A stretch of DNA of 59,423 nucleotides. It comes from a virus. Location of the stretch: the IMG/VR virus record IMGVR_UViG_3300000271_000010, positions 72,958-132,380 of that record. The stretch is one strand, 5' to 3'. The notes under the pieces are model-generated. The model saw only the letters and a list, made by a program, of their open reading frames with translations. It searched no databases and had not been told where the DNA came from. Position 1 is the stretch's first letter. Each line of letters begins with the position of its first letter. Shown here one piece after another: positions 1-59,423 of the stretch. Position numbers and translations under genes: made by a program.

Positions 1-986
1 CTTGGGCAGGACGCGATACTCTTTCGGGAGCCGATCTAGTTGTATGCTGGATGTCGGCGACACAGTGGGCGGCTTGAAGAATGCCTTGTTCTCAGGATGC
101 GCCTTGAGGCGCTTCTGAGTCGCGCGGATCGCGATCAGGATTGCTTCTTCCATGGTGGGAGCGTAACGCTTGAGACGGGCATCAGTGTGTTGGTGAGCAG
201 AAGCCACCCAACGCATGGGGTGATCATCGTCAGGGGAGGCCGGACGGACCAAGTGGATACCATCACTCCAGACTCGTGCAGGAGTCTTGGTAGCAAGCGA
301 TCCTCGTCCCATCACGCGTTCTCCCATCACAAAGCACATAGCAGGGTTGCTCATGTGTCGAGATGGCATTATGACGAGACGGTTGTCATGTCAAGATGGC
401 GATGAGATGCTGACGCATTGCTCCGCAGAAAGATGCAAAAGTGCCGAGAAAAGAAAATGCCGATATATCAAGTTGGTAGTGATGTCGTGATGGCTTTTTG
501 CGTTTTAATCAGGAAATGTGATGTGAAATAGGCGTGTTGGGCGTGATGTGATGTGGGTAGGGGAGTTGGATGTGATGTTGGCGCGTGATGGGACTTTTGG
601 CGCTATTTATTAATGTCGAAAATAACAATTTTGAGTGATTTCAATAAGTTCCACACATTCCAGTTTTTACCAATAGTTTCCCTAAAACCCGCCAGTGAAT
701 CGGGGATGCTGTGACTGGCCGTCAGTCGGCCTGTGAGTTCTCCTGTTTATCTATTTTATTTATTAAAAGTATATAATATACATACACAGGGGGCTTGAGG
801 GGCTGCACACCGCAGAGATCAGCCGTTTTTGAGCAAATCGACTTTCCGAGATATTTCTCAAACTTTTTCCTTCCTCAATAAAATCAACAACTTAAACAAC
901 TCGTCGCTGGAACCGACATTCTGGCTTGACACCACAGTCATTCTGACGGATCATTCGGCTTCAAACGAGCCAAGGAGTCGCTCATA

Positions 987-1337
987 ATGTCACTTACCGG
1001 ATACCGCCTAGCAGGCACCGCGAAGTCAGCCGCCAGCGGCTACATCCCCTCCCTGATCGGAGTAGGTCACCAACAGATCGAACCGGCTGGGACTGACGCT
1101 TACTTCGAGCAGGTCGATCTCCCGGCGGAAGCCATTAACCTTAACAGCGCAAGCCTCACCAAGTGGGTCACCTATGATGGGTTGCCATCGACAGAGAGGG
1201 ACCCAATCATCGCAGCAAAGGCGGCTGGTTTAGGTTTCTACATTCCGCTGAGCGAACTGGAAGCCGCCGCTGAGTTTTATGACAATGCCGGAGCCCGCGC
1301 CATCGTCGCTACTCTTCGGAAGGCATCACGCACATGA
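987..1337 (+). CDS. hypothetical phage protein
   Basis: ORF with AGGAG RBS, downstream of TTGACA at 926-931; first gene of a coupled operon. Confidence 0.75.
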   Translation: MSLTGYRLAGTAKSAASGYIPSLIGVGHQQIEPAGTDAYFEQVDLPAEAINLNSASLTKWVTYDGLPSTERDPIIAAKAAGLGFYIPLSELEAAAEFYDNAGARAIVATLRKASRT

Positions 1338-1666
1338 ACCAACTCTCGATCCGTGAATTGATCGACATTGCAAACGAAGCTGGTGTCCTGCGGATCATGT
1401 CAGAGCAGCAGACCACCAAGGTGATCATTGATCACACCCCGGCCCGAGCAGCTATGTCGATCCCCCGCGAACCTGACGAAATGGATGATCCCCTCACAGC
1501 GGCCACGCCTGATGTGATCCCAGTGGTCTACACACTAGCTGATGCCATGTTTGGTGGAATGGTCTTTGTCGCGTTGACTTGTGGTAACCGGGTCGTCGTC
1601 CATCCCTTCCCATGGATCAGCTACGAACACCTCGGGACTGTCCGGATCACTATTAATGGAGGCTAA
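1334..1666 (+). CDS. hypothetical phage protein
   Basis: ATGA overlap with the upstream ORF. Confidence 0.7.
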   Translation: MNQLSIRELIDIANEAGVLRIMSEQQTTKVIIDHTPARAAMSIPREPDEMDDPLTAATPDVIPVVYTLADAMFGGMVFVALTCGNRVVVHPFPWISYEHLGTVRITINGG

Positions 1667-2000
1667 CTTGGAAGCTCAACGAACTGCTCTTCGCCGGTTG
1701 TTCTGGCAATTGGATGTCATGCAACAAATGCGGGATACCAATTCGACATGCCACAGCGCCACTATCCCCCATACATTCTCGGCCGCTGAGCTTATGGAGG
1801 TCATCTTCGGTTCTGATCCGATCGAGAAGCAGCCAGACGATCGAGTCATCTTCATGATGGCGGTGTTTGAAATCGGCGACGAGACGTGGGGCGCGATCAC
1901 CGCCGCTATGAATTACGATTTCCCTTTGCGTATCATCGAGCCCTTCATCATCCCCGATGGTAAGATTTCGAACGTCGCTCTGTTCAAGGAAGAACTCTGA
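1656..2000 (+). CDS. hypothetical phage protein
   Basis: in-frame ATG at 1656 within track ORF 1581..2000; overlaps the upstream stop. Confidence 0.6.
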   Translation: MEANLEAQRTALRRLFWQLDVMQQMRDTNSTCHSATIPHTFSAAELMEVIFGSDPIEKQPDDRVIFMMAVFEIGDETWGAITAAMNYDFPLRIIEPFIIPDGKISNVALFKEEL

Positions 2001-2387
2001 ATGTTCTCATTCCCAGTCACCATCCCGGTCAGACGAGACGAATCGATTTTCCCCATCACGGTCAGCGTGAATGTCGATGATGTGCTACTTGTCAAGCCCC
2101 TACTTGACAATGACCTACCTTTTGGTGTAGAGTCTTGCTCTTCTGACATGATCCCTCAGTGTGAGATCATGTTTCAAGACGGACGCTCTCTTCCGGTTCT
2201 CGAAACTTCTCACACGATTACCTGCTACCTCGACGCTTATCTAGCGATCGAAGAGTTCTATACCGATCCTATGTTCGTTTGCGAATATGAAGAGGTGGAA
2301 GAACTAGCGGATAGAGGGGATAACGTCATCCCTCTCTTCGGCTCAAGAAAAACATGCGATACATCGGAGGAATCGACCCCGGACTAA
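2001..2387 (+). CDS. hypothetical acidic protein
   Basis: starts immediately after the upstream stop; operon context. Confidence 0.65.
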   Translation: MFSFPVTIPVRRDESIFPITVSVNVDDVLLVKPLLDNDLPFGVESCSSDMIPQCEIMFQDGRSLPVLETSHTITCYLDAYLAIEEFYTDPMFVCEYEEVEELADRGDNVIPLFGSRKTCDTSEESTPD

Positions 2388-2890
2388 CCGGTGCGCTCGC
2401 GATTCTAGACTTCCAAGACTTCCACCTTCACCTATGGGACACCCCGACTGTCTCGGTGAAGGTGGGAGATAAAATCAGAAAACGGTGCGATCCGGCGGCA
2501 TACGCTGATGCTATGGCACTTTTTCCCATCGACTATTGCACGATCGAGAATGTCCAGTCGCTCCCCAGCGATGGTCACGTCGGTGCATTCACGTTCGGTA
2601 AGGTTACCGGCATAGCGATCGGCATCGCGGCTGGTCTGGACATCCCACTGGCTTCGGTCGCCCCGGCCAAGTGGAAGATGCAAATGCAGGTCCCGGCCGA
2701 CAAGAAGGCAGCGAAGTTCCGCGCCTCCCAACTCTTCCCTCACTGCACATCAGGCTGGGGCCGTGAAATGGACCACGGCCGCGCCGAAGCAGCGATCATC
2801 GCACTCTACACCGCGATCGTCGCCGGGCTCAAGCCGAGCCAACCTTTCCACCTCGGTCTCATCAACGGGACCCAATTCAAGAAGAAGTAG
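2354..2890 (+). CDS. RuvC-like Holliday junction resolvase
   Basis: IGGIDPGLTGALA N-terminal motif, IENVQ, FTFG, KWK and DHGRAEAAIIA acidic motifs typical of phage RuvC-like nucleases; next to the terminase genes. Confidence 0.85.
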   Translation: MRYIGGIDPGLTGALAILDFQDFHLHLWDTPTVSVKVGDKIRKRCDPAAYADAMALFPIDYCTIENVQSLPSDGHVGAFTFGKVTGIAIGIAAGLDIPLASVAPAKWKMQMQVPADKKAAKFRASQLFPHCTSGWGREMDHGRAEAAIIALYTAIVAGLKPSQPFHLGLINGTQFKKK

Positions 2891-2894
2891 GGCC

Positions 2895-3473
2895 ATGGCA
2901 CGAAATGAACGAAACCCCGACAACCCGCAAGGCTATCTGAACAAGAAACAGGAACTGTTTGCTAAGTTCCTAGCCGAAGGGTGTAACCAACTCGACGCTT
3001 ACGTCAACGCTGGTTACGAACCATCATCAGCTAACGCATCGACCTTGGCGAACAAACCATTGGTGAAAGCTCGGGTGGAAGAACTCAGGCACGCCGCTGA
3101 GCGACGGGAGCTTGAATTTCAGGTCATGCGCCGTGAAGCCGCCGGCGCTCCTGAGAAGCTGGTGGAAGTGGCAGAGTGGACGATGCAGCGTGTCATGGAC
3201 ATGATGGCTGAGAACGTCAAGCTGGCACAGATCGCCGGGGAATACCGGGCAGCCAATGAAACCTTCAAGATGATGGGCGAAGCCCTCAATATGTTTACGA
3301 AAGCCAAGTCAGATGCAAGTGAAAGAAACGCGTCGGGAGCGAAAAACACGCTTGCTCTCATCGAGCAAGTCACTCAGGTCTTTACAGACGCGGGTGGAGC
3401 AAGCGATTCAGGAGAATCAAACGCTCTCAGACCTCGATTGGCACGCGCTGGTAACGCTGACGCAATCGACTGA
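2895..3473 (+). CDS. terS: terminase small subunit
   Basis: LNKKQELFAKFLAEGCNQLDAYVNAGYEPSSANASTLANKPLVKARVEEL is a TerS-type HTH N-terminus; directly upstream of TerL; start set at ATG 2895. Confidence 0.8.
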   Translation: MARNERNPDNPQGYLNKKQELFAKFLAEGCNQLDAYVNAGYEPSSANASTLANKPLVKARVEELRHAAERRELEFQVMRREAAGAPEKLVEVAEWTMQRVMDMMAENVKLAQIAGEYRAANETFKMMGEALNMFTKAKSDASERNASGAKNTLALIEQVTQVFTDAGGASDSGESNALRPRLARAGNADAID

Positions 3474-5046
3474 TATCAATCTCCAGATCGAACTCCTCGA
3501 AGCAGCCGTTGACCAGATCACGGAACTTCTCGAAGAGGTGTGGATCGAGCTTGCCCGCGAAAGCTACCATGACTTCTACGAGTTCATGGAGCGGGAAAAC
3601 GAATATGAAATGAGCCCGCACCAGAAGCTGATCGGCGACTTGCTCATGTCGTCGGCCAGTAAGGAGACCATGCGGTTCATGCTCTCACTTCCTCCGGGTC
3701 ACTGTAAGTCCACACACTCGTCCCACTACTTTCCAGCATGGTGGTTTGGTAAGGTCGGCAGCAAACAGCGTTTCTTACAAGCAGGGCACAGTCAGGACTT
3801 CGTTGCTAAGGAAATCGGCGCGAAGGTCCGGCAGATCATTCAATCCGAAGACTACCAGCGTATCTTCCCCGATGTCGTTATCAAGCACGACATGCGGGCG
3901 ATGGACTATTGGGCTCTCACAAACGGACGAGGAAAATACGTAGGGAAAGGGGCCGGTCAGGGTATCTCCGGTTTCCGTGGAAACTACGGCATGGTCGATG
4001 ACCCCTACAAGAGCCGCAAGGACGCAGAAAGTCCAACAATTCGGGACAGTGTTTTCAAATGGTATTCCGATGACTTTTCAACACGTTTGCTCCCCGGCAG
4101 CCCTTTAGGGATTATTATGACGCGGTGGCACTCTGATGACCTCTGCGGACGCATCACAGAACGCGAAGAAAAGGAAGCTCGCGAAGAAGCAGAAAAGTTG
4201 AATGAGACGTTACAAGGACAACTCGTTGAAAAACTTGAAGAACAGCAAGGAAACCAGAAAAAATACCGCTTTGAGATCATAAATCTTCCAGCAATTTGCG
4301 AGGGAGATGACGATCCATTAGGTAGGCGGCACGGTGAAGCACTTTGGCCCGAACTTTTTACGCTTGACGCGCTGGAAAATCTCAAAGCTGACATGACTCC
4401 TTCGTCATGGAACTCGCTCTACCAAGGCACACCGATGGACGTGAGTGGCGGCGCGGTGGAGTCCGAGTGGTTCCAGCGTTACGATTCGCCGCCCAGCCGT
4501 GGAGATGCTGAGAAGGGTCTCAAGAACGAAGTCCGGCGCTGTGTGGTGTCTGTTGACGCCGCGAACACGGCCAAGGAACGATCCGACTTCACGGTCATCA
4601 CGGTCTGGTATGAGACCATGACGAAGAACCACTATCTGATCGACGTGATCCGAAAACAGATGGAGTTCACCGAAATGTCGGCCGAAATCGCCCGAGTCTG
4701 CAAGCGATACAACGCCGATGCGCTGCTGGTCGAAGCGAAAGGCAACGGCTTGGCCTACTGCCAGTTGAAGCAGAACGGTGGGGCTCCGGCTCCGCTGATC
4801 GCGATCGAGGTCGGGTCGGCCAGTAAGGAGTTCCGCTTCGACGAAGTGACGCCAATGATCGAAGCCGGAAGTGTCTACCTTCCAAGGCAAGCAAACTGGT
4901 TGGCCGAATACGAGAAGGAACTGGTTGCGTTCCCGAACGGAAAACGAGACGACCAAGTTGACAGCACCTCGCAGTATCTCAAGTGGGCCCGGCAGAAGGG
5001 CCGGCGCGGCACGAAGAAGCTGGGAGGCACCGGAACACGGCGCTAG
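3313..5046 (+). CDS. terL: terminase large subunit
   Basis: Walker A LPPGHCKST, Walker B GMVDDP, IIMTRW coupling motif, nuclease motifs VSVDAA and DDQVDSTSQ. Confidence 0.95.
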   Translation: MQVKETRRERKTRLLSSSKSLRSLQTRVEQAIQENQTLSDLDWHALVTLTQSTDINLQIELLEAAVDQITELLEEVWIELARESYHDFYEFMERENEYEMSPHQKLIGDLLMSSASKETMRFMLSLPPGHCKSTHSSHYFPAWWFGKVGSKQRFLQAGHSQDFVAKEIGAKVRQIIQSEDYQRIFPDVVIKHDMRAMDYWALTNGRGKYVGKGAGQGISGFRGNYGMVDDPYKSRKDAESPTIRDSVFKWYSDDFSTRLLPGSPLGIIMTRWHSDDLCGRITEREEKEAREEAEKLNETLQGQLVEKLEEQQGNQKKYRFEIINLPAICEGDDDPLGRRHGEALWPELFTLDALENLKADMTPSSWNSLYQGTPMDVSGGAVESEWFQRYDSPPSRGDAEKGLKNEVRRCVVSVDAANTAKERSDFTVITVWYETMTKNHYLIDVIRKQMEFTEMSAEIARVCKRYNADALLVEAKGNGLAYCQLKQNGGAPAPLIAIEVGSASKEFRFDEVTPMIEAGSVYLPRQANWLAEYEKELVAFPNGKRDDQVDSTSQYLKWARQKGRRGTKKLGGTGTRR

Positions 5047-5075
5047 GGGACCCTTTCCCTCAGGATAGGGGCCCC

Positions 5076-5227
5076 GTTAACCTTAACGAAACGAGGATTC
5101 CGACCGTTAACCATTTCTGTTAAGGTTAACGAAACGAGGATTCCGGCCGTTAACCATTTTCGTTAAGGTTAACGGATTCACTCCACGCGTTAACCTTAAC
5201 AAAATCCACCTCTTCGTTAACCTTAAC
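5076..5227. promoter_or_regulatory. gene-free cluster of GTTAACCTTAAC/GTTAAGGTTAAC and TTAACCAT (CtrA half-site-like) motifs
   Basis: five 12-mers, TTAACCAT at 5107 and 5150, and a duplicated TTAACGAAACGAGGATTCC. Confidence 0.7.
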
Positions 5228-6027
5228 TGGGACCCATTGCTCCACGGCTTTGGGTCCCTTCGTTTTTAGAAGCCGGGACCCTCACCCACAGATTGCCGGC
5301 CGGGACCCTGACGACCAGAACATAGGCCGGGGTCCCTTTTTCCACGACCTCTGGGACCCTACGCGTCAGAACAGGGGCCGGGGTCTGGATTTGGAAAATC
5401 GATTGACCGATCTGGCTCACCTCAGACCCCTGTTTGCTCGTTATCTTGAGCATTAACCGGGTTAGTGCCCAAGATATGGAGCAATCGGCGCGAGACCCCT
5501 CCCGGAGCCACCCTCGCCGCCGGCTCTCATCACGCCCCTCTCACCACCAGCCAAGCCGGCGTCCAGCCGACCCCTACCGAGGGCGGCCGATTAACTTCCA
5601 AAAAGATTTGGCGTATATTTTGGAACTTAATAGTGGAAAAACTCGTGGAATAACAAAGCCATCGAACTAAAGTTCCAGTTCGCCCGATAAGCAAGTTAAC
5701 TCATAGGGTGCCGGCCGAGGTGGAGACCCGATCGAGGCCCGACAGTATGGATGACGGTCATTTTGACAAACGGTTATCTTCCAATGCGCCTCTTTCGCGT
5801 TTTAACAGAAAAATGGGCCCAAAAATCGTCGTAAATCGTTGAAAAATAGCGATTTTTGTTAAAATGTCGGTCGAAAATCGGCCGATTCAGCCAAAATGGC
5901 GGTGAATCCCAGCCGTTTTAAGCCTGCTCAGCGTCATTCTGGCTGATCGAGGGCTCCGAGGCGCTGGTTGACAGCCTGAGAGCTTCCAGCGGCTCCCAGC
6001 TTCGGCTCAGCCACGATCGATCGACTT

Positions 6028-6187
6028 TATGGATCGAGGCCATTTTGCTCCGCTATGGATCGAGGTCATTTTATGGATCGAACTCATTTTATGGATCGAG
6101 GCCATTTTGCCGGCTGCTATGGATCGAGGCCATTTTGCCGCGTGCTATGGATCGAGGTCATTTTGCTATGGATCGAGGCCATTTTGC
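6028..6187 (+). repeat. iteron-like tandem repeat, 7 copies of TATGGATCGAGGYCATTTT
   Basis: seven direct copies with 0-10 bp linkers, one of them degenerate; related single copies at 5746 and 26103. Confidence 0.9.
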
Positions 6188-6234
6188 ATGACCGGCGCGC
6201 GACCCCTCCCCCGGACCACTTTCGCGCCGGCCGC

Positions 6235-6470
6235 CGGTAAGGTTAACCGACGTTAACCTTTCTCCACCAGTAAGGTTAACGAAATCGGTCCATCTGTTAA
6301 CCTTAACAGCGCGTTAACCTTAACAAACCCCTAATTTACCCCTCGTTAACGTTAACGAATATGGTTAACGGGCCATTAACCACGTTTGTTAACGTTAACG
6401 GCTCGTTAAGGTTAACGCGGCGGCGGATTTTGTTAAGGTTAACGAGTCAGGCGAAGTTGTTAACCATTGA
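6235..6470. promoter_or_regulatory. dense cluster of CtrA-type boxes
   Basis: perfect TTAA-N7-TTAA at 6303-6317, 6365-6379 and 6395-6409, plus many GTTAAC words. Confidence 0.75.
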
Positions 6471-6551
6471 CGTGGAAAAAGTGCTTGACCGAATCGGCTG
6501 GGTCTGCGACTCAGGATGCACAGCGAATCACCGCTGACAGGAGACGACCGA

Positions 6552-6797
6552 ATGCCTTTGAAACCCGACGCCGCCGCCCGCAAGGACAAGCTGGGCGCAA
6601 ACCATCCCGCAACCCTCCAGCATCGGCACTTCGCCGTTATCGCTGGTATCCTCGCCAACCTCGACCGGGACAGCCTCGGCCTGACGCAAGGCCAGCATCT
6701 CAACATCTGCCAAGACTTCGCCGCCGGGCTCGCTGAGACCAACCCCAAATTCGACGAGCGTCGATTCATGGTCGCCTGCGGCTTCGCGGCCCCCTGA
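6552..6797 (+). CDS. cassette hypothetical protein
   Basis: ATG after the GGAGA RBS of cassette 1. Confidence 0.8.
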   Translation: MPLKPDAAARKDKLGANHPATLQHRHFAVIAGILANLDRDSLGLTQGQHLNICQDFAAGLAETNPKFDERRFMVACGFAAP

Positions 6798-6895
6798 TGG
6801 GGTGTCTTGATGCTCTCGCCCGGTTCATTCTGGGTATATTCTTCCTGATCCTTGCAATGGGGGTGACCGCGTGTCACCCTCTCTTTTTGCGGTAA
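6797..6895 (+). CDS. 32-aa hydrophobic lipobox micropeptide (MGCLDALARFILGIFFLILAMGVTACHPLFLR)
   Basis: TGATG coupling to the upstream gene; paralogues at 14411 and 16565; below the ORF-track cutoff. Confidence 0.6.
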   Translation: MGCLDALARFILGIFFLILAMGVTACHPLFLR

Positions 6896-7009
6896 CTATT
6901 CGTTAAGGTTAACGCGTAGAGGTAATTCGTTAACCATCAAAGTGGAAAAAGTGCTTGACCGAATCGGCTGGGACGCCTAGGTCCGAATCACCACAACGGA
7001 GAAAGACCA

Positions 7010-7318
7010 ATGCAAACCGAACCCCACCCCTGCGACCTTGACGGCACGAACAAGTTTCGGGCTGCGGCTGCCGCCGTGCGCGCCATGCAATTCGACCTTG
7101 ATATGCTGGCTGCCGCCTTCGACGATACAGGCAACGCCAAGATGGCTGATAAACTGGCGACCCTCGCCGACAACTGCGAACGGGTCAACAGCCTTATCAA
7201 AGAGGCGTTGAACGATAGCGTCAACGTCATGATGCAGCGCACGAATGAAAGCTCGCACAACATTCTTATGGCCGCCTTCGCGGTCGCTGGCATCAACCTC
7301 GAAAAAGAGAAGGGCTAA
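7010..7318 (+). CDS. cassette hypothetical protein
   Basis: RBS and ATG after the repeat promoter. Confidence 0.8.
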   Translation: MQTEPHPCDLDGTNKFRAAAAAVRAMQFDLDMLAAAFDDTGNAKMADKLATLADNCERVNSLIKEALNDSVNVMMQRTNESSHNILMAAFAVAGINLEKEKG

Positions 7319-7322
7319 GCAA

Positions 7323-7700
7323 ATGCAGACCATCTGGCAATTCAAGACCAAAAACTTCACGGTCCGGATGTCCTGCGACTATCAGGAGGAATCCGAAGAC
7401 CTTTCGTTCGATGAAACTGGCGAGACGCAAGAGAAGGTCAATAGCGGTGAATGGGCCGTCTATGTCTTTCACGCCGAAGTGATCGAACGGGCGACCGGTA
7501 ACACCATCGGGGAAGACTACCTCGGCGGTTCGATCTATGCCAACCCGGAAGACTTCCGGGATCATGTGGGGCTCGCAATCAAGAGCCGCGAAGCTGGCCG
7601 CAACTACGGTAGCTACTTCACCCAGATGATCCGGGAAGCGATCTGCGAGGCTCGCAAGACCTACGCCGAAGAGCGCCCACGCCTTCGCGTTCCAGCTTAA
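7323..7700 (+). CDS. cassette hypothetical protein
   Basis: second gene of the cassette; in-frame ATG 7323; followed by a terminator. Confidence 0.8.
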   Translation: MQTIWQFKTKNFTVRMSCDYQEESEDLSFDETGETQEKVNSGEWAVYVFHAEVIERATGNTIGEDYLGGSIYANPEDFRDHVGLAIKSREAGRNYGSYFTQMIREAICEARKTYAEERPRLRVPA

Positions 7701-7703
7701 GGG

Positions 7704-7729
7704 AGAGGGGCTTAGCGCCCCTCTTTCTT
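7704..7729 (+). terminator. intrinsic terminator, representative of the cassette-end hairpins (GAGGGGC-TTCG/TTAG-GCCCCTC-T tract family)
   Basis: AGAGGGGC/GCCCCTCT stem plus T tract; near-identical hairpins follow many cassettes (e.g. near 11278, 13012, 15380, 19387, 21697, 22114, 23327). Confidence 0.85.
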
Positions 7730-7852
7730 CGTCAGTAACTATTCGTTAAGGTTAACGGATCGGGGTAATTTGTTAACCATTAAAGTGGAAAAAATGCTTG
7801 ACCGAATCGGCTGACACGCCTAGACCCGAATCACCAACAACGGAGACAGACC

Positions 7853-8104
7853 ATGCAGACCCCTGAAATCAGCACTATCGAAGTGGACGATGTGTCCTTC
7901 GATGAAACCGGGAAGGTTCCCTTCCTCGCCCTCCACGTTCCGGCTGATCCGGCGGATGCGGCCATCGTTATGGCACAGACCACGGAAGGCTTCGACGGTC
8001 GTAGCGAATGGCGCTGGTTCCGACTGCCGAACGGCGATCTGATCCTCGGCGTGTTCCCGCAAGGTGACACCTATCTGCAATTCGCCGACACCATCGGCAT
8101 TTAA
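7853..8104 (+). CDS. cassette hypothetical protein
   Basis: RBS and ATG after the repeat promoter. Confidence 0.8.
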   Translation: MQTPEISTIEVDDVSFDETGKVPFLALHVPADPADAAIVMAQTTEGFDGRSEWRWFRLPNGDLILGVFPQGDTYLQFADTIGI

Positions 8105-8113
8105 GGGAAAAAC

Positions 8114-8371
8114 ATGCTGAGAAACTACATGGCAGCCCGCGAACTAGAACGAGTTGCACCACTATCTGCCTTCAACGTGGAAGGCTACACCACCCGCCAG
8201 AAGATCAATCAACACGCGACGCTTTACCGCTTCCCGGATGGCTCGACCCTCTTTCTCCGGACAACGAAGCAATGCGCTGATGCTTGGCACAAAGACTGGA
8301 AGGGGCGTGCCGATGATGTTCACCTTGGTCCGATCCGTGGAGCCCCGATCAACGTCAACCGCTCAAGCTAA
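8114..8371 (+). CDS. cassette hypothetical protein
   Basis: second gene; terminator follows. Confidence 0.75.
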   Translation: MLRNYMAARELERVAPLSAFNVEGYTTRQKINQHATLYRFPDGSTLFLRTTKQCADAWHKDWKGRADDVHLGPIRGAPINVNRSS

Positions 8372-8611
8372 GACTGGCGGGCTCCGGCTCGCCTTTCTTT
8401 TGTCGGTAACCAATCGTTAAGGTTAACACGACGCGGTAATTCATTAACCATCAAAGTGGAAAAAGTGCTTGACCGAATCACTTACACCACCTAGAAACGA
8501 ATCAGGTAGACGCCTAGCGGGGAACGTGCCTGCGAAAGCGAGACAAACTAGGGACCGCAACGGGAGGACCCGGAGAGCGGCCCTAGCCACCCTCACAACG
8601 GAGACAGATCA

Positions 8612-8839
8612 ATGGAAAGAACTGCAATCGACTGGCAAGGCGAACAACAGCCTATGCCTGAGCCGCAAGGAAAACTCCGGGAAAGCTATCCGGGCAAGAT
8701 CGAACTGTGGAAACACGGGACGCGCTACGCCGTTGTCTACGGCCTGCAAGTCAAGCAACACTTGACCTACGCCGAAGCTGCCATGGAATTGGGAAGTTGT
8801 TTGATGCATCACGCATCATGTGAAGGTAAGCTGGATTAA
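8612..8839 (+). CDS. cassette hypothetical protein
   Basis: GGAGA RBS after a long structured leader. Confidence 0.75.
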   Translation: MERTAIDWQGEQQPMPEPQGKLRESYPGKIELWKHGTRYAVVYGLQVKQHLTYAEAAMELGSCLMHHASCEGKLD

Positions 8840-8897
8840 ATGCTTGACCGAATCGGTGGCTACACCTAGAAACGAATAACCAAACCGGAGACAGACC

Positions 8898-9227
8898 ATG
8901 ACAGTTAAGACAATGCTTGTGCGGTTCCTGCGAAGCCATACCGAAGACGACCAACACGTCGCAATGCGCTTCGGTCCTTATCCCGGCGTTGAAGCCTATT
9001 TCGAACAGCTTCGGCTTGAACTCGAAGATGGTGACCTTGCTTGCACTGACGACCTTGTGTTGGTGTATGGCGAACTACGGATCATCGGGGAACACACCGG
9101 GGACGCTTACGCACTTTATGTCCGAGTCCCCAGCTACGCTACCGAAACCGCACGCGAACTCGCCAGCCGGATTCAGGAAGCCTACGACTTCGGCGGCGCG
9201 TCTGGTTGGTTCCAGATCATCGAATAA
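8898..9227 (+). CDS. cassette hypothetical protein
   Basis: RBS and ATG after a truncated repeat promoter. Confidence 0.8.
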   Translation: MTVKTMLVRFLRSHTEDDQHVAMRFGPYPGVEAYFEQLRLELEDGDLACTDDLVLVYGELRIIGEHTGDAYALYVRVPSYATETARELASRIQEAYDFGGASGWFQIIE

Positions 9228-9261
9228 GATCGGCGGGCTCCGGCCCGCCTTTCTTTTGCCA

Positions 9262-9377
9262 GTAACCCGGCGTTAACGTTAACACATCAAGGTAATTTGT
9301 TAACCATCAAAGTGGAAAAAGTGCTTGACCGAATCACTGGGTTCACCTAGAAACGAATCACCAACAGGAGACAGACC
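9262..9377 (+). promoter_or_regulatory. representative cassette promoter unit
   Basis: GTAA-N7-TTAA, TTAACCAT, AAAGTGGAAAAAGTGC-TTGACC-GAATC-N10-CCTAGAAAC-GAATC, then the AGGAGACAGACC RBS and ATG. Confidence 0.85.
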
Positions 9378-9686
9378 ATGCGAATTAGCCACATTGAAAT
9401 GACCATCACCCTCGAAGACGGGCAGACCGTGCAGGGCCTTATCAGCCCGGAAGGCGAGTCGCGCTGGGGCAATGACATTCCCCACCTCGCCGCCGTTGTG
9501 ATCCCCATGGAAGCCATGGCTGCTGCCTTGCAGGAAAACGACGCGTGGGAACGTGAAGAGGACGAAGAGGACGAACACCACGGCGAATGCGGCCAGTGCG
9601 AAGGCACCGGCACAATCGAAGGCGGGCTCGGCGGCGATGGAGACGATGAAGAATGCCCCGTCTGCGACGGAAGCGGGGAACTCTGA
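9378..9686 (+). CDS. acidic protein with DnaJ-type zinc-finger motifs
   Basis: CGQCEGTG and CPVCDGSG (CxxCxGxG) repeats. Confidence 0.75.
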   Translation: MRISHIEMTITLEDGQTVQGLISPEGESRWGNDIPHLAAVVIPMEAMAAALQENDAWEREEDEEDEHHGECGQCEGTGTIEGGLGGDGDDEECPVCDGSGEL

Positions 9687-9928
9687 TGCACAAGACCCCG
9701 CCCGCAATCGACACCAGCGTGACCGTCCAACTCTGGACGCCCGGCGGTTTGATTGTCAGCATCCCGGCTGGGTTCATTACTTCCGATCCCGTGCGGGCTT
9801 CGCTGGATAAGCGAACGCAGGAAGGCGACACGCACGCCGCTATCACCATGGCCCGCCACACCGGGCTTGATGTGACCATCCGCCGGGAAACACAAACCAC
9901 CGTTCGCGCCTCCGATCTGGAGGCGTGA
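9686..9928 (+). CDS. cassette hypothetical protein
   Basis: TGATG coupling; in-frame ATG 9686. Confidence 0.7.
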   Translation: MHKTPPAIDTSVTVQLWTPGGLIVSIPAGFITSDPVRASLDKRTQEGDTHAAITMARHTGLDVTIRRETQTTVRASDLEA

Positions 9929-10054
9929 GCGCCCGGTAATCATCCGTTAACCTTAACAAAACGTCTGAACTTGTTAACAATTTATCTGGAAAAAGTGCTT
10001 GACCTAATACAACGACTCGCCTAGAAACGAATCAGTTGAAACGGAGACAAGACC

Positions 10055-10699
10055 ATGAAGCTTTTCCCTGATGCCGCCGCTCTCGAATCATCCGGCTATC
10101 TTTTCCGGATCACCGACAATGGCGGCGAGACCTATGACCGGATCACCGTCACGTTCTGCGATGGCGATGCAATCCTCTGCACCCTTGGGAGCATTTGCGC
10201 CCATATCGAACGGGTGGACGTTCAGCGCGACGAATTGGACGTGGAAGCCGGGACGGCCCGCGATCTTCGCTGGATTGACCTTTCCCCCGGCCTTCAAGCC
10301 CGTATCCTAGCCGATTTGAACGAAGGCTTTTCAAATTACATCGAAGCCGCACCCGCCGCCGCATCACGCGACGACGCCCGCGACTGGGAAGGAATCTGGA
10401 GCGACTACAGCGGCGACCGAACCCCGATCTATCGGGACGGTGATTCTTTCCGCATCCGGGATGATGAGCGCGCCACTGATGACGGTGACCCCGGCCCGTT
10501 CACTACCTTCCGGGATGCGTTGTTCTATATACTACCAACCGACTACAGCCTGAGCGGCCCGGAATATCACACCACGGTCGATCTCTGGGATACCGAAGGC
10601 GGCCCCGCCCCGGTTTGGGAAAAAAGCGAAGGCGACGAAGGGCAGGACCGGGAAAGCTACAGCGACGATCAGGACCGGGAATCCTACACGGTCGAATAA
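10055..10699 (+). CDS. acidic cassette hypothetical protein
   Basis: RBS and ATG after the promoter; D/E-rich; duplicated QDRESY at the C-terminus. Confidence 0.8.
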   Translation: MKLFPDAAALESSGYLFRITDNGGETYDRITVTFCDGDAILCTLGSICAHIERVDVQRDELDVEAGTARDLRWIDLSPGLQARILADLNEGFSNYIEAAPAAASRDDARDWEGIWSDYSGDRTPIYRDGDSFRIRDDERATDDGDPGPFTTFRDALFYILPTDYSLSGPEYHTTVDLWDTEGGPAPVWEKSEGDEGQDRESYSDDQDRESYTVE

Positions 10700-10859
10700 A
10701 CTAGGCGGGCTCCGGCCCGCCTCTTTTTACCGGTAACCAGCCGTTAACCTTAACAAATCGGCCTAAGTTGTTAACTATCAAAGTGGAAAAACTACTTGAC
10801 CGAATCAGCGAATCACCCTAGACCGGGATCACCGCAATCAAGCGGTTGGAGACTTGACC

Positions 10860-11276
10860 ATGCCTAAGTGGAACTATCGCGGGGACGCTGATCTTTGTGA
10901 AGGTGGCTTTTTCTGGCGCGAAGACGGGGCCGATGATTACGTCCTCGCTGTGGAAGTGATTCCCTGCTCGGCGGCTGGCGGCCCGGACAATCTTTTCTGG
11001 ATTAACGAGGGCTTGATCTACATCACGCCCGACCGCATCAAAGCTGCCTTGGAAGGCGTCTATGGTCCGTATTATGTGCCGGACCGCGCCGATACCATTG
11101 ACGCTGTTATGTCTCACTACGGTATGGAGACTGACAGCGAAACCAAGCTGCGAATCGGCAAGTATGAACCGAACCCGGACTGCTGGCGGTTCGACTCGGA
11201 CAACTTCGAAGTGGACGTGGTGCTACGCGGCGGCTCCAGTCTGGATAACTGGGTGAAGCGGAATTGTCTGGGATAA
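10860..11276 (+). CDS. cassette hypothetical protein
   Basis: GGAGA RBS; ATG 10860. Confidence 0.8.
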   Translation: MPKWNYRGDADLCEGGFFWREDGADDYVLAVEVIPCSAAGGPDNLFWINEGLIYITPDRIKAALEGVYGPYYVPDRADTIDAVMSHYGMETDSETKLRIGKYEPNPDCWRFDSDNFEVDVVLRGGSSLDNWVKRNCLG

Positions 11277-11411
11277 CGAGAGGGGCTTCGGCCCCTCTTT
11301 CCTCCCCGGTAACTAGCCGTTAACCTTAACAAACGGTTACCATTAGGTGGAAAAAGTGCTTGACCGAATCGGTTGTCTCACCTAGAAACGAATCATCTAA
11401 GGAGACATATC

Positions 11412-11771
11412 GTGAAAAATCCCAAACACAGCGGCTGGACAGAACACCCCGACGGCTCGCACACCGCGAAAATCGGCCGCACGCAAATCACTATTTGCCC
11501 ACCACACCCGTGGGCGTTTTGGCGGGGCGATCACAGGGATGAGCCTTGTCATACTGGACCCGGCGAACACCGACCGGTTACTTTTCATGGTAGCCATAGC
11601 GGCGGCGCTTTCACAGTTGACGGGGCAAAGGCTATGGCGCTCTGGACCGTCCTTAACGACTTGACCGGCAAGACCCCACCGGATTCGATCTTCCCACCGG
11701 AAGAACTCGAAGCGCGTCGCGTCTGGGATGAAACGGTCGCTTACGTCAACCGCACCTATGGGGAGCGCTAA
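11412..11771 (+). CDS. cassette hypothetical protein
   Basis: AAGGAG RBS then GTG 11412. Confidence 0.75.
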   Translation: MKNPKHSGWTEHPDGSHTAKIGRTQITICPPHPWAFWRGDHRDEPCHTGPGEHRPVTFHGSHSGGAFTVDGAKAMALWTVLNDLTGKTPPDSIFPPEELEARRVWDETVAYVNRTYGER

Positions 11772-11773
11772 CC

Positions 11774-11983
11774 ATGTCGATCTATGTCTCGCCTGAAATG
11801 AAAGACATTTACGCAAGCAAGGAAATTGCGGCTCGGCTCCTACCGGACGGACGGGCGGTGGTTGACCGTCTTGCCGCCCGCCATGTCCTGAATATGGAAG
11901 GCTTGAAGCGTATCCCGTGGAAGCCGGACGAATTGCTGGAAGCGGTAAGCGCGCTGGGCTATCACATCGCTTGGCTTGAATAG
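11774..11983 (+). CDS. cassette hypothetical protein
   Basis: second gene with GGAG RBS. Confidence 0.7.
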   Translation: MSIYVSPEMKDIYASKEIAARLLPDGRAVVDRLAARHVLNMEGLKRIPWKPDELLEAVSALGYHIAWLE

Positions 11984-12119
11984 GAGACCCGACGCAAGCC
12001 GGTTCTTTCTTTGTAACCAGCCGTTAACCTTAACAAACGGTTATCACTAGGTGGAAAAAGTGCTTGACCGAATCACTTACACCCCTTAGAAACGAATCAG
12101 TTGAAACGGAGACAGACCA

Positions 12120-12620
12120 ATGCCTGATGCACGCGATTACACCGGATTTCACGAAGTGAGCGCAGCAACCCGCGAACGGGAAGCCGCCCGCAATACTGAT
12201 TTCAAGGCTTGCCCTATCCTTGCTGATTTCATCGCTACCATGCTGCAAGATTTGCAGCACACGGAAGCGGATCAAGCTTGCGAGGAAGAGCGGGAGCAAG
12301 GTGACACCGGCACCATCTACACCCTTGACGAGTCAGTCTATAAGACTTGCAAGCGCCTGTGTGAAGAGTTCATGACACACAATGCAACCCATATCGACGA
12401 AGCCCTTGATCTGGAACCGGGTGAACCCGGCTTGCAGTATGGGCGCGATTACGTCACTTATGAACGCATCGGCTCCACGTTCTACATGCAACTTGTCGGA
12501 CATGGTGTCAGCTTTACGGATGACGGAAACGCACCGTGCCTTGAAGCGATGAACGAATATGCCAGCAATCTGTATGGCGCTCAGTTCTACTTTGACGGGG
12601 AAAACGTCTATTACTGCTAA
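12120..12620 (+). CDS. acidic cassette hypothetical protein
   Basis: RBS and ATG after the promoter; terminator follows. Confidence 0.8.
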   Translation: MPDARDYTGFHEVSAATREREAARNTDFKACPILADFIATMLQDLQHTEADQACEEEREQGDTGTIYTLDESVYKTCKRLCEEFMTHNATHIDEALDLEPGEPGLQYGRDYVTYERIGSTFYMQLVGHGVSFTDDGNAPCLEAMNEYASNLYGAQFYFDGENVYYC

Positions 12621-12769
12621 GGGAAGGCGGGCAACCCGCCTTTTCTTTGCCGGTAACCGATCGTTAAGGTTAACAGATTGGCCCAGCCGTTAACCATCAA
12701 AGTGGAAAAACTACTTGACCGAATCACTTGTCTGTCTTAGAAACGAATCACCAACAACGGAGACAGACC

Positions 12770-13009
12770 ATGCAGACCGCAGTGCAACGCCTTAACGAAG
12801 CCGCTAAGACCTCATTCTTGAAGCCGCAGTGCTTTAAGGGTGGTGAAATTCAGGAAGCCATCATGGAAGCTGGCCTCGATCTCGAAGACGACAAGGTTTA
12901 TGCCCGCCTGTCGGCAAACGGCTATCTGGATTGCACCGATTGGAGCGGCCCTTACGATAGCGTGGAAGAGGCGGCGGAAGGCTTGCTCTCCCTCTACTTC
13001 GAAGATTAA
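12770..13009 (+). CDS. cassette hypothetical protein
   Basis: ATG after GGAGACAGACC. Confidence 0.8.
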   Translation: MQTAVQRLNEAAKTSFLKPQCFKGGEIQEAIMEAGLDLEDDKVYARLSANGYLDCTDWSGPYDSVEEAAEGLLSLYFED

Positions 13010-13159
13010 GGAGAGGGGCTTAGGCCCCTCTTTCTTTACTGGTAAGCAATCGTTAAGGTTAACGCGTCGCGGTAATTCGTTAACCGTCAAAGTGGAAATA
13101 GTGCTTGACCGAATCACTTGGGTTACCTAGAAACGAATCACCAACAACGGAGACAGACC

Positions 13160-13807
13160 ATGCAAACACCCAAGCAGATTGCTGATGAAATCGACAACGG
13201 TGCGGCGGCGGACATTTTCTATGACGCTGACGATTATGGGGATGAAGGCCCTTCGATCACCATCGAAAACTTCCAACTAGCGTGCGCTCAAGGCGCTGCT
13301 ATATTGCGCCAGCTTGACGCGCCGGAAGAATGGTTTGTGGTGATTACCGACGAAGACGGGAATCGGGTTGATTCGGAAACCTTCGGTGGTGACTATTCGA
13401 TCGAACACATTCGCGAAGTCGCTGGCAAACACTTCGGCGATCTACCGGCTGGGCACAATTGCCGCTTCTACCCAGTTGGACCGGAGCGGGTTGACCTCGC
13501 ATTCGGATTCTCCGGTGACTTGCCTGACCCACGTCTGGCACATTCTATCGCTCTCTTGCGGCTGCGCATAGGCTTGTCGGATCAGATTGACAAAGCAGTT
13601 GCAGACAAGGATTTGGCCCTTGAAATGGCGCTTCATGCACTGCATCAAGAAAACGAAGTTCGAATCGATAACGATCAGACCCAATATCTCTTGGATCGTG
13701 GTTGGGCGAACGAGGATGGTTGGGAGGGTTGCCCGGATGATTACATGGGCGAAACACTCTGGAGCGGTCACGCGGCGGAAGATGAACTGCGAAAGTGGTT
13801 CGGCTAA
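13160..13807 (+). CDS. acidic cassette hypothetical protein
   Basis: ATG after GGAGACAGACC. Confidence 0.8.
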   Translation: MQTPKQIADEIDNGAAADIFYDADDYGDEGPSITIENFQLACAQGAAILRQLDAPEEWFVVITDEDGNRVDSETFGGDYSIEHIREVAGKHFGDLPAGHNCRFYPVGPERVDLAFGFSGDLPDPRLAHSIALLRLRIGLSDQIDKAVADKDLALEMALHALHQENEVRIDNDQTQYLLDRGWANEDGWEGCPDDYMGETLWSGHAAEDELRKWFG

Positions 13808-13967
13808 GTGGGAGGGGCTTAGGCCCCTCTCTTTTTGCCCGGTAACCAGTCGTTAACCTTAACAGCCCGGTAACCAAGTGGAAAAACTTCTGGACGAATT
13901 GGCTTGCGAATCGCTGGCATCTCCCCTAACAAGAGTTCAGCGCAATTCCGCGCTCGGAGACGACCCA

Positions 13968-14414
13968 ATGTCATCACCCTTCCTACCTTCCGTGCAAGAC
14001 CAACTGCAAGCGCGTCGCGACGAATCGGACGACGGATTCGCCTGTGTCCACATCGACACTTGCCTTTCAAGCTTCCTGAATGACCACCACAATCGCGATG
14101 GCGAACTGCTGCTGGGCGCGATCATCTTCGGTGATACGTCCATCGGTGAAGTCAAGAACGAACTGCTGAGCGAGTTCGATTCGGTGGCTTACGATCTGGC
14201 TGGCGAACGGGCTGGCTACGACCACGCACGGGCTCGGGCTGCGATCCTGCGTTCGTTTGCGGACGTGCATCCCATGGAACTGGACCGAAAGGCTTTCGAT
14301 CCGTCGGTGGACCTCCGCGACGAAGGCGACGAAGATTCCTGCGAGGAATACTGCCAAGCGTGGTTCCTCATTACGTGGAACGTCCCGGAAGAGGAGGATG
14401 GCTCATCGGATTGA
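13968..14414 (+). CDS. acidic cassette hypothetical protein
   Basis: ATG after GGAGA; variant promoter. Confidence 0.75.
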   Translation: MSSPFLPSVQDQLQARRDESDDGFACVHIDTCLSSFLNDHHNRDGELLLGAIIFGDTSIGEVKNELLSEFDSVAYDLAGERAGYDHARARAAILRSFADVHPMELDRKAFDPSVDLRDEGDEDSCEEYCQAWFLITWNVPEEEDGSSD

Positions 14415-14515
14415 TCGACGCACTGAGCCGCGCTATTCTCGGGGTTCTATTCATCATCTTCGCAATGGGGCTGGCTTCGTGCCAGCCTCTCTTTTTCGTG
14501 GCAACATCTCGTTAA
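14411..14515 (+). CDS. 34-aa hydrophobic lipobox micropeptide (MIDALSRAILGVLFIIFAMGLASCQPLFFVATSR, TTG start)
   Basis: TTGA overlap with the upstream stop; similar to the 6797 and 16565 peptides. Confidence 0.5.
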   Translation: MIDALSRAILGVLFIIFAMGLASCQPLFFVATSR

Positions 14516-14605
14516 GGTTAACAAAGCGTGGAGACTTGTGGAAAAAGTGCTTGACCGAATCACTTGCACCACCTAAAAACGAATCAGTTCAAACGGAGAC
14601 AGACC

Positions 14606-14860
14606 ATGAAGCCGCACCTATCTTTTGCAGTAGCCCGCCCGGATGAAGTCGCCGAGTGCTGGGATGGCATCTACGAAGTTCCCGGCCTTTATCAGGCGCT
14701 CTGGGGCTGTGTGGGCGATTACAAGGCCCCGTCGCCGGAAGTATCGGAAGAGCCCTGCCACGGCATGGACTCGGTCGCTGATTTCTGGGATCGGTTCTCG
14801 GACGATCACAAGGCGGCTCTTAATGCAGCCGCTGCGGCGCACTACGCGTCTTGGAGTTAA
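14606..14860 (+). CDS. cassette hypothetical protein
   Basis: ATG after GGAGACAGACC. Confidence 0.8.
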   Translation: MKPHLSFAVARPDEVAECWDGIYEVPGLYQALWGCVGDYKAPSPEVSEEPCHGMDSVADFWDRFSDDHKAALNAAAAAHYASWS

Positions 14861-15378
14861 TGATTATGGAAAAATTCATTCACCACGAACGGGTGTCTGT
14901 CGAAGGCGGAAGCGAGGAAGATGCCTACGACGTGATTGAAGACGAAGATGGCTTCAACGTGGTCCGCGATGGGCACTACATGACGCCTTTCGAAACACTG
15001 GCGGAAGCTGTGGCTGTTGCCTACCAGCTTGCGGAACAGGAAGAAAATCACATCAAAGAACAACGCAGAAAGGCGAATATGAGCCGGACACAATTCATCG
15101 ACGGAAAGGCCAAGCGCTACGTCCGCGACCTGCGGGAAGGCGACCTTGTGGACCTCGAAAACGATATGTATGCTGATGCAGATGCATGGGCTGCCTTCAA
15201 GAATGGAGAGGACGGGGACGCCGTTCGCTCGCATCCAGAGTTCGAGTTCGAGTTCCAGACCGTTTCTTGGATCGAACGTGAGACCGAGGATTGCATCAGT
15301 GTGTCCTTCGAGTCAGGGTTCTCTTGCGGGTTCCCACCCGACCACTTGGTGGATGTGGATGGAGAGCAAGCGGAATAA
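14860..15378 (+). CDS. acidic cassette hypothetical protein
   Basis: TAATG coupling; strongly D/E-rich. Confidence 0.75.
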   Translation: MIMEKFIHHERVSVEGGSEEDAYDVIEDEDGFNVVRDGHYMTPFETLAEAVAVAYQLAEQEENHIKEQRRKANMSRTQFIDGKAKRYVRDLREGDLVDLENDMYADADAWAAFKNGEDGDAVRSHPEFEFEFQTVSWIERETEDCISVSFESGFSCGFPPDHLVDVDGEQAE

Positions 15379-15532
15379 GCGAGGGGCTTCGGCCCCTTTC
15401 TTTTTGTCCGTAACTATTCGTTAAGGTTAACAGCCGGGTAATCACTGGAAAAATAAATGGAGAAAGTGCTTGCGCAAATCGAATCACTGGTCTATTACCG
15501 AATCACCGGCACGGAGCCGGAGGAGAAAGACC

Positions 15533-15979
15533 ATGCAAGACGCCTCAATTTTCAAGCGCCGCGAAACGACCTTCAACGGCGGTGATTCGACCAACGGGAC
15601 ATTCATTCCCAAGCAGACCGTCACGATCGGGAGGTGTGTTGACGAAGACGAAGACATCTGGACCGTCACCGATGTGAACGGCAAGACCCACCGGGTTGAT
15701 GGCTGCGAACTGCACCCACACCCGGAAGCCGCGCTGACCAACATCGAGTTCATGAATGTTCTCATGACGTGGTGCAAGACCCCGTTGATGCACGCTTTCA
15801 TCATGCAGGCGCTGGATCAATACGCGCAGGCTGTCGTCAAGGCGGACGTGGCAACGCTCGAAACCCCGTTCATCGCCGGGGCTGCGTGGCAGGAAACCGC
15901 CCGCGAATATCTGGGCTTCGCCGCTGCCCGCGACTACGTGGAAAAGGCACGGCATAAGGAATTGACTCCGGCCGATTGA
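15533..15979 (+). CDS. cassette hypothetical protein
   Basis: GGAGGAG RBS, ATG 15533. Confidence 0.8.
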   Translation: MQDASIFKRRETTFNGGDSTNGTFIPKQTVTIGRCVDEDEDIWTVTDVNGKTHRVDGCELHPHPEAALTNIEFMNVLMTWCKTPLMHAFIMQALDQYAQAVVKADVATLETPFIAGAAWQETAREYLGFAAARDYVEKARHKELTPAD

Positions 15980-16154
15980 GCCTTCGGGCTCTCGGTGAGG
16001 GGCAGGGTTTGGTCGCCCTGCCCCTCAACTTTTCTGGTAGAGACCCATTAACCTTAACGAATAGGGCCGGGTTGTTAACTTTGGAAGTGGATAAAGTGCT
16101 TGACCGAATCACTTGCTTCGGGCAGAAACGAATCACCACAACCGGAGATGACCT

Positions 16155-16565
16155 ATGGACGCTTATGTTTTTCAAGCCGCGCTGATCTGCGAAGATTGCT
16201 GCAACGGTTTCAAGCAAGACACCCCTTGTCTTGTTAATGAAAGCGACGAGTCAAGTTATGACTCAAGTGAGTGGCCTAAAGGCCCTTACAGCGAAGGCGG
16301 TGGCGAGTCGGATACCCCGCAGCACTGCGACCGGTGTGGGATGTTCCTTGACAATCCCTTGACGGGGGACGGGGAGACCTATGTCCGCGACGCCTTTCGG
16401 GAGTTCGTGGAGACCGGACGCGGGAGCCTTGACGTTCTCGCCGAGTGGAAAGCGGCCTATGATTGGTGCTGGGATGATTTCTACTCCATCACTTTCCCTA
16501 TGATGGAAGAAGAAGGACTCACCGATATCTGTCAGCGACGCTTCGACTCCTTAGAAGCGGCCTAA
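16155..16565 (+). CDS. acidic cassette protein with two CxxC pairs (possible Zn binding)
   Basis: CEDC and CDRC motifs; RBS and ATG after the promoter. Confidence 0.75.
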   Translation: MDAYVFQAALICEDCCNGFKQDTPCLVNESDESSYDSSEWPKGPYSEGGGESDTPQHCDRCGMFLDNPLTGDGETYVRDAFREFVETGRGSLDVLAEWKAAYDWCWDDFYSITFPMMEEEGLTDICQRRFDSLEAA

Positions 16566-16732
16566 TGGGCTGTCTCGACGCCGTTGCCAAGCTGCTGCTT
16601 GGAGTGCTGTTTCTGATATTCGCCGCCGGGGTTGCTTCTTGCGCCCCGGTGTTTTCTTTAAGGGAACGACTCGTTAACCTTAACAAAAAGGTCTGCTTTG
16701 TTAATCACCTTCTAAGTGGAAATAGTGCTTGA
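16565..16732 (+). CDS. hydrophobic lipobox micropeptide (MGCLDAVAKLLLGVLFLIFAAGVASCAPVF...)
   Basis: TAATG coupling; paralogue of the 6797 peptide; frame runs 55 aa into the next promoter. Confidence 0.55.
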   Translation: MGCLDAVAKLLLGVLFLIFAAGVASCAPVFSLRERLVNLNKKVCFVNHLLSGNSA

Positions 16733-16785
16733 CCGAATCACTTGCCCCGACTAGAAACGAATCACCAACAACGGAGACAAACCAA

Positions 16786-17193
16786 ATGAGCGAACACGCA
16801 ATCAGCAACGCACGGGCATGGGTCGCGACAATCGCAGGTGCTGCGCTGGCACTGGAATCCCTGAACGACGGAGCCGAGTCGGCTGAGTTCGACGGGGAGA
16901 CTTTCACCGACCCGGAGGACGTGCAACAGCGGATTCACGAAATGCCCCTGTCGGTGCAAGTGCGCGGCGGCTGGTATCAGCCCGGAGCCGACCGCTCGGA
17001 AGTGGAGGCGGAAGAGTTCGAAATTCTGCTTTCGACCGGCGGCCCCGCCTTGCGCGTTTATGGTGATATCGGCGGCGAACCATTCTTGCAGTGGCAGGAC
17101 TGGGGAACGCCGTGGACCACCTACCACGACACCAGCGAATTTGAGGACGAAGCGATTCGCGCCTTTGTCGGCATGTTCTATCTCGGCGAATAA
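16786..17193 (+). CDS. acidic cassette hypothetical protein
   Basis: ATG after GGAGA; EILLSTGGPA and WQDW motifs. Confidence 0.8.
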   Translation: MSEHAISNARAWVATIAGAALALESLNDGAESAEFDGETFTDPEDVQQRIHEMPLSVQVRGGWYQPGADRSEVEAEEFEILLSTGGPALRVYGDIGGEPFLQWQDWGTPWTTYHDTSEFEDEAIRAFVGMFYLGE

Positions 17194-17358
17194 GGAAAGG
17201 CGGGGCAACCCGCCTTTTTCTTTGTCTGTAACCATTCGTTAAGGTTAACGGAATCGGTCGATCGTGTTAACCATGTGCAAAAGTTGAAAAACTGGTTGAC
17301 CTAACCGGTGGAATATGCGAATCACAAGTCACGGCGAATCAACGCCGGGAGACAAACC

Positions 17359-17490
17359 ATGCGAATCATTTTCAAGGAAAAGACTGACGGAAGCCTCAAG
17401 CGCGTTGATCGTGCCGACAAGCTGGAACGCCGCAAGGCACGCCGTCAAAAGGCTGAGCGCCAGCGCTTCGCCTTCGCTAACAACGTCTAA
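17359..17490 (+). CDS. 43-aa basic peptide
   Basis: GGGAGA RBS; K/R-rich. Confidence 0.65.
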   Translation: MRIIFKEKTDGSLKRVDRADKLERRKARRQKAERQRFAFANNV

Positions 17491-17500
17491 GGGGCTCGAC

Positions 17501-18139
17501 ATGCCAACCGAAAAGACCATCACGCTCTACACCTACGATGAATTGAGCGACAAGGCCAAGGAGCGCGCCCGCCAGTGGTGGAACGAATGCCGCGACTCGT
17601 CCGATTATCATGCGGTGACGGAAGACTTCGCCACAATCATCAAGCTGATGGGCTTCGACTTGACGACTCACAGCGTGCGGCTGATGAATGGCAGCACGCG
17701 GGAAGAGCCTAACATCTGGTGGAGCCTCGGCTATTGCCAGAGCGACTACGCTGGATTCGAAGCCCGCTACAGCTACGTCAAGGGCGGCGCGGCTGCTGTC
17801 AAGTCCTATGCTCCCAAGGACGAGACCTTGCACGCAATCGCCGATTCGCTGCAAGAGATGCAGAAGCGCAACTTCTGGCAAATCAGCGCTAAGATTCGGT
17901 TTGACGACCGGCGCGGCTATGACATCGCCGAAGTCCTCAAGGACGGCTGTTATATGTATGGCAGCGACGCTGAGTCCGACGCCGAAGCGGTGATCCTCGA
18001 AGCGTGCAAGGACCTGTCGCGCTGGCTCTATTCCAAGCTGCGCGAGGAAGACCAATATCTTTCCAGCGAGGAATCCGTGGCCGACGCAATGGAGGCGAAC
18101 GAATACACCTTCCGGGAAGACGGGACGCGGGAAGACTGA
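17501..18139 (+). CDS. conserved plasmid/ICE-type protein (family often labelled 'antitoxin of toxin-antitoxin stability system')
   Basis: YTYDELSDKAKERAR, YAPKDETLHAIADSLQEMQKRNFWQ, DLSRWLYSKLREE and ANEYTF match my recollection of that family. Confidence 0.65.
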   Translation: MPTEKTITLYTYDELSDKAKERARQWWNECRDSSDYHAVTEDFATIIKLMGFDLTTHSVRLMNGSTREEPNIWWSLGYCQSDYAGFEARYSYVKGGAAAVKSYAPKDETLHAIADSLQEMQKRNFWQISAKIRFDDRRGYDIAEVLKDGCYMYGSDAESDAEAVILEACKDLSRWLYSKLREEDQYLSSEESVADAMEANEYTFREDGTRED

Positions 18140-18304
18140 GAGGGACCCGGCGGCGCTGAGAAGTGCCGCCGGGTTTCTCTTTTCTGGTAACGGACTGTTA
18201 AGGTTAACGGGGAGTTACCAGCAAGTGGAAAAAGTGCTTGACCGAATCACTGGAAAATGCGAATCAGGGGTTACCGGAAGAGACCGGAAAACAGGAGAAA
18301 GACC

Positions 18305-18607
18305 ATGACCGCACCGTTTACCCAAGGCACCCCCGCCCTAGTCAACAAGGCCAAGGCCAGCGCCATCGCCTTCTACGGCATGGCAGGCCGAGGCGCTACC
18401 GCCCCCGGCGCTGTAGTGATCCGCAAGCTGGGCGATGACAGCAACGCAAATTTCGTTGTCCACTTTTTCAATTCGCAGGACGGCGGATACTATTCGGGAG
18501 GCTACACCGAAACGCTGGTGCAGGCTTACGAGGAGTTCGCTGAACGTCTTCGCCGCTACGACCGTGACGGGGAACTGAACAACGCTTTCGTGGAACCTGA
18601 GGCGTAA
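18305..18607 (+). CDS. cassette hypothetical protein
   Basis: AGGAGA RBS, ATG 18305. Confidence 0.8.
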   Translation: MTAPFTQGTPALVNKAKASAIAFYGMAGRGATAPGAVVIRKLGDDSNANFVVHFFNSQDGGYYSGGYTETLVQAYEEFAERLRRYDRDGELNNAFVEPEA

Positions 18608-18612
18608 GGCAC

Positions 18613-18697
18613 GGGACCCGGACCCTTGAGAACAGGGGCCGGGTTTCCAAACACCGGCGGGACCCGGCCCACTGAGAACAAGGGCCGGTTTTCCAAA
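18613..18697 (+). repeat. two ~39-bp direct repeats GGGACCC-N9-AGAACA-RGGGCCGG-KTTTCCAAA
   Basis: copies at 18613 and 18659; relatives at 5302 and 5353. Confidence 0.8.
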
Positions 18698-18824
18698 TTG
18701 GTAACGACCCGTTAACCTTAACACTCCGGCTGAATGTGTTAACCATCAAAGTGGAAAAAGTGCTTGACCGAATCACCGAAAACGGACAAACGAATCAGGC
18801 GCACTCAAGCGCTGGAGACAGGCC

Positions 18825-19112
18825 ATGCCTAAGCTTTATAATGCTGACATAACCATCACCGCGACCGCTTACGTGGTGGCTGAGAACGAAGACGAAGCGC
18901 GTGCGAAGATCAGCGCCCTTCACAACACCGGGATCGAATTTTCCGACCGCCGCCAACAAGTGTCAGACGACTTGTTCGTGACCGGAGAAACCTACGGCAT
19001 CGACATGCCGGAACTGTCGCTGAGCCCGGCCATGACCATCAACTACAGCGCGACGCGCCCCTATGTCTGTCTGGTCCAAGAACTGGATGGCGACGAAGGG
19101 GAGGAAAGCTGA
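18825..19112 (+). CDS. cassette hypothetical protein
   Basis: RBS and ATG after the promoter. Confidence 0.8.
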   Translation: MPKLYNADITITATAYVVAENEDEARAKISALHNTGIEFSDRRQQVSDDLFVTGETYGIDMPELSLSPAMTINYSATRPYVCLVQELDGDEGEES

Positions 19113-19384
19113 TGCACGAAGCCAATCAGGACCGGATCGACTGGGCAAAGAACGCCCTCGATACCTTCACCATCGAAACCTACGGCGGGCGGCCTTACTC
19201 AACGCTTGAAGCGCAGTGCGCCGACTGCGAGGAAGGTATGGGGGACGATTACACCGCCGTGCAAGACCTCATTGGCGACTTGCTCCATGTGGCCCATGAA
19301 CGGGGCTGGAACACCGCCGAGCTTATCCGGCGGGCGGAAGCGAACTTTGTCTATGAAGTCGCGCCGGATTATCAAGGCGATTAA
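19112..19384 (+). CDS. cassette hypothetical protein
   Basis: TGATG coupling; DLIGDLLH motif. Confidence 0.75.
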   Translation: MHEANQDRIDWAKNALDTFTIETYGGRPYSTLEAQCADCEEGMGDDYTAVQDLIGDLLHVAHERGWNTAELIRRAEANFVYEVAPDYQGD

Positions 19385-19704
19385 GGAGAGGGGCTTCGGC
19401 CCCTCTTTGCTTTTCGGTCGTTTTGGATCGCCGCTGCTTTGGACAGGTCCGACTTTGGATCGGGCTTGTTTTGGGTTTGGATCATTTCGACTTTTATGAA
19501 CCCCTCTATTTTGAGCCCACCCCGACCGGGCGCGGATTGGTTGATGATTGGTTAACCAATCACCGCCAGTGGCTGGTTAACGAAAACAGGCAATCTGTTA
19601 AGGTTAACAAATCGGCCGATCGCATTAACCATCAAAGTGGAAATAGTTCTTGACCGAATCACTTGCCTCACCTAGAAACGAATCACCAACAACGGAGACG
19701 CACC

Positions 19705-19911
19705 ATGCTGATTTTTCACTACCCCTCGAAAAAGGCCCTCAAGGAATGCATCGGCCAGCCCCTGCGCTACGAAGAGACTTCGCTCTTCGGCCCTGAGTAT
19801 CGCCCGGACGGACGCCTGACCGGCGCGAATCGCCCGCACATCACGAAGATCGGCCGGGAGTTCTTCGCCAACGTCACCATGAAGGACGGCAAGATCGCCA
19901 AGGTCGAATAA
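19705..19911 (+). CDS. cassette hypothetical protein
   Basis: ATG after GGAGA. Confidence 0.8.
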   Translation: MLIFHYPSKKALKECIGQPLRYEETSLFGPEYRPDGRLTGANRPHITKIGREFFANVTMKDGKIAKVE

Positions 19912-20078
19912 GAGGAGGGGCTTCGGCCCCTTTTCTTTTGACCTTAACCCCGCGTTAAGGTTAACAGATTGGGCCAATTCGTTAACCATTAAAATGCAAA
20001 TAAGTGGAAAAAGTGCTTGCGCGAATCGGTTGAGACTGGCAGTAAGGGGATGCGGCACGGAGCCGCTGGAGACGACCT

Positions 20079-20378
20079 ATGGCAACGCTGACCCTCAAGA
20101 CCGCCCGCCCCGCCGCCACCATCCGCGCCGAGGCCATCGCCTACGACCGCATCCCCGCGAGCGCTGCCGAGCGCGCCGCCGCCCTCGCCCTCCTGATCGA
20201 CGGGGACGCGTGGACCCTCGCCGAATACGTCGCGTGGATCAACCGCGACGCCACCACCTTCGCCCTCATGGGCGCGGCTGAGTGGGCCGAGCGCGGCATC
20301 ACCACCGCTTCCGCCCTTGGCGACCTTCTGGACGCCGAATGCGAGCGCGAGCGCCGCAAGGAGGCCATGTATGGCTGA
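20079..20378 (+). CDS. Ala-rich cassette hypothetical protein
   Basis: RBS and ATG after the promoter. Confidence 0.75.
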   Translation: MATLTLKTARPAATIRAEAIAYDRIPASAAERAAALALLIDGDAWTLAEYVAWINRDATTFALMGAAEWAERGITTASALGDLLDAECERERRKEAMYG

Positions 20379-20550
20379 TCTATGCCCCTGCGGGCAAAGA
20401 CACCGCCGCAACAAGGCCGCTTGCGCCATCGCCGCCAAGGCTGAGGCATGGGGCGCAAGTGTGTCGTGGTCGAATACCCCGGACGATATGTGCCATCAAA
20501 TCACCTTCACCCCTGACGAATTAATGGGCTGGCTCGCGGACAACCGCTGA
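20371..20550 (+). CDS. cassette hypothetical protein
   Basis: AAGGAGG RBS, ATG 20371. Confidence 0.65.
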   Translation: MADLCPCGQRHRRNKAACAIAAKAEAWGASVSWSNTPDDMCHQITFTPDELMGWLADNR

Positions 20551-20665
20551 GCCAGTCAACGTTAGTGTTTCGTTAAGGTTAACCAATCCTGAAACTTGGT
20601 GGAAAAAGTGCTTGCCCGAATCAGTGGAGCGCCCTAGACCGGGCTGACCAACACGGAGATTTTCT

Positions 20666-20917
20666 ATGACCTCGATTCGCGACCTCGCCCACGCCCGTCA
20701 CCTCGTCGCCACCGGCGAGGCCACCGCCTATATGGCGCGCTCCTCGCAGCAGGCCGAGGACCTGCGAATCGCCTTTGTCGAGCGCTGGGAGGCGCTGGGC
20801 GACCTCACAACCTGCGCTGCCATCGACGAAGGCAAATGGCTGGACAGCCAGATCAAGGAACTTGATTGCGAATGGGGCGACCCTGTTTCACCTGAGTGCG
20901 AATCGCACCTCTATTGA
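20666..20917 (+). CDS. cassette hypothetical protein
   Basis: RBS and ATG after the promoter. Confidence 0.75.
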   Translation: MTSIRDLAHARHLVATGEATAYMARSSQQAEDLRIAFVERWEALGDLTTCAAIDEGKWLDSQIKELDCEWGDPVSPECESHLY

Positions 20918-21074
20918 GGGAGCGGGCTTCGGCCCGCCTCTTGGCTGGTAACGGTTTGTTAAGGTTAACGGCTAGGTGGAATTTGTTAACCATCGAAGTG
21001 GAAAAAGTGCTTGACCGAATCAGTTGCGCCACCTAGAAACGAATCACCGCAATCAAGCGGTTGGAGACAAGACT

Positions 21075-21161
21075 ATGAGCCGTTACCAGAAACGTCGCCT
21101 TGCCGCTAAGCGGGCGCGGATCGCCATCTTTTCCGCGATGATCGCACGGGGCCGCCGCTAA
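21075..21161 (+). CDS. 28-aa Arg-rich peptide (MSRYQKRRLAAKRARIAIFSAMIARGRR)
   Basis: first ORF after the GGAGA RBS; TAATG-coupled to the next gene. Confidence 0.65.
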   Translation: MSRYQKRRLAAKRARIAIFSAMIARGRR

Positions 21162-21430
21162 TGGCTGGCTTCTGGAACCGCGTGGAACTTCTCGAAATGG
21201 TGGAACTCTACGCCGAGGACAACAACGAAATCGCCAGCGAGGACGAACTTTCCAAGCGGTTTGACGAAGAAGTCTTGCCGAGCGTGCTGGAGAAATACAG
21301 CGAGTCCGATACGGTCGCCATTAACGAGGCGTTCAACGACTGGACGGACATGCTCTGTAAGGACGGTGAAATCCATCCCGAACAATACGACTCGTATTGC
21401 TACGTTGGCCGACTGGCGGACGACGATTAA
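21161..21430 (+). CDS. highly acidic cassette protein
   Basis: coupled second gene; EAFNDWTDMLCKDGEI motif. Confidence 0.8.
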   Translation: MAGFWNRVELLEMVELYAEDNNEIASEDELSKRFDEEVLPSVLEKYSESDTVAINEAFNDWTDMLCKDGEIHPEQYDSYCYVGRLADDD

Positions 21431-21548
21431 GGCGAGGGGCTTAGGCCCCTCTCCAATCTTTTACGGAATTGGTGGAAAAAGTGCTTGACCGAATCGGTTG
21501 GCTCGCCTAGAAACGAATCACCGGAAGCAACCGGCTGGAGATAAGGCC

Positions 21549-21695
21549 ATGAACACCTACACCGTCCTCATCAACAACACCCCGTCGGGCATCGTCTCGG
21601 CAGTTTCGCACCGGCAGGCTCTCAAGCGCGCCAAGGCAAAGCATCGCGGCCCGGTTGACGTGATCGGGTTCGTCTCCACCAAGGCGAAGGTTTAA
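21549..21695 (+). CDS. 48-aa basic protein, paralogue of 26346..26615
   Basis: GGAGA RBS; shared G-x-VSAV...A-x-KRA pattern. Confidence 0.7.
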   Translation: MNTYTVLINNTPSGIVSAVSHRQALKRAKAKHRGPVDVIGFVSTKAKV

Positions 21696-21870
21696 GGGAG
21701 GGGCTTCGGCCCCTCTTTCTTTTTGCCTGTTACGATCTGTTAACCTTAACGAATATGGTTAACAAAGTAACGTTTGGCGTTAACCATCAAAGTGGAAAAA
21801 GTGTTTGACCGAATCAGCGAATCACCCTAGTGAGAGTGCATCACTTCCACCCTCCCTAGGAGAACACGCC

Positions 21871-22110
21871 ATGTGCCGCACCGAACGCCTCCCCACCCCG
21901 GCTGCCAGCATCGAAGAGGCCCGCGACCTCTTCAACGACCTGATGGCTGACGAGCAGTATCAGGACAATTTCCGCGAGGCGTTCGAGGACGACGCGGACG
22001 CGTTCCGCGCCTACGGCTTCAAGGCCGATTCCGGGTGCTGTGGATCGGCTGACGTGACCTATCTGATCGATGGGCGCGTCTACTGGATCGGCTGCAACTA
22101 CGGCCACTAA
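21871..22110 (+). CDS. cassette hypothetical protein
   Basis: AGGAGA RBS, ATG 21871. Confidence 0.75.
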   Translation: MCRTERLPTPAASIEEARDLFNDLMADEQYQDNFREAFEDDADAFRAYGFKADSGCCGSADVTYLIDGRVYWIGCNYGH

Positions 22111-22257
22111 AACGAGGGGCTTCGGCCCCTCTATTTTTGCCCTTAACCCGGTGTTAGGGTTAACAGGCTGGGCGAAATCGTTAACCATCAAAGTGAAAAA
22201 AGTGCTTGACCGAATCAGTTGTATGTGAGAAAACGAATCATCAACTGGAGACAGCCA

Positions 22258-22392
22258 ATGCAAAACGTCCGCAAGAACCCCATCGCCGCCTCGCTCGCCA
22301 GCGCCCACCTCGCCCCTCGCAAGGTTCGCGCTCGCAAGGGCAAGGGAGCGTTCCAGCGCTCGCCCAAGCACAAGGGGAGGGCTTGGGCATGA
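22258..22392 (+). CDS. arfA: ArfA-like alternative ribosome-rescue factor, 44 aa (MQNVRKNPIAASLASAHLAPRKVRARKGKGAFQRSPKHKGRAWA)
   Basis: N-x-I-x-x-x-L ... KGKG-x-F-x-R-x-x-KH pattern aligns with the ArfA core (NAIEALL...KKGKGSYMRKGKH); proper RBS; missed by the ORF track. Confidence 0.65.
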   Translation: MQNVRKNPIAASLASAHLAPRKVRARKGKGAFQRSPKHKGRAWA

Positions 22393-22574
22393 CTGAGCAA
22401 TACAAACAGGGTTGGAAAGCCCACCTAGCAGGCGACGGGCTGAAAGACTGCCCTTACCCCAAAGGATCGACCGAGGCCCGGCGCTGGTGCTGCGGCTGGT
22501 ATGAATGCAGGGACGATCCCACAAGAGCCGCTGAGGCTGGGACCGAGGAATATCTGAGGCAACGGGGATATTGA
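22389..22574 (+). CDS. Rmf/CrpP-fold protein (ribosome modulation factor-like)
   Basis: YKQGWKAHLAG...CPY...RRWCCGW matches the Rmf pattern G-x-x-A-x-x-x-G...CPY...W-x-x-GW; ATGA-coupled to the ArfA-like gene. Confidence 0.65.
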   Translation: MTEQYKQGWKAHLAGDGLKDCPYPKGSTEARRWCCGWYECRDDPTRAAEAGTEEYLRQRGY

Positions 22575-22724
22575 GGAGGGAGGGGCTAAGGCCCCTCTCT
22601 TTTTATCTGGTAACCCGGCGTTAAGGTTAACGGATCGCCCTAATTGATTAACCATTAAAGTGGAAATAGTGCTTGACCGAATCGGTTGTCCATGCGAAAA
22701 CGAATCATCAACCGGAGACAGATC

Positions 22725-22898
22725 ATGAAGAAAAGCCACGACGCCCGTTACAGCATCCGCCTCGAATGGTGTGGACGCGCCACGCAGCAATGGGTCGCCC
22801 GCTTCTGCGGTGATTGGCTGGGCTGCGATGCAACCCGCTCGGGCGCTGAGGAAATCGCCCGCCTTTATGAGCGCGACCGCTGGGCGGTGGCGGCATGA
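22725..22898 (+). CDS. cassette hypothetical protein
   Basis: ATG after GGAGA. Confidence 0.7.
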   Translation: MKKSHDARYSIRLEWCGRATQQWVARFCGDWLGCDATRSGAEEIARLYERDRWAVAA

Positions 22899-23323
22899 GC
22901 GGCGGCTATCGCGTCGAGTCGCATCAGCGTTACGCCTCGCTGGTGGAGGAATTGGAGGTAATACGAGAGAGCATCCAGCAGGCTTTAGAAGCTGTCGCGG
23001 AGGCTGAAATCTTTGCTTTGTCGAAGCGGTTCCCGACCCGGCGAATTGCGTTTGATAGTGGTATGGGTGTATCCCAAATCAACATCAACCGGCGGCATCC
23101 TGACCATAACGACCCTTATGACCGGTGGCACTATTGCGGAGAAGCTGGCACATCAGACCGTGATTGGCCTAGTTGGCTTGAAATTCCCGCCCCTGAACTA
23201 TGGGCCGCGATTCGCGTCTATGAAGAAGAAGTTTCCGACAAAGGGGCTGATCCGGGACTAGGCTGCATCATCTACGAAAACGGAGTCAGGATCAAAGGCT
23301 TGGGAGATGCTTGGCGCGAATAA
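22895..23323 (+). CDS. cassette hypothetical protein
   Basis: ATGA coupling; terminator follows. Confidence 0.75.
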   Translation: MSGGYRVESHQRYASLVEELEVIRESIQQALEAVAEAEIFALSKRFPTRRIAFDSGMGVSQININRRHPDHNDPYDRWHYCGEAGTSDRDWPSWLEIPAPELWAAIRVYEEEVSDKGADPGLGCIIYENGVRIKGLGDAWRE

Positions 23324-23473
23324 CGGGAGGGGCTTCGGCCCCTCTTTCTTTGTTTGTAACCATTCGTTAACCTTAACAAACTACCCGAAATCATTAACCA
23401 TTAAAGTGGAAATAGTGCTTGCACGAATCAGCGAATCGGCCCATACCTGAATCACCAACAACGGAGACAGACC

Positions 23474-23764
23474 ATGCAGACCAACGATCCCAGCGCCGTC
23501 ACCCACCACAACGGTGGCACCACCTTCACCGGTGATGCTATCGACCTCTATCGCGCCGTGACGCTCAAGAGCGCCATCAAGCTGCACCGCGATTGCGGAA
23601 TGATCCCGACTCGCGGTATGACCATCACGAAGATGTTCGCACTCGCCCAGCAGATCACCGGCAAGAAGTATAAGCGCGGCGCACACGATGCGGCCATCGC
23701 TGACCTGACCGTGTGGATCGAAGCCGCCAAGGCATCCATGCCGATCATCGACGAACGCACCTGA
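23474..23764 (+). CDS. cassette hypothetical protein
   Basis: ATG after GGAGACAGACC. Confidence 0.8.
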   Translation: MQTNDPSAVTHHNGGTTFTGDAIDLYRAVTLKSAIKLHRDCGMIPTRGMTITKMFALAQQITGKKYKRGAHDAAIADLTVWIEAAKASMPIIDERT

Positions 23765-23994
23765 AAGGAAAGTGGTTAACGGGGAAGCCCTCCCCGTTAA
23801 CCATATTTCCGGACGGTAACCACTCGTTAAGGTTAACAAAGCGTCCTAAGTTGTTAACTATCAAAGTGGAAAGTAAGTGGAAAAAGTGCTTGCACGAATC
23901 AGCGAATCGGCCTAGACCCGAATCACCAGCCGGCACCTACTGTCTGGCAGAGCAGCAGCAAGGCTCGGCTGGTAACTGACACAGGAGACAGACC

Positions 23995-24156
23995 ATGTTC
24001 GAAGTCAAGACCACCCTGCGGACCTACAAGGTCGATGCCCTTCACATCAACGCCGCTTTCATGGCTGCAAACCTGTTTGCACTGGAAGACGAAGAAATCC
24101 TTTCCGTGGCCTATGCTGGGCCCGTCACCTACATCATCGTGGAGATTGAAGCATGA
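23995..24156 (+). CDS. 53-aa cassette protein (MFEVKTTLRTYKVDALHINAAF...)
   Basis: ATG after AGGAGACAGACC; ATGA-coupled to the next gene; missed by the ORF track. Confidence 0.7.
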   Translation: MFEVKTTLRTYKVDALHINAAFMAANLFALEDEEILSVAYAGPVTYIIVEIEA

Positions 24157-24371
24157 TCAGCAAGAAAGACGCCATCGCAAAGGCAATCGCGGCTGGAGGC
24201 TCGCAGGAAGAGATCGACCGCCAAGCATCCCACTACGTCCGACAGGTGGGCAGTGTGCCTTTCAACAACATGATCCGGGCTCTCAACATGCATTGGTGGA
24301 ATAATGACGTTCACCAGTGGACGCGGCTGGCAGCAGCCCTCACCGCAAGGGGATTGGCGCGAAAGCGCTAA
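24153..24371 (+). CDS. cassette hypothetical protein
   Basis: coupled second gene. Confidence 0.7.
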   Translation: MISKKDAIAKAIAAGGSQEEIDRQASHYVRQVGSVPFNNMIRALNMHWWNNDVHQWTRLAAALTARGLARKR

Positions 24372-24490
24372 TTCCTTAACGGGAGGGGACCATTTGTTAA
24401 GGTTAACGGCCGGTAACAATAAATGGAAAAAGTGCTTGACCGAATCAGTTAACCATCCTAGAAACGAATCAACAGCAACGGAGACACACC

Positions 24491-24703
24491 ATGAAGATCA
24501 AGATCAAGACCACCGCCCGCTACACTGCCAAGCGCAAGGCCGCCATCATCGCCGACGTGGATAACGGCACCACCACCCTCGAAGAGGTTTGCAGCCTGCA
24601 CAACATCACAAGCGAAGAGTTCGAAGGCTGGCGCAAGTCGCTCGACCGCTCGGGACAGCAAGGGCTTCGGATCACTCGCCTGCAACACTACCGGGCAGCA
24701 TAA
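24491..24703 (+). CDS. sciP: SciP-like CtrA inhibitor (DUF1153 family)
   Basis: RYTAKRKAAIIADVDNGTTTLEEVCSLHNITSEEFEGWRKSLDRSGQQGLRITRLQHYR aligns end to end with the SciP/DUF1153 core (RW..RKA.VV..V..G.....EA...Y.L..EEF..W......G...LR.T..Q.YR). Confidence 0.85.
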   Translation: MKIKIKTTARYTAKRKAAIIADVDNGTTTLEEVCSLHNITSEEFEGWRKSLDRSGQQGLRITRLQHYRAA

Positions 24704-24853
24704 GGGAAGGGGCTTCGGCTCCTTTTCCTTTGTCTTTAACCCAGTGTTAAGGTTAACAGATTAGTGGAATTAGTTAACCAATTAGCTGGAAAAAGTGCTT
24801 GACCGAATCGGCGAATCACCCTAGACCCGAATCACCAACAACGGAGACAGCCA

Positions 24854-25111
24854 ATGTTCGACCTCAAGAACCCCGCCAGTGCCAACACCCTGCCCGCCAT
24901 GCTCGCCGGGATCGGCGCGCTTGCCATCATGATCTTGCTGATTATGCCGACCGAAAAGACGGGCTATGCGCTGGAGGCTTACAACAGCCACACTGGCGAT
25001 GTTTACGTCATGGACTACGGACTGTCCTACAGCGACTGTGTGGACGCTGTGGACGATCGCCGCAGCCGCTGGGGCACAGCGATTCGCTGGTCCTGCGCTT
25101 ACAACGGGTGA
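24854..25111 (+). CDS. small membrane-anchored protein
   Basis: hydrophobic LAGIGALAIMILLIM segment. Confidence 0.75.
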   Translation: MFDLKNPASANTLPAMLAGIGALAIMILLIMPTEKTGYALEAYNSHTGDVYVMDYGLSYSDCVDAVDDRRSRWGTAIRWSCAYNG

Positions 25112-25114
25112 CCC

Positions 25115-25279
25115 ATGGAAACCATCGCAGAAATCCGCCACAAACGGGATCGGGCAATCCTGCAACGCCGAATCGGTGAGGAGCGCCGCCGCCACGTCAA
25201 CCAATGCGTTGCCGACATCATCGCACAAGGGAAGATGGAAGAACGCCGCCAGACCATCCGCCGGGAGGACGACCAATGA
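25115..25279 (+). CDS. 54-aa charged helical protein (METIAEIRHKRDRAILQRR...)
   Basis: fills the gap between neighbours; ATGA-coupled to the next gene. Confidence 0.6.
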   Translation: METIAEIRHKRDRAILQRRIGEERRRHVNQCVADIIAQGKMEERRQTIRREDDQ

Positions 25280-25488
25280 TTACCGTCATGAAAGACCGCC
25301 GATTCACCATCGTGGAGCAAGCCGGATACGAAGGGGAGCGCGATATCACAAGCTATCCCACCTTGCGGGAGGCGTTCGCCCATCTGAGCGAACGCTATGA
25401 ACCGGGGGAGACCGAATCGCTTCGCGTTGACATTCGCCAAGACTGGACGGACGAAAAAGGCGAAGAATTTTCCGAATACGTTTATTGA
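25276..25488 (+). CDS. cassette hypothetical protein
   Basis: GGAGG RBS, ATG 25276. Confidence 0.7.
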   Translation: MITVMKDRRFTIVEQAGYEGERDITSYPTLREAFAHLSERYEPGETESLRVDIRQDWTDEKGEEFSEYVY

Positions 25489-25554
25489 TGGAAAAAGTGC
25501 TTGACCGAATCAGATGATCGTGCGAAAACGAATCATCGAAACGGAGACAAGCAA

Positions 25555-25737
25555 ATGACCATCATCTTCACCGCCCTGATCGCCTTTTTCGCCACCACCG
25601 CTTTCGCTATGCTGGCAAGCTGGTTGACCTACAAAGCACCGGCCGCGCCGCGTAAGCCGGAAGTGGTTGAATACACCGGCCCGAACTACACCTTCTACGG
25701 GCGGGAAGTGGCGAAGACCGGACGCCGAGTAATCTGA
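25555..25737 (+). CDS. small membrane-anchored protein
   Basis: GGAGA RBS; N-terminal hydrophobic helix IIFTALIAFFATTAFAMLASWL. Confidence 0.7.
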   Translation: MTIIFTALIAFFATTAFAMLASWLTYKAPAAPRKPEVVEYTGPNYTFYGREVAKTGRRVI

Positions 25738-25910
25738 GAAAAGGCGGGAGAAATCCCGCCTTTTTCTTTATCAGTAAACGGGCGTTAAGGTTAATAAATC
25801 GGGAGAAATTCTTAACCTTAAAAATAACGGTTTCTGGAAAAAGTGCTTGAACGAATCGGCGTTTTCTGGGAGAAGCGAATCTCCTTAAACAAAGAAAGTG
25901 GGTTATCAAT

Positions 25911-26060
25911 ATGGGCGGGTTTCTAGGGAGCCTTATTTCAGGGATCGCAGTGCGTCTAGGCGGCATCGGCTTGTCCGTCTATGTGGGCCTGACCATGGGC
26001 GAGCATATCACCAGCCTATATGGCGGGGTCGTCACCACCATCACCACTGCACTGCGATAG
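25911..26060 (+). CDS. 49-aa hydrophobic peptide (MGGFLGSLISGIAVRLGGIGLSVYVGLTMGEHITSLYGGVVTTITTALR)
   Basis: only ORF after the promoter at 25847; weak RBS. Confidence 0.5.
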   Translation: MGGFLGSLISGIAVRLGGIGLSVYVGLTMGEHITSLYGGVVTTITTALR

Positions 26061-26345
26061 GGTAGCCACCAGCCTAGGGCTGTGGGCTGCGTGCCCGGCT
26101 ATTATGGATCGGGGTCATTTTACGTATGTGTGCGCGCACGCGCCTGCACACTAGCACCCACACCCACCTATAGGCACGGCTGCCCACCCTCGCGCTCGCC
26201 TGCCCCTGACTACCGAGGCCCATGGCCCAGCCCTTCCCCTGCCCTAGCAGGTGGAAAAACAAACTCACAAACTAATTCATTTTGTTATTGATTTGGTAAC
26301 GAATCGATGCGATAAGGGGACATCGAAAGCGAATGGAGAAACAAC

Positions 26346-26615
26346 ATGGCAACCCCGATCCCCACCTTCCGCGTTTACAAGAACAAGAACCTCGTCGGCA
26401 CCGTGTCGGCTGTTACTGAGCAGGACGCTCACAAGCGCGCCTTCCGCAAGTATGGCCGCTGCGAGGTCATGATCGCCCAGACAGATAAGCTGCGCCCCTC
26501 GGGCCGTGTGGAGCGCGCTGACAGCAGCTTCACCCATGGCCGTAGCCCCTACCCGGTTGGCGACTTTGAAGCCCGCAGGCAGGCAGAAATCGCCAAGTGG
26601 AAGGCAGGGGCATAA
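26346..26615 (+). CDS. basic cassette protein, last in the array
   Basis: GGAGA RBS; paralogous N-terminus with the 21549 ORF. Confidence 0.75.
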   Translation: MATPIPTFRVYKNKNLVGTVSAVTEQDAHKRAFRKYGRCEVMIAQTDKLRPSGRVERADSSFTHGRSPYPVGDFEARRQAEIAKWKAGA

Positions 26616-26646
26616 GCCCACCTTTCACTAAACGTTAACCTAAACG

Positions 26647-26678
26647 AAGGGCGAGTCGAGCGATCGACTCGCCCTTTC
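26647..26678. terminator. 13-bp perfect hairpin closing the cassette array
   Basis: AAGGGCGAGTCGA-GCGA-TCGACTCGCCCTT. Confidence 0.6.
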
Positions 26679-26918
26679 GATTCGTTCGCGTGCGAATCGA
26701 TTCGCTACCTTTGCGAAAAAATAGACCCCCTAGGGGACCCGAAAGGGTTACCCCCTGACTCAAAAATCCGGCCCTCTTAGCACCTAGATGAATCAAAACA
26801 GGTAGACATTCTGAAATAGCTGTGCTAGTATCCCTGTCCATGGTCAACTAAGATCATGCAGCAAGTGGAGGGGGACCCAACGCCCCTCCCATCACGCCCA
26901 ACCCACAACAACCCCTCG

Positions 26919-27110
26919 CATATTATATATTTTTCATCACGCCCACTAAAGCTGTTGCAGCTACGATCGGGTTAGGTGCCTAGCATCACGCCCAACAAAG
27001 CTACTCTCGTTTCGGCGAACCGGCTTTTTGTCATTTCGACATTTCGAAATTTCGGCGTGATGACCCCATATATTATATATTTTTTTCCATCACGCTGAAT
27101 AAAGCTGTTG
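26919..27110 (+). repeat. two ~40-bp AT-rich direct repeats (TATTATATATTTTT..CATCACGC..TAAAGCTGTTG)
   Basis: copies at 26919-26957 and 27067-27110. Confidence 0.75.
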
Positions 27111-27343
27111 TCGTCTAGGCGATACGCTTCTCGAATGAGGGGCAAGCGGCAACGTGATGGGATGAATATTATGCGACCCACCGGGGGACCCAAAGGAGGG
27201 GGCCCAACACCGGGGACCCAATGGCGATACACCGCCATTATTACGTAACAGTGATGCACCTTAGCTGTGATGCAGCGTAGCTTTGATAGCCCGCTATCAA
27301 CTGGTGTCTTCCTGACGGATGCCTAACTTCCCCACAAAAATGA

Positions 27344-28159
27344 TTGGACCCAAGCCTCGTGGCCCACAAGAAGAAGCAGATTTTCTTTCCCACTGATCCT
27401 GTCCACGCAGCCGAGAAGGTTGTAGCCAGTCGGCAGCCACCCAAGCCGGCTCCTGTTTTGAAAGCCCAAACACCCGGTCAGAAAGGTTACATCCGCAAGC
27501 TTACCCAGAACCACCACGACATCCTCTTCGCCGTCGGCCCGGCCGGCACCGGTAAGACCTACGCCGCCGTTCTCGATGCCATCATCAAGTTCCGCCGTGG
27601 TGACTGCACCAAGATCATCATCACGCGCCCCATGGTCGGCGCAGGTGGTGAAGAACTGGGCACCCTGCCCGGCGGTGTGATGGAGAAGGTCGCACCGTGG
27701 TGCATCCCGCTCCTCGATATCTTCAAGGAGTTCTACACCAAGTATGAGGTCGAGCAGATGCTGGACCGTGAGGAGATCGAGATCGCTCCCCTTGCCATCA
27801 TGCGTGGACGCACCTTGAAGAACGCGATCGTGATCGCTGACGAAGCTCAGAACTGCACGGTCGAACAGATGAAGATGTTGATGACCCGTATCGGCGACGG
27901 ATCGCGGATGGTCATCACAGGCGACATCGAACAACACGACCGCCCGCACGGCGCTTCGGGTCTGGCCGACATCATTCGCCGGATCGACGAGAAGGAAGCG
28001 CGGGATCGTTTCGAAGCGTCGCTGCCTGTGTCGATGGCTGGGAGTGATGAAGAAGAGCCCCGTCTGCGTCACAGCCGGATCGGCGTTGTTAAGCTCGGCC
28101 GTAAGGACGTTGTTCGTCACGCTGTGATCGACGACGTTCTCAGCCTCTACGAGGAGTAA
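27344..28159 (+). CDS. phoH: PhoH-family ATPase
   Basis: GPAGTGKTY Walker A, MRGRTLKNAIVIADEAQN, TRIG and GDIEQHD motifs. Confidence 0.95.
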   Translation: MDPSLVAHKKKQIFFPTDPVHAAEKVVASRQPPKPAPVLKAQTPGQKGYIRKLTQNHHDILFAVGPAGTGKTYAAVLDAIIKFRRGDCTKIIITRPMVGAGGEELGTLPGGVMEKVAPWCIPLLDIFKEFYTKYEVEQMLDREEIEIAPLAIMRGRTLKNAIVIADEAQNCTVEQMKMLMTRIGDGSRMVITGDIEQHDRPHGASGLADIIRRIDEKEARDRFEASLPVSMAGSDEEEPRLRHSRIGVVKLGRKDVVRHAVIDDVLSLYEE

Positions 28160-28167
28160 GGAATACT

Positions 28168-28698
28168 ATGCTACACCCACCTATCTTTTTGCACGAAGAC
28201 CCGATCGACGGGGCTAACGCCTCGCACTTCATCGGTCACATCCGCCTGTGGAAGAAGGCGCGGGAGCCTGCTGCGATTCTCTTCCAAGAGGTCGTCGAGT
28301 GGCAGTTCCTGACCACCTTCCGACTGGCGGTTCTGGCTACCTTGCTGTCGATCGGCTTCTTCGTCCTGTCGATGCCGACCAACATCCAAGTGTTGTGGGT
28401 CACGGCGTCTCTCATCGCTACCGTTCTCTCGACCAGATTCTCGGTGGTGCATCCGCTCCGCCGGGAGATGGAGTTGCGAGGCAAGATGTGTGAGACGGCC
28501 GCAGCGCACAAGTTCTACGGCGTCAACTACGACCAGCGGCTCCACTCTGAGGCTGCCTCGCTGCTGCAATACAACCAGTTCAAGGGCTGGGAGCTTGATC
28601 GCATCAAGGCTGCGATGGTCAAGAAGCAGGGTTATGCCGAGAAGAAGACGGCATCCCACGAGAAGTGGATTCTCAAGTGGAAGGATAAACTGACGTAA
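28168..28698 (+). CDS. membrane protein
   Basis: two hydrophobic segments; AAGGA RBS. Confidence 0.7.
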   Translation: MLHPPIFLHEDPIDGANASHFIGHIRLWKKAREPAAILFQEVVEWQFLTTFRLAVLATLLSIGFFVLSMPTNIQVLWVTASLIATVLSTRFSVVHPLRREMELRGKMCETAAAHKFYGVNYDQRLHSEAASLLQYNQFKGWELDRIKAAMVKKQGYAEKKTASHEKWILKWKDKLT

Positions 28699-28804
28699 GA
28701 AAAAAGTGGGTGCGGCCGGTGGTGGGGAGCCGCACCCACAAATGAAAGCCGACCGGGGCAATGGTGGGCTTTCGGTTGATCGGCTCGGGTAAACCGATCG
28801 TCTG

Positions 28805-29065
28805 TTGAGTATCGACCGATTCCTGATTCGTCAAGAACCTTTCTCACATATTAACGATGCCGTCGGCATCCACCTCGGAGGAGCTTCGTTGTCATACACA
28901 CCGCTCCTGCGTGTCCCACTTTCCCTACTCGACCGCCTGTCCAAAGTGGAGAATGATCTCTCCAAACTGATGGAAACGATCACAAGCGAAACTCCGACAC
29001 CAAACCCACCAACACCCGGCGAGCTTGATCTGGTCGCCTACTTTGAATCACTCTTGAAGGAATGA
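28805..29065 (+). CDS. hypothetical protein (start uncertain)
   Basis: ATGA-coupled to the next gene. Confidence 0.5.
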   Translation: MSIDRFLIRQEPFSHINDAVGIHLGGASLSYTPLLRVPLSLLDRLSKVENDLSKLMETITSETPTPNPPTPGELDLVAYFESLLKE

Positions 29066-29580
29066 TCATGTCTCTTGTAAACCAAGTCCAACTCTTGACC
29101 GAACGGGTCGCCGCTGAACTCAAGGCGCATCGCGTCCTCATCAACGGCAACGCTGCTGACCTGTCGGCACTGACGACCACCGAGAAGAGCAATCTTGTTG
29201 GTGCGCTCAACGAACTCCACGCGCTGATTGGCGCGATCGACACCAGTGAGGTCATCGACGACACAACGGTAGGTCTAGCGACCACCTATTCGTCGGCCAA
29301 GATCGTTGATCTGGTCGCCACTGCGATCGACGACTTGGTGGCCGGCGCACCAGCCGCTCTTGACACCCTCAAGGAACTGGCAGACGCCTTCACCGACACC
29401 GAGAACGTGGTTGCGTCTCTGACGCTGGCGCTCTCCAACCGCCTCCGGATCGATGCTGATCAGGACCTCACACCGGCCCAGCAGGCATTCGGCCGCAGCA
29501 ACCTTGATGTCTTCTCCAAGGCAGAGATCGGCGATATCGATACCGACTTCGTGGCGATCTTCAACGCCGGCCTGACCTAA
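29062..29580 (+). CDS. probable virion fibre-type structural protein
   Basis: LTTTEKSNLVGALNEL and GAPAALDTLKELADA motifs common in phage fibre proteins. Confidence 0.6.
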   Translation: MIMSLVNQVQLLTERVAAELKAHRVLINGNAADLSALTTTEKSNLVGALNELHALIGAIDTSEVIDDTTVGLATTYSSAKIVDLVATAIDDLVAGAPAALDTLKELADAFTDTENVVASLTLALSNRLRIDADQDLTPAQQAFGRSNLDVFSKAEIGDIDTDFVAIFNAGLT

Positions 29581-29993
29581 TGGCCCTCAGCGCCAAAGTA
29601 GCGGCGCTGGCACTGGCAGTGGCTGACGAGTTGTCGGCTCTGCGCTCGAATGACGTAATCCTCACTGTCGGTTCTTTCTCTGAGTTAGCGGGCCAGACGG
29701 TTGACGATCTTCTGATCTTCAATCTTGGTGAGGGAAGAGAGGCTGCTGGACTTTATGTCCGGCAGCCCAACGGCCACTACCGCCTCATGAAATCCTGTGG
29801 AAAGACCGTCAAGGTCCCCGACAACGAGGAAAATCAAATGCGCCCACGCTGGCAAGTCGCCCTACTACTTCTCACCATGCCGATCTGGTTCCTGCCCGGC
29901 ATGATCTATGTCGGCTGGCTGGAGTCCGGTCGTTACCTGCTCGATGATATCCGCGACGGTGTGCCGTGGGTGTTGTTTGGTAAGAAGCCATAA
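29580..29993 (+). CDS. hypothetical protein with C-terminal hydrophobic helix
   Basis: TAATG coupling. Confidence 0.6.
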   Translation: MALSAKVAALALAVADELSALRSNDVILTVGSFSELAGQTVDDLLIFNLGEGREAAGLYVRQPNGHYRLMKSCGKTVKVPDNEENQMRPRWQVALLLLTMPIWFLPGMIYVGWLESGRYLLDDIRDGVPWVLFGKKP

Positions 29994-30007
29994 GGGTTGT
30001 TCGAGTC

Positions 30008-30532
30008 GTGACAACCTTATTCATCCTCATCGGGCAAGCAGTCATCGGCTGGATCATCGCTGATCTGATCGGTGGCTTTGTGCATTGGTGGGAAGATCGT
30101 GTAGCGCGTCCTCGGTGGGTTTGGCTGGAGAAGAACATCTGGGAGCCGAACCGCCGCCATCACAAAAAGCCGATGGAGTTTACCCAGAGCCCGTTCTGGT
30201 ATCGTAACTCCACAACCTTTGTGGCTGCATCTGTAGCGGCTGCTTTGTGGTTGATGATCTTCGGACCGTCTATGGTCCTGCTGTTCGCCTACATCGGCGG
30301 TATGATTCAGAATGAGGTTCACTATTGGACTCACAAGAAGTCGAATGTTTGGGTCGGAGTGCTGCAACAAACTGGTGTCATTCAGTCGCGGACATCACAT
30401 GCCCGGCACCACAAGCCACCTCAGAATCGTAACTACTGCATCCTGACTGACTGGTGCAACCCGGTTCTGGAGCGGCTGGATGTATGGAACCGGATCGAGC
30501 GACGCTTCGGGATCACCGACATTATTACTTGA
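30008..30532 (+). CDS. CarF/TMEM189(Kua)/FAD4-type lipid desaturase domain protein
   Basis: His boxes ADLIGGFVHWWED, RRHHKKP, NEVHYWTH, HARHH and NYCILTDWCNPVL plus TM segments. Confidence 0.85.
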   Translation: MTTLFILIGQAVIGWIIADLIGGFVHWWEDRVARPRWVWLEKNIWEPNRRHHKKPMEFTQSPFWYRNSTTFVAASVAAALWLMIFGPSMVLLFAYIGGMIQNEVHYWTHKKSNVWVGVLQQTGVIQSRTSHARHHKPPQNRNYCILTDWCNPVLERLDVWNRIERRFGITDIIT

Positions 30533-30556
30533 CACTGGTGGAACTATCTGATAGGG
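30515..30556 (+). promoter_or_regulatory. second promoter class: ACCGACATT box-N5-TTGACA
   Basis: same architecture at 912/926, 30515/30529, 32945/32959 and 38056/38070; box inside the spacer at 45821, 51331 and 55372. Confidence 0.7.
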
Positions 30557-30914
30557 TTTCGTCAAATAAATGTAGCATCACGCGCCAAGGCGGCATCTCG
30601 TTGTAAGGTCGAGACCACAGTGAGGCGAGTTGGAGGTATTAAGTCCTTGGTCGGACCGAACCCCGAGACGGACCAATCTGCGACCGAAAAGGCGGATCGT
30701 CATTTACCGAAGTGTTTGATGTGGTAGGTAAGCCCGGCTCCAGTGGGGCCAGATGGGTAAGCCCCTTCTCACGCGTGGTAGGTCTTACATGACCGCTCGA
30801 AGCGCGGGGATTGTTTCGAGCATCCAAATCAACACGGTAGCCCATAGTGGGTAGCGTTGGTTTGGCGGGTGGGCTCCCGAAAGCAGCCCTGTCTCCTCCC
30901 AGACTGGCCCGGCG

Positions 30915-32750
30915 GTGAAAGCCGTCGGGTCCTTTTCCCGGAAGTTCTTCTCTTTGGCTGATAAAATCACAAAGCGGCAAGCCCGCACCTTCGCTCAGCG
31001 ACAGGCGCTCTATGCTACGCGCCAGTCGAAGCAGCAGATGATGGAGAATGTCCCGCTCTTCGCGAACTGGGACTATGCCAACTGGCGCTTGATCTGGCTG
31101 GCGATCCGCCACGCCATGATCGGTGAAGTCGAAATCAAGAAGCATGGCACCGAATACCTGCCCCAGCCGGAAGGCATGGACGAGGCCCAGTATTCCGCCT
31201 ATCTCGACCGCGCTGTTTTCTACAACATGGTCTACCGCACCGTTACCGGCCTGACCGGTGCGATCTATCGGCGCGACCCGCGCCTGATGCGAGCCGGCCC
31301 CAAGGTCCGCGAGCTTTCCAAGCGCATCTCCAAGGACGGGCTGTCCCTCAAGCTCTTCGCCAAGGTCATCACGCAAGAGATGCTTTCGACCGGACGCTAC
31401 GGCGTTCTGGTTGACAAGACCGACGATGCAAACAGCCTGACCGCCAACCCCTATCTCGCCGGCTACACCTGCGAAAACATCTTGGACTGGACGACGACCG
31501 AGATCGAAGGCCGGGACGAGTTCGACTACATCCTCCTGCGTGAGTTTAGCGTCGATCGTCGCTTCTTCGAAATGATCGGCGACCAAGTGGTTCCGAACGC
31601 GACCTACGGTCAGTTGTTCACCAGCTACCGCGTCCTGCGTTTGATCTACAACGACATGGACAACCGCTGGGAATACCGGCAGGAACTCTATACCCGTGGT
31701 TCGGCCGACGCCGATCTTTCGGAAGAACCGATCATCACGACCCCGATGGTATTCGGCGTCCCGATGAAGCGCATCCCGTTCCGGTTCTTCAATGCCACGA
31801 CCAATCTCGGCGACATCGAAAAGCCGCCCATCCTCGACATCCTGACGCTGAACCTGTCACACTACAAGAGCTATGCTCAGCTTGAGCATGGCCGCTTCTA
31901 CACCGCCAACCCGGTCTACTGGGTATCGGGCGGACAGGAAGACGACGAATATCACATCGGCCCTTCGGTCGTGTGGGAAATCGGCAACGGCGAAGATTGC
32001 GGCATCCTAGAGTTCAACGGAACCGGGATGAAGAGCCTTGAGAATGCCTTGCAGCAGAAGGAGACGCAAGTCGCTTCGCTGGGTGGCCGTCTGCTGGGTG
32101 ACTCTTCGACCGCCGGGCAATCTGACAATCAGGTCAAGCTCAAGGATCGCAACGAAGCATCCTTGCTTCTCAACGTGACCACGGTCCTCAACGAGAACTT
32201 CACTGAACTGCTGACCATCCTCGGTAACTGGATGAACGAGCGCTCAGAAGGTCTGGAGTTCCGGGTCAACCAAGACTTCCTGCTCGATCAGGCAGCCGCT
32301 CGCGAGTTCCGTGCCATCACGATGATGTATCAGGCGGGCCTTATCGGCATCGAGATCATCTACGAATACTTCCTCAAGGCGGATGTCATTCCGGAGTATG
32401 TGACTCTGGAAATGTTCTCCAAGATGCTGGAAGATCAGGCTCAGTTCCCGAACAACCCAGACTTCGAAAGCCGCCAGCAAGGGTTCCCGGATGCCCGGAC
32501 CCAGCGTGCAGACGAACTGGCTCGCGATCTGGACGACAACGAAACCGATCGCCTTGATAGTGAATTGGAGTCGGACGAAAGCATTGCTGAGGAATCTCGC
32601 AAGTCAGCAGAGAAGGTTGCCAAGGAAGCACCAAAAATCCCACCGGTCCCGGCCGGCGGACGGCAAGCCATGCAGAAAGATGTGACGGAAGGAGCGGGAA
32701 AGCCCGGTCCAGCGACCCCAGCCCGACCACCAGTAAGGGCTAAGAAGTAA
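30915..32750 (+). CDS. portal protein (DUF4055-type; start uncertain)
   Basis: YLPQPEGMDEAQYSAYLDRAVFYN...TGLTG and LNLSHYKSYAQLEH motifs; size and position before the scaffold and capsid genes. Confidence 0.85.
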   Translation: MKAVGSFSRKFFSLADKITKRQARTFAQRQALYATRQSKQQMMENVPLFANWDYANWRLIWLAIRHAMIGEVEIKKHGTEYLPQPEGMDEAQYSAYLDRAVFYNMVYRTVTGLTGAIYRRDPRLMRAGPKVRELSKRISKDGLSLKLFAKVITQEMLSTGRYGVLVDKTDDANSLTANPYLAGYTCENILDWTTTEIEGRDEFDYILLREFSVDRRFFEMIGDQVVPNATYGQLFTSYRVLRLIYNDMDNRWEYRQELYTRGSADADLSEEPIITTPMVFGVPMKRIPFRFFNATTNLGDIEKPPILDILTLNLSHYKSYAQLEHGRFYTANPVYWVSGGQEDDEYHIGPSVVWEIGNGEDCGILEFNGTGMKSLENALQQKETQVASLGGRLLGDSSTAGQSDNQVKLKDRNEASLLLNVTTVLNENFTELLTILGNWMNERSEGLEFRVNQDFLLDQAAAREFRAITMMYQAGLIGIEIIYEYFLKADVIPEYVTLEMFSKMLEDQAQFPNNPDFESRQQGFPDARTQRADELARDLDDNETDRLDSELESDESIAEESRKSAEKVAKEAPKIPPVPAGGRQAMQKDVTEGAGKPGPATPARPPVRAKK

Positions 32751-32753
32751 ACC

Positions 32754-32930
32754 ATGACAAGCCCGGACTACGATATCCACTTGGATAGAGAGCAGTTCAA
32801 TTCTTTGTTTGATGATGATGGAGAGTCCGGGTTCCCCTATGGGGAAGATTTGGAGGACATTGATCGTGCTATAGCCGAAGAACTTGGCACACCAAAGCCT
32901 CGGAAGAAGCGAAAGAAGGTAAAAAAGTAA
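32754..32930 (+). CDS. 58-aa protein, acidic N-terminus and Lys-rich tail
   Basis: open frame immediately after the portal; below the track cutoff. Confidence 0.5.
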   Translation: MTSPDYDIHLDREQFNSLFDDDGESGFPYGEDLEDIDRAIAEELGTPKPRKKRKKVKK

Positions 32931-33216
32931 CTTTTTTCTCCATCACCGCCATTTTAGCTTGACAGTGTATGGAAAATCTCGTATCCTTGTCGGCACATTG
33001 GAATTGAACGCGATTACCGGGGTCCGGAATTTATCGCTTCTTCCACTTTCCCAAATCGGTTCCGGGGGAACCTTCAACCAATCCCCCAAGGTTCGGAACA
33101 AGAAGTAACGCGTCGGTGCGCCGGCAGTCAGCCTTCTTGTTCTGGAAATCCTCTGGAGGGTCCGGAGGTCGCGACGTGAGACGCGTTTATCTCCAGAACC
33201 CTCGGTGAGGATTTCA

Positions 33217-34005
33217 ATGCCAATTATCAATTTCAACACACTCGACGAAGTTCCGGCGGAACTCCGCGAATATGCCAAGGCCGACGACGAGACCGGTAAG
33301 TTCGGTGTCAACGTGGTCCCCAACCAGAAGCTCGTAGAGTTTCGTGAAAAGAACATCGACCTGAGCAAGCGGCTCGAAGCTGTCACACCGACACTCGCCC
33401 GTGTTCAGGAAATCGCCGGCGAAGACCTCGATGCCTTCGTCAATGACCTCAACGGTCTCCGGGACATCGCCCAGCGGGTGAAGGACGGAGAACTCAAGAC
33501 TGACGACCAGATCGAATCTGCGGTTCAGGATCGTATCAAGGTTCTGCGCGACGGCTACGACGAGAACTCGAAGGCCCTCCGCAAGGAACTGACCGAATAC
33601 CAACAGAAGGCCCAGACGCTCACCGAGCGACTGAACCGCACTGTTATCGACAAGGAAGTCACTGCGGCCGTCATCGTGCCGGAAAGTGGTGTCCAGCCTC
33701 AGGCTCTGCCGGACATTCTCCAGCGTGCCTACGGTCTTTTCAAGATCGAGGATGGGCAACTGGTTCCGAAGCGCGGCGAAAGCGTGATTTACGGCAGCGA
33801 CGGCGCGAGCCCGATGAGCGTTTCCGAATGGCTCATCAAGCTCCGCGACGAAGCGCCTCACTACTTCAAGGGCAACAGCGGCGGCGGTGCTGCTGGCGGC
33901 AAGGAAGAGAAGATTGGCGGTATGACCGCTGCTCAGATCGCCGCGCTTTCGCCCATGCAACGCCTTGAACTGGCGAACAAGACCGGCGGCAAAAGCGGCC
34001 GTTAA
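33217..34005 (+). CDS. capsid scaffolding protein
   Basis: coiled-coil, C-terminal APHYFKGNSGGGAAGG, immediately upstream of the major capsid gene. Confidence 0.75.
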   Translation: MPIINFNTLDEVPAELREYAKADDETGKFGVNVVPNQKLVEFREKNIDLSKRLEAVTPTLARVQEIAGEDLDAFVNDLNGLRDIAQRVKDGELKTDDQIESAVQDRIKVLRDGYDENSKALRKELTEYQQKAQTLTERLNRTVIDKEVTAAVIVPESGVQPQALPDILQRAYGLFKIEDGQLVPKRGESVIYGSDGASPMSVSEWLIKLRDEAPHYFKGNSGGGAAGGKEEKIGGMTAAQIAALSPMQRLELANKTGGKSGR

Positions 34006-34131
34006 GGTTAACGACTTAGGTCGGTCGTCAGTTCCCAAGAGATCACCCCGGCTTTGGTAGCCTGTCGGGGTTAGTCAATCAACCCCTCAGGCTACCGACG
34101 ACCAACCACCACTCTTTAGGAGTTTTTCAAT

Positions 34132-35058
34132 ATGCTCACTCTGCACGAGGCATCCAAGCTCGTCGATGGTGATCTCAAGCGTCAGGCGATCATCGAGATG
34201 TTCGCTGGCTCGACCGATCTCATGGCCGCTCTGCCCCTCATGGACATTCCGGGTAACTCGTATAGCTACGCTCAGGAAGCGAAGCTGCCGAGCGTCGGGT
34301 TCCGTGGTTACAACCAAGGCTATGACGCGTCGATCGGCGTGATCAACCCGCAGTCCGAAACCCTCCGCATCGCCGGTGGTGAACTCGATGTCGATACCGC
34401 GCTCATCAAGACGCACGGCATCGGTGTCCGCACCCGTCAGGAAGCGATGCAGGTCAAGGCTATGGGTGCCAAGATCACCGCAGCCTTCATCAACGGCGAT
34501 TCCAGCGATGGTCTCTCGTTCGATGGTCTGCGTGCCCGCGTCAATGGCTACCAGCTTCTGGCAGCCGACGAAGACAGCCCGTCGGCAAACGGCGCGCTGA
34601 GCCTCGCAACGCTCGACGAAGCGATCGACCGTGTGGACAATCCGACCCACATCATCATGTCCAAGCGTATGCGCAACCTGCTCTCGCAGGCCGCAAAGGA
34701 CAAGGATGTCGGCGGTGACCTCCAGTGGTCGAAGGATGACTTCGGTCGTCGTGTTGGCTTCTACAACGACTTGCCGATCCTCATCACTGAGGACGACGAC
34801 AAGGGCGAGAAGATCATCGACTTCAACGAAGCCGGTCCGGCCGGTGGCACGAACTGCCAGTCCGTCTATGTCGTGAGCATGGGCGACGGCAAGATCGTCG
34901 GCCTCCAGAACGGCATCATGGATGTCCGCGATCTCGGCGAAATCGACGCAATGCCGGTTTACCGCACCCGCGTCGAGTGGCTGATCGCCATGGCCGTCAT
35001 GCACGGTAAGGCTGTCGCTCGCATCTGGGGCATCACCAACGCGGCGATCGTTCGCTAA
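34132..35058 (+). CDS. major capsid protein
   Basis: 308 aa, strong RBS, biased codons; LPSVGFRGYN, GGELDVD, FINGD..FDGL and YRTRVEW motifs of a phage MCP family. Confidence 0.9.
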   Translation: MLTLHEASKLVDGDLKRQAIIEMFAGSTDLMAALPLMDIPGNSYSYAQEAKLPSVGFRGYNQGYDASIGVINPQSETLRIAGGELDVDTALIKTHGIGVRTRQEAMQVKAMGAKITAAFINGDSSDGLSFDGLRARVNGYQLLAADEDSPSANGALSLATLDEAIDRVDNPTHIIMSKRMRNLLSQAAKDKDVGGDLQWSKDDFGRRVGFYNDLPILITEDDDKGEKIIDFNEAGPAGGTNCQSVYVVSMGDGKIVGLQNGIMDVRDLGEIDAMPVYRTRVEWLIAMAVMHGKAVARIWGITNAAIVR

Positions 35059-35132
35059 GTTGGTGAGGTGGGGGAGGTTTCGACCTCCCCACTGACCCTC
35101 CTCCACCAAACCTTCCTCAGGAGTCCATTACC

Positions 35133-35576
35133 ATGGCAATTCTCAAGTCCAAGTTCAAGTATATGCTTGATGCTGCACCGTCGATCACTTTCCGTGACGC
35201 CGCCGCCGCTGCTCTCACCGCTGACGGCAACACCGCTGCGATCGTTCTCGACACCCTCGACGGCTACTGGAACGACAACAACGAACTCGCCGACAGCACC
35301 TTCGCAGTCGTCGTGAACGTGAATGCTCTCACCACTTCGGTTGGTGACGAAGAGTATGTTCTGAACCTCGTCGCCGGCCCGGTCGGCTTCGCAACTTCGA
35401 CTGTCGTTGGCACCGTCACGGTCCTCGAAACCGGTCAGCACGTCTTCCTCGTTGACATCGATACTGTCCGCAAGTCGGTTCCCGACGCTGCTGCACTTCG
35501 TATCGCTGTCAATGTGACTGGCGCTGCTCCTTCGATCGACTTCGTTGCCTTCATCGGTGGCGCGATCATCCGCTAA
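35133..35576 (+). CDS. head decoration / minor capsid protein
   Basis: beta-rich protein directly after the MCP; strong RBS. Confidence 0.6.
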   Translation: MAILKSKFKYMLDAAPSITFRDAAAAALTADGNTAAIVLDTLDGYWNDNNELADSTFAVVVNVNALTTSVGDEEYVLNLVAGPVGFATSTVVGTVTVLETGQHVFLVDIDTVRKSVPDAAALRIAVNVTGAAPSIDFVAFIGGAIIR

Positions 35577-35582
35577 GTCTTT

Positions 35583-35608
35583 AGGGGCCGGGTAAAACCG
35601 GCCCCTTT
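35583..35608 (+). terminator. intrinsic terminator
   Basis: AGGGGCCGG/CCGGCCCCT stem plus TT. Confidence 0.6.
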
Positions 35609-35638
35609 CGGCCCCGACCCCAGACTTAGGAGCAATCA

Positions 35639-36112
35639 ATGCAGAACCCGAACACCGTAACGGTCTACAGCCCCGAAGGCGAACCGTTCGAAATGAGCCG
35701 CGTCAATGCGCGCGACCTTTGCAGCCATCGTGGCTGGTCGATGTCGCCTTTGACTGGTGGCAACACAAAGGCCGAAAAGCCGGCTGAACCCAAGGAAGAA
35801 ATTCATGCCGAAGATGACCGCGAAGGAAGCGGGCAAGCTGATGCCACCGGGGAAACCGAAGATGGCGAAGGCGAAGGGCCAGAAGGCAGCACCGGCGGCG
35901 AAGCCCCGGAGCCGGAACAAGAAGATGTATTGATCGATCCTCGGACCGATTTCTCGATTCCCTTCACGACCGAAGAGCAGTTCGCTGAACTGACTGAGCG
36001 TGAAGATGTTGTGGACTATCTGGCGAAGCACTTCCCGGATTTCGTGCCGCATCACCGCGCACGCCGCGACGGTCTGGTCGCCAAGGCGATCGAACTGGCA
36101 ACCGGCGAATAA
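35639..36112 (+). CDS. head-associated hypothetical protein with acidic linker
   Basis: AGGAG RBS; synteny. Confidence 0.7.
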   Translation: MQNPNTVTVYSPEGEPFEMSRVNARDLCSHRGWSMSPLTGGNTKAEKPAEPKEEIHAEDDREGSGQADATGETEDGEGEGPEGSTGGEAPEPEQEDVLIDPRTDFSIPFTTEEQFAELTEREDVVDYLAKHFPDFVPHHRARRDGLVAKAIELATGE

Positions 36113-36142
36113 GCCAACAAACAATACCGCCTCGGCGGCTTC

Positions 36143-36182
36143 GGGCTCGACAGGCAACTAGCTTGTCGAGCCCTTTTCATTT
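36143..36182 (+). terminator. intrinsic terminator
   Basis: GGGCTCGACAGGC/GCTTGTCGAGCCC stem plus T tract. Confidence 0.75.
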
Positions 36183-36194
36183 CAGGAGCATTCC

Positions 36195-36704
36195 ATGGCA
36201 ATCGTAGTTGAAGATGGAACCGGTTTAGTCACCGCGAATGCCTATGCCAGTGTGGCTGAGGTGGATGAAATCCTATCGGTCAATATCCACTCCCAGTGGA
36301 GTCTCATTCTTGATCCCACGATCAAGGAAAAGCTGATCCAGTGGGCCAGCCGCATCCTTGATGAGCGTGTCAAATGGTTTGGTCACAAGACGTATCCGAC
36401 CAGCGGCCGAGCTTGGCCGCGTGTGAAAGTGAAAGACCGTGAAGGTCTTTTGGTCGAAGATAACATCGTCCCTCTGCCAGTTAAGGTCGCTGTAGCTGAA
36501 CTTGCCGATCACCTCTTGGCGGGTGATCCAGAGACAGCGAACACGGGATCGAACATCACAGCCTTGCAGGTCGATGTGGTCATGATCAAGTTCGATGCGC
36601 GCCTCGATGCCGAGCGCTTCCCTCCGAACCTTGCAAAAATCCTTTACGGCCTAGGGTATATGTCGTTCGGACGCGGCGGACCGAAGCGGATCATCAAGCA
36701 CTAA
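36195..36704 (+). CDS. head-tail adaptor (DnaT-like phage family)
   Basis: MAIVVEDGTG..ANAYASVAE N-terminus and WPR motif. Confidence 0.75.
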   Translation: MAIVVEDGTGLVTANAYASVAEVDEILSVNIHSQWSLILDPTIKEKLIQWASRILDERVKWFGHKTYPTSGRAWPRVKVKDREGLLVEDNIVPLPVKVAVAELADHLLAGDPETANTGSNITALQVDVVMIKFDARLDAERFPPNLAKILYGLGYMSFGRGGPKRIIKH

Positions 36705-36707
36705 GTC

Positions 36708-37091
36708 ATGGCACTCAACGACATTATCAAACAACAGGTGAGCAATGCATTCACCAACATCCTTGGACCGGGCGGACTCACTGAGTCCGTCACGGTTCGT
36801 TATTTTGTGTCTGCTGGTGACTTCGATGTTGAAGAAGATACAGCCGTTCCGGTTTTCAATGACGTTGAAGATGTCTTGGCTGTGGTTGCAAAACCGTCAT
36901 TCGATGATGTCAAGGATCACAAGGTTATCTTCACCGATGCCAAGCTGGTGATCCCCGGTCCTTTCCTACCTTCGGAACCCCAAGCTGATACCGGTAAAGT
37001 TGTCCGAGCAAACGGGGAAGAGTGGGATATTCGCAAGGTCGTAGGTGTTCCCGGCGGCTCCGTCTGGATCGTCTTCATTTATCGGACTTAA
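36708..37091 (+). CDS. head closure / head-tail joining protein
   Basis: size and synteny. Confidence 0.6.
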   Translation: MALNDIIKQQVSNAFTNILGPGGLTESVTVRYFVSAGDFDVEEDTAVPVFNDVEDVLAVVAKPSFDDVKDHKVIFTDAKLVIPGPFLPSEPQADTGKVVRANGEEWDIRKVVGVPGGSVWIVFIYRT

Positions 37092-37093
37092 TC

Positions 37094-37588
37094 ATGGCAG
37101 GGGCTCGTCTTGTCGGCCGACAGGCCGCCTATTCCGCTGCTATGGAATCGATCGAAAAGCTCGAACGAAAGTTCGCTGAGAACATCGACAACCTTGTCCG
37201 GGATATTGACTTCCACATCAAGGCACTGACTCCGGTTAACACTGGTCAAGCCGTTCGAAACTATATCTGGACCCGGAACAATCCAAACTCTGTGGTCTTC
37301 TCGGCGATCAATAATGGCCCGCCCGGACCAACGAACCAAATGGCTCTGGGAACCGAACCACGTCGCGGTGTCAACGAAGACGCTGCTGCTGGAAGTATTG
37401 GTGTGCTTGGGTTGGGAGCTAACCCATTTGGGGTGATCTACCTGACCAACAACTCCCCGGACATTGTGGGCCTCGAAATGGGTATCTTACCCGGTCCTCC
37501 TTTCAAATCACGCTCACCGCGTGGGATGTTCGGAGTTACCGAAGCCTACTTCAACTCTCTGATTGCGGCTCAAGGAATCCTCAAGTGA
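37094..37588 (+). CDS. neck protein (HK97 gp10-like)
   Basis: TPVNTGQAVRNY and IYLTNNSP motifs; ATG 37094. Confidence 0.65.
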   Translation: MAGARLVGRQAAYSAAMESIEKLERKFAENIDNLVRDIDFHIKALTPVNTGQAVRNYIWTRNNPNSVVFSAINNGPPGPTNQMALGTEPRRGVNEDAAAGSIGVLGLGANPFGVIYLTNNSPDIVGLEMGILPGPPFKSRSPRGMFGVTEAYFNSLIAAQGILK

Positions 37589-38025
37589 GCAAAGAAGCAG
37601 AACGCATTTACCTGACGAACAAGATGAAGGCTAGAGCCGGCGAGTTGGGATTCCCGATCTCGTATCCGAATCAACCCTTCGACATCCCCGTCAACGCAAC
37701 CTACGGCGAGTTTCACATCATGTCTGGCCCTCGGCCGATCATCGTGGGCGGCGAAGGGGTCGGCCGGGTGCGGGTGCGTTACGTCGGTATGGTTCAACTT
37801 ACTGTGTTTGTCCCCAAGGAAAAGGGAACCAAGAAAGCTGCGCTTGCTCAGGACATCTTCAAGCAGATTTTCCAGTTCAAGCTAGGCCGGGACGAAGAAC
37901 AATCCAGCTACAAGTTTGGGGTGATACAAGACTACACACCAGAAACGAAAGCAGGCTGGGAATGCTTCGTTGCTAGGGTAACATTCCAGCGAGATACAGT
38001 CGAAGCTGTCCAGATCAGCGAATAA
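37585..38025 (+). CDS. tail terminator protein
   Basis: ISYPNQPF and GMVQLTVFVPKEKG motifs; precedes the tail tube gene. Confidence 0.65.
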   Translation: MSKEAERIYLTNKMKARAGELGFPISYPNQPFDIPVNATYGEFHIMSGPRPIIVGGEGVGRVRVRYVGMVQLTVFVPKEKGTKKAALAQDIFKQIFQFKLGRDEEQSSYKFGVIQDYTPETKAGWECFVARVTFQRDTVEAVQISE

Positions 38026-38177
38026 ATTACTCAGCACCGACATTATGGCTGGGTGAGCGACATTCTTACTTGACACGTTAACCATTTTCGTTTACCATTA
38101 CCGTCTTCATTCCGCCCCTTTGGCTGGGGCTGCGTCCCCACGCATCGCACCACCATAAATGAGAAGGGCATTTCCTA

Positions 38178-39971
38178 ATGGCTAATAAGCTGCTCGCCGA
38201 TAGCAACCGCGCCTCGCTTCGCGAGATCATCGAACTTAACACTCACTGGGGTGAAACCCCGGCGTCGGGTGTTACCCGCGCTCGTCGTTTCCGCACTTCG
38301 TCGATCACGGCCTCGAAGGAGACTGTTGAGTCGGAAGAAATTCGCGACGACCGCATGATCTCTTCGGTCATCGAAACCGCCGCGATGTCGGGCGGCGAGA
38401 TCGCGTGGGAGTTCGCAGCCGGAACGGTTGACCTTGACTTTCAGCGCGCCTTGATGGGCGCATGGTCGCGTCCAATGGATTGGGACGTGTTCCGTGGTAA
38501 GACTGTCTCGATTACCGCAAACAACAACATCCGCATCAGCGGCACCGATGTGTCGGATTACTTCACTGTTGGTCGTCGTCTCAAGCTGAGCGGCTTCGTC
38601 AACCCGGCGAACAACAACTATGTTCAGATCAGCGCTGTCGCATTCACCGGCGGTAACACCGACATCACCATCGCCGCGACCACGCTGGTGGCCGAAGCTG
38701 GCACCGCGAACACCTCGGTGGCTGACGCCAACGACGTTATCATCTTGCGTTCGACCGCAATCCGTTTCGGTAATGCTGCCAACACGATTGACGGAAACGG
38801 CAGCAACCCGTTTGCGGCTGCGATCGCTGCTGGTCAGTTGAAGAGCGGTCAGCGTATCTTCGTCGAAGGTATTGGCTACGAAACCGGCACGATCACGGCT
38901 GACACCGTTGTGGCTGGTGATACCGTCACTCTGTCTGACGGTGTTGATACCGTTACGCTGGAAGCCGATCTCGACTTCGATATTGGAGCGGACGACACCG
39001 AAACTGCGGCTGCGCTTGCAGCGGCGATCAACGCTCTCCGCCCGTCTGGCACGATCTCGCTTTCGGCAAGCTCGGCTCTGGGCGTCGTAACTGTCACCAA
39101 CCTCCGCAAGGAAGGTGGTGTCCTGACCGAAGATGCCGCAACTCTGGCTGTCGTGAACTTCACCGGCGGCGACGCTACGTCGGGTGGTTTCTACACCATC
39201 TTCTCGCTGACCGACGACATCATTGTTGTGGATCGGGAAGTCCCGGTTCTTGCAGCCGGCACAGCGATCACCATCAAGGGCTCGATGCTGCGTAATCCGG
39301 GCACCAGCGCGGAGATCACTCCGCAGTCGGCAACCGTCGAAACTGGCTTCCAAGACGTGAGCCAGTATTTCACTGTTGATGGTCTGCGTTGCGGCGGTGT
39401 CGAAATGGAAGTTGCAGCAGGCTCGATCGTTACTGGTCAGTCCACTTACATGGGTCGTGAAACCAAGCGCGCCTCTGTCGAGAAGCTGAACGGCGTGAGC
39501 TACACCGCTCTCGAAGCCCCGGCAACGGAAGTCGTTTCGGCAACTGCCAACGTCGGCTCGCTCAGCGTCAATGGCATCGAGCAGGCAACTGCGATCTCAT
39601 CGATCCAGTTCTCGATCGAAGGCAACCTGCGTAACCAGCAGGCGGTTGGTTCCAAGTTCCCGGTCGGCATTGCTGCTGGTCGTCTTAACCTTACCGGAAC
39701 GATCGAAGCCTACTTCGCCGACGGCGAAATGTATGATCGCTTCATCGAACACCAGACGGTCAGCCTCGCTTTCCCGATCATCGATCAGGACAAGAACACC
39801 TACTACTTCACCATCCCGGCATTCAAGGTCACCAGCGATCCGATCGCACCGGGCGGCCTCGATCAGGATGTTATGGAGTCGCTGGAGTTCAGTGCCTTCC
39901 GTGACGCGGCGACGGCCTGCATGATGCAGATCGACCGCTTCTCGTCCACTGCTCCGATTACTGCGTTGTAA
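38178..39971 (+). CDS. major tail tube protein with internal accessory domains
   Basis: WGETP..SEEIRDDR..GGEIAWE N-terminus and GRLNLTGTIEAYF C-terminal tube motifs; 597 aa implies inserted domains. Confidence 0.85.
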   Translation: MANKLLADSNRASLREIIELNTHWGETPASGVTRARRFRTSSITASKETVESEEIRDDRMISSVIETAAMSGGEIAWEFAAGTVDLDFQRALMGAWSRPMDWDVFRGKTVSITANNNIRISGTDVSDYFTVGRRLKLSGFVNPANNNYVQISAVAFTGGNTDITIAATTLVAEAGTANTSVADANDVIILRSTAIRFGNAANTIDGNGSNPFAAAIAAGQLKSGQRIFVEGIGYETGTITADTVVAGDTVTLSDGVDTVTLEADLDFDIGADDTETAAALAAAINALRPSGTISLSASSALGVVTVTNLRKEGGVLTEDAATLAVVNFTGGDATSGGFYTIFSLTDDIIVVDREVPVLAAGTAITIKGSMLRNPGTSAEITPQSATVETGFQDVSQYFTVDGLRCGGVEMEVAAGSIVTGQSTYMGRETKRASVEKLNGVSYTALEAPATEVVSATANVGSLSVNGIEQATAISSIQFSIEGNLRNQQAVGSKFPVGIAAGRLNLTGTIEAYFADGEMYDRFIEHQTVSLAFPIIDQDKNTYYFTIPAFKVTSDPIAPGGLDQDVMESLEFSAFRDAATACMMQIDRFSSTAPITAL

Positions 39972-40207
39972 TCGTGAGCCCCGGCGGGTTCCCCCGACCC
40001 GCCGGCGCGATTTGAGGCAAGGGCTTCGGCCCTTGTCCTTCGCCACCCCGGTTAGCCGATAATAGCCTATTCTGACTGCTAAGCGCTCAGAAACAGGTGG
40101 GTGGAGTAACCAGTTCCCCGACAACGAATTTCGCTGGCGAATAGGGGTGCGGCCTTGTCGGGAGGCCGCATCCCACCCCTCCCGATAACCCGACAAGGAT
40201 TTACCCG

Positions 40208-40609
40208 ATGAATCTCTACGAAGCTTTTGAAACCAACCTCGACGATACCGCCAAGGAGTTCCCGCTCTCGGATACGGCATCGATCACTCTGCTGCCTGTG
40301 GCTGGCGAGAAGTCGCGCCGCGCGTTCGAGCGCATGATGGAGCCCTACAGTGTCCGCCTCAACGCGGGCGGCAAGCTCACCGACGAAGAGAACAAGACGC
40401 TGAACGTCCGGTTCTATGCTGAGAACATCGTCAAGGGCTGGAAGGGTATCAAGGATCGCGAGAACAACGAGATCGAGTTCAGCGTCGAGAACGCCAAGGC
40501 TCTCTTCTCGGACGAGAAGCTGGCTGGTTTCTTCGCCCTGATCATCCGCATGGCAACCAACGATGCGTCGTTCGAAGCCGCCAAGGCCGAAGCTGACGCG
40601 GGAAACTAA
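40208..40609 (+). CDS. tail assembly chaperone (gpG-like)
   Basis: between tube and tape measure genes; ends in slippery G GGA AAC TAA. Confidence 0.8.
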   Translation: MNLYEAFETNLDDTAKEFPLSDTASITLLPVAGEKSRRAFERMMEPYSVRLNAGGKLTDEENKTLNVRFYAENIVKGWKGIKDRENNEIEFSVENAKALFSDEKLAGFFALIIRMATNDASFEAAKAEADAGN

Positions 40610-41037
40610 TAGCCTACCTCAACTGGACGCAGCGTCCGACCGCTAAAAAGGCGGACTGGCTGCGCCAGATTGAGGCGGAAAAAGGCATTAAGACCAAGAC
40701 GCTGGCTGATGAGCCAACGTTATCTCCCCATCTATATTGGATTTGGAAAGCCTTCACTGATCTCAACGCCCGGCGACCGGTCGCTGGGATGGGAGGCTTT
40801 CTTCCTTTCTCCTACACCGAGATCGAAGCGTATTGCCGGCTCAAGGGAATCTATTCTCCCGGCGAACGCGAACGTCTCTTACGGCTTCTCGAAATCCTCG
40901 ATCAAGAATGGATCAAGGCTTACGTTGAGCGCGAAGAAAAGAAGAATCCATCTTCTAAAGGGAAGGCACCGCCACCCTCACATTCCCCACCCCGTGGTGG
41001 AGGACGTAAAGCACCCCCTCGAAAACAGGTAGAGTAG
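40600..41037 (+). CDS. -1 frameshift extension of the tail chaperone (gpGT-like)
   Basis: GGGAAAC at 40600-40606; the -1 frame is open to 41037 and includes track ORF 40789..41037. Confidence 0.8.
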   Translation, partial: GKLIAYLNWTQRPTAKKADWLRQIEAEKGIKTKTLADEPTLSPHLYWIWKAFTDLNARRPVAGMGGFLPFSYTEIEAYCRLKGIYSPGERERLLRLLEILDQEWIKAYVEREEKKNPSSKGKAPPPSHSPPRGGGRKAPPRKQVE

Positions 41038-41040
41038 CCA

Positions 41041-44000
41041 ATGGATACCCATGGCATGAAGTTTGTCGTTGACACGTCTGGAGTCGCGAAAGGTTTTCGC
41101 GACTACAAGGCGGCTGTTGACGGCATCTTCGCGTCTCTGACCAAGTTCGAAGCTCACGTCGATAAGACGATGAAGGGGGTTGCCAAGGCTTCGGCAAACC
41201 CACAAGCACTCAACGCGTTCAAGAAGGCCGTCAGTGCCTTCGCGAAGGTGGACATCGACACGTCGGCAGCCCGCAAGCTGTCGGCGTTGTCGGCCGCCAT
41301 GCAGGGCTTCAAGGCTCCGTCGGCTGCCCAGACCAGCAACACCAAGCGTTTCTTCAACGTCCTCGGTAGCAGCCTACCAGACCTTGGAAATGCCTATCGC
41401 TCGATCAAGGCCCTCAATGATTTGAAGGCCGCAATGGCGGGCTTCCGCGCTCCCCCGGCTTCGGCGGCAAAGAACCTGACCGCGCTTGCTGCCGCACTCC
41501 GGACAGCAGCGCCGGCATTCGCAAGTCTGCGTAACGTCTCAGGACTCTCACGGGTCTCCGGAGAACTCAACACCCTCGCAGCAGCTTTCAAGAATCTCAA
41601 GGTTCCGTCCGCGAGTCAGGTTTCCAATCTCGGTAACTTTGCACTTGCATTCCGGTCCTTCAACTTCTCCAACCTTCAAGGTTCGGGGAACTTTTATGCT
41701 GCTCTGGGTGCGATAAGCAACTTCCGTGGTCCTTCCCCGGCTCAAATCCGAAACCTCCAAAACTTCGTCACGGCCGTTGCAGGTATGCGCGTCCCGCCGA
41801 ACGCCGCTGCTGTAGCCGCCGCCCTGCGTCAGATCGCAGAGGCGGCCCAACGTGCTGGTGGCGCTCTGGGTGGTCTGAGAGGTAACATTGGTAATCTAGG
41901 AGGCTCACTGGGCAACCTTGGCAACCAAGCGCGTGGCGCTTCGCTCCAGATGATGGGGCTCCAGAACGCGTTCTCTGGAACCTTCCAAGTCGCGTCCGTG
42001 CTGCGTTCGCTTCTGGGATCGCTGACCATTGCCGAAGTTGGTCGGAACTTCTTCGAAGCCACTAACGCGGCCCTCCAGTTCAAAGCACAGATGGCTGTTC
42101 TGAACAAGGACCTTGAGTTCTCTGACATTCAGCTTACCTACGTCCGGAATACAGCCAACGCGTTCGGCACCGACATGCTGGCGGCTGCTGCTGGTTTCGC
42201 AAAGCTCAGCATCGCGGCCGAGAAGTCCAACATCAGCGTTGCTGAGACGCGGCACATCTTCGAAGGTATGTCCACCGCAATGACGGTTTTGGGCACGACA
42301 ACTGCCGGACAGCAGGACGTGTGGTTGGCACTGCAACAGGTCATGAACAAGGGCTACCTCTCGGCCGAAGAACTCAACCAGCAGCTTAACGAAAAGCTGC
42401 CGGGCGCGATGGCCTATGCCACCGAGTATGCTGAAAGCCTTGGTCTGTCTCTCGAAAAGGGTTTGAAGACGAAGGCGCTGGATGCTGCTGGTGTTCTGGA
42501 ACACATCTCTAAGCGCATGAAGGAAGACTTCGGCCCGTCCGTTGAGGCGGCGCTTATGCGTCCGCAAGCGCAGATGAACATCCTGCGGAACAACTTCGAT
42601 GCCTTGTTCATCGCCATCGGTGAAAATGGCGGCAATGAGGCTTTTGCAAGCCTGCTTGCTAAGATCAACGAACGGATGAAGCCGGAAGACATCGAGCGGT
42701 ATGCACGCGCGATCGGTGAAGGATTGAAGAATGCTGTAGATAGTCTTTCGGCAGCTTTTGACTGGCTTTACCAGAACTGGGATTCGATCAAGGGACCTCT
42801 CTCAACTACGCTTGAATTGATGGGTAAGTGGATGATTATTTCCAGCGCCCTTCAAATCGGACGGTTCCTCGTGTCGCCCCTTCTGGCTCTGGCGGGCACA
42901 GTAGGTGCTATCAGCAGCGTAAGTGCTGCCCTCAATGTCCTGACTGCTAGTAGCTTAGGTGCCGCCGCCGCCGGGATGGCCGGCTTGACAGGCCGTGCAT
43001 TGGCTTCCGCAACTGCAATGATTGTGTTCCGCAACGCAGTGGCTACTAGCATCGCAGCAACGCGCGCTGCGGCTGCGTCTAACGGGCTTCTGGCAGCTAG
43101 TCTTGTCGGTCTCCGAACTGGGGCTATCGCAGCCGCAGCCGGATTCCGCGCCCTTATTGCTATGCTCGGGGGACCTGTCATCGTAACCCTCGCTGCGGCT
43201 GCTTTTGCAGCTTACCAGTGGTATGACACAATCTCTGACGGTAATGCCGTCATCGCAGGGAACAACAAGTTCCTTGAGGAGAGTGCTGATAAGATCGATA
43301 TTGTCCGAAAGGGTATTGTCGGACAGACCATCGCACAGCAGGCTAACACCACATCGACCGGTATTGCAAACGGGATTTTGCAAATGGGCCAGGTGGCGAT
43401 GGATGCCTATACTGAAAAAATGAACAAGGCCACTAATGGTCTATACAGTATGGCGGTGCAGGCTAAGGAAACTGCTAGAAATCTTCTTATGGTCCAAGAG
43501 GCCCAGATCGGCGCTCGGATTCAAGCAACACGCGCATCGTCGGCCCAACAGTGGTTCAACGAAGGTGGAGCGATGCTTGATCAGGGGAAAATTCTCCCCG
43601 GTATGTTCCAGAAACTTCGCGGCGGAGGCCAGTGGTTCGCTCAGACAGTGGGTCTGGCGGCTGATGATGCTACTGTAAATAAAGACTTGGCTACCCTGAG
43701 TCAGCAGTTGAAGCGTGCTAGGGCTCTGCGAGAAGAAGTCGATGCTGTTAACCCATTAGCTGTTGCAGAAACCATGGCAGGTCGTGGTTATGCTGGTGGG
43801 GGTAGACCCGACAAACCGGCTTCGGCGACCGAAGCGGCCGGAGGCGGGAGCAGTGCTACGAGCAAAGCTGCTCGCGATGCTGCACGTCTCAAGAACTCTG
43901 TAGACCAGATCATGGGAACCTTGATGGAGAACGACCCGATCGGGAAGCTCTATCAGGATTTTGTGGATACGCTGGATGAGCAGGCCAAGGTTCTGCTCAA

Positions 44001-45813
44001 CAACAAGGGCTACGAGGAGTTCGTAACCAATGTCAAGGCTCAGAACAAAGATGGCGTAGTTTCGGTCCAGTCTCTGATTTCGGTTATGCAGAAGAGCGGA
44101 ACCACGTCGGCCGATGCTCTGGCTCTGATCGAAAACAAGTATGGTAAGACCAGCGACCAAATTGTCAGCCTGCTGAACGAACAACAGGCAGCCTTGGAGG
44201 AAGCTTATACCGATGCGGCTCTCAAAGAACTCGATAAGTCGTTCCGTTCTTTGGCGCGTGGTATTTCCTTGGTGGGTGATACTATCCCGACCGTTGCTGA
44301 GTTTGGTGCCAACCTTAAAACAATTGAAGGTCTGGCTCGTTTTGTCATGCCTAGCGATGAAGGCTTTGTCGCGTTCTTAACTGAACTGCGTTCTGGTGCT
44401 ATCACAGCAGCCCAAGCCCTAGAAAAATTACGGGTCCTTATGGCTGACCCAAGCAAGCGTTCGGCTACGGCAAACCAATTCTTTGCCAATCCTGAAAATA
44501 CCGCGACACCGGGGGACTTGGCAGATGCGGCTGCTCGCGACCTGCGGGTAAATGCTGACAAGACACGCGAAGCTGAACTGGATTTCCAGTTTGGTGAGCG
44601 CATGATCACCCAGCGCAATGACGAACTGACGCTCCTGAAAATGACTTCTCAGGAAGCAGCAATCTATGGCTCTGTCATGGAAGAGGTTAACCGTGTCCGT
44701 GCTGCTGGTAACCCAGCCTCACAGGAAGAGATCGAACTGCTGCTTCAAAAAGTGCGAGCGCAGCAAGAGCTTGGTAACCAGTTGCAGAGAAACCGCGAGT
44801 TCTTCGAGAACAACGGTGTTCGTAGCTACATCAACGACATCAAGAGCGTTGGCGAGTCCATCAACGAATTGGATAAGAATGTCCTCCAGTCTCTGGAAGA
44901 TCAATTGTTCAGCCTCGGCACCACCGGAACGTTCAGCTTCAAGGCGATCTTCGATACCCTCCAGCAGGGATTGATCCGATTCGCTTCTCAGAATCTTCTC
45001 AAGGAAGGTCTGGGTAAGCTGTTCTCGGCCGATGAGATGGAAGGTGGGCAGCCCAGCCTTCTGGGCGGTCTGTTCAAGGCCATGGGCTTTGACTACGCGG
45101 CAGGTAATACCGACCCCTTAGGTTCTAAGGGCAAGCCGATGCATGTCATCATCGACTCGATGACTGGGAATCTGATCAAAGCGCCCGGCGAAGTTATTGT
45201 CGAAGGTGGTAGCCCGGAAGAGGTTGTTACCAACGCGGTCAACGGGTTGATCACCGGAACCAACACTGTGGGCGATATCATTCGCGACCAGTGGGGTAAC
45301 GAGGTCAAAGGTATTGGAGGCATTCTCGGCCAAATCGCTGGCAGCCTGTCGGGTGGCGGGGGCGGTGGTGCTGGTGGCTTGTTCGGTAGCCTTCTCAAGA
45401 TTGGTATGTCCTTCATTCCGGGCGCGGGCCCGCTGGCTTCTCTGGCCGGCAGCGCAGCAGAGACGATCTCCGCAAATCCGGGCCTCTTCAAAGAAGGTGG
45501 ATTCCCCGGCTCGCCGGTGGCGCGTGCTTCGGTGCATCCGTCGGCATTCACCAACGCTCCGCACTATGCGGAAGGGACGCCGAACACCAGTGGTGGTCAC
45601 CCAGCCATTCTGCATGATAACGAAGCGGTGATCCCGCTCAGCCGTGGCCGTAAGGTCGCTGTTGAGATGAACGGGGGAAGCCGTGGTCAGGTGATCAACA
45701 ACAACTTTGTTGTCAACACACCTGATGCGAACTCCTTCCGCAAGAGCGAAAGCCAGATCGCGACCAAGATGCATATGCAGGCAGGTCGCGCTTACCGCCG
45801 TAACCACGGCTAA
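41041..45813 (+). CDS. tape measure protein
   Basis: 1590 aa, Ala/Gly-rich helical; ALQQVMNKGYLSAEELNQQLNEKLPGA tape-measure domain; C-terminal PAILHDNEAVIP. Confidence 0.95.
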   Translation: MDTHGMKFVVDTSGVAKGFRDYKAAVDGIFASLTKFEAHVDKTMKGVAKASANPQALNAFKKAVSAFAKVDIDTSAARKLSALSAAMQGFKAPSAAQTSNTKRFFNVLGSSLPDLGNAYRSIKALNDLKAAMAGFRAPPASAAKNLTALAAALRTAAPAFASLRNVSGLSRVSGELNTLAAAFKNLKVPSASQVSNLGNFALAFRSFNFSNLQGSGNFYAALGAISNFRGPSPAQIRNLQNFVTAVAGMRVPPNAAAVAAALRQIAEAAQRAGGALGGLRGNIGNLGGSLGNLGNQARGASLQMMGLQNAFSGTFQVASVLRSLLGSLTIAEVGRNFFEATNAALQFKAQMAVLNKDLEFSDIQLTYVRNTANAFGTDMLAAAAGFAKLSIAAEKSNISVAETRHIFEGMSTAMTVLGTTTAGQQDVWLALQQVMNKGYLSAEELNQQLNEKLPGAMAYATEYAESLGLSLEKGLKTKALDAAGVLEHISKRMKEDFGPSVEAALMRPQAQMNILRNNFDALFIAIGENGGNEAFASLLAKINERMKPEDIERYARAIGEGLKNAVDSLSAAFDWLYQNWDSIKGPLSTTLELMGKWMIISSALQIGRFLVSPLLALAGTVGAISSVSAALNVLTASSLGAAAAGMAGLTGRALASATAMIVFRNAVATSIAATRAAAASNGLLAASLVGLRTGAIAAAAGFRALIAMLGGPVIVTLAAAAFAAYQWYDTISDGNAVIAGNNKFLEESADKIDIVRKGIVGQTIAQQANTTSTGIANGILQMGQVAMDAYTEKMNKATNGLYSMAVQAKETARNLLMVQEAQIGARIQATRASSAQQWFNEGGAMLDQGKILPGMFQKLRGGGQWFAQTVGLAADDATVNKDLATLSQQLKRARALREEVDAVNPLAVAETMAGRGYAGGGRPDKPASATEAAGGGSSATSKAARDAARLKNSVDQIMGTLMENDPIGKLYQDFVDTLDEQAKVLLNNKGYEEFVTNVKAQNKDGVVSVQSLISVMQKSGTTSADALALIENKYGKTSDQIVSLLNEQQAALEEAYTDAALKELDKSFRSLARGISLVGDTIPTVAEFGANLKTIEGLARFVMPSDEGFVAFLTELRSGAITAAQALEKLRVLMADPSKRSATANQFFANPENTATPGDLADAAARDLRVNADKTREAELDFQFGERMITQRNDELTLLKMTSQEAAIYGSVMEEVNRVRAAGNPASQEEIELLLQKVRAQQELGNQLQRNREFFENNGVRSYINDIKSVGESINELDKNVLQSLEDQLFSLGTTGTFSFKAIFDTLQQGLIRFASQNLLKEGLGKLFSADEMEGGQPSLLGGLFKAMGFDYAAGNTDPLGSKGKPMHVIIDSMTGNLIKAPGEVIVEGGSPEEVVTNAVNGLITGTNTVGDIIRDQWGNEVKGIGGILGQIAGSLSGGGGGGAGGLFGSLLKIGMSFIPGAGPLASLAGSAAETISANPGLFKEGGFPGSPVARASVHPSAFTNAPHYAEGTPNTSGGHPAILHDNEAVIPLSRGRKVAVEMNGGSRGQVINNNFVVNTPDANSFRKSESQIATKMHMQAGRAYRRNHG

Positions 45814-45871
45814 TTTTTCCTTGACACTCACCGCTATTTTGAATAGACGGTGAGTGTCAAAAGGATTCCCT

Positions 45872-46474
45872 ATGGAAATTGCAAACTTTCACGATGTCCG
45901 CTTCCCGGAGGACATTAGCTATGGCTCGTCCGGTGGTCCGGGCTTTAACACCAGCGTCATCGATCTAGCCTCGGGACACGAGCAACGCAACATCAACTGG
46001 TCGCTCGCTCGCGCCAAATATGACGCCTCTTACGGAGTCAAAACTCGTGAGCAAATGGAAGAAGTGCTTGACTTCTTCTATGCCCGGCGAGGAAAAGCCT
46101 ATGGCTTCCGATTCAAAGACTGGATGGATTTCACACTAGAGCGCCAATCCATCGGTGTGGCTGTTGATACCAACATCTTGCAAGTTTCCAAGCGCTATGA
46201 ACCGCTGACCAGCTATTTTTACGATCGCCCGATCCTTAAGATCGTCCCCGGCTCGGTCCAAGTCTGGACCAATGGTGTCGAGCGCTCCCCTCTGCTGGTC
46301 AACACCGGAACCGGTATTGTCAACACCACCGGCTACGTCGGTCAGACGATCGAAGTGGCTTGCGAGTTTGATGTTCCTGTCCGGTTTGACACAGACAACA
46401 TCGATATCACCCACGACGACTGGGAACTCATGTCGTGGCCTTCCATCCCTCTGATCGAACTGCGCCCCCGGTAA
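45872..46474 (+). CDS. GTA-like distal tail protein (DUF2460)
   Basis: FHDVRFPEDISYGSSGGP, SGHEQRN, FFYARRGKAYGFRFKDW and FDVPVRFDTD. Confidence 0.9.
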   Translation: MEIANFHDVRFPEDISYGSSGGPGFNTSVIDLASGHEQRNINWSLARAKYDASYGVKTREQMEEVLDFFYARRGKAYGFRFKDWMDFTLERQSIGVAVDTNILQVSKRYEPLTSYFYDRPILKIVPGSVQVWTNGVERSPLLVNTGTGIVNTTGYVGQTIEVACEFDVPVRFDTDNIDITHDDWELMSWPSIPLIELRPR

Positions 46475-46477
46475 GCT

Positions 46478-47332
46478 ATGAAATCTATCAGCATCGAGCT
46501 TTCTAACCATCTTGATGGCGAGGTCACCACCTTGGCGTCGTGCTGGCGCGTGGTCCGACGGGACGGCCGAGAGTTTTATTTCACGGACCACGATCAGGAT
46601 ATCGTTTTCGAAGGAAACACCTACGAAGCGGAATCCAGCTATGATCGGACGGCTGTGGCAAACGGCTCCGACATGAGCGTCGATAACATGGATGTGTCCG
46701 GCATCCTTGATTCTGAAAAGATCAGCGAAGAGGAGATGCGTAACGGTCTGTTCAATCGAGCAGACGTTTACATCTTCATCGTCAATTGGATGCATCCGGA
46801 ATATGGTCCACTAAAGGTCCGGCGAGGATGGTTTGGTGAGGTAACAATTACCGACACCGGGATGTTCACGACTGAAATTCGCGGGCTCGCACAAGCGCTT
46901 TCGCACAACTTCATCGAAGTCTACGCCGCTGAGTGCCGAGCCGACTTCTGTGATTTTCGTTGCAAACTCAACATCGCAGATTACGAGATTCCCACCACAG
47001 TCCGGTTGGCTCTCAGCCGCGACCAATTAGCCCTTCCGGTTGATTTTGTGGAGCCCAGCCAAGGGTTGGTCCCCGGAACTATTCGCTTTGTTGATGGTGA
47101 CAACGCCGGAAGAACCGTCGAGATCACTGGGTATAACGCGACCACCCAAACGGTAGAGTTATTTGAAAGCGTGGCTTACACCATCGATGCTGGGACACAA
47201 ATTGTGGTAGCTCCCGGATGCGATGGTTCGCTCGATAGCTGCAAGAGTTACAACAATGTCATTAACCGCCGGGCCGAAGATTATGTTCCGGGGAATGACG
47301 AACTGATGAAGTATCCAGATGCCCAACAGTGA
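46478..47332 (+). CDS. GTA-like tail hub protein (DUF2163/BR0599)
   Basis: TTLASCWRVVRRDG..FTDHD, CRADFCDFRC and PGCDGSLDSCKSYNN. Confidence 0.9.
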   Translation: MKSISIELSNHLDGEVTTLASCWRVVRRDGREFYFTDHDQDIVFEGNTYEAESSYDRTAVANGSDMSVDNMDVSGILDSEKISEEEMRNGLFNRADVYIFIVNWMHPEYGPLKVRRGWFGEVTITDTGMFTTEIRGLAQALSHNFIEVYAAECRADFCDFRCKLNIADYEIPTTVRLALSRDQLALPVDFVEPSQGLVPGTIRFVDGDNAGRTVEITGYNATTQTVELFESVAYTIDAGTQIVVAPGCDGSLDSCKSYNNVINRRAEDYVPGNDELMKYPDAQQ

Positions 47333-47735
47333 TGATCTGATTGCAGCCGCCCGAGCTTATCTTGGCATCAAGTGGCGACACCAAGGACGAAACCGGATGG
47401 GTGTGGACTGCGTTGGTTTGGTGCTTTGCAGCCTGAACGATATCGGCATTCCTGCACCTGACATGCAAGGATACCGGCGCACACCCGATCCCATCTTTGT
47501 GGAACACATCCGCAACAATTCGCTCCCCAGCAATGAGATGCGGCCGGGCAACTTAGGCATTTTCCGGGACGGAACGCAGCCTTGTCACGTCGGTATTTTC
47601 GCAACTCTTCATGGACAAACTTCGTTGATCCACGCTTACGCCGGAACCGGCTTGGTGATGGAAGAAGTTTTCATCCACGATTGGCCTAAGAAGCTGATCG
47701 AAACCCGCTCCTTCTTAGGACTTGAATACATCTAA
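47319..47735 (+). CDS. NlpC/P60 tail-associated peptidase
   Basis: AARAYLGIKWRHQGR..GVDCVGL, HVGI and IHAY catalytic motifs. Confidence 0.9.
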   Translation: MPNSDDLIAAARAYLGIKWRHQGRNRMGVDCVGLVLCSLNDIGIPAPDMQGYRRTPDPIFVEHIRNNSLPSNEMRPGNLGIFRDGTQPCHVGIFATLHGQTSLIHAYAGTGLVMEEVFIHDWPKKLIETRSFLGLEYI

Positions 47736-50700
47736 TGGGTCAGCTTGTAACCACAATTGTAGGCGGCGTCGTTGGCTTCGCAATCGGCGGGCCTTTAGGG
47801 GCTCAGGTCGGTATGATGCTGGGCGGGATGCTCGGTGCCACTCTGTTTGGTCCGACTGTCCAAGGCCCGCGCCTAAACGATCTTAAGGTTACTGCATCCA
47901 CCTATGGGGTGGCTATCCCGGAAATTTTCGGGACAGTCCGAGTTGGTGGGAATCTGATCTGGTCCAGTGGGATCAAAGAGACCAAGAAAACTTCACGCCC
48001 CGGTAAGGGCGGTCCGAAGCAGACCACCTATTCTTACGACGCTACGTTCGCGATGGCCCTGTGTAAGGGCGAGGTTGCAGAGATTCTTCGCATCTGGGCC
48101 GATAGTAAAATAATCTATGACAAAACTGGTGGAACTACCAGAACACCTGCAAGCAGCGGGGGTAGTGTCTTTGATACATTGGTGGTGGAACTGATCACCG
48201 CAAAGAAGAAAAAGAAAAACATCAACCTTCGTCTTTATCGCGGCGATGAAACACAAACACCTGACTCGTTGATCGAAGCGGACAAGGGTGTTGGTAATGT
48301 ATCAGCACACCGAGGACTCGCTTATGTGGTGTTCGAACGGTTGCAGTTGGAGAACTTCGGTAATCGCATCCCGCAGATGACTTTCGAGGTCACAAAAGCA
48401 GCAACCAAAAGGTTGTCTGCTCTACCAGTGCGTGACCGAGACGGTGATATTGAGGACACAAGCGATCGTCAATGGCTGCCTGATTTTGATTCCGGCCGGC
48501 TTCTGAGCTTTGAAGACTCAGCCACGACAACCCGCCTCTATAATCTGTCAGACAACACGTTGGTGGCCGAAGAGCCCCTGATGAATTTTAATCTGACCGA
48601 CCGTGCCTATTCGTTGGTCGAAGGACAGAACACTTTATTGGTCGCGAACCACCCTGCTGGGATCGGGATTTCCAACTACAACACAGCTATCCTGACGCAG
48701 GTCAAGGGATACCACACCGCGAGCGGAACAGCCAACGTATGGGACCCGGTTGATCAAGTAATCACCTTGTCTACCACAGGGGCGCTCGGCCATGGGCGTT
48801 TTGTGGCGGGGGAAGCTGGCGGCGTGCATGTCGTTCATAGTGACACTTCTGGAACCACTTTCCTTATGGATGGCGAAGGTCGTCTTCTGAATGAATTTGA
48901 AGCCCCTTTCTATCCTGATGTCTACCTTGAAGCGCGTCGCAACGCAAACTTCTCGCAGATCGTTGGCTGGCGGTTTGCTAATGATCGTCTCGAAATGTTC
49001 GAGGTCAAGACTCCTTCTTCGGCGACCTACACCACGATCTTGGAAGGTATGGAAGAAGTCTGGGTGCCTTACGAGGACTTCACCGTTACGACCACAAACC
49101 TCAAGCCGTATCCTGATGAGAAGTTCCAACCACTGGTCCTGATCTACGATCCGACGGACGATCATTTATTCTGCCTAGGGGTGAACCCTGACAAATATAA
49201 TGATCCCGATTCCTTCGGTAACGGGGGTGGTGTCATTGTTTTCAAATACTCACTTGCCACCAGCACTTACAAGTTCTTGGTGAAGCACGAAGGTGCGCCA
49301 GTCCCGCGTGGATTGACGCAGAACATGCGAGTCTCTCGTATCGCTGGTGGCACGTTCGGGTGGGTAGGAAAACCGGTTGTTGGGTCCCCCACGGTCATTC
49401 AAGTCGGGCTCCAAACAGGAAGTCTTGAAAACCTGCTGGAGACAACAGACGACTTCGGCTCAGGTCTGACCGGAGACGGCGATCAATACTGGGATGATGA
49501 AACCGATACCATCTTCGCGCCTCGTGATACCGGTAGTGGCATAAACAACTACCGGCTGCAAGTCAGTGACAGCATTTCACAAGTCACGGTTCCGGCAATC
49601 ATTGAGGAAATCTGCGTCCGCACAGGCATTCTGACTGCCGAAGATATTGACATCAGCGAATTGGAAGAACTCCCGCTGGTGGGATATTCGTTGGATCGTA
49701 TGACAACAGCACGAGATGCTTTGAAGCAGATGGCAACTGCCTTCCTCTTCGACGGCTACGAGAGCGATTACAAGCTCAAGTTCCGCTCTCGGGGAGGTGA
49801 CTCTGTGGTGAACATCCCCGAAGACTGGATCGTTCGAAATGGCGAAGACGGTGTTATCAAAGAGAGCCTGACTCAAGAGCTTGAAATGGCTGTGCGGATC
49901 AGTATCAACTACTACGACATCGAACGGGATCACCAACAGAACAGCCAAACCGCAAAGCGCAAGGTTGCCCCTTACCCGACCATGTGGACGGCTAAGGAGG
50001 ACTTGATCGACCTACCGATTACATGGGACGCGGACTCGGCCAAGCAGTGTGCAGAAAAGCTGCTCAAGATGGCATGGGCAAACCGAATCGGGCATCAATT
50101 CAGCTTGCCGTGGCGCTACCTGAAATATGATCCGACGGATGTGATCACCATCACGATGGAAAACCAAACGGTCTACAATCTGCGACTGACCGAAGCTAAC
50201 ATCGGGTCTGATTTCTCCATCGAAGGTTCGGCGGTAACTGAGGTTGCGACTGCATACGTCTCGACGGCACAGGGTGTGCGTTCACCATCTCCAGTCCAAT
50301 CGCTGGAAGGGGATGGCAGCGCTTTCCCGATCATCATGAACACGCCGCTGCTACGCGACGTGGATTATGACACTTCGGGCTCGTCGATCTGTTATTTCTC
50401 AGCAGGGACCAATGAGGTTAACTTTAATGGCGCTGCTGTCTACATAGACAATGGTGCGGATTATCAAGCTATTGGGGTGGTTGATAGTCAGACCACAACC
50501 GGTTATGTTGCCAACACACTACCGAACACCACAAGCTATGAGGCTACCGATGAGACCACTGTTCTGAGGGTCCGCCTGTCGGACCCGAGCATGGAGCTTG
50601 AGTCTGTAACTCAAGACGACATCTTGAATTTCGAAGCTAATTCAGCTTTGGTAGGTAAGGAAATCATCCAGTTCCGGGATGCTGAGTTACTGCCTTCTGG

Positions 50701-51334
50701 TGAGTGGGCTTTGACTGGAATCCTACGGGCACGACGCGGAACCAACTACGCCGTGAATAACCACCAGCGGGGCGAAACCTTCCTTCTTGTTAACAGCCTT
50801 TCGACTAGCAAGTTCTCAAGACCGCCGGAAAGCTATGTGACAACCCGTCTGTTTAAGGCGGCCCCTCTGTCGGTGACACTGGCTGATGTTGTTCCAGTTT
50901 CTGTGGACTTAATCCCCCGCGATCTGATGCCTTACACCCCTGAGGCTGTAAAAGTCACAGATGATGGCACAGATGTGGTGATCTCGGCCGAACGCCGATC
51001 GAGGGTCACAGCGTCCCTACGGGATGGTGTAAGCACGATCCACTACAAGGAAGGGGATATGCTCAGCGCTCGTATTGTGACTAAGGTCTGGTTCGGTAAG
51101 GGTATTGCAGATGTGGGTAACGTTGGAGAACCTGATCTGACCCTGACTAACTATCTGTTCGACGGCGCAGGTGTGGATATTCCCGTCGAAGCGACCTTTA
51201 CCGTCGCGTCGTTGGGCTCTGAGGACGTGATCCTCATCCAAATGGCCGAGATCGGTGAGGTAGAAGGGACTCCTAAGTGGGTGCAGGCAACCCGGTATGG
51301 TGAGGACATCTGGGACCTCCGTGAATTATATTGA
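47735..51334 (+). CDS. GTA-like central tail / host-specificity protein, copy 1
   Basis: GPRLNDLKV..YGVAIP..GTVRVGGNLIW, AHRGLAYVVF..FGNRIP and LRARRGT motifs. Confidence 0.9.
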   Translation: MGQLVTTIVGGVVGFAIGGPLGAQVGMMLGGMLGATLFGPTVQGPRLNDLKVTASTYGVAIPEIFGTVRVGGNLIWSSGIKETKKTSRPGKGGPKQTTYSYDATFAMALCKGEVAEILRIWADSKIIYDKTGGTTRTPASSGGSVFDTLVVELITAKKKKKNINLRLYRGDETQTPDSLIEADKGVGNVSAHRGLAYVVFERLQLENFGNRIPQMTFEVTKAATKRLSALPVRDRDGDIEDTSDRQWLPDFDSGRLLSFEDSATTTRLYNLSDNTLVAEEPLMNFNLTDRAYSLVEGQNTLLVANHPAGIGISNYNTAILTQVKGYHTASGTANVWDPVDQVITLSTTGALGHGRFVAGEAGGVHVVHSDTSGTTFLMDGEGRLLNEFEAPFYPDVYLEARRNANFSQIVGWRFANDRLEMFEVKTPSSATYTTILEGMEEVWVPYEDFTVTTTNLKPYPDEKFQPLVLIYDPTDDHLFCLGVNPDKYNDPDSFGNGGGVIVFKYSLATSTYKFLVKHEGAPVPRGLTQNMRVSRIAGGTFGWVGKPVVGSPTVIQVGLQTGSLENLLETTDDFGSGLTGDGDQYWDDETDTIFAPRDTGSGINNYRLQVSDSISQVTVPAIIEEICVRTGILTAEDIDISELEELPLVGYSLDRMTTARDALKQMATAFLFDGYESDYKLKFRSRGGDSVVNIPEDWIVRNGEDGVIKESLTQELEMAVRISINYYDIERDHQQNSQTAKRKVAPYPTMWTAKEDLIDLPITWDADSAKQCAEKLLKMAWANRIGHQFSLPWRYLKYDPTDVITITMENQTVYNLRLTEANIGSDFSIEGSAVTEVATAYVSTAQGVRSPSPVQSLEGDGSAFPIIMNTPLLRDVDYDTSGSSICYFSAGTNEVNFNGAAVYIDNGADYQAIGVVDSQTTTGYVANTLPNTTSYEATDETTVLRVRLSDPSMELESVTQDDILNFEANSALVGKEIIQFRDAELLPSGEWALTGILRARRGTNYAVNNHQRGETFLLVNSLSTSKFSRPPESYVTTRLFKAAPLSVTLADVVPVSVDLIPRDLMPYTPEAVKVTDDGTDVVISAERRSRVTASLRDGVSTIHYKEGDMLSARIVTKVWFGKGIADVGNVGEPDLTLTNYLFDGAGVDIPVEATFTVASLGSEDVILIQMAEIGEVEGTPKWVQATRYGEDIWDLRELY

Positions 51335-51382
51335 CAACCACCGACATTTTAACTATACCCAACTCTTTATTTAGGAAAGCTA

Positions 51383-51784
51383 ATGCCGACCACCCCTCTA
51401 CTCGGGCTTCCGCAGGTCTCGGGCTCCCAGAACAACAAAGAAATCACCATCAACGATGCGATCCTCGGACTGGAAAACGCAGTAAGCCGACGGCTGGTGG
51501 TCTCGCTCGCATCTGGTAGCCCGGTCACCTTGTCAGAAGGACAGGCCACCAGTAATTTCATCTACATCGCAACTGCGGCCTCAGGAGCCAGCACGCTCCG
51601 CTTCCCGAACCAAATCGGCGGCGTTAATATGGATCGTGCGTTTTGTGTTAGGAACACCAGCGGAGCGGCGCTGACTGTCCAGTTTGTTTCTGGGGCAGGG
51701 GCTGCGGTAGAAATCCCAGACGGACAATCGCGTTTGATCCTCGCTATCGACGGGGCAGACATGGTGGCTGTGACCGGCGCTTAA
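51383..51784 (+). CDS. short paralogue of the tail fibre N-terminal domain
   Basis: MPTTPLLGLPQV..KEITINDAI..GQSRLI..DGADM matches the first ~130 aa of 55425..58580. Confidence 0.8.
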   Translation: MPTTPLLGLPQVSGSQNNKEITINDAILGLENAVSRRLVVSLASGSPVTLSEGQATSNFIYIATAASGASTLRFPNQIGGVNMDRAFCVRNTSGAALTVQFVSGAGAAVEIPDGQSRLILAIDGADMVAVTGA

Positions 51785-51820
51785 GCCGACCCTCCTTCAT
51801 TCTCAGAGCATAATTAATAT

Positions 51821-54800
51821 ATGGGTCAACTTATTACCACTGTGGTGGGAGGCGTTGTCGGCTTCCTGATTGGCGGTCCCGCTGGGGCCGCTATTGGTAT
51901 GTCTCTCGGGGGTCTGGTAGGGGCTACCTTGTTCGGGCCAACCATCAAGGGCCCCCGCCTCAACGACCTGAAAGTCTCGTCTTCGACGATTGGTATCGCT
52001 ATCCCGGAAGTCTATGGGACAGTGAGGCTCAGCACAAACCTGATTTGGACAACAGGAATCAGGGAAACAAAGAACACTCGTCGCCAAGGTAAGGGTGGTC
52101 CTAAGATCGAAACCTATTCCTATGATGCCTCCTTCGCACTCGGTCTCTGTAAGGGCCCGATCCGCGAGGTGTTACGCATCTGGGCAGACAGTAAGCTGAT
52201 CTACGATGTGAGCAACAACGGAACCCGCAACCCATTGGCGGCCGGTCAGACAGGCATCTTGGCTCCTATCCTCCTTGCCTTCCGGCCGGGAAGCAACAAA
52301 AAACGCCGGGTAAACCTACGCATCTACCTAGGGACGGAAGAACAGCTTCCAGACTCCTTGATCGAAGCAGATAAGGGCGTTGGGAATGTCTCGGCACACC
52401 GAGGCATGTGCTATCTTGTGTTCGAAGACTTCCCGCTTCTGGACTTTGGTAACCGCATTCCGCAGTTCACGGTCGAGTTGACTAAGGCCCCGGCCGAAGC
52501 TTTTCCGTCTGTTGAGGTAAAAGAAGGACCAGCCGGAGACCCAGAGAAGATCACTCAAAGAAATTGGTTCCCAGATTGGGAGCATGACAAGATTTTTTCC
52601 AGTGTATTCTCTAACGATACAGAGGATTTCTACACGGAAGTATTTGATCTTAACACCATGCAATTACAGCAAAGGTGGGATAGATCAAGTATGGCGTTCT
52701 TTGGACGCTATGGGTTTGCTCCTTGGGCCGGTGTGTTCTTTAAGGACGACAGCGGAGGAAACTCGCGACAACTTGGAGTCTATAGCCTATCGTCGGGTGC
52801 CCGGATCGACTTGTTTGGACGGTCCTCTCGATCTGTCGCTGGTTACTACATTGAAAGCGGACCTAATAAAGGCGCGCTTGCGTTGAATGCTAATTTCGGC
52901 CTCCACGCTTCTCTGACTCAGGATGGAAAATTTCTCCTATTAGCAGGTTATAGAAGTAATTGGATTTTATCCGCTTCCGGACAACCGCTCGGATTTTACG
53001 ATCCGCCGTGGGGAGCTTCTTATACCTTACCAGCGCTTGGGTCTGTATGGGGCTGGCGAAATGGAAATGGCGGCCTACAGCTTGCTGATTTGATAAGTGG
53101 CGCACTCAATAAATATACTCTAGCGCCACCACAAGGCGATGGAGATGTATACTGGGTTCAAGGAGGCGGTTATGCTTACGACGTAACTTTACGTCCTCTC
53201 CCGGCGGAGACTTTCATAGCTTCGGTTTGTCTGTTCGATCCATCGGACGGGCACTTTTTCGTTATCGGAGAATCGAACAACGGTTCGAGAGATATCCCGG
53301 TTGCTTTCAAGTATAGCCCACTTACTGGGTTATATAAATTCATCAACGCTGATCCGGAAATTCTAGTTCCTAAAAGTGCGATGGAATGGACCAGACTGAA
53401 TGGAGGAACTTTCGGGCAGATCGCAAGTCGATTGAATCGACAAAAACCGAACTTACAACAGATCAACCTACAAACTGGAGAACTCGTAAGGGATTCTGTA
53501 TACGGCTCCACTTGGGGCGGTGCTGTTTTTGTTAGCGGCACTCAGCACTGGGATGATGTTAGCAGTAGTGTCGTTGTAGAAACGCGAGAGAACTATCGTA
53601 GAATTTGGTTTAACTCCAATGCAAAAGCGGTCCGCCTGTCTGATGTTGTGCGAGACATAGCTACAAAAACCAATGTTCTGACTGTTGATGATGTCGATAC
53701 GACAAACCTCTTTGATCAAGAGATCATGGGGTTTGCAATCGATCGTCAGTCGTCGGCTGCGGAGGCTATGAAGCTACTCGCGACAGGCTATATGTTCGAT
53801 GCTTACGAGAGCGATTACAAGCTCAAGTTTCGAACGCGTGGGAGGGATTCCGAGGTTGTTATCCCAGAAGACTGGATAGCCCGCACAGGCGAGGAAGCGA
53901 TCAAGGAGAACTTGATTCAAGAGCTTGAGATGCCTCTCAAGATCAGCGTCAATTACTATGACACCTCGCGTGATCATCAACAAGGGACACAATCTTCTCG
54001 GCGCAACGCGGGGCCGATCCCGACTATGTGGACGACGAAGGAGGACGTGGTAGACCTACCGCTGGTCTGGACCCCAGATATGGCAAAGCAATCATCCGAC
54101 AAACTCCTCAAGATGGCGTGGGCTAACCGGATGGGCCTGCAATTTACCCTACCGTGGAGATACCTGAAATACGAGCCGAGCGACGTGATTACGATCACAA
54201 CCTCCACGGCCGCTTATTTTGCACGCCTAACTGAAACAACGATCGGAATGGATTTTTCGATCGAGGCTGCTGCTGTTTCTGAGAAAGCCGGTGCTTACGT
54301 ATCGACAAAAAGAGGGAGCGTTACCGAGTCCCCTATCCAAACGATTGATAATGGTTACCCTGCTTTTCCTATCGTTATTAATACTCCCCTCCTGAGAGAT
54401 GAGGATTATGATTCGAGCGGAGCTTCTGTGTGTTTTGTCTCTGCCGGAACCAGAGCTTATACTTTCACCGGTGCCGCAATCTACGTCTACGACGGATTGG
54501 AAGATCAGCGCATTGGCTTCATCGGAGAAGACACGGTAAGAGGGGTGACGGTTAACGCACTACCCTATACGACCGCTTATGAAGCGACTGATGAAACCAG
54601 TGTCTTGATAGTGGTGTTGACCAATCCGAATGACGAGCTTGAGTCGGTAACGCAGTTGGATATGCTCAACTACGATATGAATGCGGCTATCGTGGGCGAC
54701 GAAGTAATTCAGTTCCGGGAAGCTACCCAACAACCAAATGGAGAGTGGTGGCTGACTGGTCTTCGCCGGGCTCGTCGTGGGACTAATTATGCCTTGAAAA

Positions 54801-55375
54801 ATCATAAACCAAACGAGACATTCCTGTTGCTTGAACCACAAGCGATCACTTCTTTCCTGCGTCCGCCTGAATCATATGTGACCACGACGGAGTTTCGGGC
54901 TGTCACTGCCGGTCAATCGATCGGCGATGCTGTGCCAGTCATAGCCTCGCTCCAGCCCCGCGATCTGATGCCCTATACTCCCGAAGATGTGAAGATCGAC
55001 GACAACGGCACGGATGTGACTATCACTGTCCAGCGCCGTTCGCGGATCATCGCACCCTTGCGAGACGGTATCAGCAACATCCACTTCAAAGAAGGTGCTA
55101 AACAAACATCAAAAATCCACTGCCAGATTTGGCCCGGCCGAGGTTTCGAAGTGATCGATACAAACACACCACCGACTTTTGTCGAGAATGTGCCTATCTT
55201 CGATTCGAACGGACAAGACATGGAGTTGGAAATTAGCTTCCCGCTCACGTCACTGGGCTCGGCAACTGAGTTCGTAGCCCGGATCACGGAACAAGGTGTG
55301 GTCGATGGAATTGCCAAGTGGGTCTACTTCGAGCGGCTAGGTGAGGGCCGGTGGAATCAAACTGAATTTTATTGA
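51821..55375 (+). CDS. GTA-like central tail / host-specificity protein, copy 2
   Basis: N- and C-terminal regions closely similar to copy 1; central region divergent. Confidence 0.9.
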   Translation: MGQLITTVVGGVVGFLIGGPAGAAIGMSLGGLVGATLFGPTIKGPRLNDLKVSSSTIGIAIPEVYGTVRLSTNLIWTTGIRETKNTRRQGKGGPKIETYSYDASFALGLCKGPIREVLRIWADSKLIYDVSNNGTRNPLAAGQTGILAPILLAFRPGSNKKRRVNLRIYLGTEEQLPDSLIEADKGVGNVSAHRGMCYLVFEDFPLLDFGNRIPQFTVELTKAPAEAFPSVEVKEGPAGDPEKITQRNWFPDWEHDKIFSSVFSNDTEDFYTEVFDLNTMQLQQRWDRSSMAFFGRYGFAPWAGVFFKDDSGGNSRQLGVYSLSSGARIDLFGRSSRSVAGYYIESGPNKGALALNANFGLHASLTQDGKFLLLAGYRSNWILSASGQPLGFYDPPWGASYTLPALGSVWGWRNGNGGLQLADLISGALNKYTLAPPQGDGDVYWVQGGGYAYDVTLRPLPAETFIASVCLFDPSDGHFFVIGESNNGSRDIPVAFKYSPLTGLYKFINADPEILVPKSAMEWTRLNGGTFGQIASRLNRQKPNLQQINLQTGELVRDSVYGSTWGGAVFVSGTQHWDDVSSSVVVETRENYRRIWFNSNAKAVRLSDVVRDIATKTNVLTVDDVDTTNLFDQEIMGFAIDRQSSAAEAMKLLATGYMFDAYESDYKLKFRTRGRDSEVVIPEDWIARTGEEAIKENLIQELEMPLKISVNYYDTSRDHQQGTQSSRRNAGPIPTMWTTKEDVVDLPLVWTPDMAKQSSDKLLKMAWANRMGLQFTLPWRYLKYEPSDVITITTSTAAYFARLTETTIGMDFSIEAAAVSEKAGAYVSTKRGSVTESPIQTIDNGYPAFPIVINTPLLRDEDYDSSGASVCFVSAGTRAYTFTGAAIYVYDGLEDQRIGFIGEDTVRGVTVNALPYTTAYEATDETSVLIVVLTNPNDELESVTQLDMLNYDMNAAIVGDEVIQFREATQQPNGEWWLTGLRRARRGTNYALKNHKPNETFLLLEPQAITSFLRPPESYVTTTEFRAVTAGQSIGDAVPVIASLQPRDLMPYTPEDVKIDDNGTDVTITVQRRSRIIAPLRDGISNIHFKEGAKQTSKIHCQIWPGRGFEVIDTNTPPTFVENVPIFDSNGQDMELEISFPLTSLGSATEFVARITEQGVVDGIAKWVYFERLGEGRWNQTEFY

Positions 55376-55424
55376 CAGACACCGACATTTTCGCTATACA
55401 CTCACTCCCGCATAGAGAGACTTA

Positions 55425-58400
55425 ATGCCAACCACCCCCATCCTCGGTATCACGCAGGTCTCGACTTCCCAAAATGGAAAAGAGACCACGATCAACGACG
55501 CCATTCTGGCGTTGGAAAACGCGACCAACGCCAAGTTGGCCGTGTCGTTGGCGGCTGGTAACGTCACTCTCAGTGTCCCCGAAGCAACCCGGAACTTTAT
55601 CTTCACGGTCGCCGGGGCTACAGGAGCTAGCGAACTTCTCTTCCCGACCGAGGTAAACAGCAACCCCTACGATCGGGTGATTGTTGTCAGAAACGTGAGC
55701 GGCCACGGTCTGACCGTGCGCTTCGCGACGGGATCAGGCAGCACCGTCACAATCCCTAATGGCGAATCGCGCTTGATCAGCGCCGCTGATGGGACGGATA
55801 TGACTGTAGCGGCTGAGCCCGCAAGCGTGGTTACCTTCCTGTCCCTAACGGACGCACCTGATAGCTACACCGGACAGACCGGCCGGTTCCTATCGGTCAA
55901 TGTTGCGGAAAATGCGTTAGAGTTCGCGGACGCGGCTGTATTCCCCACTTTGACTGGTAACGCTAATAAGTTCCTCAGGGTAAACTCCGGAGCCAGTGGT
56001 GTTGAGTGGGCTGTGGTGGATTTCGCCGGAGCATTCACCGAACTAACTGACGCACCTTCAAGCTATGCAGGGCAAGGCGGTAAGCTGGTCCGCGTCAACG
56101 ACCTAGCAACGGGTCTGGAGTTCGTTGAGGCGGCTGACGCCGAGGCGGTAAACTATCAGCAAGCCGAGAAATGGCGTATCTTCCTGCTTGAGCCGGGCGT
56201 CTGGCCGGAAAACCCACCGGGTGTTGAGCCGGGCGATCCTGAATATATCGAGGCCACCGATCAAGTTGGTTTTGGTGAGATCGAGTTTCTGGACCAAGAC
56301 GGGATTGACCTGACGGGAACAGGGACTGCAACTGCTTCTAACTTCCTTACGGGAAGCGAGCCGAGCCGCGCCTTTAATAATAGCACCGTAGCCGCCGATG
56401 GTTGGCTCACGGAGGAATCCTACGTCGGCGATGTATGGATCGAATACGACTTCGGGGCACCGGTAGCTCCTCGTCGTGTGGTTCTGACCCCAATCACTGA
56501 GTTCCCACAATATGGCACCACACGCTTCCTTATCCAGTATTGGGATGGCAGCGCGTGGATCAGCCTAGGGGATCGCTCACCGGCTCCTTGGGAATCGGGT
56601 GTCTCTCAGTCGTTTAAGATTAACGGCGTCCCTTTGGATTTTCTGGACGAGGCTCCAGAAAACGGATCGCTCTATGGTCGGATCGATGGTGCATGGTTGA
56701 AGATCAACGCCGAAGTCGTTTCGGTCAACACGACCTCCAACAATCTCGATGCGACACAGACGTTTCAATACCGCCGCTACACAAATGCGGGAACCAAAAC
56801 CCTTAACATCCGGACCAACGCAGATCATGCGATGCCGGCTGACGGGGAATGGTATGTCTACAACGCTGTAGGGGCCGCTCTGAGCATCGTCCCGGCCGGT
56901 GGTGTCACTGTGAACGCACCGGCGGGCGGGTCTCTGATTGTGCCTCTCAATGGCACCGTGCGGATCAAGCGCGTCGCTGTGGATGTCTACGATGTCTACG
57001 GCGATACCGTGTCTTCGGAAGGAGGCAGCGCTGAGGATATTCCGCCGATCATCGGAAATGCGAATAAGGTCCTTGCGGTCAAGGCAGATGTAAGTGGGAT
57101 CGAGTGGATCGTCCCGCCGGCAACCTATACCGATGAGAATGCTAGAGACGCCATCGCAGCCGCACTTGTGGCTGGAACCAACGTCACCATCACCAATAAC
57201 GACGCCGCGAATACGATCACGATCTCGGCTGCTTCTATCGGCCTGAACGCCGAGGAAGTCCGGGATACAATCGGAACAGCATTGCGGGGTTCTGGTAACA
57301 TCTCAGTGTCGGTGAATGACGGTGCGGACACGATCACGGTCTCTACCTCTGCTCTGGACGCCGAGGGTGTCCGAGACACCATAGGTGCGTGTCTTGTCGC
57401 GGGCGAGAACATCCTAATCTCTGTTAACGACACGGCCAACACGATTACCGTAGCAGCCAGCATGGATCAAGAGGTGATCCGTGATACGGTAGCTACTGCA
57501 CTGGTGGCCGGAAGCAACATTCTGATCACCCATGATGATGTTGCCAACACGATTACGATCGACTCGCTGGGAGGCGGCGGAGGCGGCGGCTTAGATGCCG
57601 AACAAGTTCGTGACTTAGTTGGATCGTCGTTGGTGGCTGGCTCCAACGTCACTATCACTGTCGATGATGGTGCGGATACGATCACAATCGAAGCAGCACC
57701 TACCGATCCGGAAGTCGTGCGTGACACGGTTGCTTCGACGCTGGTGGCTGGAACCAACGTCACCATTACCAACAACGACGTGGCGAACACGATAACCGTC
57801 GCAGCCGCGATGGACCAAGAGGTCATTCGCGACACGATCGGGACAGCATTGGTTGCTGGTAGTGGTATCACAGTCACCGTCAATGATGCTGGTAACTCGA
57901 TCACCATCGCAGCAACAGGTGGCGGCGGATCGACTGACCCGGAAACTGTGCGGGATATTATCGGGACTGCTCTGGTCGCTGGTAGCAATATCACGATCAC
58001 CGTCAACGATCTAGGCGACACAATCACCATCGCAGCATCAGGTGGTCTGGATGCCGAAGCCGTGCGTGACACGATCGGGACTGCACTGGTCGCCGGCACC
58101 AACGTAACGATCGATGTCAACGATGCAGCGAACACGATCACAGTCAACGCGACAACCAATGCTGAAACTGTCCGAGATACCATGGGAACTGCGCTCGTGG
58201 CTGGGCGTGGGATCGCGATAACCGTCAACGACGCAGCAGACACGATTACCCTTGGAAACACGTTCAGTGAGAGCTTCGAGGTCTCAACAACAGCCGAGAA
58301 CCTAGTCAACAGCGATGCTGGTCGTTACCAGCGCTGGACCAACAGCGCAGCCAAGACTCTGACTGTGCGCCCGAACGCGACCGCAGCAATCGATCAAGAT

Positions 58401-58580
58401 GCCGAGTTCTACATCTCAAATCGAGCAGCCACAGGTAACTTGACATTGGCAGAAGGCTCCGGTGTCACGATCAACCCACCAAGTGGAGGGTCGCTGGTTC
58501 TCGAACCGGGAATGGTGGCTACGCTTAAGCGTGTGGCTGTAAACATTTATGACCTCTTGGGTCACACAGTGCCAGCATGA
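55425..58580 (+). CDS. tail fibre / receptor-binding protein
   Basis: LTDAPxSYxG repeats, a discoidin-like segment (RAFNN..WIEYDFG), ten ~37-aa repeats and a duplicated terminal-type domain. Confidence 0.85.
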   Translation: MPTTPILGITQVSTSQNGKETTINDAILALENATNAKLAVSLAAGNVTLSVPEATRNFIFTVAGATGASELLFPTEVNSNPYDRVIVVRNVSGHGLTVRFATGSGSTVTIPNGESRLISAADGTDMTVAAEPASVVTFLSLTDAPDSYTGQTGRFLSVNVAENALEFADAAVFPTLTGNANKFLRVNSGASGVEWAVVDFAGAFTELTDAPSSYAGQGGKLVRVNDLATGLEFVEAADAEAVNYQQAEKWRIFLLEPGVWPENPPGVEPGDPEYIEATDQVGFGEIEFLDQDGIDLTGTGTATASNFLTGSEPSRAFNNSTVAADGWLTEESYVGDVWIEYDFGAPVAPRRVVLTPITEFPQYGTTRFLIQYWDGSAWISLGDRSPAPWESGVSQSFKINGVPLDFLDEAPENGSLYGRIDGAWLKINAEVVSVNTTSNNLDATQTFQYRRYTNAGTKTLNIRTNADHAMPADGEWYVYNAVGAALSIVPAGGVTVNAPAGGSLIVPLNGTVRIKRVAVDVYDVYGDTVSSEGGSAEDIPPIIGNANKVLAVKADVSGIEWIVPPATYTDENARDAIAAALVAGTNVTITNNDAANTITISAASIGLNAEEVRDTIGTALRGSGNISVSVNDGADTITVSTSALDAEGVRDTIGACLVAGENILISVNDTANTITVAASMDQEVIRDTVATALVAGSNILITHDDVANTITIDSLGGGGGGGLDAEQVRDLVGSSLVAGSNVTITVDDGADTITIEAAPTDPEVVRDTVASTLVAGTNVTITNNDVANTITVAAAMDQEVIRDTIGTALVAGSGITVTVNDAGNSITIAATGGGGSTDPETVRDIIGTALVAGSNITITVNDLGDTITIAASGGLDAEAVRDTIGTALVAGTNVTIDVNDAANTITVNATTNAETVRDTMGTALVAGRGIAITVNDAADTITLGNTFSESFEVSTTAENLVNSDAGRYQRWTNSAAKTLTVRPNATAAIDQDAEFYISNRAATGNLTLAEGSGVTINPPSGGSLVLEPGMVATLKRVAVNIYDLLGHTVPA

Positions 58581-59423
58581 TGGGATTATCTGCACTGGGG
58601 ATCATCGCCCAGCAAGCATTTATGAATCTGGTAGATGCTGGGCCCTCAGAAATCGAGTATGTGGGCGGGAAGACGTTTGCCACAAACTCGACTTATTCCG
58701 AGGTTACTTTTACAGGGCTTACTGGAGGGATTCAGTCATCCCCATCAGTGGGGGATTTCTTCATAATCGTGGTCTCTGGTAGATCGAACGGGACGTATTA
58801 CCCCGGTCTTTCGGCGGTTGGTATGATTCGTAAATACAGTGGAACGGCTGATGATATCTCTGACGTTGGTATTACTATAGGTTATGGCTTCTATGAAGAG
58901 GCTTCGGCAGGTAGTATTACGTATGGCGGCGGGACAGAAGCTATTGTTCAGGTAAATGTGTATCGCGGTGTAGACCCTACATCACCGATGGATTCTTCTC
59001 CTACAGGGTTTAATATGGCTGTTGATAGCAACAGCCCTGACCCTCTACCAATCCTTCCTATTAACGACAAAAGCAGAATTATCGTAATTGGAGCCGCCTC
59101 GAATAACAACGGTGCTGATTACACCGCCCCTGCTGGGACTACACTAAAAACGGCTGACAGTGTTACAGCGGCGAGCGCATTGGTCGATCGTGTTTGGAAC
59201 ACAGGGGAGGGAGTGTTTGATCCACCAACGTTTGTTGGAACAGGATCAGCAACTAATTCTTCTTCCGGTGCTTTTACTATGGTCTTGCGACCAGAAGGGT
59301 CACCTGAAAGACATCCATTGAATATTTCACGACTTGGTTCTTACGTAATTAGAAATCCAACACCTAATAACCTAGTGTTTAGTCTAAAGGGTTACTTAAT
59401 TCATAACCAGATTATTAGTAACC
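58577..59423 (+). CDS. probable tail fibre-associated protein, truncated by the window end
   Basis: ATGA-coupled; frame MMGLSALGIIAQQAF... is open to the end of the window; G/S/T-rich and lower GC. Confidence 0.7.
   Translation, partial: MMGLSALGIIAQQAFMNLVDAGPSEIEYVGGKTFATNSTYSEVTFTGLTGGIQSSPSVGDFFIIVVSGRSNGTYYPGLSAVGMIRKYSGTADDISDVGITIGYGFYEEASAGSITYGGGTEAIVQVNVYRGVDPTSPMDSSPTGFNMAVDSNSPDPLPILPINDKSRIIVIGAASNNNGADYTAPAGTTLKTADSVTAASALVDRVWNTGEGVFDPPTFVGTGSATNSSSGAFTMVLRPEGSPERHPLNISRLGSYVIRNPTPNNLVFSLKGYLIHNQIISN

Follow-up and report, generated by a model that had tools for sequence, protein, structure and literature searches.

The window analysed here, a stretch of 59,423 nucleotides, forms the final 59 kb of a linear 132,380-bp virus record that is estimated to be 78% complete, and it holds two small genes, ORF1 (44 aa, P0001) and ORF2 (61 aa, P0002), which overlap by ATGA and are flanked by one putative promoter repeat and a terminator-like hairpin (Table 1). 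The preliminary description of this locus had named two such overlapping frames, an ArfA-type KGKG-x-F-x-R-x-x-KH motif and a normal stop without a hydrophobic tail in the first, an Rmf-type G..A...G...CPY...W..GW pattern in the second and one cassette promoter for both, and each of these points holds in the translated window, where the motif of ORF1 reads KGKG-A-F-Q-R-S-P-KH and a single repeat, presumed to act as promoter, lies upstream of the pair with the hairpin downstream. A sigma-70 consensus scan found no promoter site at the cassette, and the hairpin (22580-22597) is absent from one of the terminator scans and present in the other fold and repeat evidence. A contig of run X1, possibly the source of the same DNA, is identical to the window over 21900-23000.

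The pair fills one cassette in a series of 33, each with its promoter repeat, in what is a Lacusarx-like phage. Allowing up to five mismatches, the record has 35 copies of a 22-base promoter-like repeat, of which 33 lie in the window at 6474-25836; the repeat mostly stands 63-78 bases upstream of a small gene, while CtrA-box-like sites of the TTAA-N7-TTAA type number 43 in the window against 8.9 expected. The 33 promoter-terminator cassettes, spread over 6300-26000, carry such CtrA-box-like sites together with paired GAATC sites, which we take to be linked to CcrM/GcrA, and relatives shuffle genes among cassettes. Within this CtrA-box-rich region, 24491-24703 encodes a DUF1153 protein (E 3e-20), presumably of the same family as the CtrA inhibitor SciP; this was the only match above cut-off when 38 other cassette-region proteins were scanned against Pfam and PHROG, and no anti-defence protein was named among them. 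Two more very short basic ORFs, at 21075-21161 (28 aa) and 17359-17490 (43 aa), occupy first-gene positions in their cassettes and have no Pfam or PHROG match, and a PhoH-family gene lies at 27344-28159. Among 44 cassette genes of the window that we listed by hand, there are 11 closely coupled pairs, and since four of these 11 use ATGA, the overlap of ORF1 and ORF2 is ordinary in these cassettes. Likewise, the inverted repeat at the end of ORF1 does not clearly exceed chance level in the window (p 0.046 with a late-gene codon pool, 0.09-0.10 with a cassette codon pool), and an end-of-gene hairpin at p≤0.05 is found in one of the 44 genes.

The tape-measure protein is closest to those of the Erythrobacter phages XM05 (65%) and vB_EliS-L02, the Sphingobium phage Lacusarx and the Citromicrobium phage RXM, and the SerRS of the record is closest to Sphingomonadales genomes; from these nearest relatives we infer that the host probably belongs to the Sphingomonadales. 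In addition to SerRS, the record carries an RtcB-family RNA ligase gene and 10 tRNAs, all distant from the ORF1/ORF2 cassette, and no tmRNA was found in this 78%-complete record. CtrA-site-rich regions are known in Lacusarx-like phages, and those of Lacusarx, Cp1R7A-A1 and phiCbK-like phages, as far as the accessible text of PMC9437464 describes them, resemble the window in that CtrA-box-like sites lie between genes, in a setting of many small genes without known function. They are terminal repeats, whereas the window comes from a linear, incomplete record and is likened to them by its cassette sites.

Table 1. Positions of the features discussed, in window coordinates unless another locus is named
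Feature	Position	Strand	Remark
Terminator-like hairpin ending the previous cassette	22114..22131	+	repeat family D7/D9
CtrA-box-like site TTAA-N7-TTAG in the cassette's upstream repeat	22143..22157	+	consensus from PMC9437464
Putative cassette promoter repeat with two GAATC sites	22195..22239	+	-35-like TTGACC at 22206-22211; promoter activity presumed
Shine-Dalgarno-like GGAGA of ORF1	22247..22251	+	as in other cassette first genes
ORF1, 44-aa ArfA-family protein	22258..22392	+	short, stop-terminated form
8-bp inverted repeat at the end of ORF1	22362..22388	+	ORF2 Shine-Dalgarno-like GGGGAGG (22374-22380) in the loop
ORF2, 61-aa predicted Rmf/CrpP-fold protein	22389..22574	+	without the basic N-terminus of RMF
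Terminator-like hairpin and T run ending the two-gene cassette	22580..22604	+	repeat family D7
RtcB-family RNA ligase	L078:184-1425 (G000:C1:7683-8924)		below NCBIfam cut-offs
10 tRNA genes	G000:C1:187-2164		
Overprinted ArfA loci	L005:1495-1617 (Roseobacter phage CRP-212), L029, L031/L032, L058		

ORF1 and the ArfA family

ORF1 scores above the Pfam cut-off for ArfA (PF03889; 29.1 bits against 25.5, E 6.6e-7), and when nine of its close homologues were used for a profile search of the PDB, all six matches were ArfA (best E 7e-4); no NCBIfam family matched it. The protein is very basic (pI 12.0, 12 K+R, no D or E) and has six residues between its KH and the stop. Aligned with E. coli ArfA (YhdL; PDB 5H5U, 5MDV, 5MGP, 5U4I), it shares A18, R28, KGKG (K34-G35-K36-G37), R41 and KH (K44-H45) and reaches E. 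coli position 51, past the 40-residue truncation that kills activity. Unlike the E. coli protein, it is missing residues 1-7, changes F25 to L, Q27 to P, E30 to V and Y39 to F (with P-R-K-V standing at the RF2-facing positions Q27-E30), ends at its own stop codon without a hydrophobic tail, and is carried by a phage of a likely alphaproteobacterial host. According to the available text of PMC8012679, A18 is required for the activation of RF2, F25 and Q27-E30 recruit RF2, KH binds the mRNA channel, ArfA cut to 40 residues is inactive, and ArfA/RF2 pairs are species-adapted.

Purifying selection acts on ORF1: pooled over seven close genes, pS is 0.43 and pN 0.076, and dN/dS is ≤0.24 in 20 of 21 pairs. 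The short form is the usual one among phage homologues, 43 of the 48 distinct viral homologues ending ≤17 residues from KGKG, and ORF1, with its stop six codons after KH, has no hydrophobic tail and no clear sign of the E. coli-type non-stop layout, a regulatory trait that is dispensable for activity. Other members do have such a layout, in which the arfA ORF contains a hairpin, in many cases next to a T run, and goes on into a longer tail beyond it; by inspection of folds we find it in phages (L003:1600-1683, which is RXM g10, L055 and L030) and in the bacterial, alphaproteobacterial loci L159, L168, L173 and L175. A rescue role for the family is supported by the fact that some phage and alphaproteobacterial relatives keep this internal hairpin.

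The pattern of what is kept and what is lost in ORF1 does raise a second idea, namely that it is an ArfA-derived plug which does not activate RF2 and competes with tmRNA-SmpB or ArfB, leaving phage products untagged or damping host translation, with ORF2 as a passenger. Indeed, the channel-binding tail is the best conserved part while the RF2-facing strand and the N-terminus diverge, ArfA A18T provides a precedent for binding without activation (in the accessible part of PMC8012679), and tmRNA rescue impairs virus propagation in recoded E. coli (likewise for PMC6207430). We nevertheless consider this reading unlikely, given that A11 of ORF1, the equivalent of A18, is invariant in all nine close homologues, that the N-P-I-A-x-x-L helix region, for which a mere plug would have no need, is conserved as well, and that several relatives retain the non-stop layout, with its feedback, that back-up rescue factors typically have.

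A different hairpin is seen in four of the nine close relatives (L006, L009, L010 and XM05, L002), where a strong structure within the final 13 codons of arfA has the KH codons in its loop and ends 0-3 bases ahead of the stop codon (p 0.002-0.03 against synonymous shuffles in these four; absent in another four). It might serve in coupling or, as a barrier to trimming, give rise to non-stop mRNA, and in XM05 it is present although no gene follows. Whether the window's own repeat might be a hidden non-stop signal of this kind is kept as a lead only, the repeat being borderline in the window and the hairpin absent from four of the nine relatives.

ORF2 and the Rmf/CrpP fold

ORF2 is predicted to share the Rmf/CrpP fold, with every curated cut-off unreached: it scores 22.1 bits against a cut-off of 27.9 for Pfam RMF (PF04957, E 1.6e-4), 20 against 40 for NCBIfam PRK14563, and 21.2 against 28 and 19.5 against 40 for NF041886 and NF041887 Rmf_like_phage. 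Of the profile comparisons that the preliminary description had proposed for both proteins, the one for ORF1 is above the Pfam ArfA cut-off and the one for ORF2 below all RMF cut-offs. Forty-eight relatives of ORF2 were found at E≤0.001, with up to 53% identity, and 44 of them match PF04957 at E≤0.01; many are tandem copies of the fold within larger proteins, and P0013, P0033, P0049 and others, for example, have two to four tandem repeats in long acidic or basic proteins. The predicted model of ORF2 is confident over residues 1-40 (pLDDT about 90) and adds an extra C-terminal helix at low confidence. Foldseek places RMF chains at ranks 1, 2 and 4 (E ≥0.16 throughout; probability 0.99, TM 0.57 and rmsd 2.2 Å for the match at E 0.16), with no match at E≤0.001, and Atlas agrees on the fold at 0.88.

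That ORF2 might be a chance or decaying frame, leaving ORF1 as the only real gene, is an idea to which we give hardly any credence. A word-based search found no close homologue, the IMG/VR search giving a match of nine residues only, and GC3 is lower in ORF2 than in ORF1 (0.62 against 0.84). Set against this are the 48 relatives and the intact fold motif, the confident model, a Shine-Dalgarno-like site of its own and the fact that the frame occupies the space up to the terminator. The differing codon use, with a C3 that is fifth lowest among the 44 cassette genes, is also weakly consistent with a recent arrival of ORF2.

What kind of Rmf-fold protein ORF2 might be is best judged against E. coli RMF (PF04957, PRK14563; PDB 2JRM, 6H4N), with which it has in common the two-helix hairpin and seven structural residues (G16, G23, C29, P30, W40, G43 and W44). 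Mapped on RMF, ORF2 starts at position 9, so that R3 and K5 are absent, and it changes R11 to E and R45 to Y; its pI is 6.5 against 11.3 for RMF, and its net charge is zero. R45 is present in just two of 28 aligned proteins. In the accessible text of PMC8126665, RMF minus 5 or 10 N-terminal residues loses both ribosome binding and 100S formation, R3A, K5A and R11A abolish dimers and R45A leaves faint ones, these four mutants still bound the ribosome, and substitution of G16, C29, W40 or W44 abolished ribosome binding in E. coli. Because the basic residues needed for 100S formation are missing, a hibernation role is unsupported, and on this comparison of residues ORF2 should not be filed as an RMF hibernation factor; of the Rmf-like label in the preliminary description, then, the fold stands and the hibernation factor does not. 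Since the four residues essential for binding are kept and the basic-residue mutants still bound, ORF2 may yet bind ribosomes without dimerising them.

The best description of ORF2 is the Rmf/CrpP-fold family (NF041886, NF041887 Rmf_like_phage, PHROG 10492), a set of scattered small phage proteins which, like ORF2, have the aromatic/glycine pattern and no R45. ORF2 falls below both NCBIfam cut-offs and belongs to a sub-group with a C-terminal D-P..E extension. RMF-family matches were found in seven of 301 genomes of the likely host order, and the six that we inspected by eye are all without the basic N-terminus. The preliminary description had itself cautioned that this fold occurs in proteins with no ribosomal role, and for ORF2 that now looks the likelier case, a reminder that an 'Rmf-like' label on a phage gene is no proof of hibernation.

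Neighbours of arfA and the question of a module

The central proposal of the preliminary description was that the ArfA-like and Rmf-like genes form one ribosome-directed module, and this was not upheld. We gathered 57 arfA-like records (5 from GenBank, 50 from IMG/VR and 2 from metagenomes), which collapse to 48 distinct viral loci with flanks of mostly 1.4-2.5 kb (the shortest 588 bases downstream), and a search with an Rmf-fold profile found no Rmf-fold gene near arfA in any of the 48; pairing was scored mainly from the arfA side, with the loci of ORF2's closest relatives outside the set. As a positive control, the profile recovered six of six known phage Rmf-fold genes, and none of these six loci has an arfA within 2 kb of the Rmf-fold gene. 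Searches of whole records gave no convincing Rmf-fold gene in five arfA-bearing relatives (L02, XM05, RXM, and the records G001 and G002, which are 100% and 57% complete), and none in Lacusarx, Cp1R7A-A1 and two fragments, Lacusarx and Cp1R7A-A1 being also without arfA; the corresponding control recovered the gene in five of five phages. PF04957 did match weakly in G002 (E 0.002) and in XM05 (E 0.008), but on inspection these matches lack either the W..GW half or the CPY half of the pattern and were rejected. In two of the five control phages arfA is present too, unlinked: in Cr30 the two genes are 67 kb apart, and in Marchewka 4.7 kb and five genes apart. The module hypothesis is not supported, because neither the neighbourhoods nor the whole-record searches show a recurring pair. 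No report of an arfA-rmf operon was found in the open-licence literature. ORF1 and ORF2 are likely chance neighbours.

What stands behind arfA is in fact quite variable. Among nine distinct close relatives, an overlapping gene follows in seven, of five different kinds by inspection, and none in XM05 and RXM; two of these kinds are homologues of genes in the window's next cassette, at 22725 (84% identity) and 22895 (55%). The junction in L010 shares 14 bases with the window's junction at 22898, which suggests to us that genes may be shuffled by short homology. For the gene behind arfA in L007, an Ocr-like identity was guessed by eye and dropped, with no Pfam, PHROG or PDB support.

Two versions of a joint function deserve to be weighed here. 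One is a young, functional ribosome operon in which ORF1 rescues non-stop ribosomes while ORF2, attached to the 30S head but not causing dimers, modulates or protects ribosomes in infection. Ribosome factors with either fold are known, the two genes lie in one cassette, ORF2 retains the seven residues of RMF listed above, the genome also offers SerRS, the RtcB-family gene and 10 tRNAs, and Cr30 and Marchewka have both genes. We think it quite unlikely all the same: the pairing recurs in none of the 48 loci, the start of ORF2 at RMF position 9 falls within the N-terminal region whose deletion costs ribosome binding, its net charge is zero, and the retained residues are those read as structural in the accessible text of PMC8126665. 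The bolder version, a rescue-and-modulate operon, is in our view a long shot: here a constitutive mini-ArfA would provide RF2-dependent rescue for an ArfA-poor host order, ORF2, devoid of the basic tail, would bind 30S without dimerising, and together they would counter mRNA-cleaving defences. If it were true, the large family of phage Rmf-fold proteins would have to be regarded as ribosome modulators of a new class.

The reading that we prefer, and to which we assign a probability of roughly 0.7, is that ORF1 acts alone in freeing host ribosomes on non-stop mRNA, and that ORF2 is a recently swapped-in Rmf/CrpP-fold passenger, predicted not to hibernate ribosomes. ORF1 would be made early, from a cassette promoter used by the host polymerase; its KGKG..R..KH tail would enter the empty mRNA channel, and host RF2 would be recruited. 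Because ORF1 has its own stop codon and no hydrophobic tail, it is predicted to be free of tmRNA feedback, and ribosome recycling could thus be kept up while mRNA is being broken in infection. ORF2 would have been swapped recently into an interchangeable slot behind arfA, and its co-expression with ORF1 by translational coupling would be owed only to cassette architecture. For ORF2 itself we rather favour a role as a small helical hairpin with a binding partner outside the ribosome, either a host or a phage protein. Some findings do count against the preferred reading, including the missing first seven residues, the L at F25 and the proline at Q27 of the RF2-binding strand in ORF1, and the presence of both genes, though unlinked, in Cr30 and Marchewka.

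ArfA in phages and in their hosts

Pfam ArfA was found in one of 301 genomes of the likely host order, and a wider ArfA profile matched 13 of 301 genomes of the class, some of them weakly; in the available text of PMC11633108, ArfA is given for 0 of 2,376 Alphaproteobacteria. Since the likely host order is almost without ArfA, it is probably the phage that brings in a rescue factor, one ending at a stop codon of its own. Short ArfA genes are widespread in phages of Alphaproteobacteria, whose hosts mostly seem to do without, and if ORF1 does work with host RF2, such phages would bring along a ribosome rescue of their own that is untagged and free of feedback, and RNA-cleaving defences could be blunted by it.

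Phage ArfA is already known from annotation. Going by the accessible parts of the two papers, it is annotated in Citromicrobium phage RXM as g10 (PMC8953757) and in pelagiphage HTVC027P as gp30, which is highly expressed early and late (PMC12753301), and further examples are XM05_102 and an uncalled ORF in vB_EliS-L02; for functional tests of phage ArfA or phage Rmf, the main texts of the open-licence literature yielded annotation-level mentions only. The ArfA proteins of RXM, XM05 and L02, whose phages are close kin by tape-measure protein, pass the Pfam cut-off as ORF1 does, and their genes sit among small early-type genes, in none of the three with an Rmf-fold neighbour. RXM g10 differs from ORF1 in form: it has 60 aa, its tail is longer and its gene contains a hairpin. 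At least four distinct phage loci contain an ArfA-family ORF within a long gene, overprinted in a second frame where that gene encodes its acidic C-terminal portion; the two that were scored reach 33.4 and 31.6 bits, above the Pfam cut-off, and the annotation of CRP-212 names only the long gene and not the ArfA ORF within it. These overprinted ORFs are a case of conserved dual coding.
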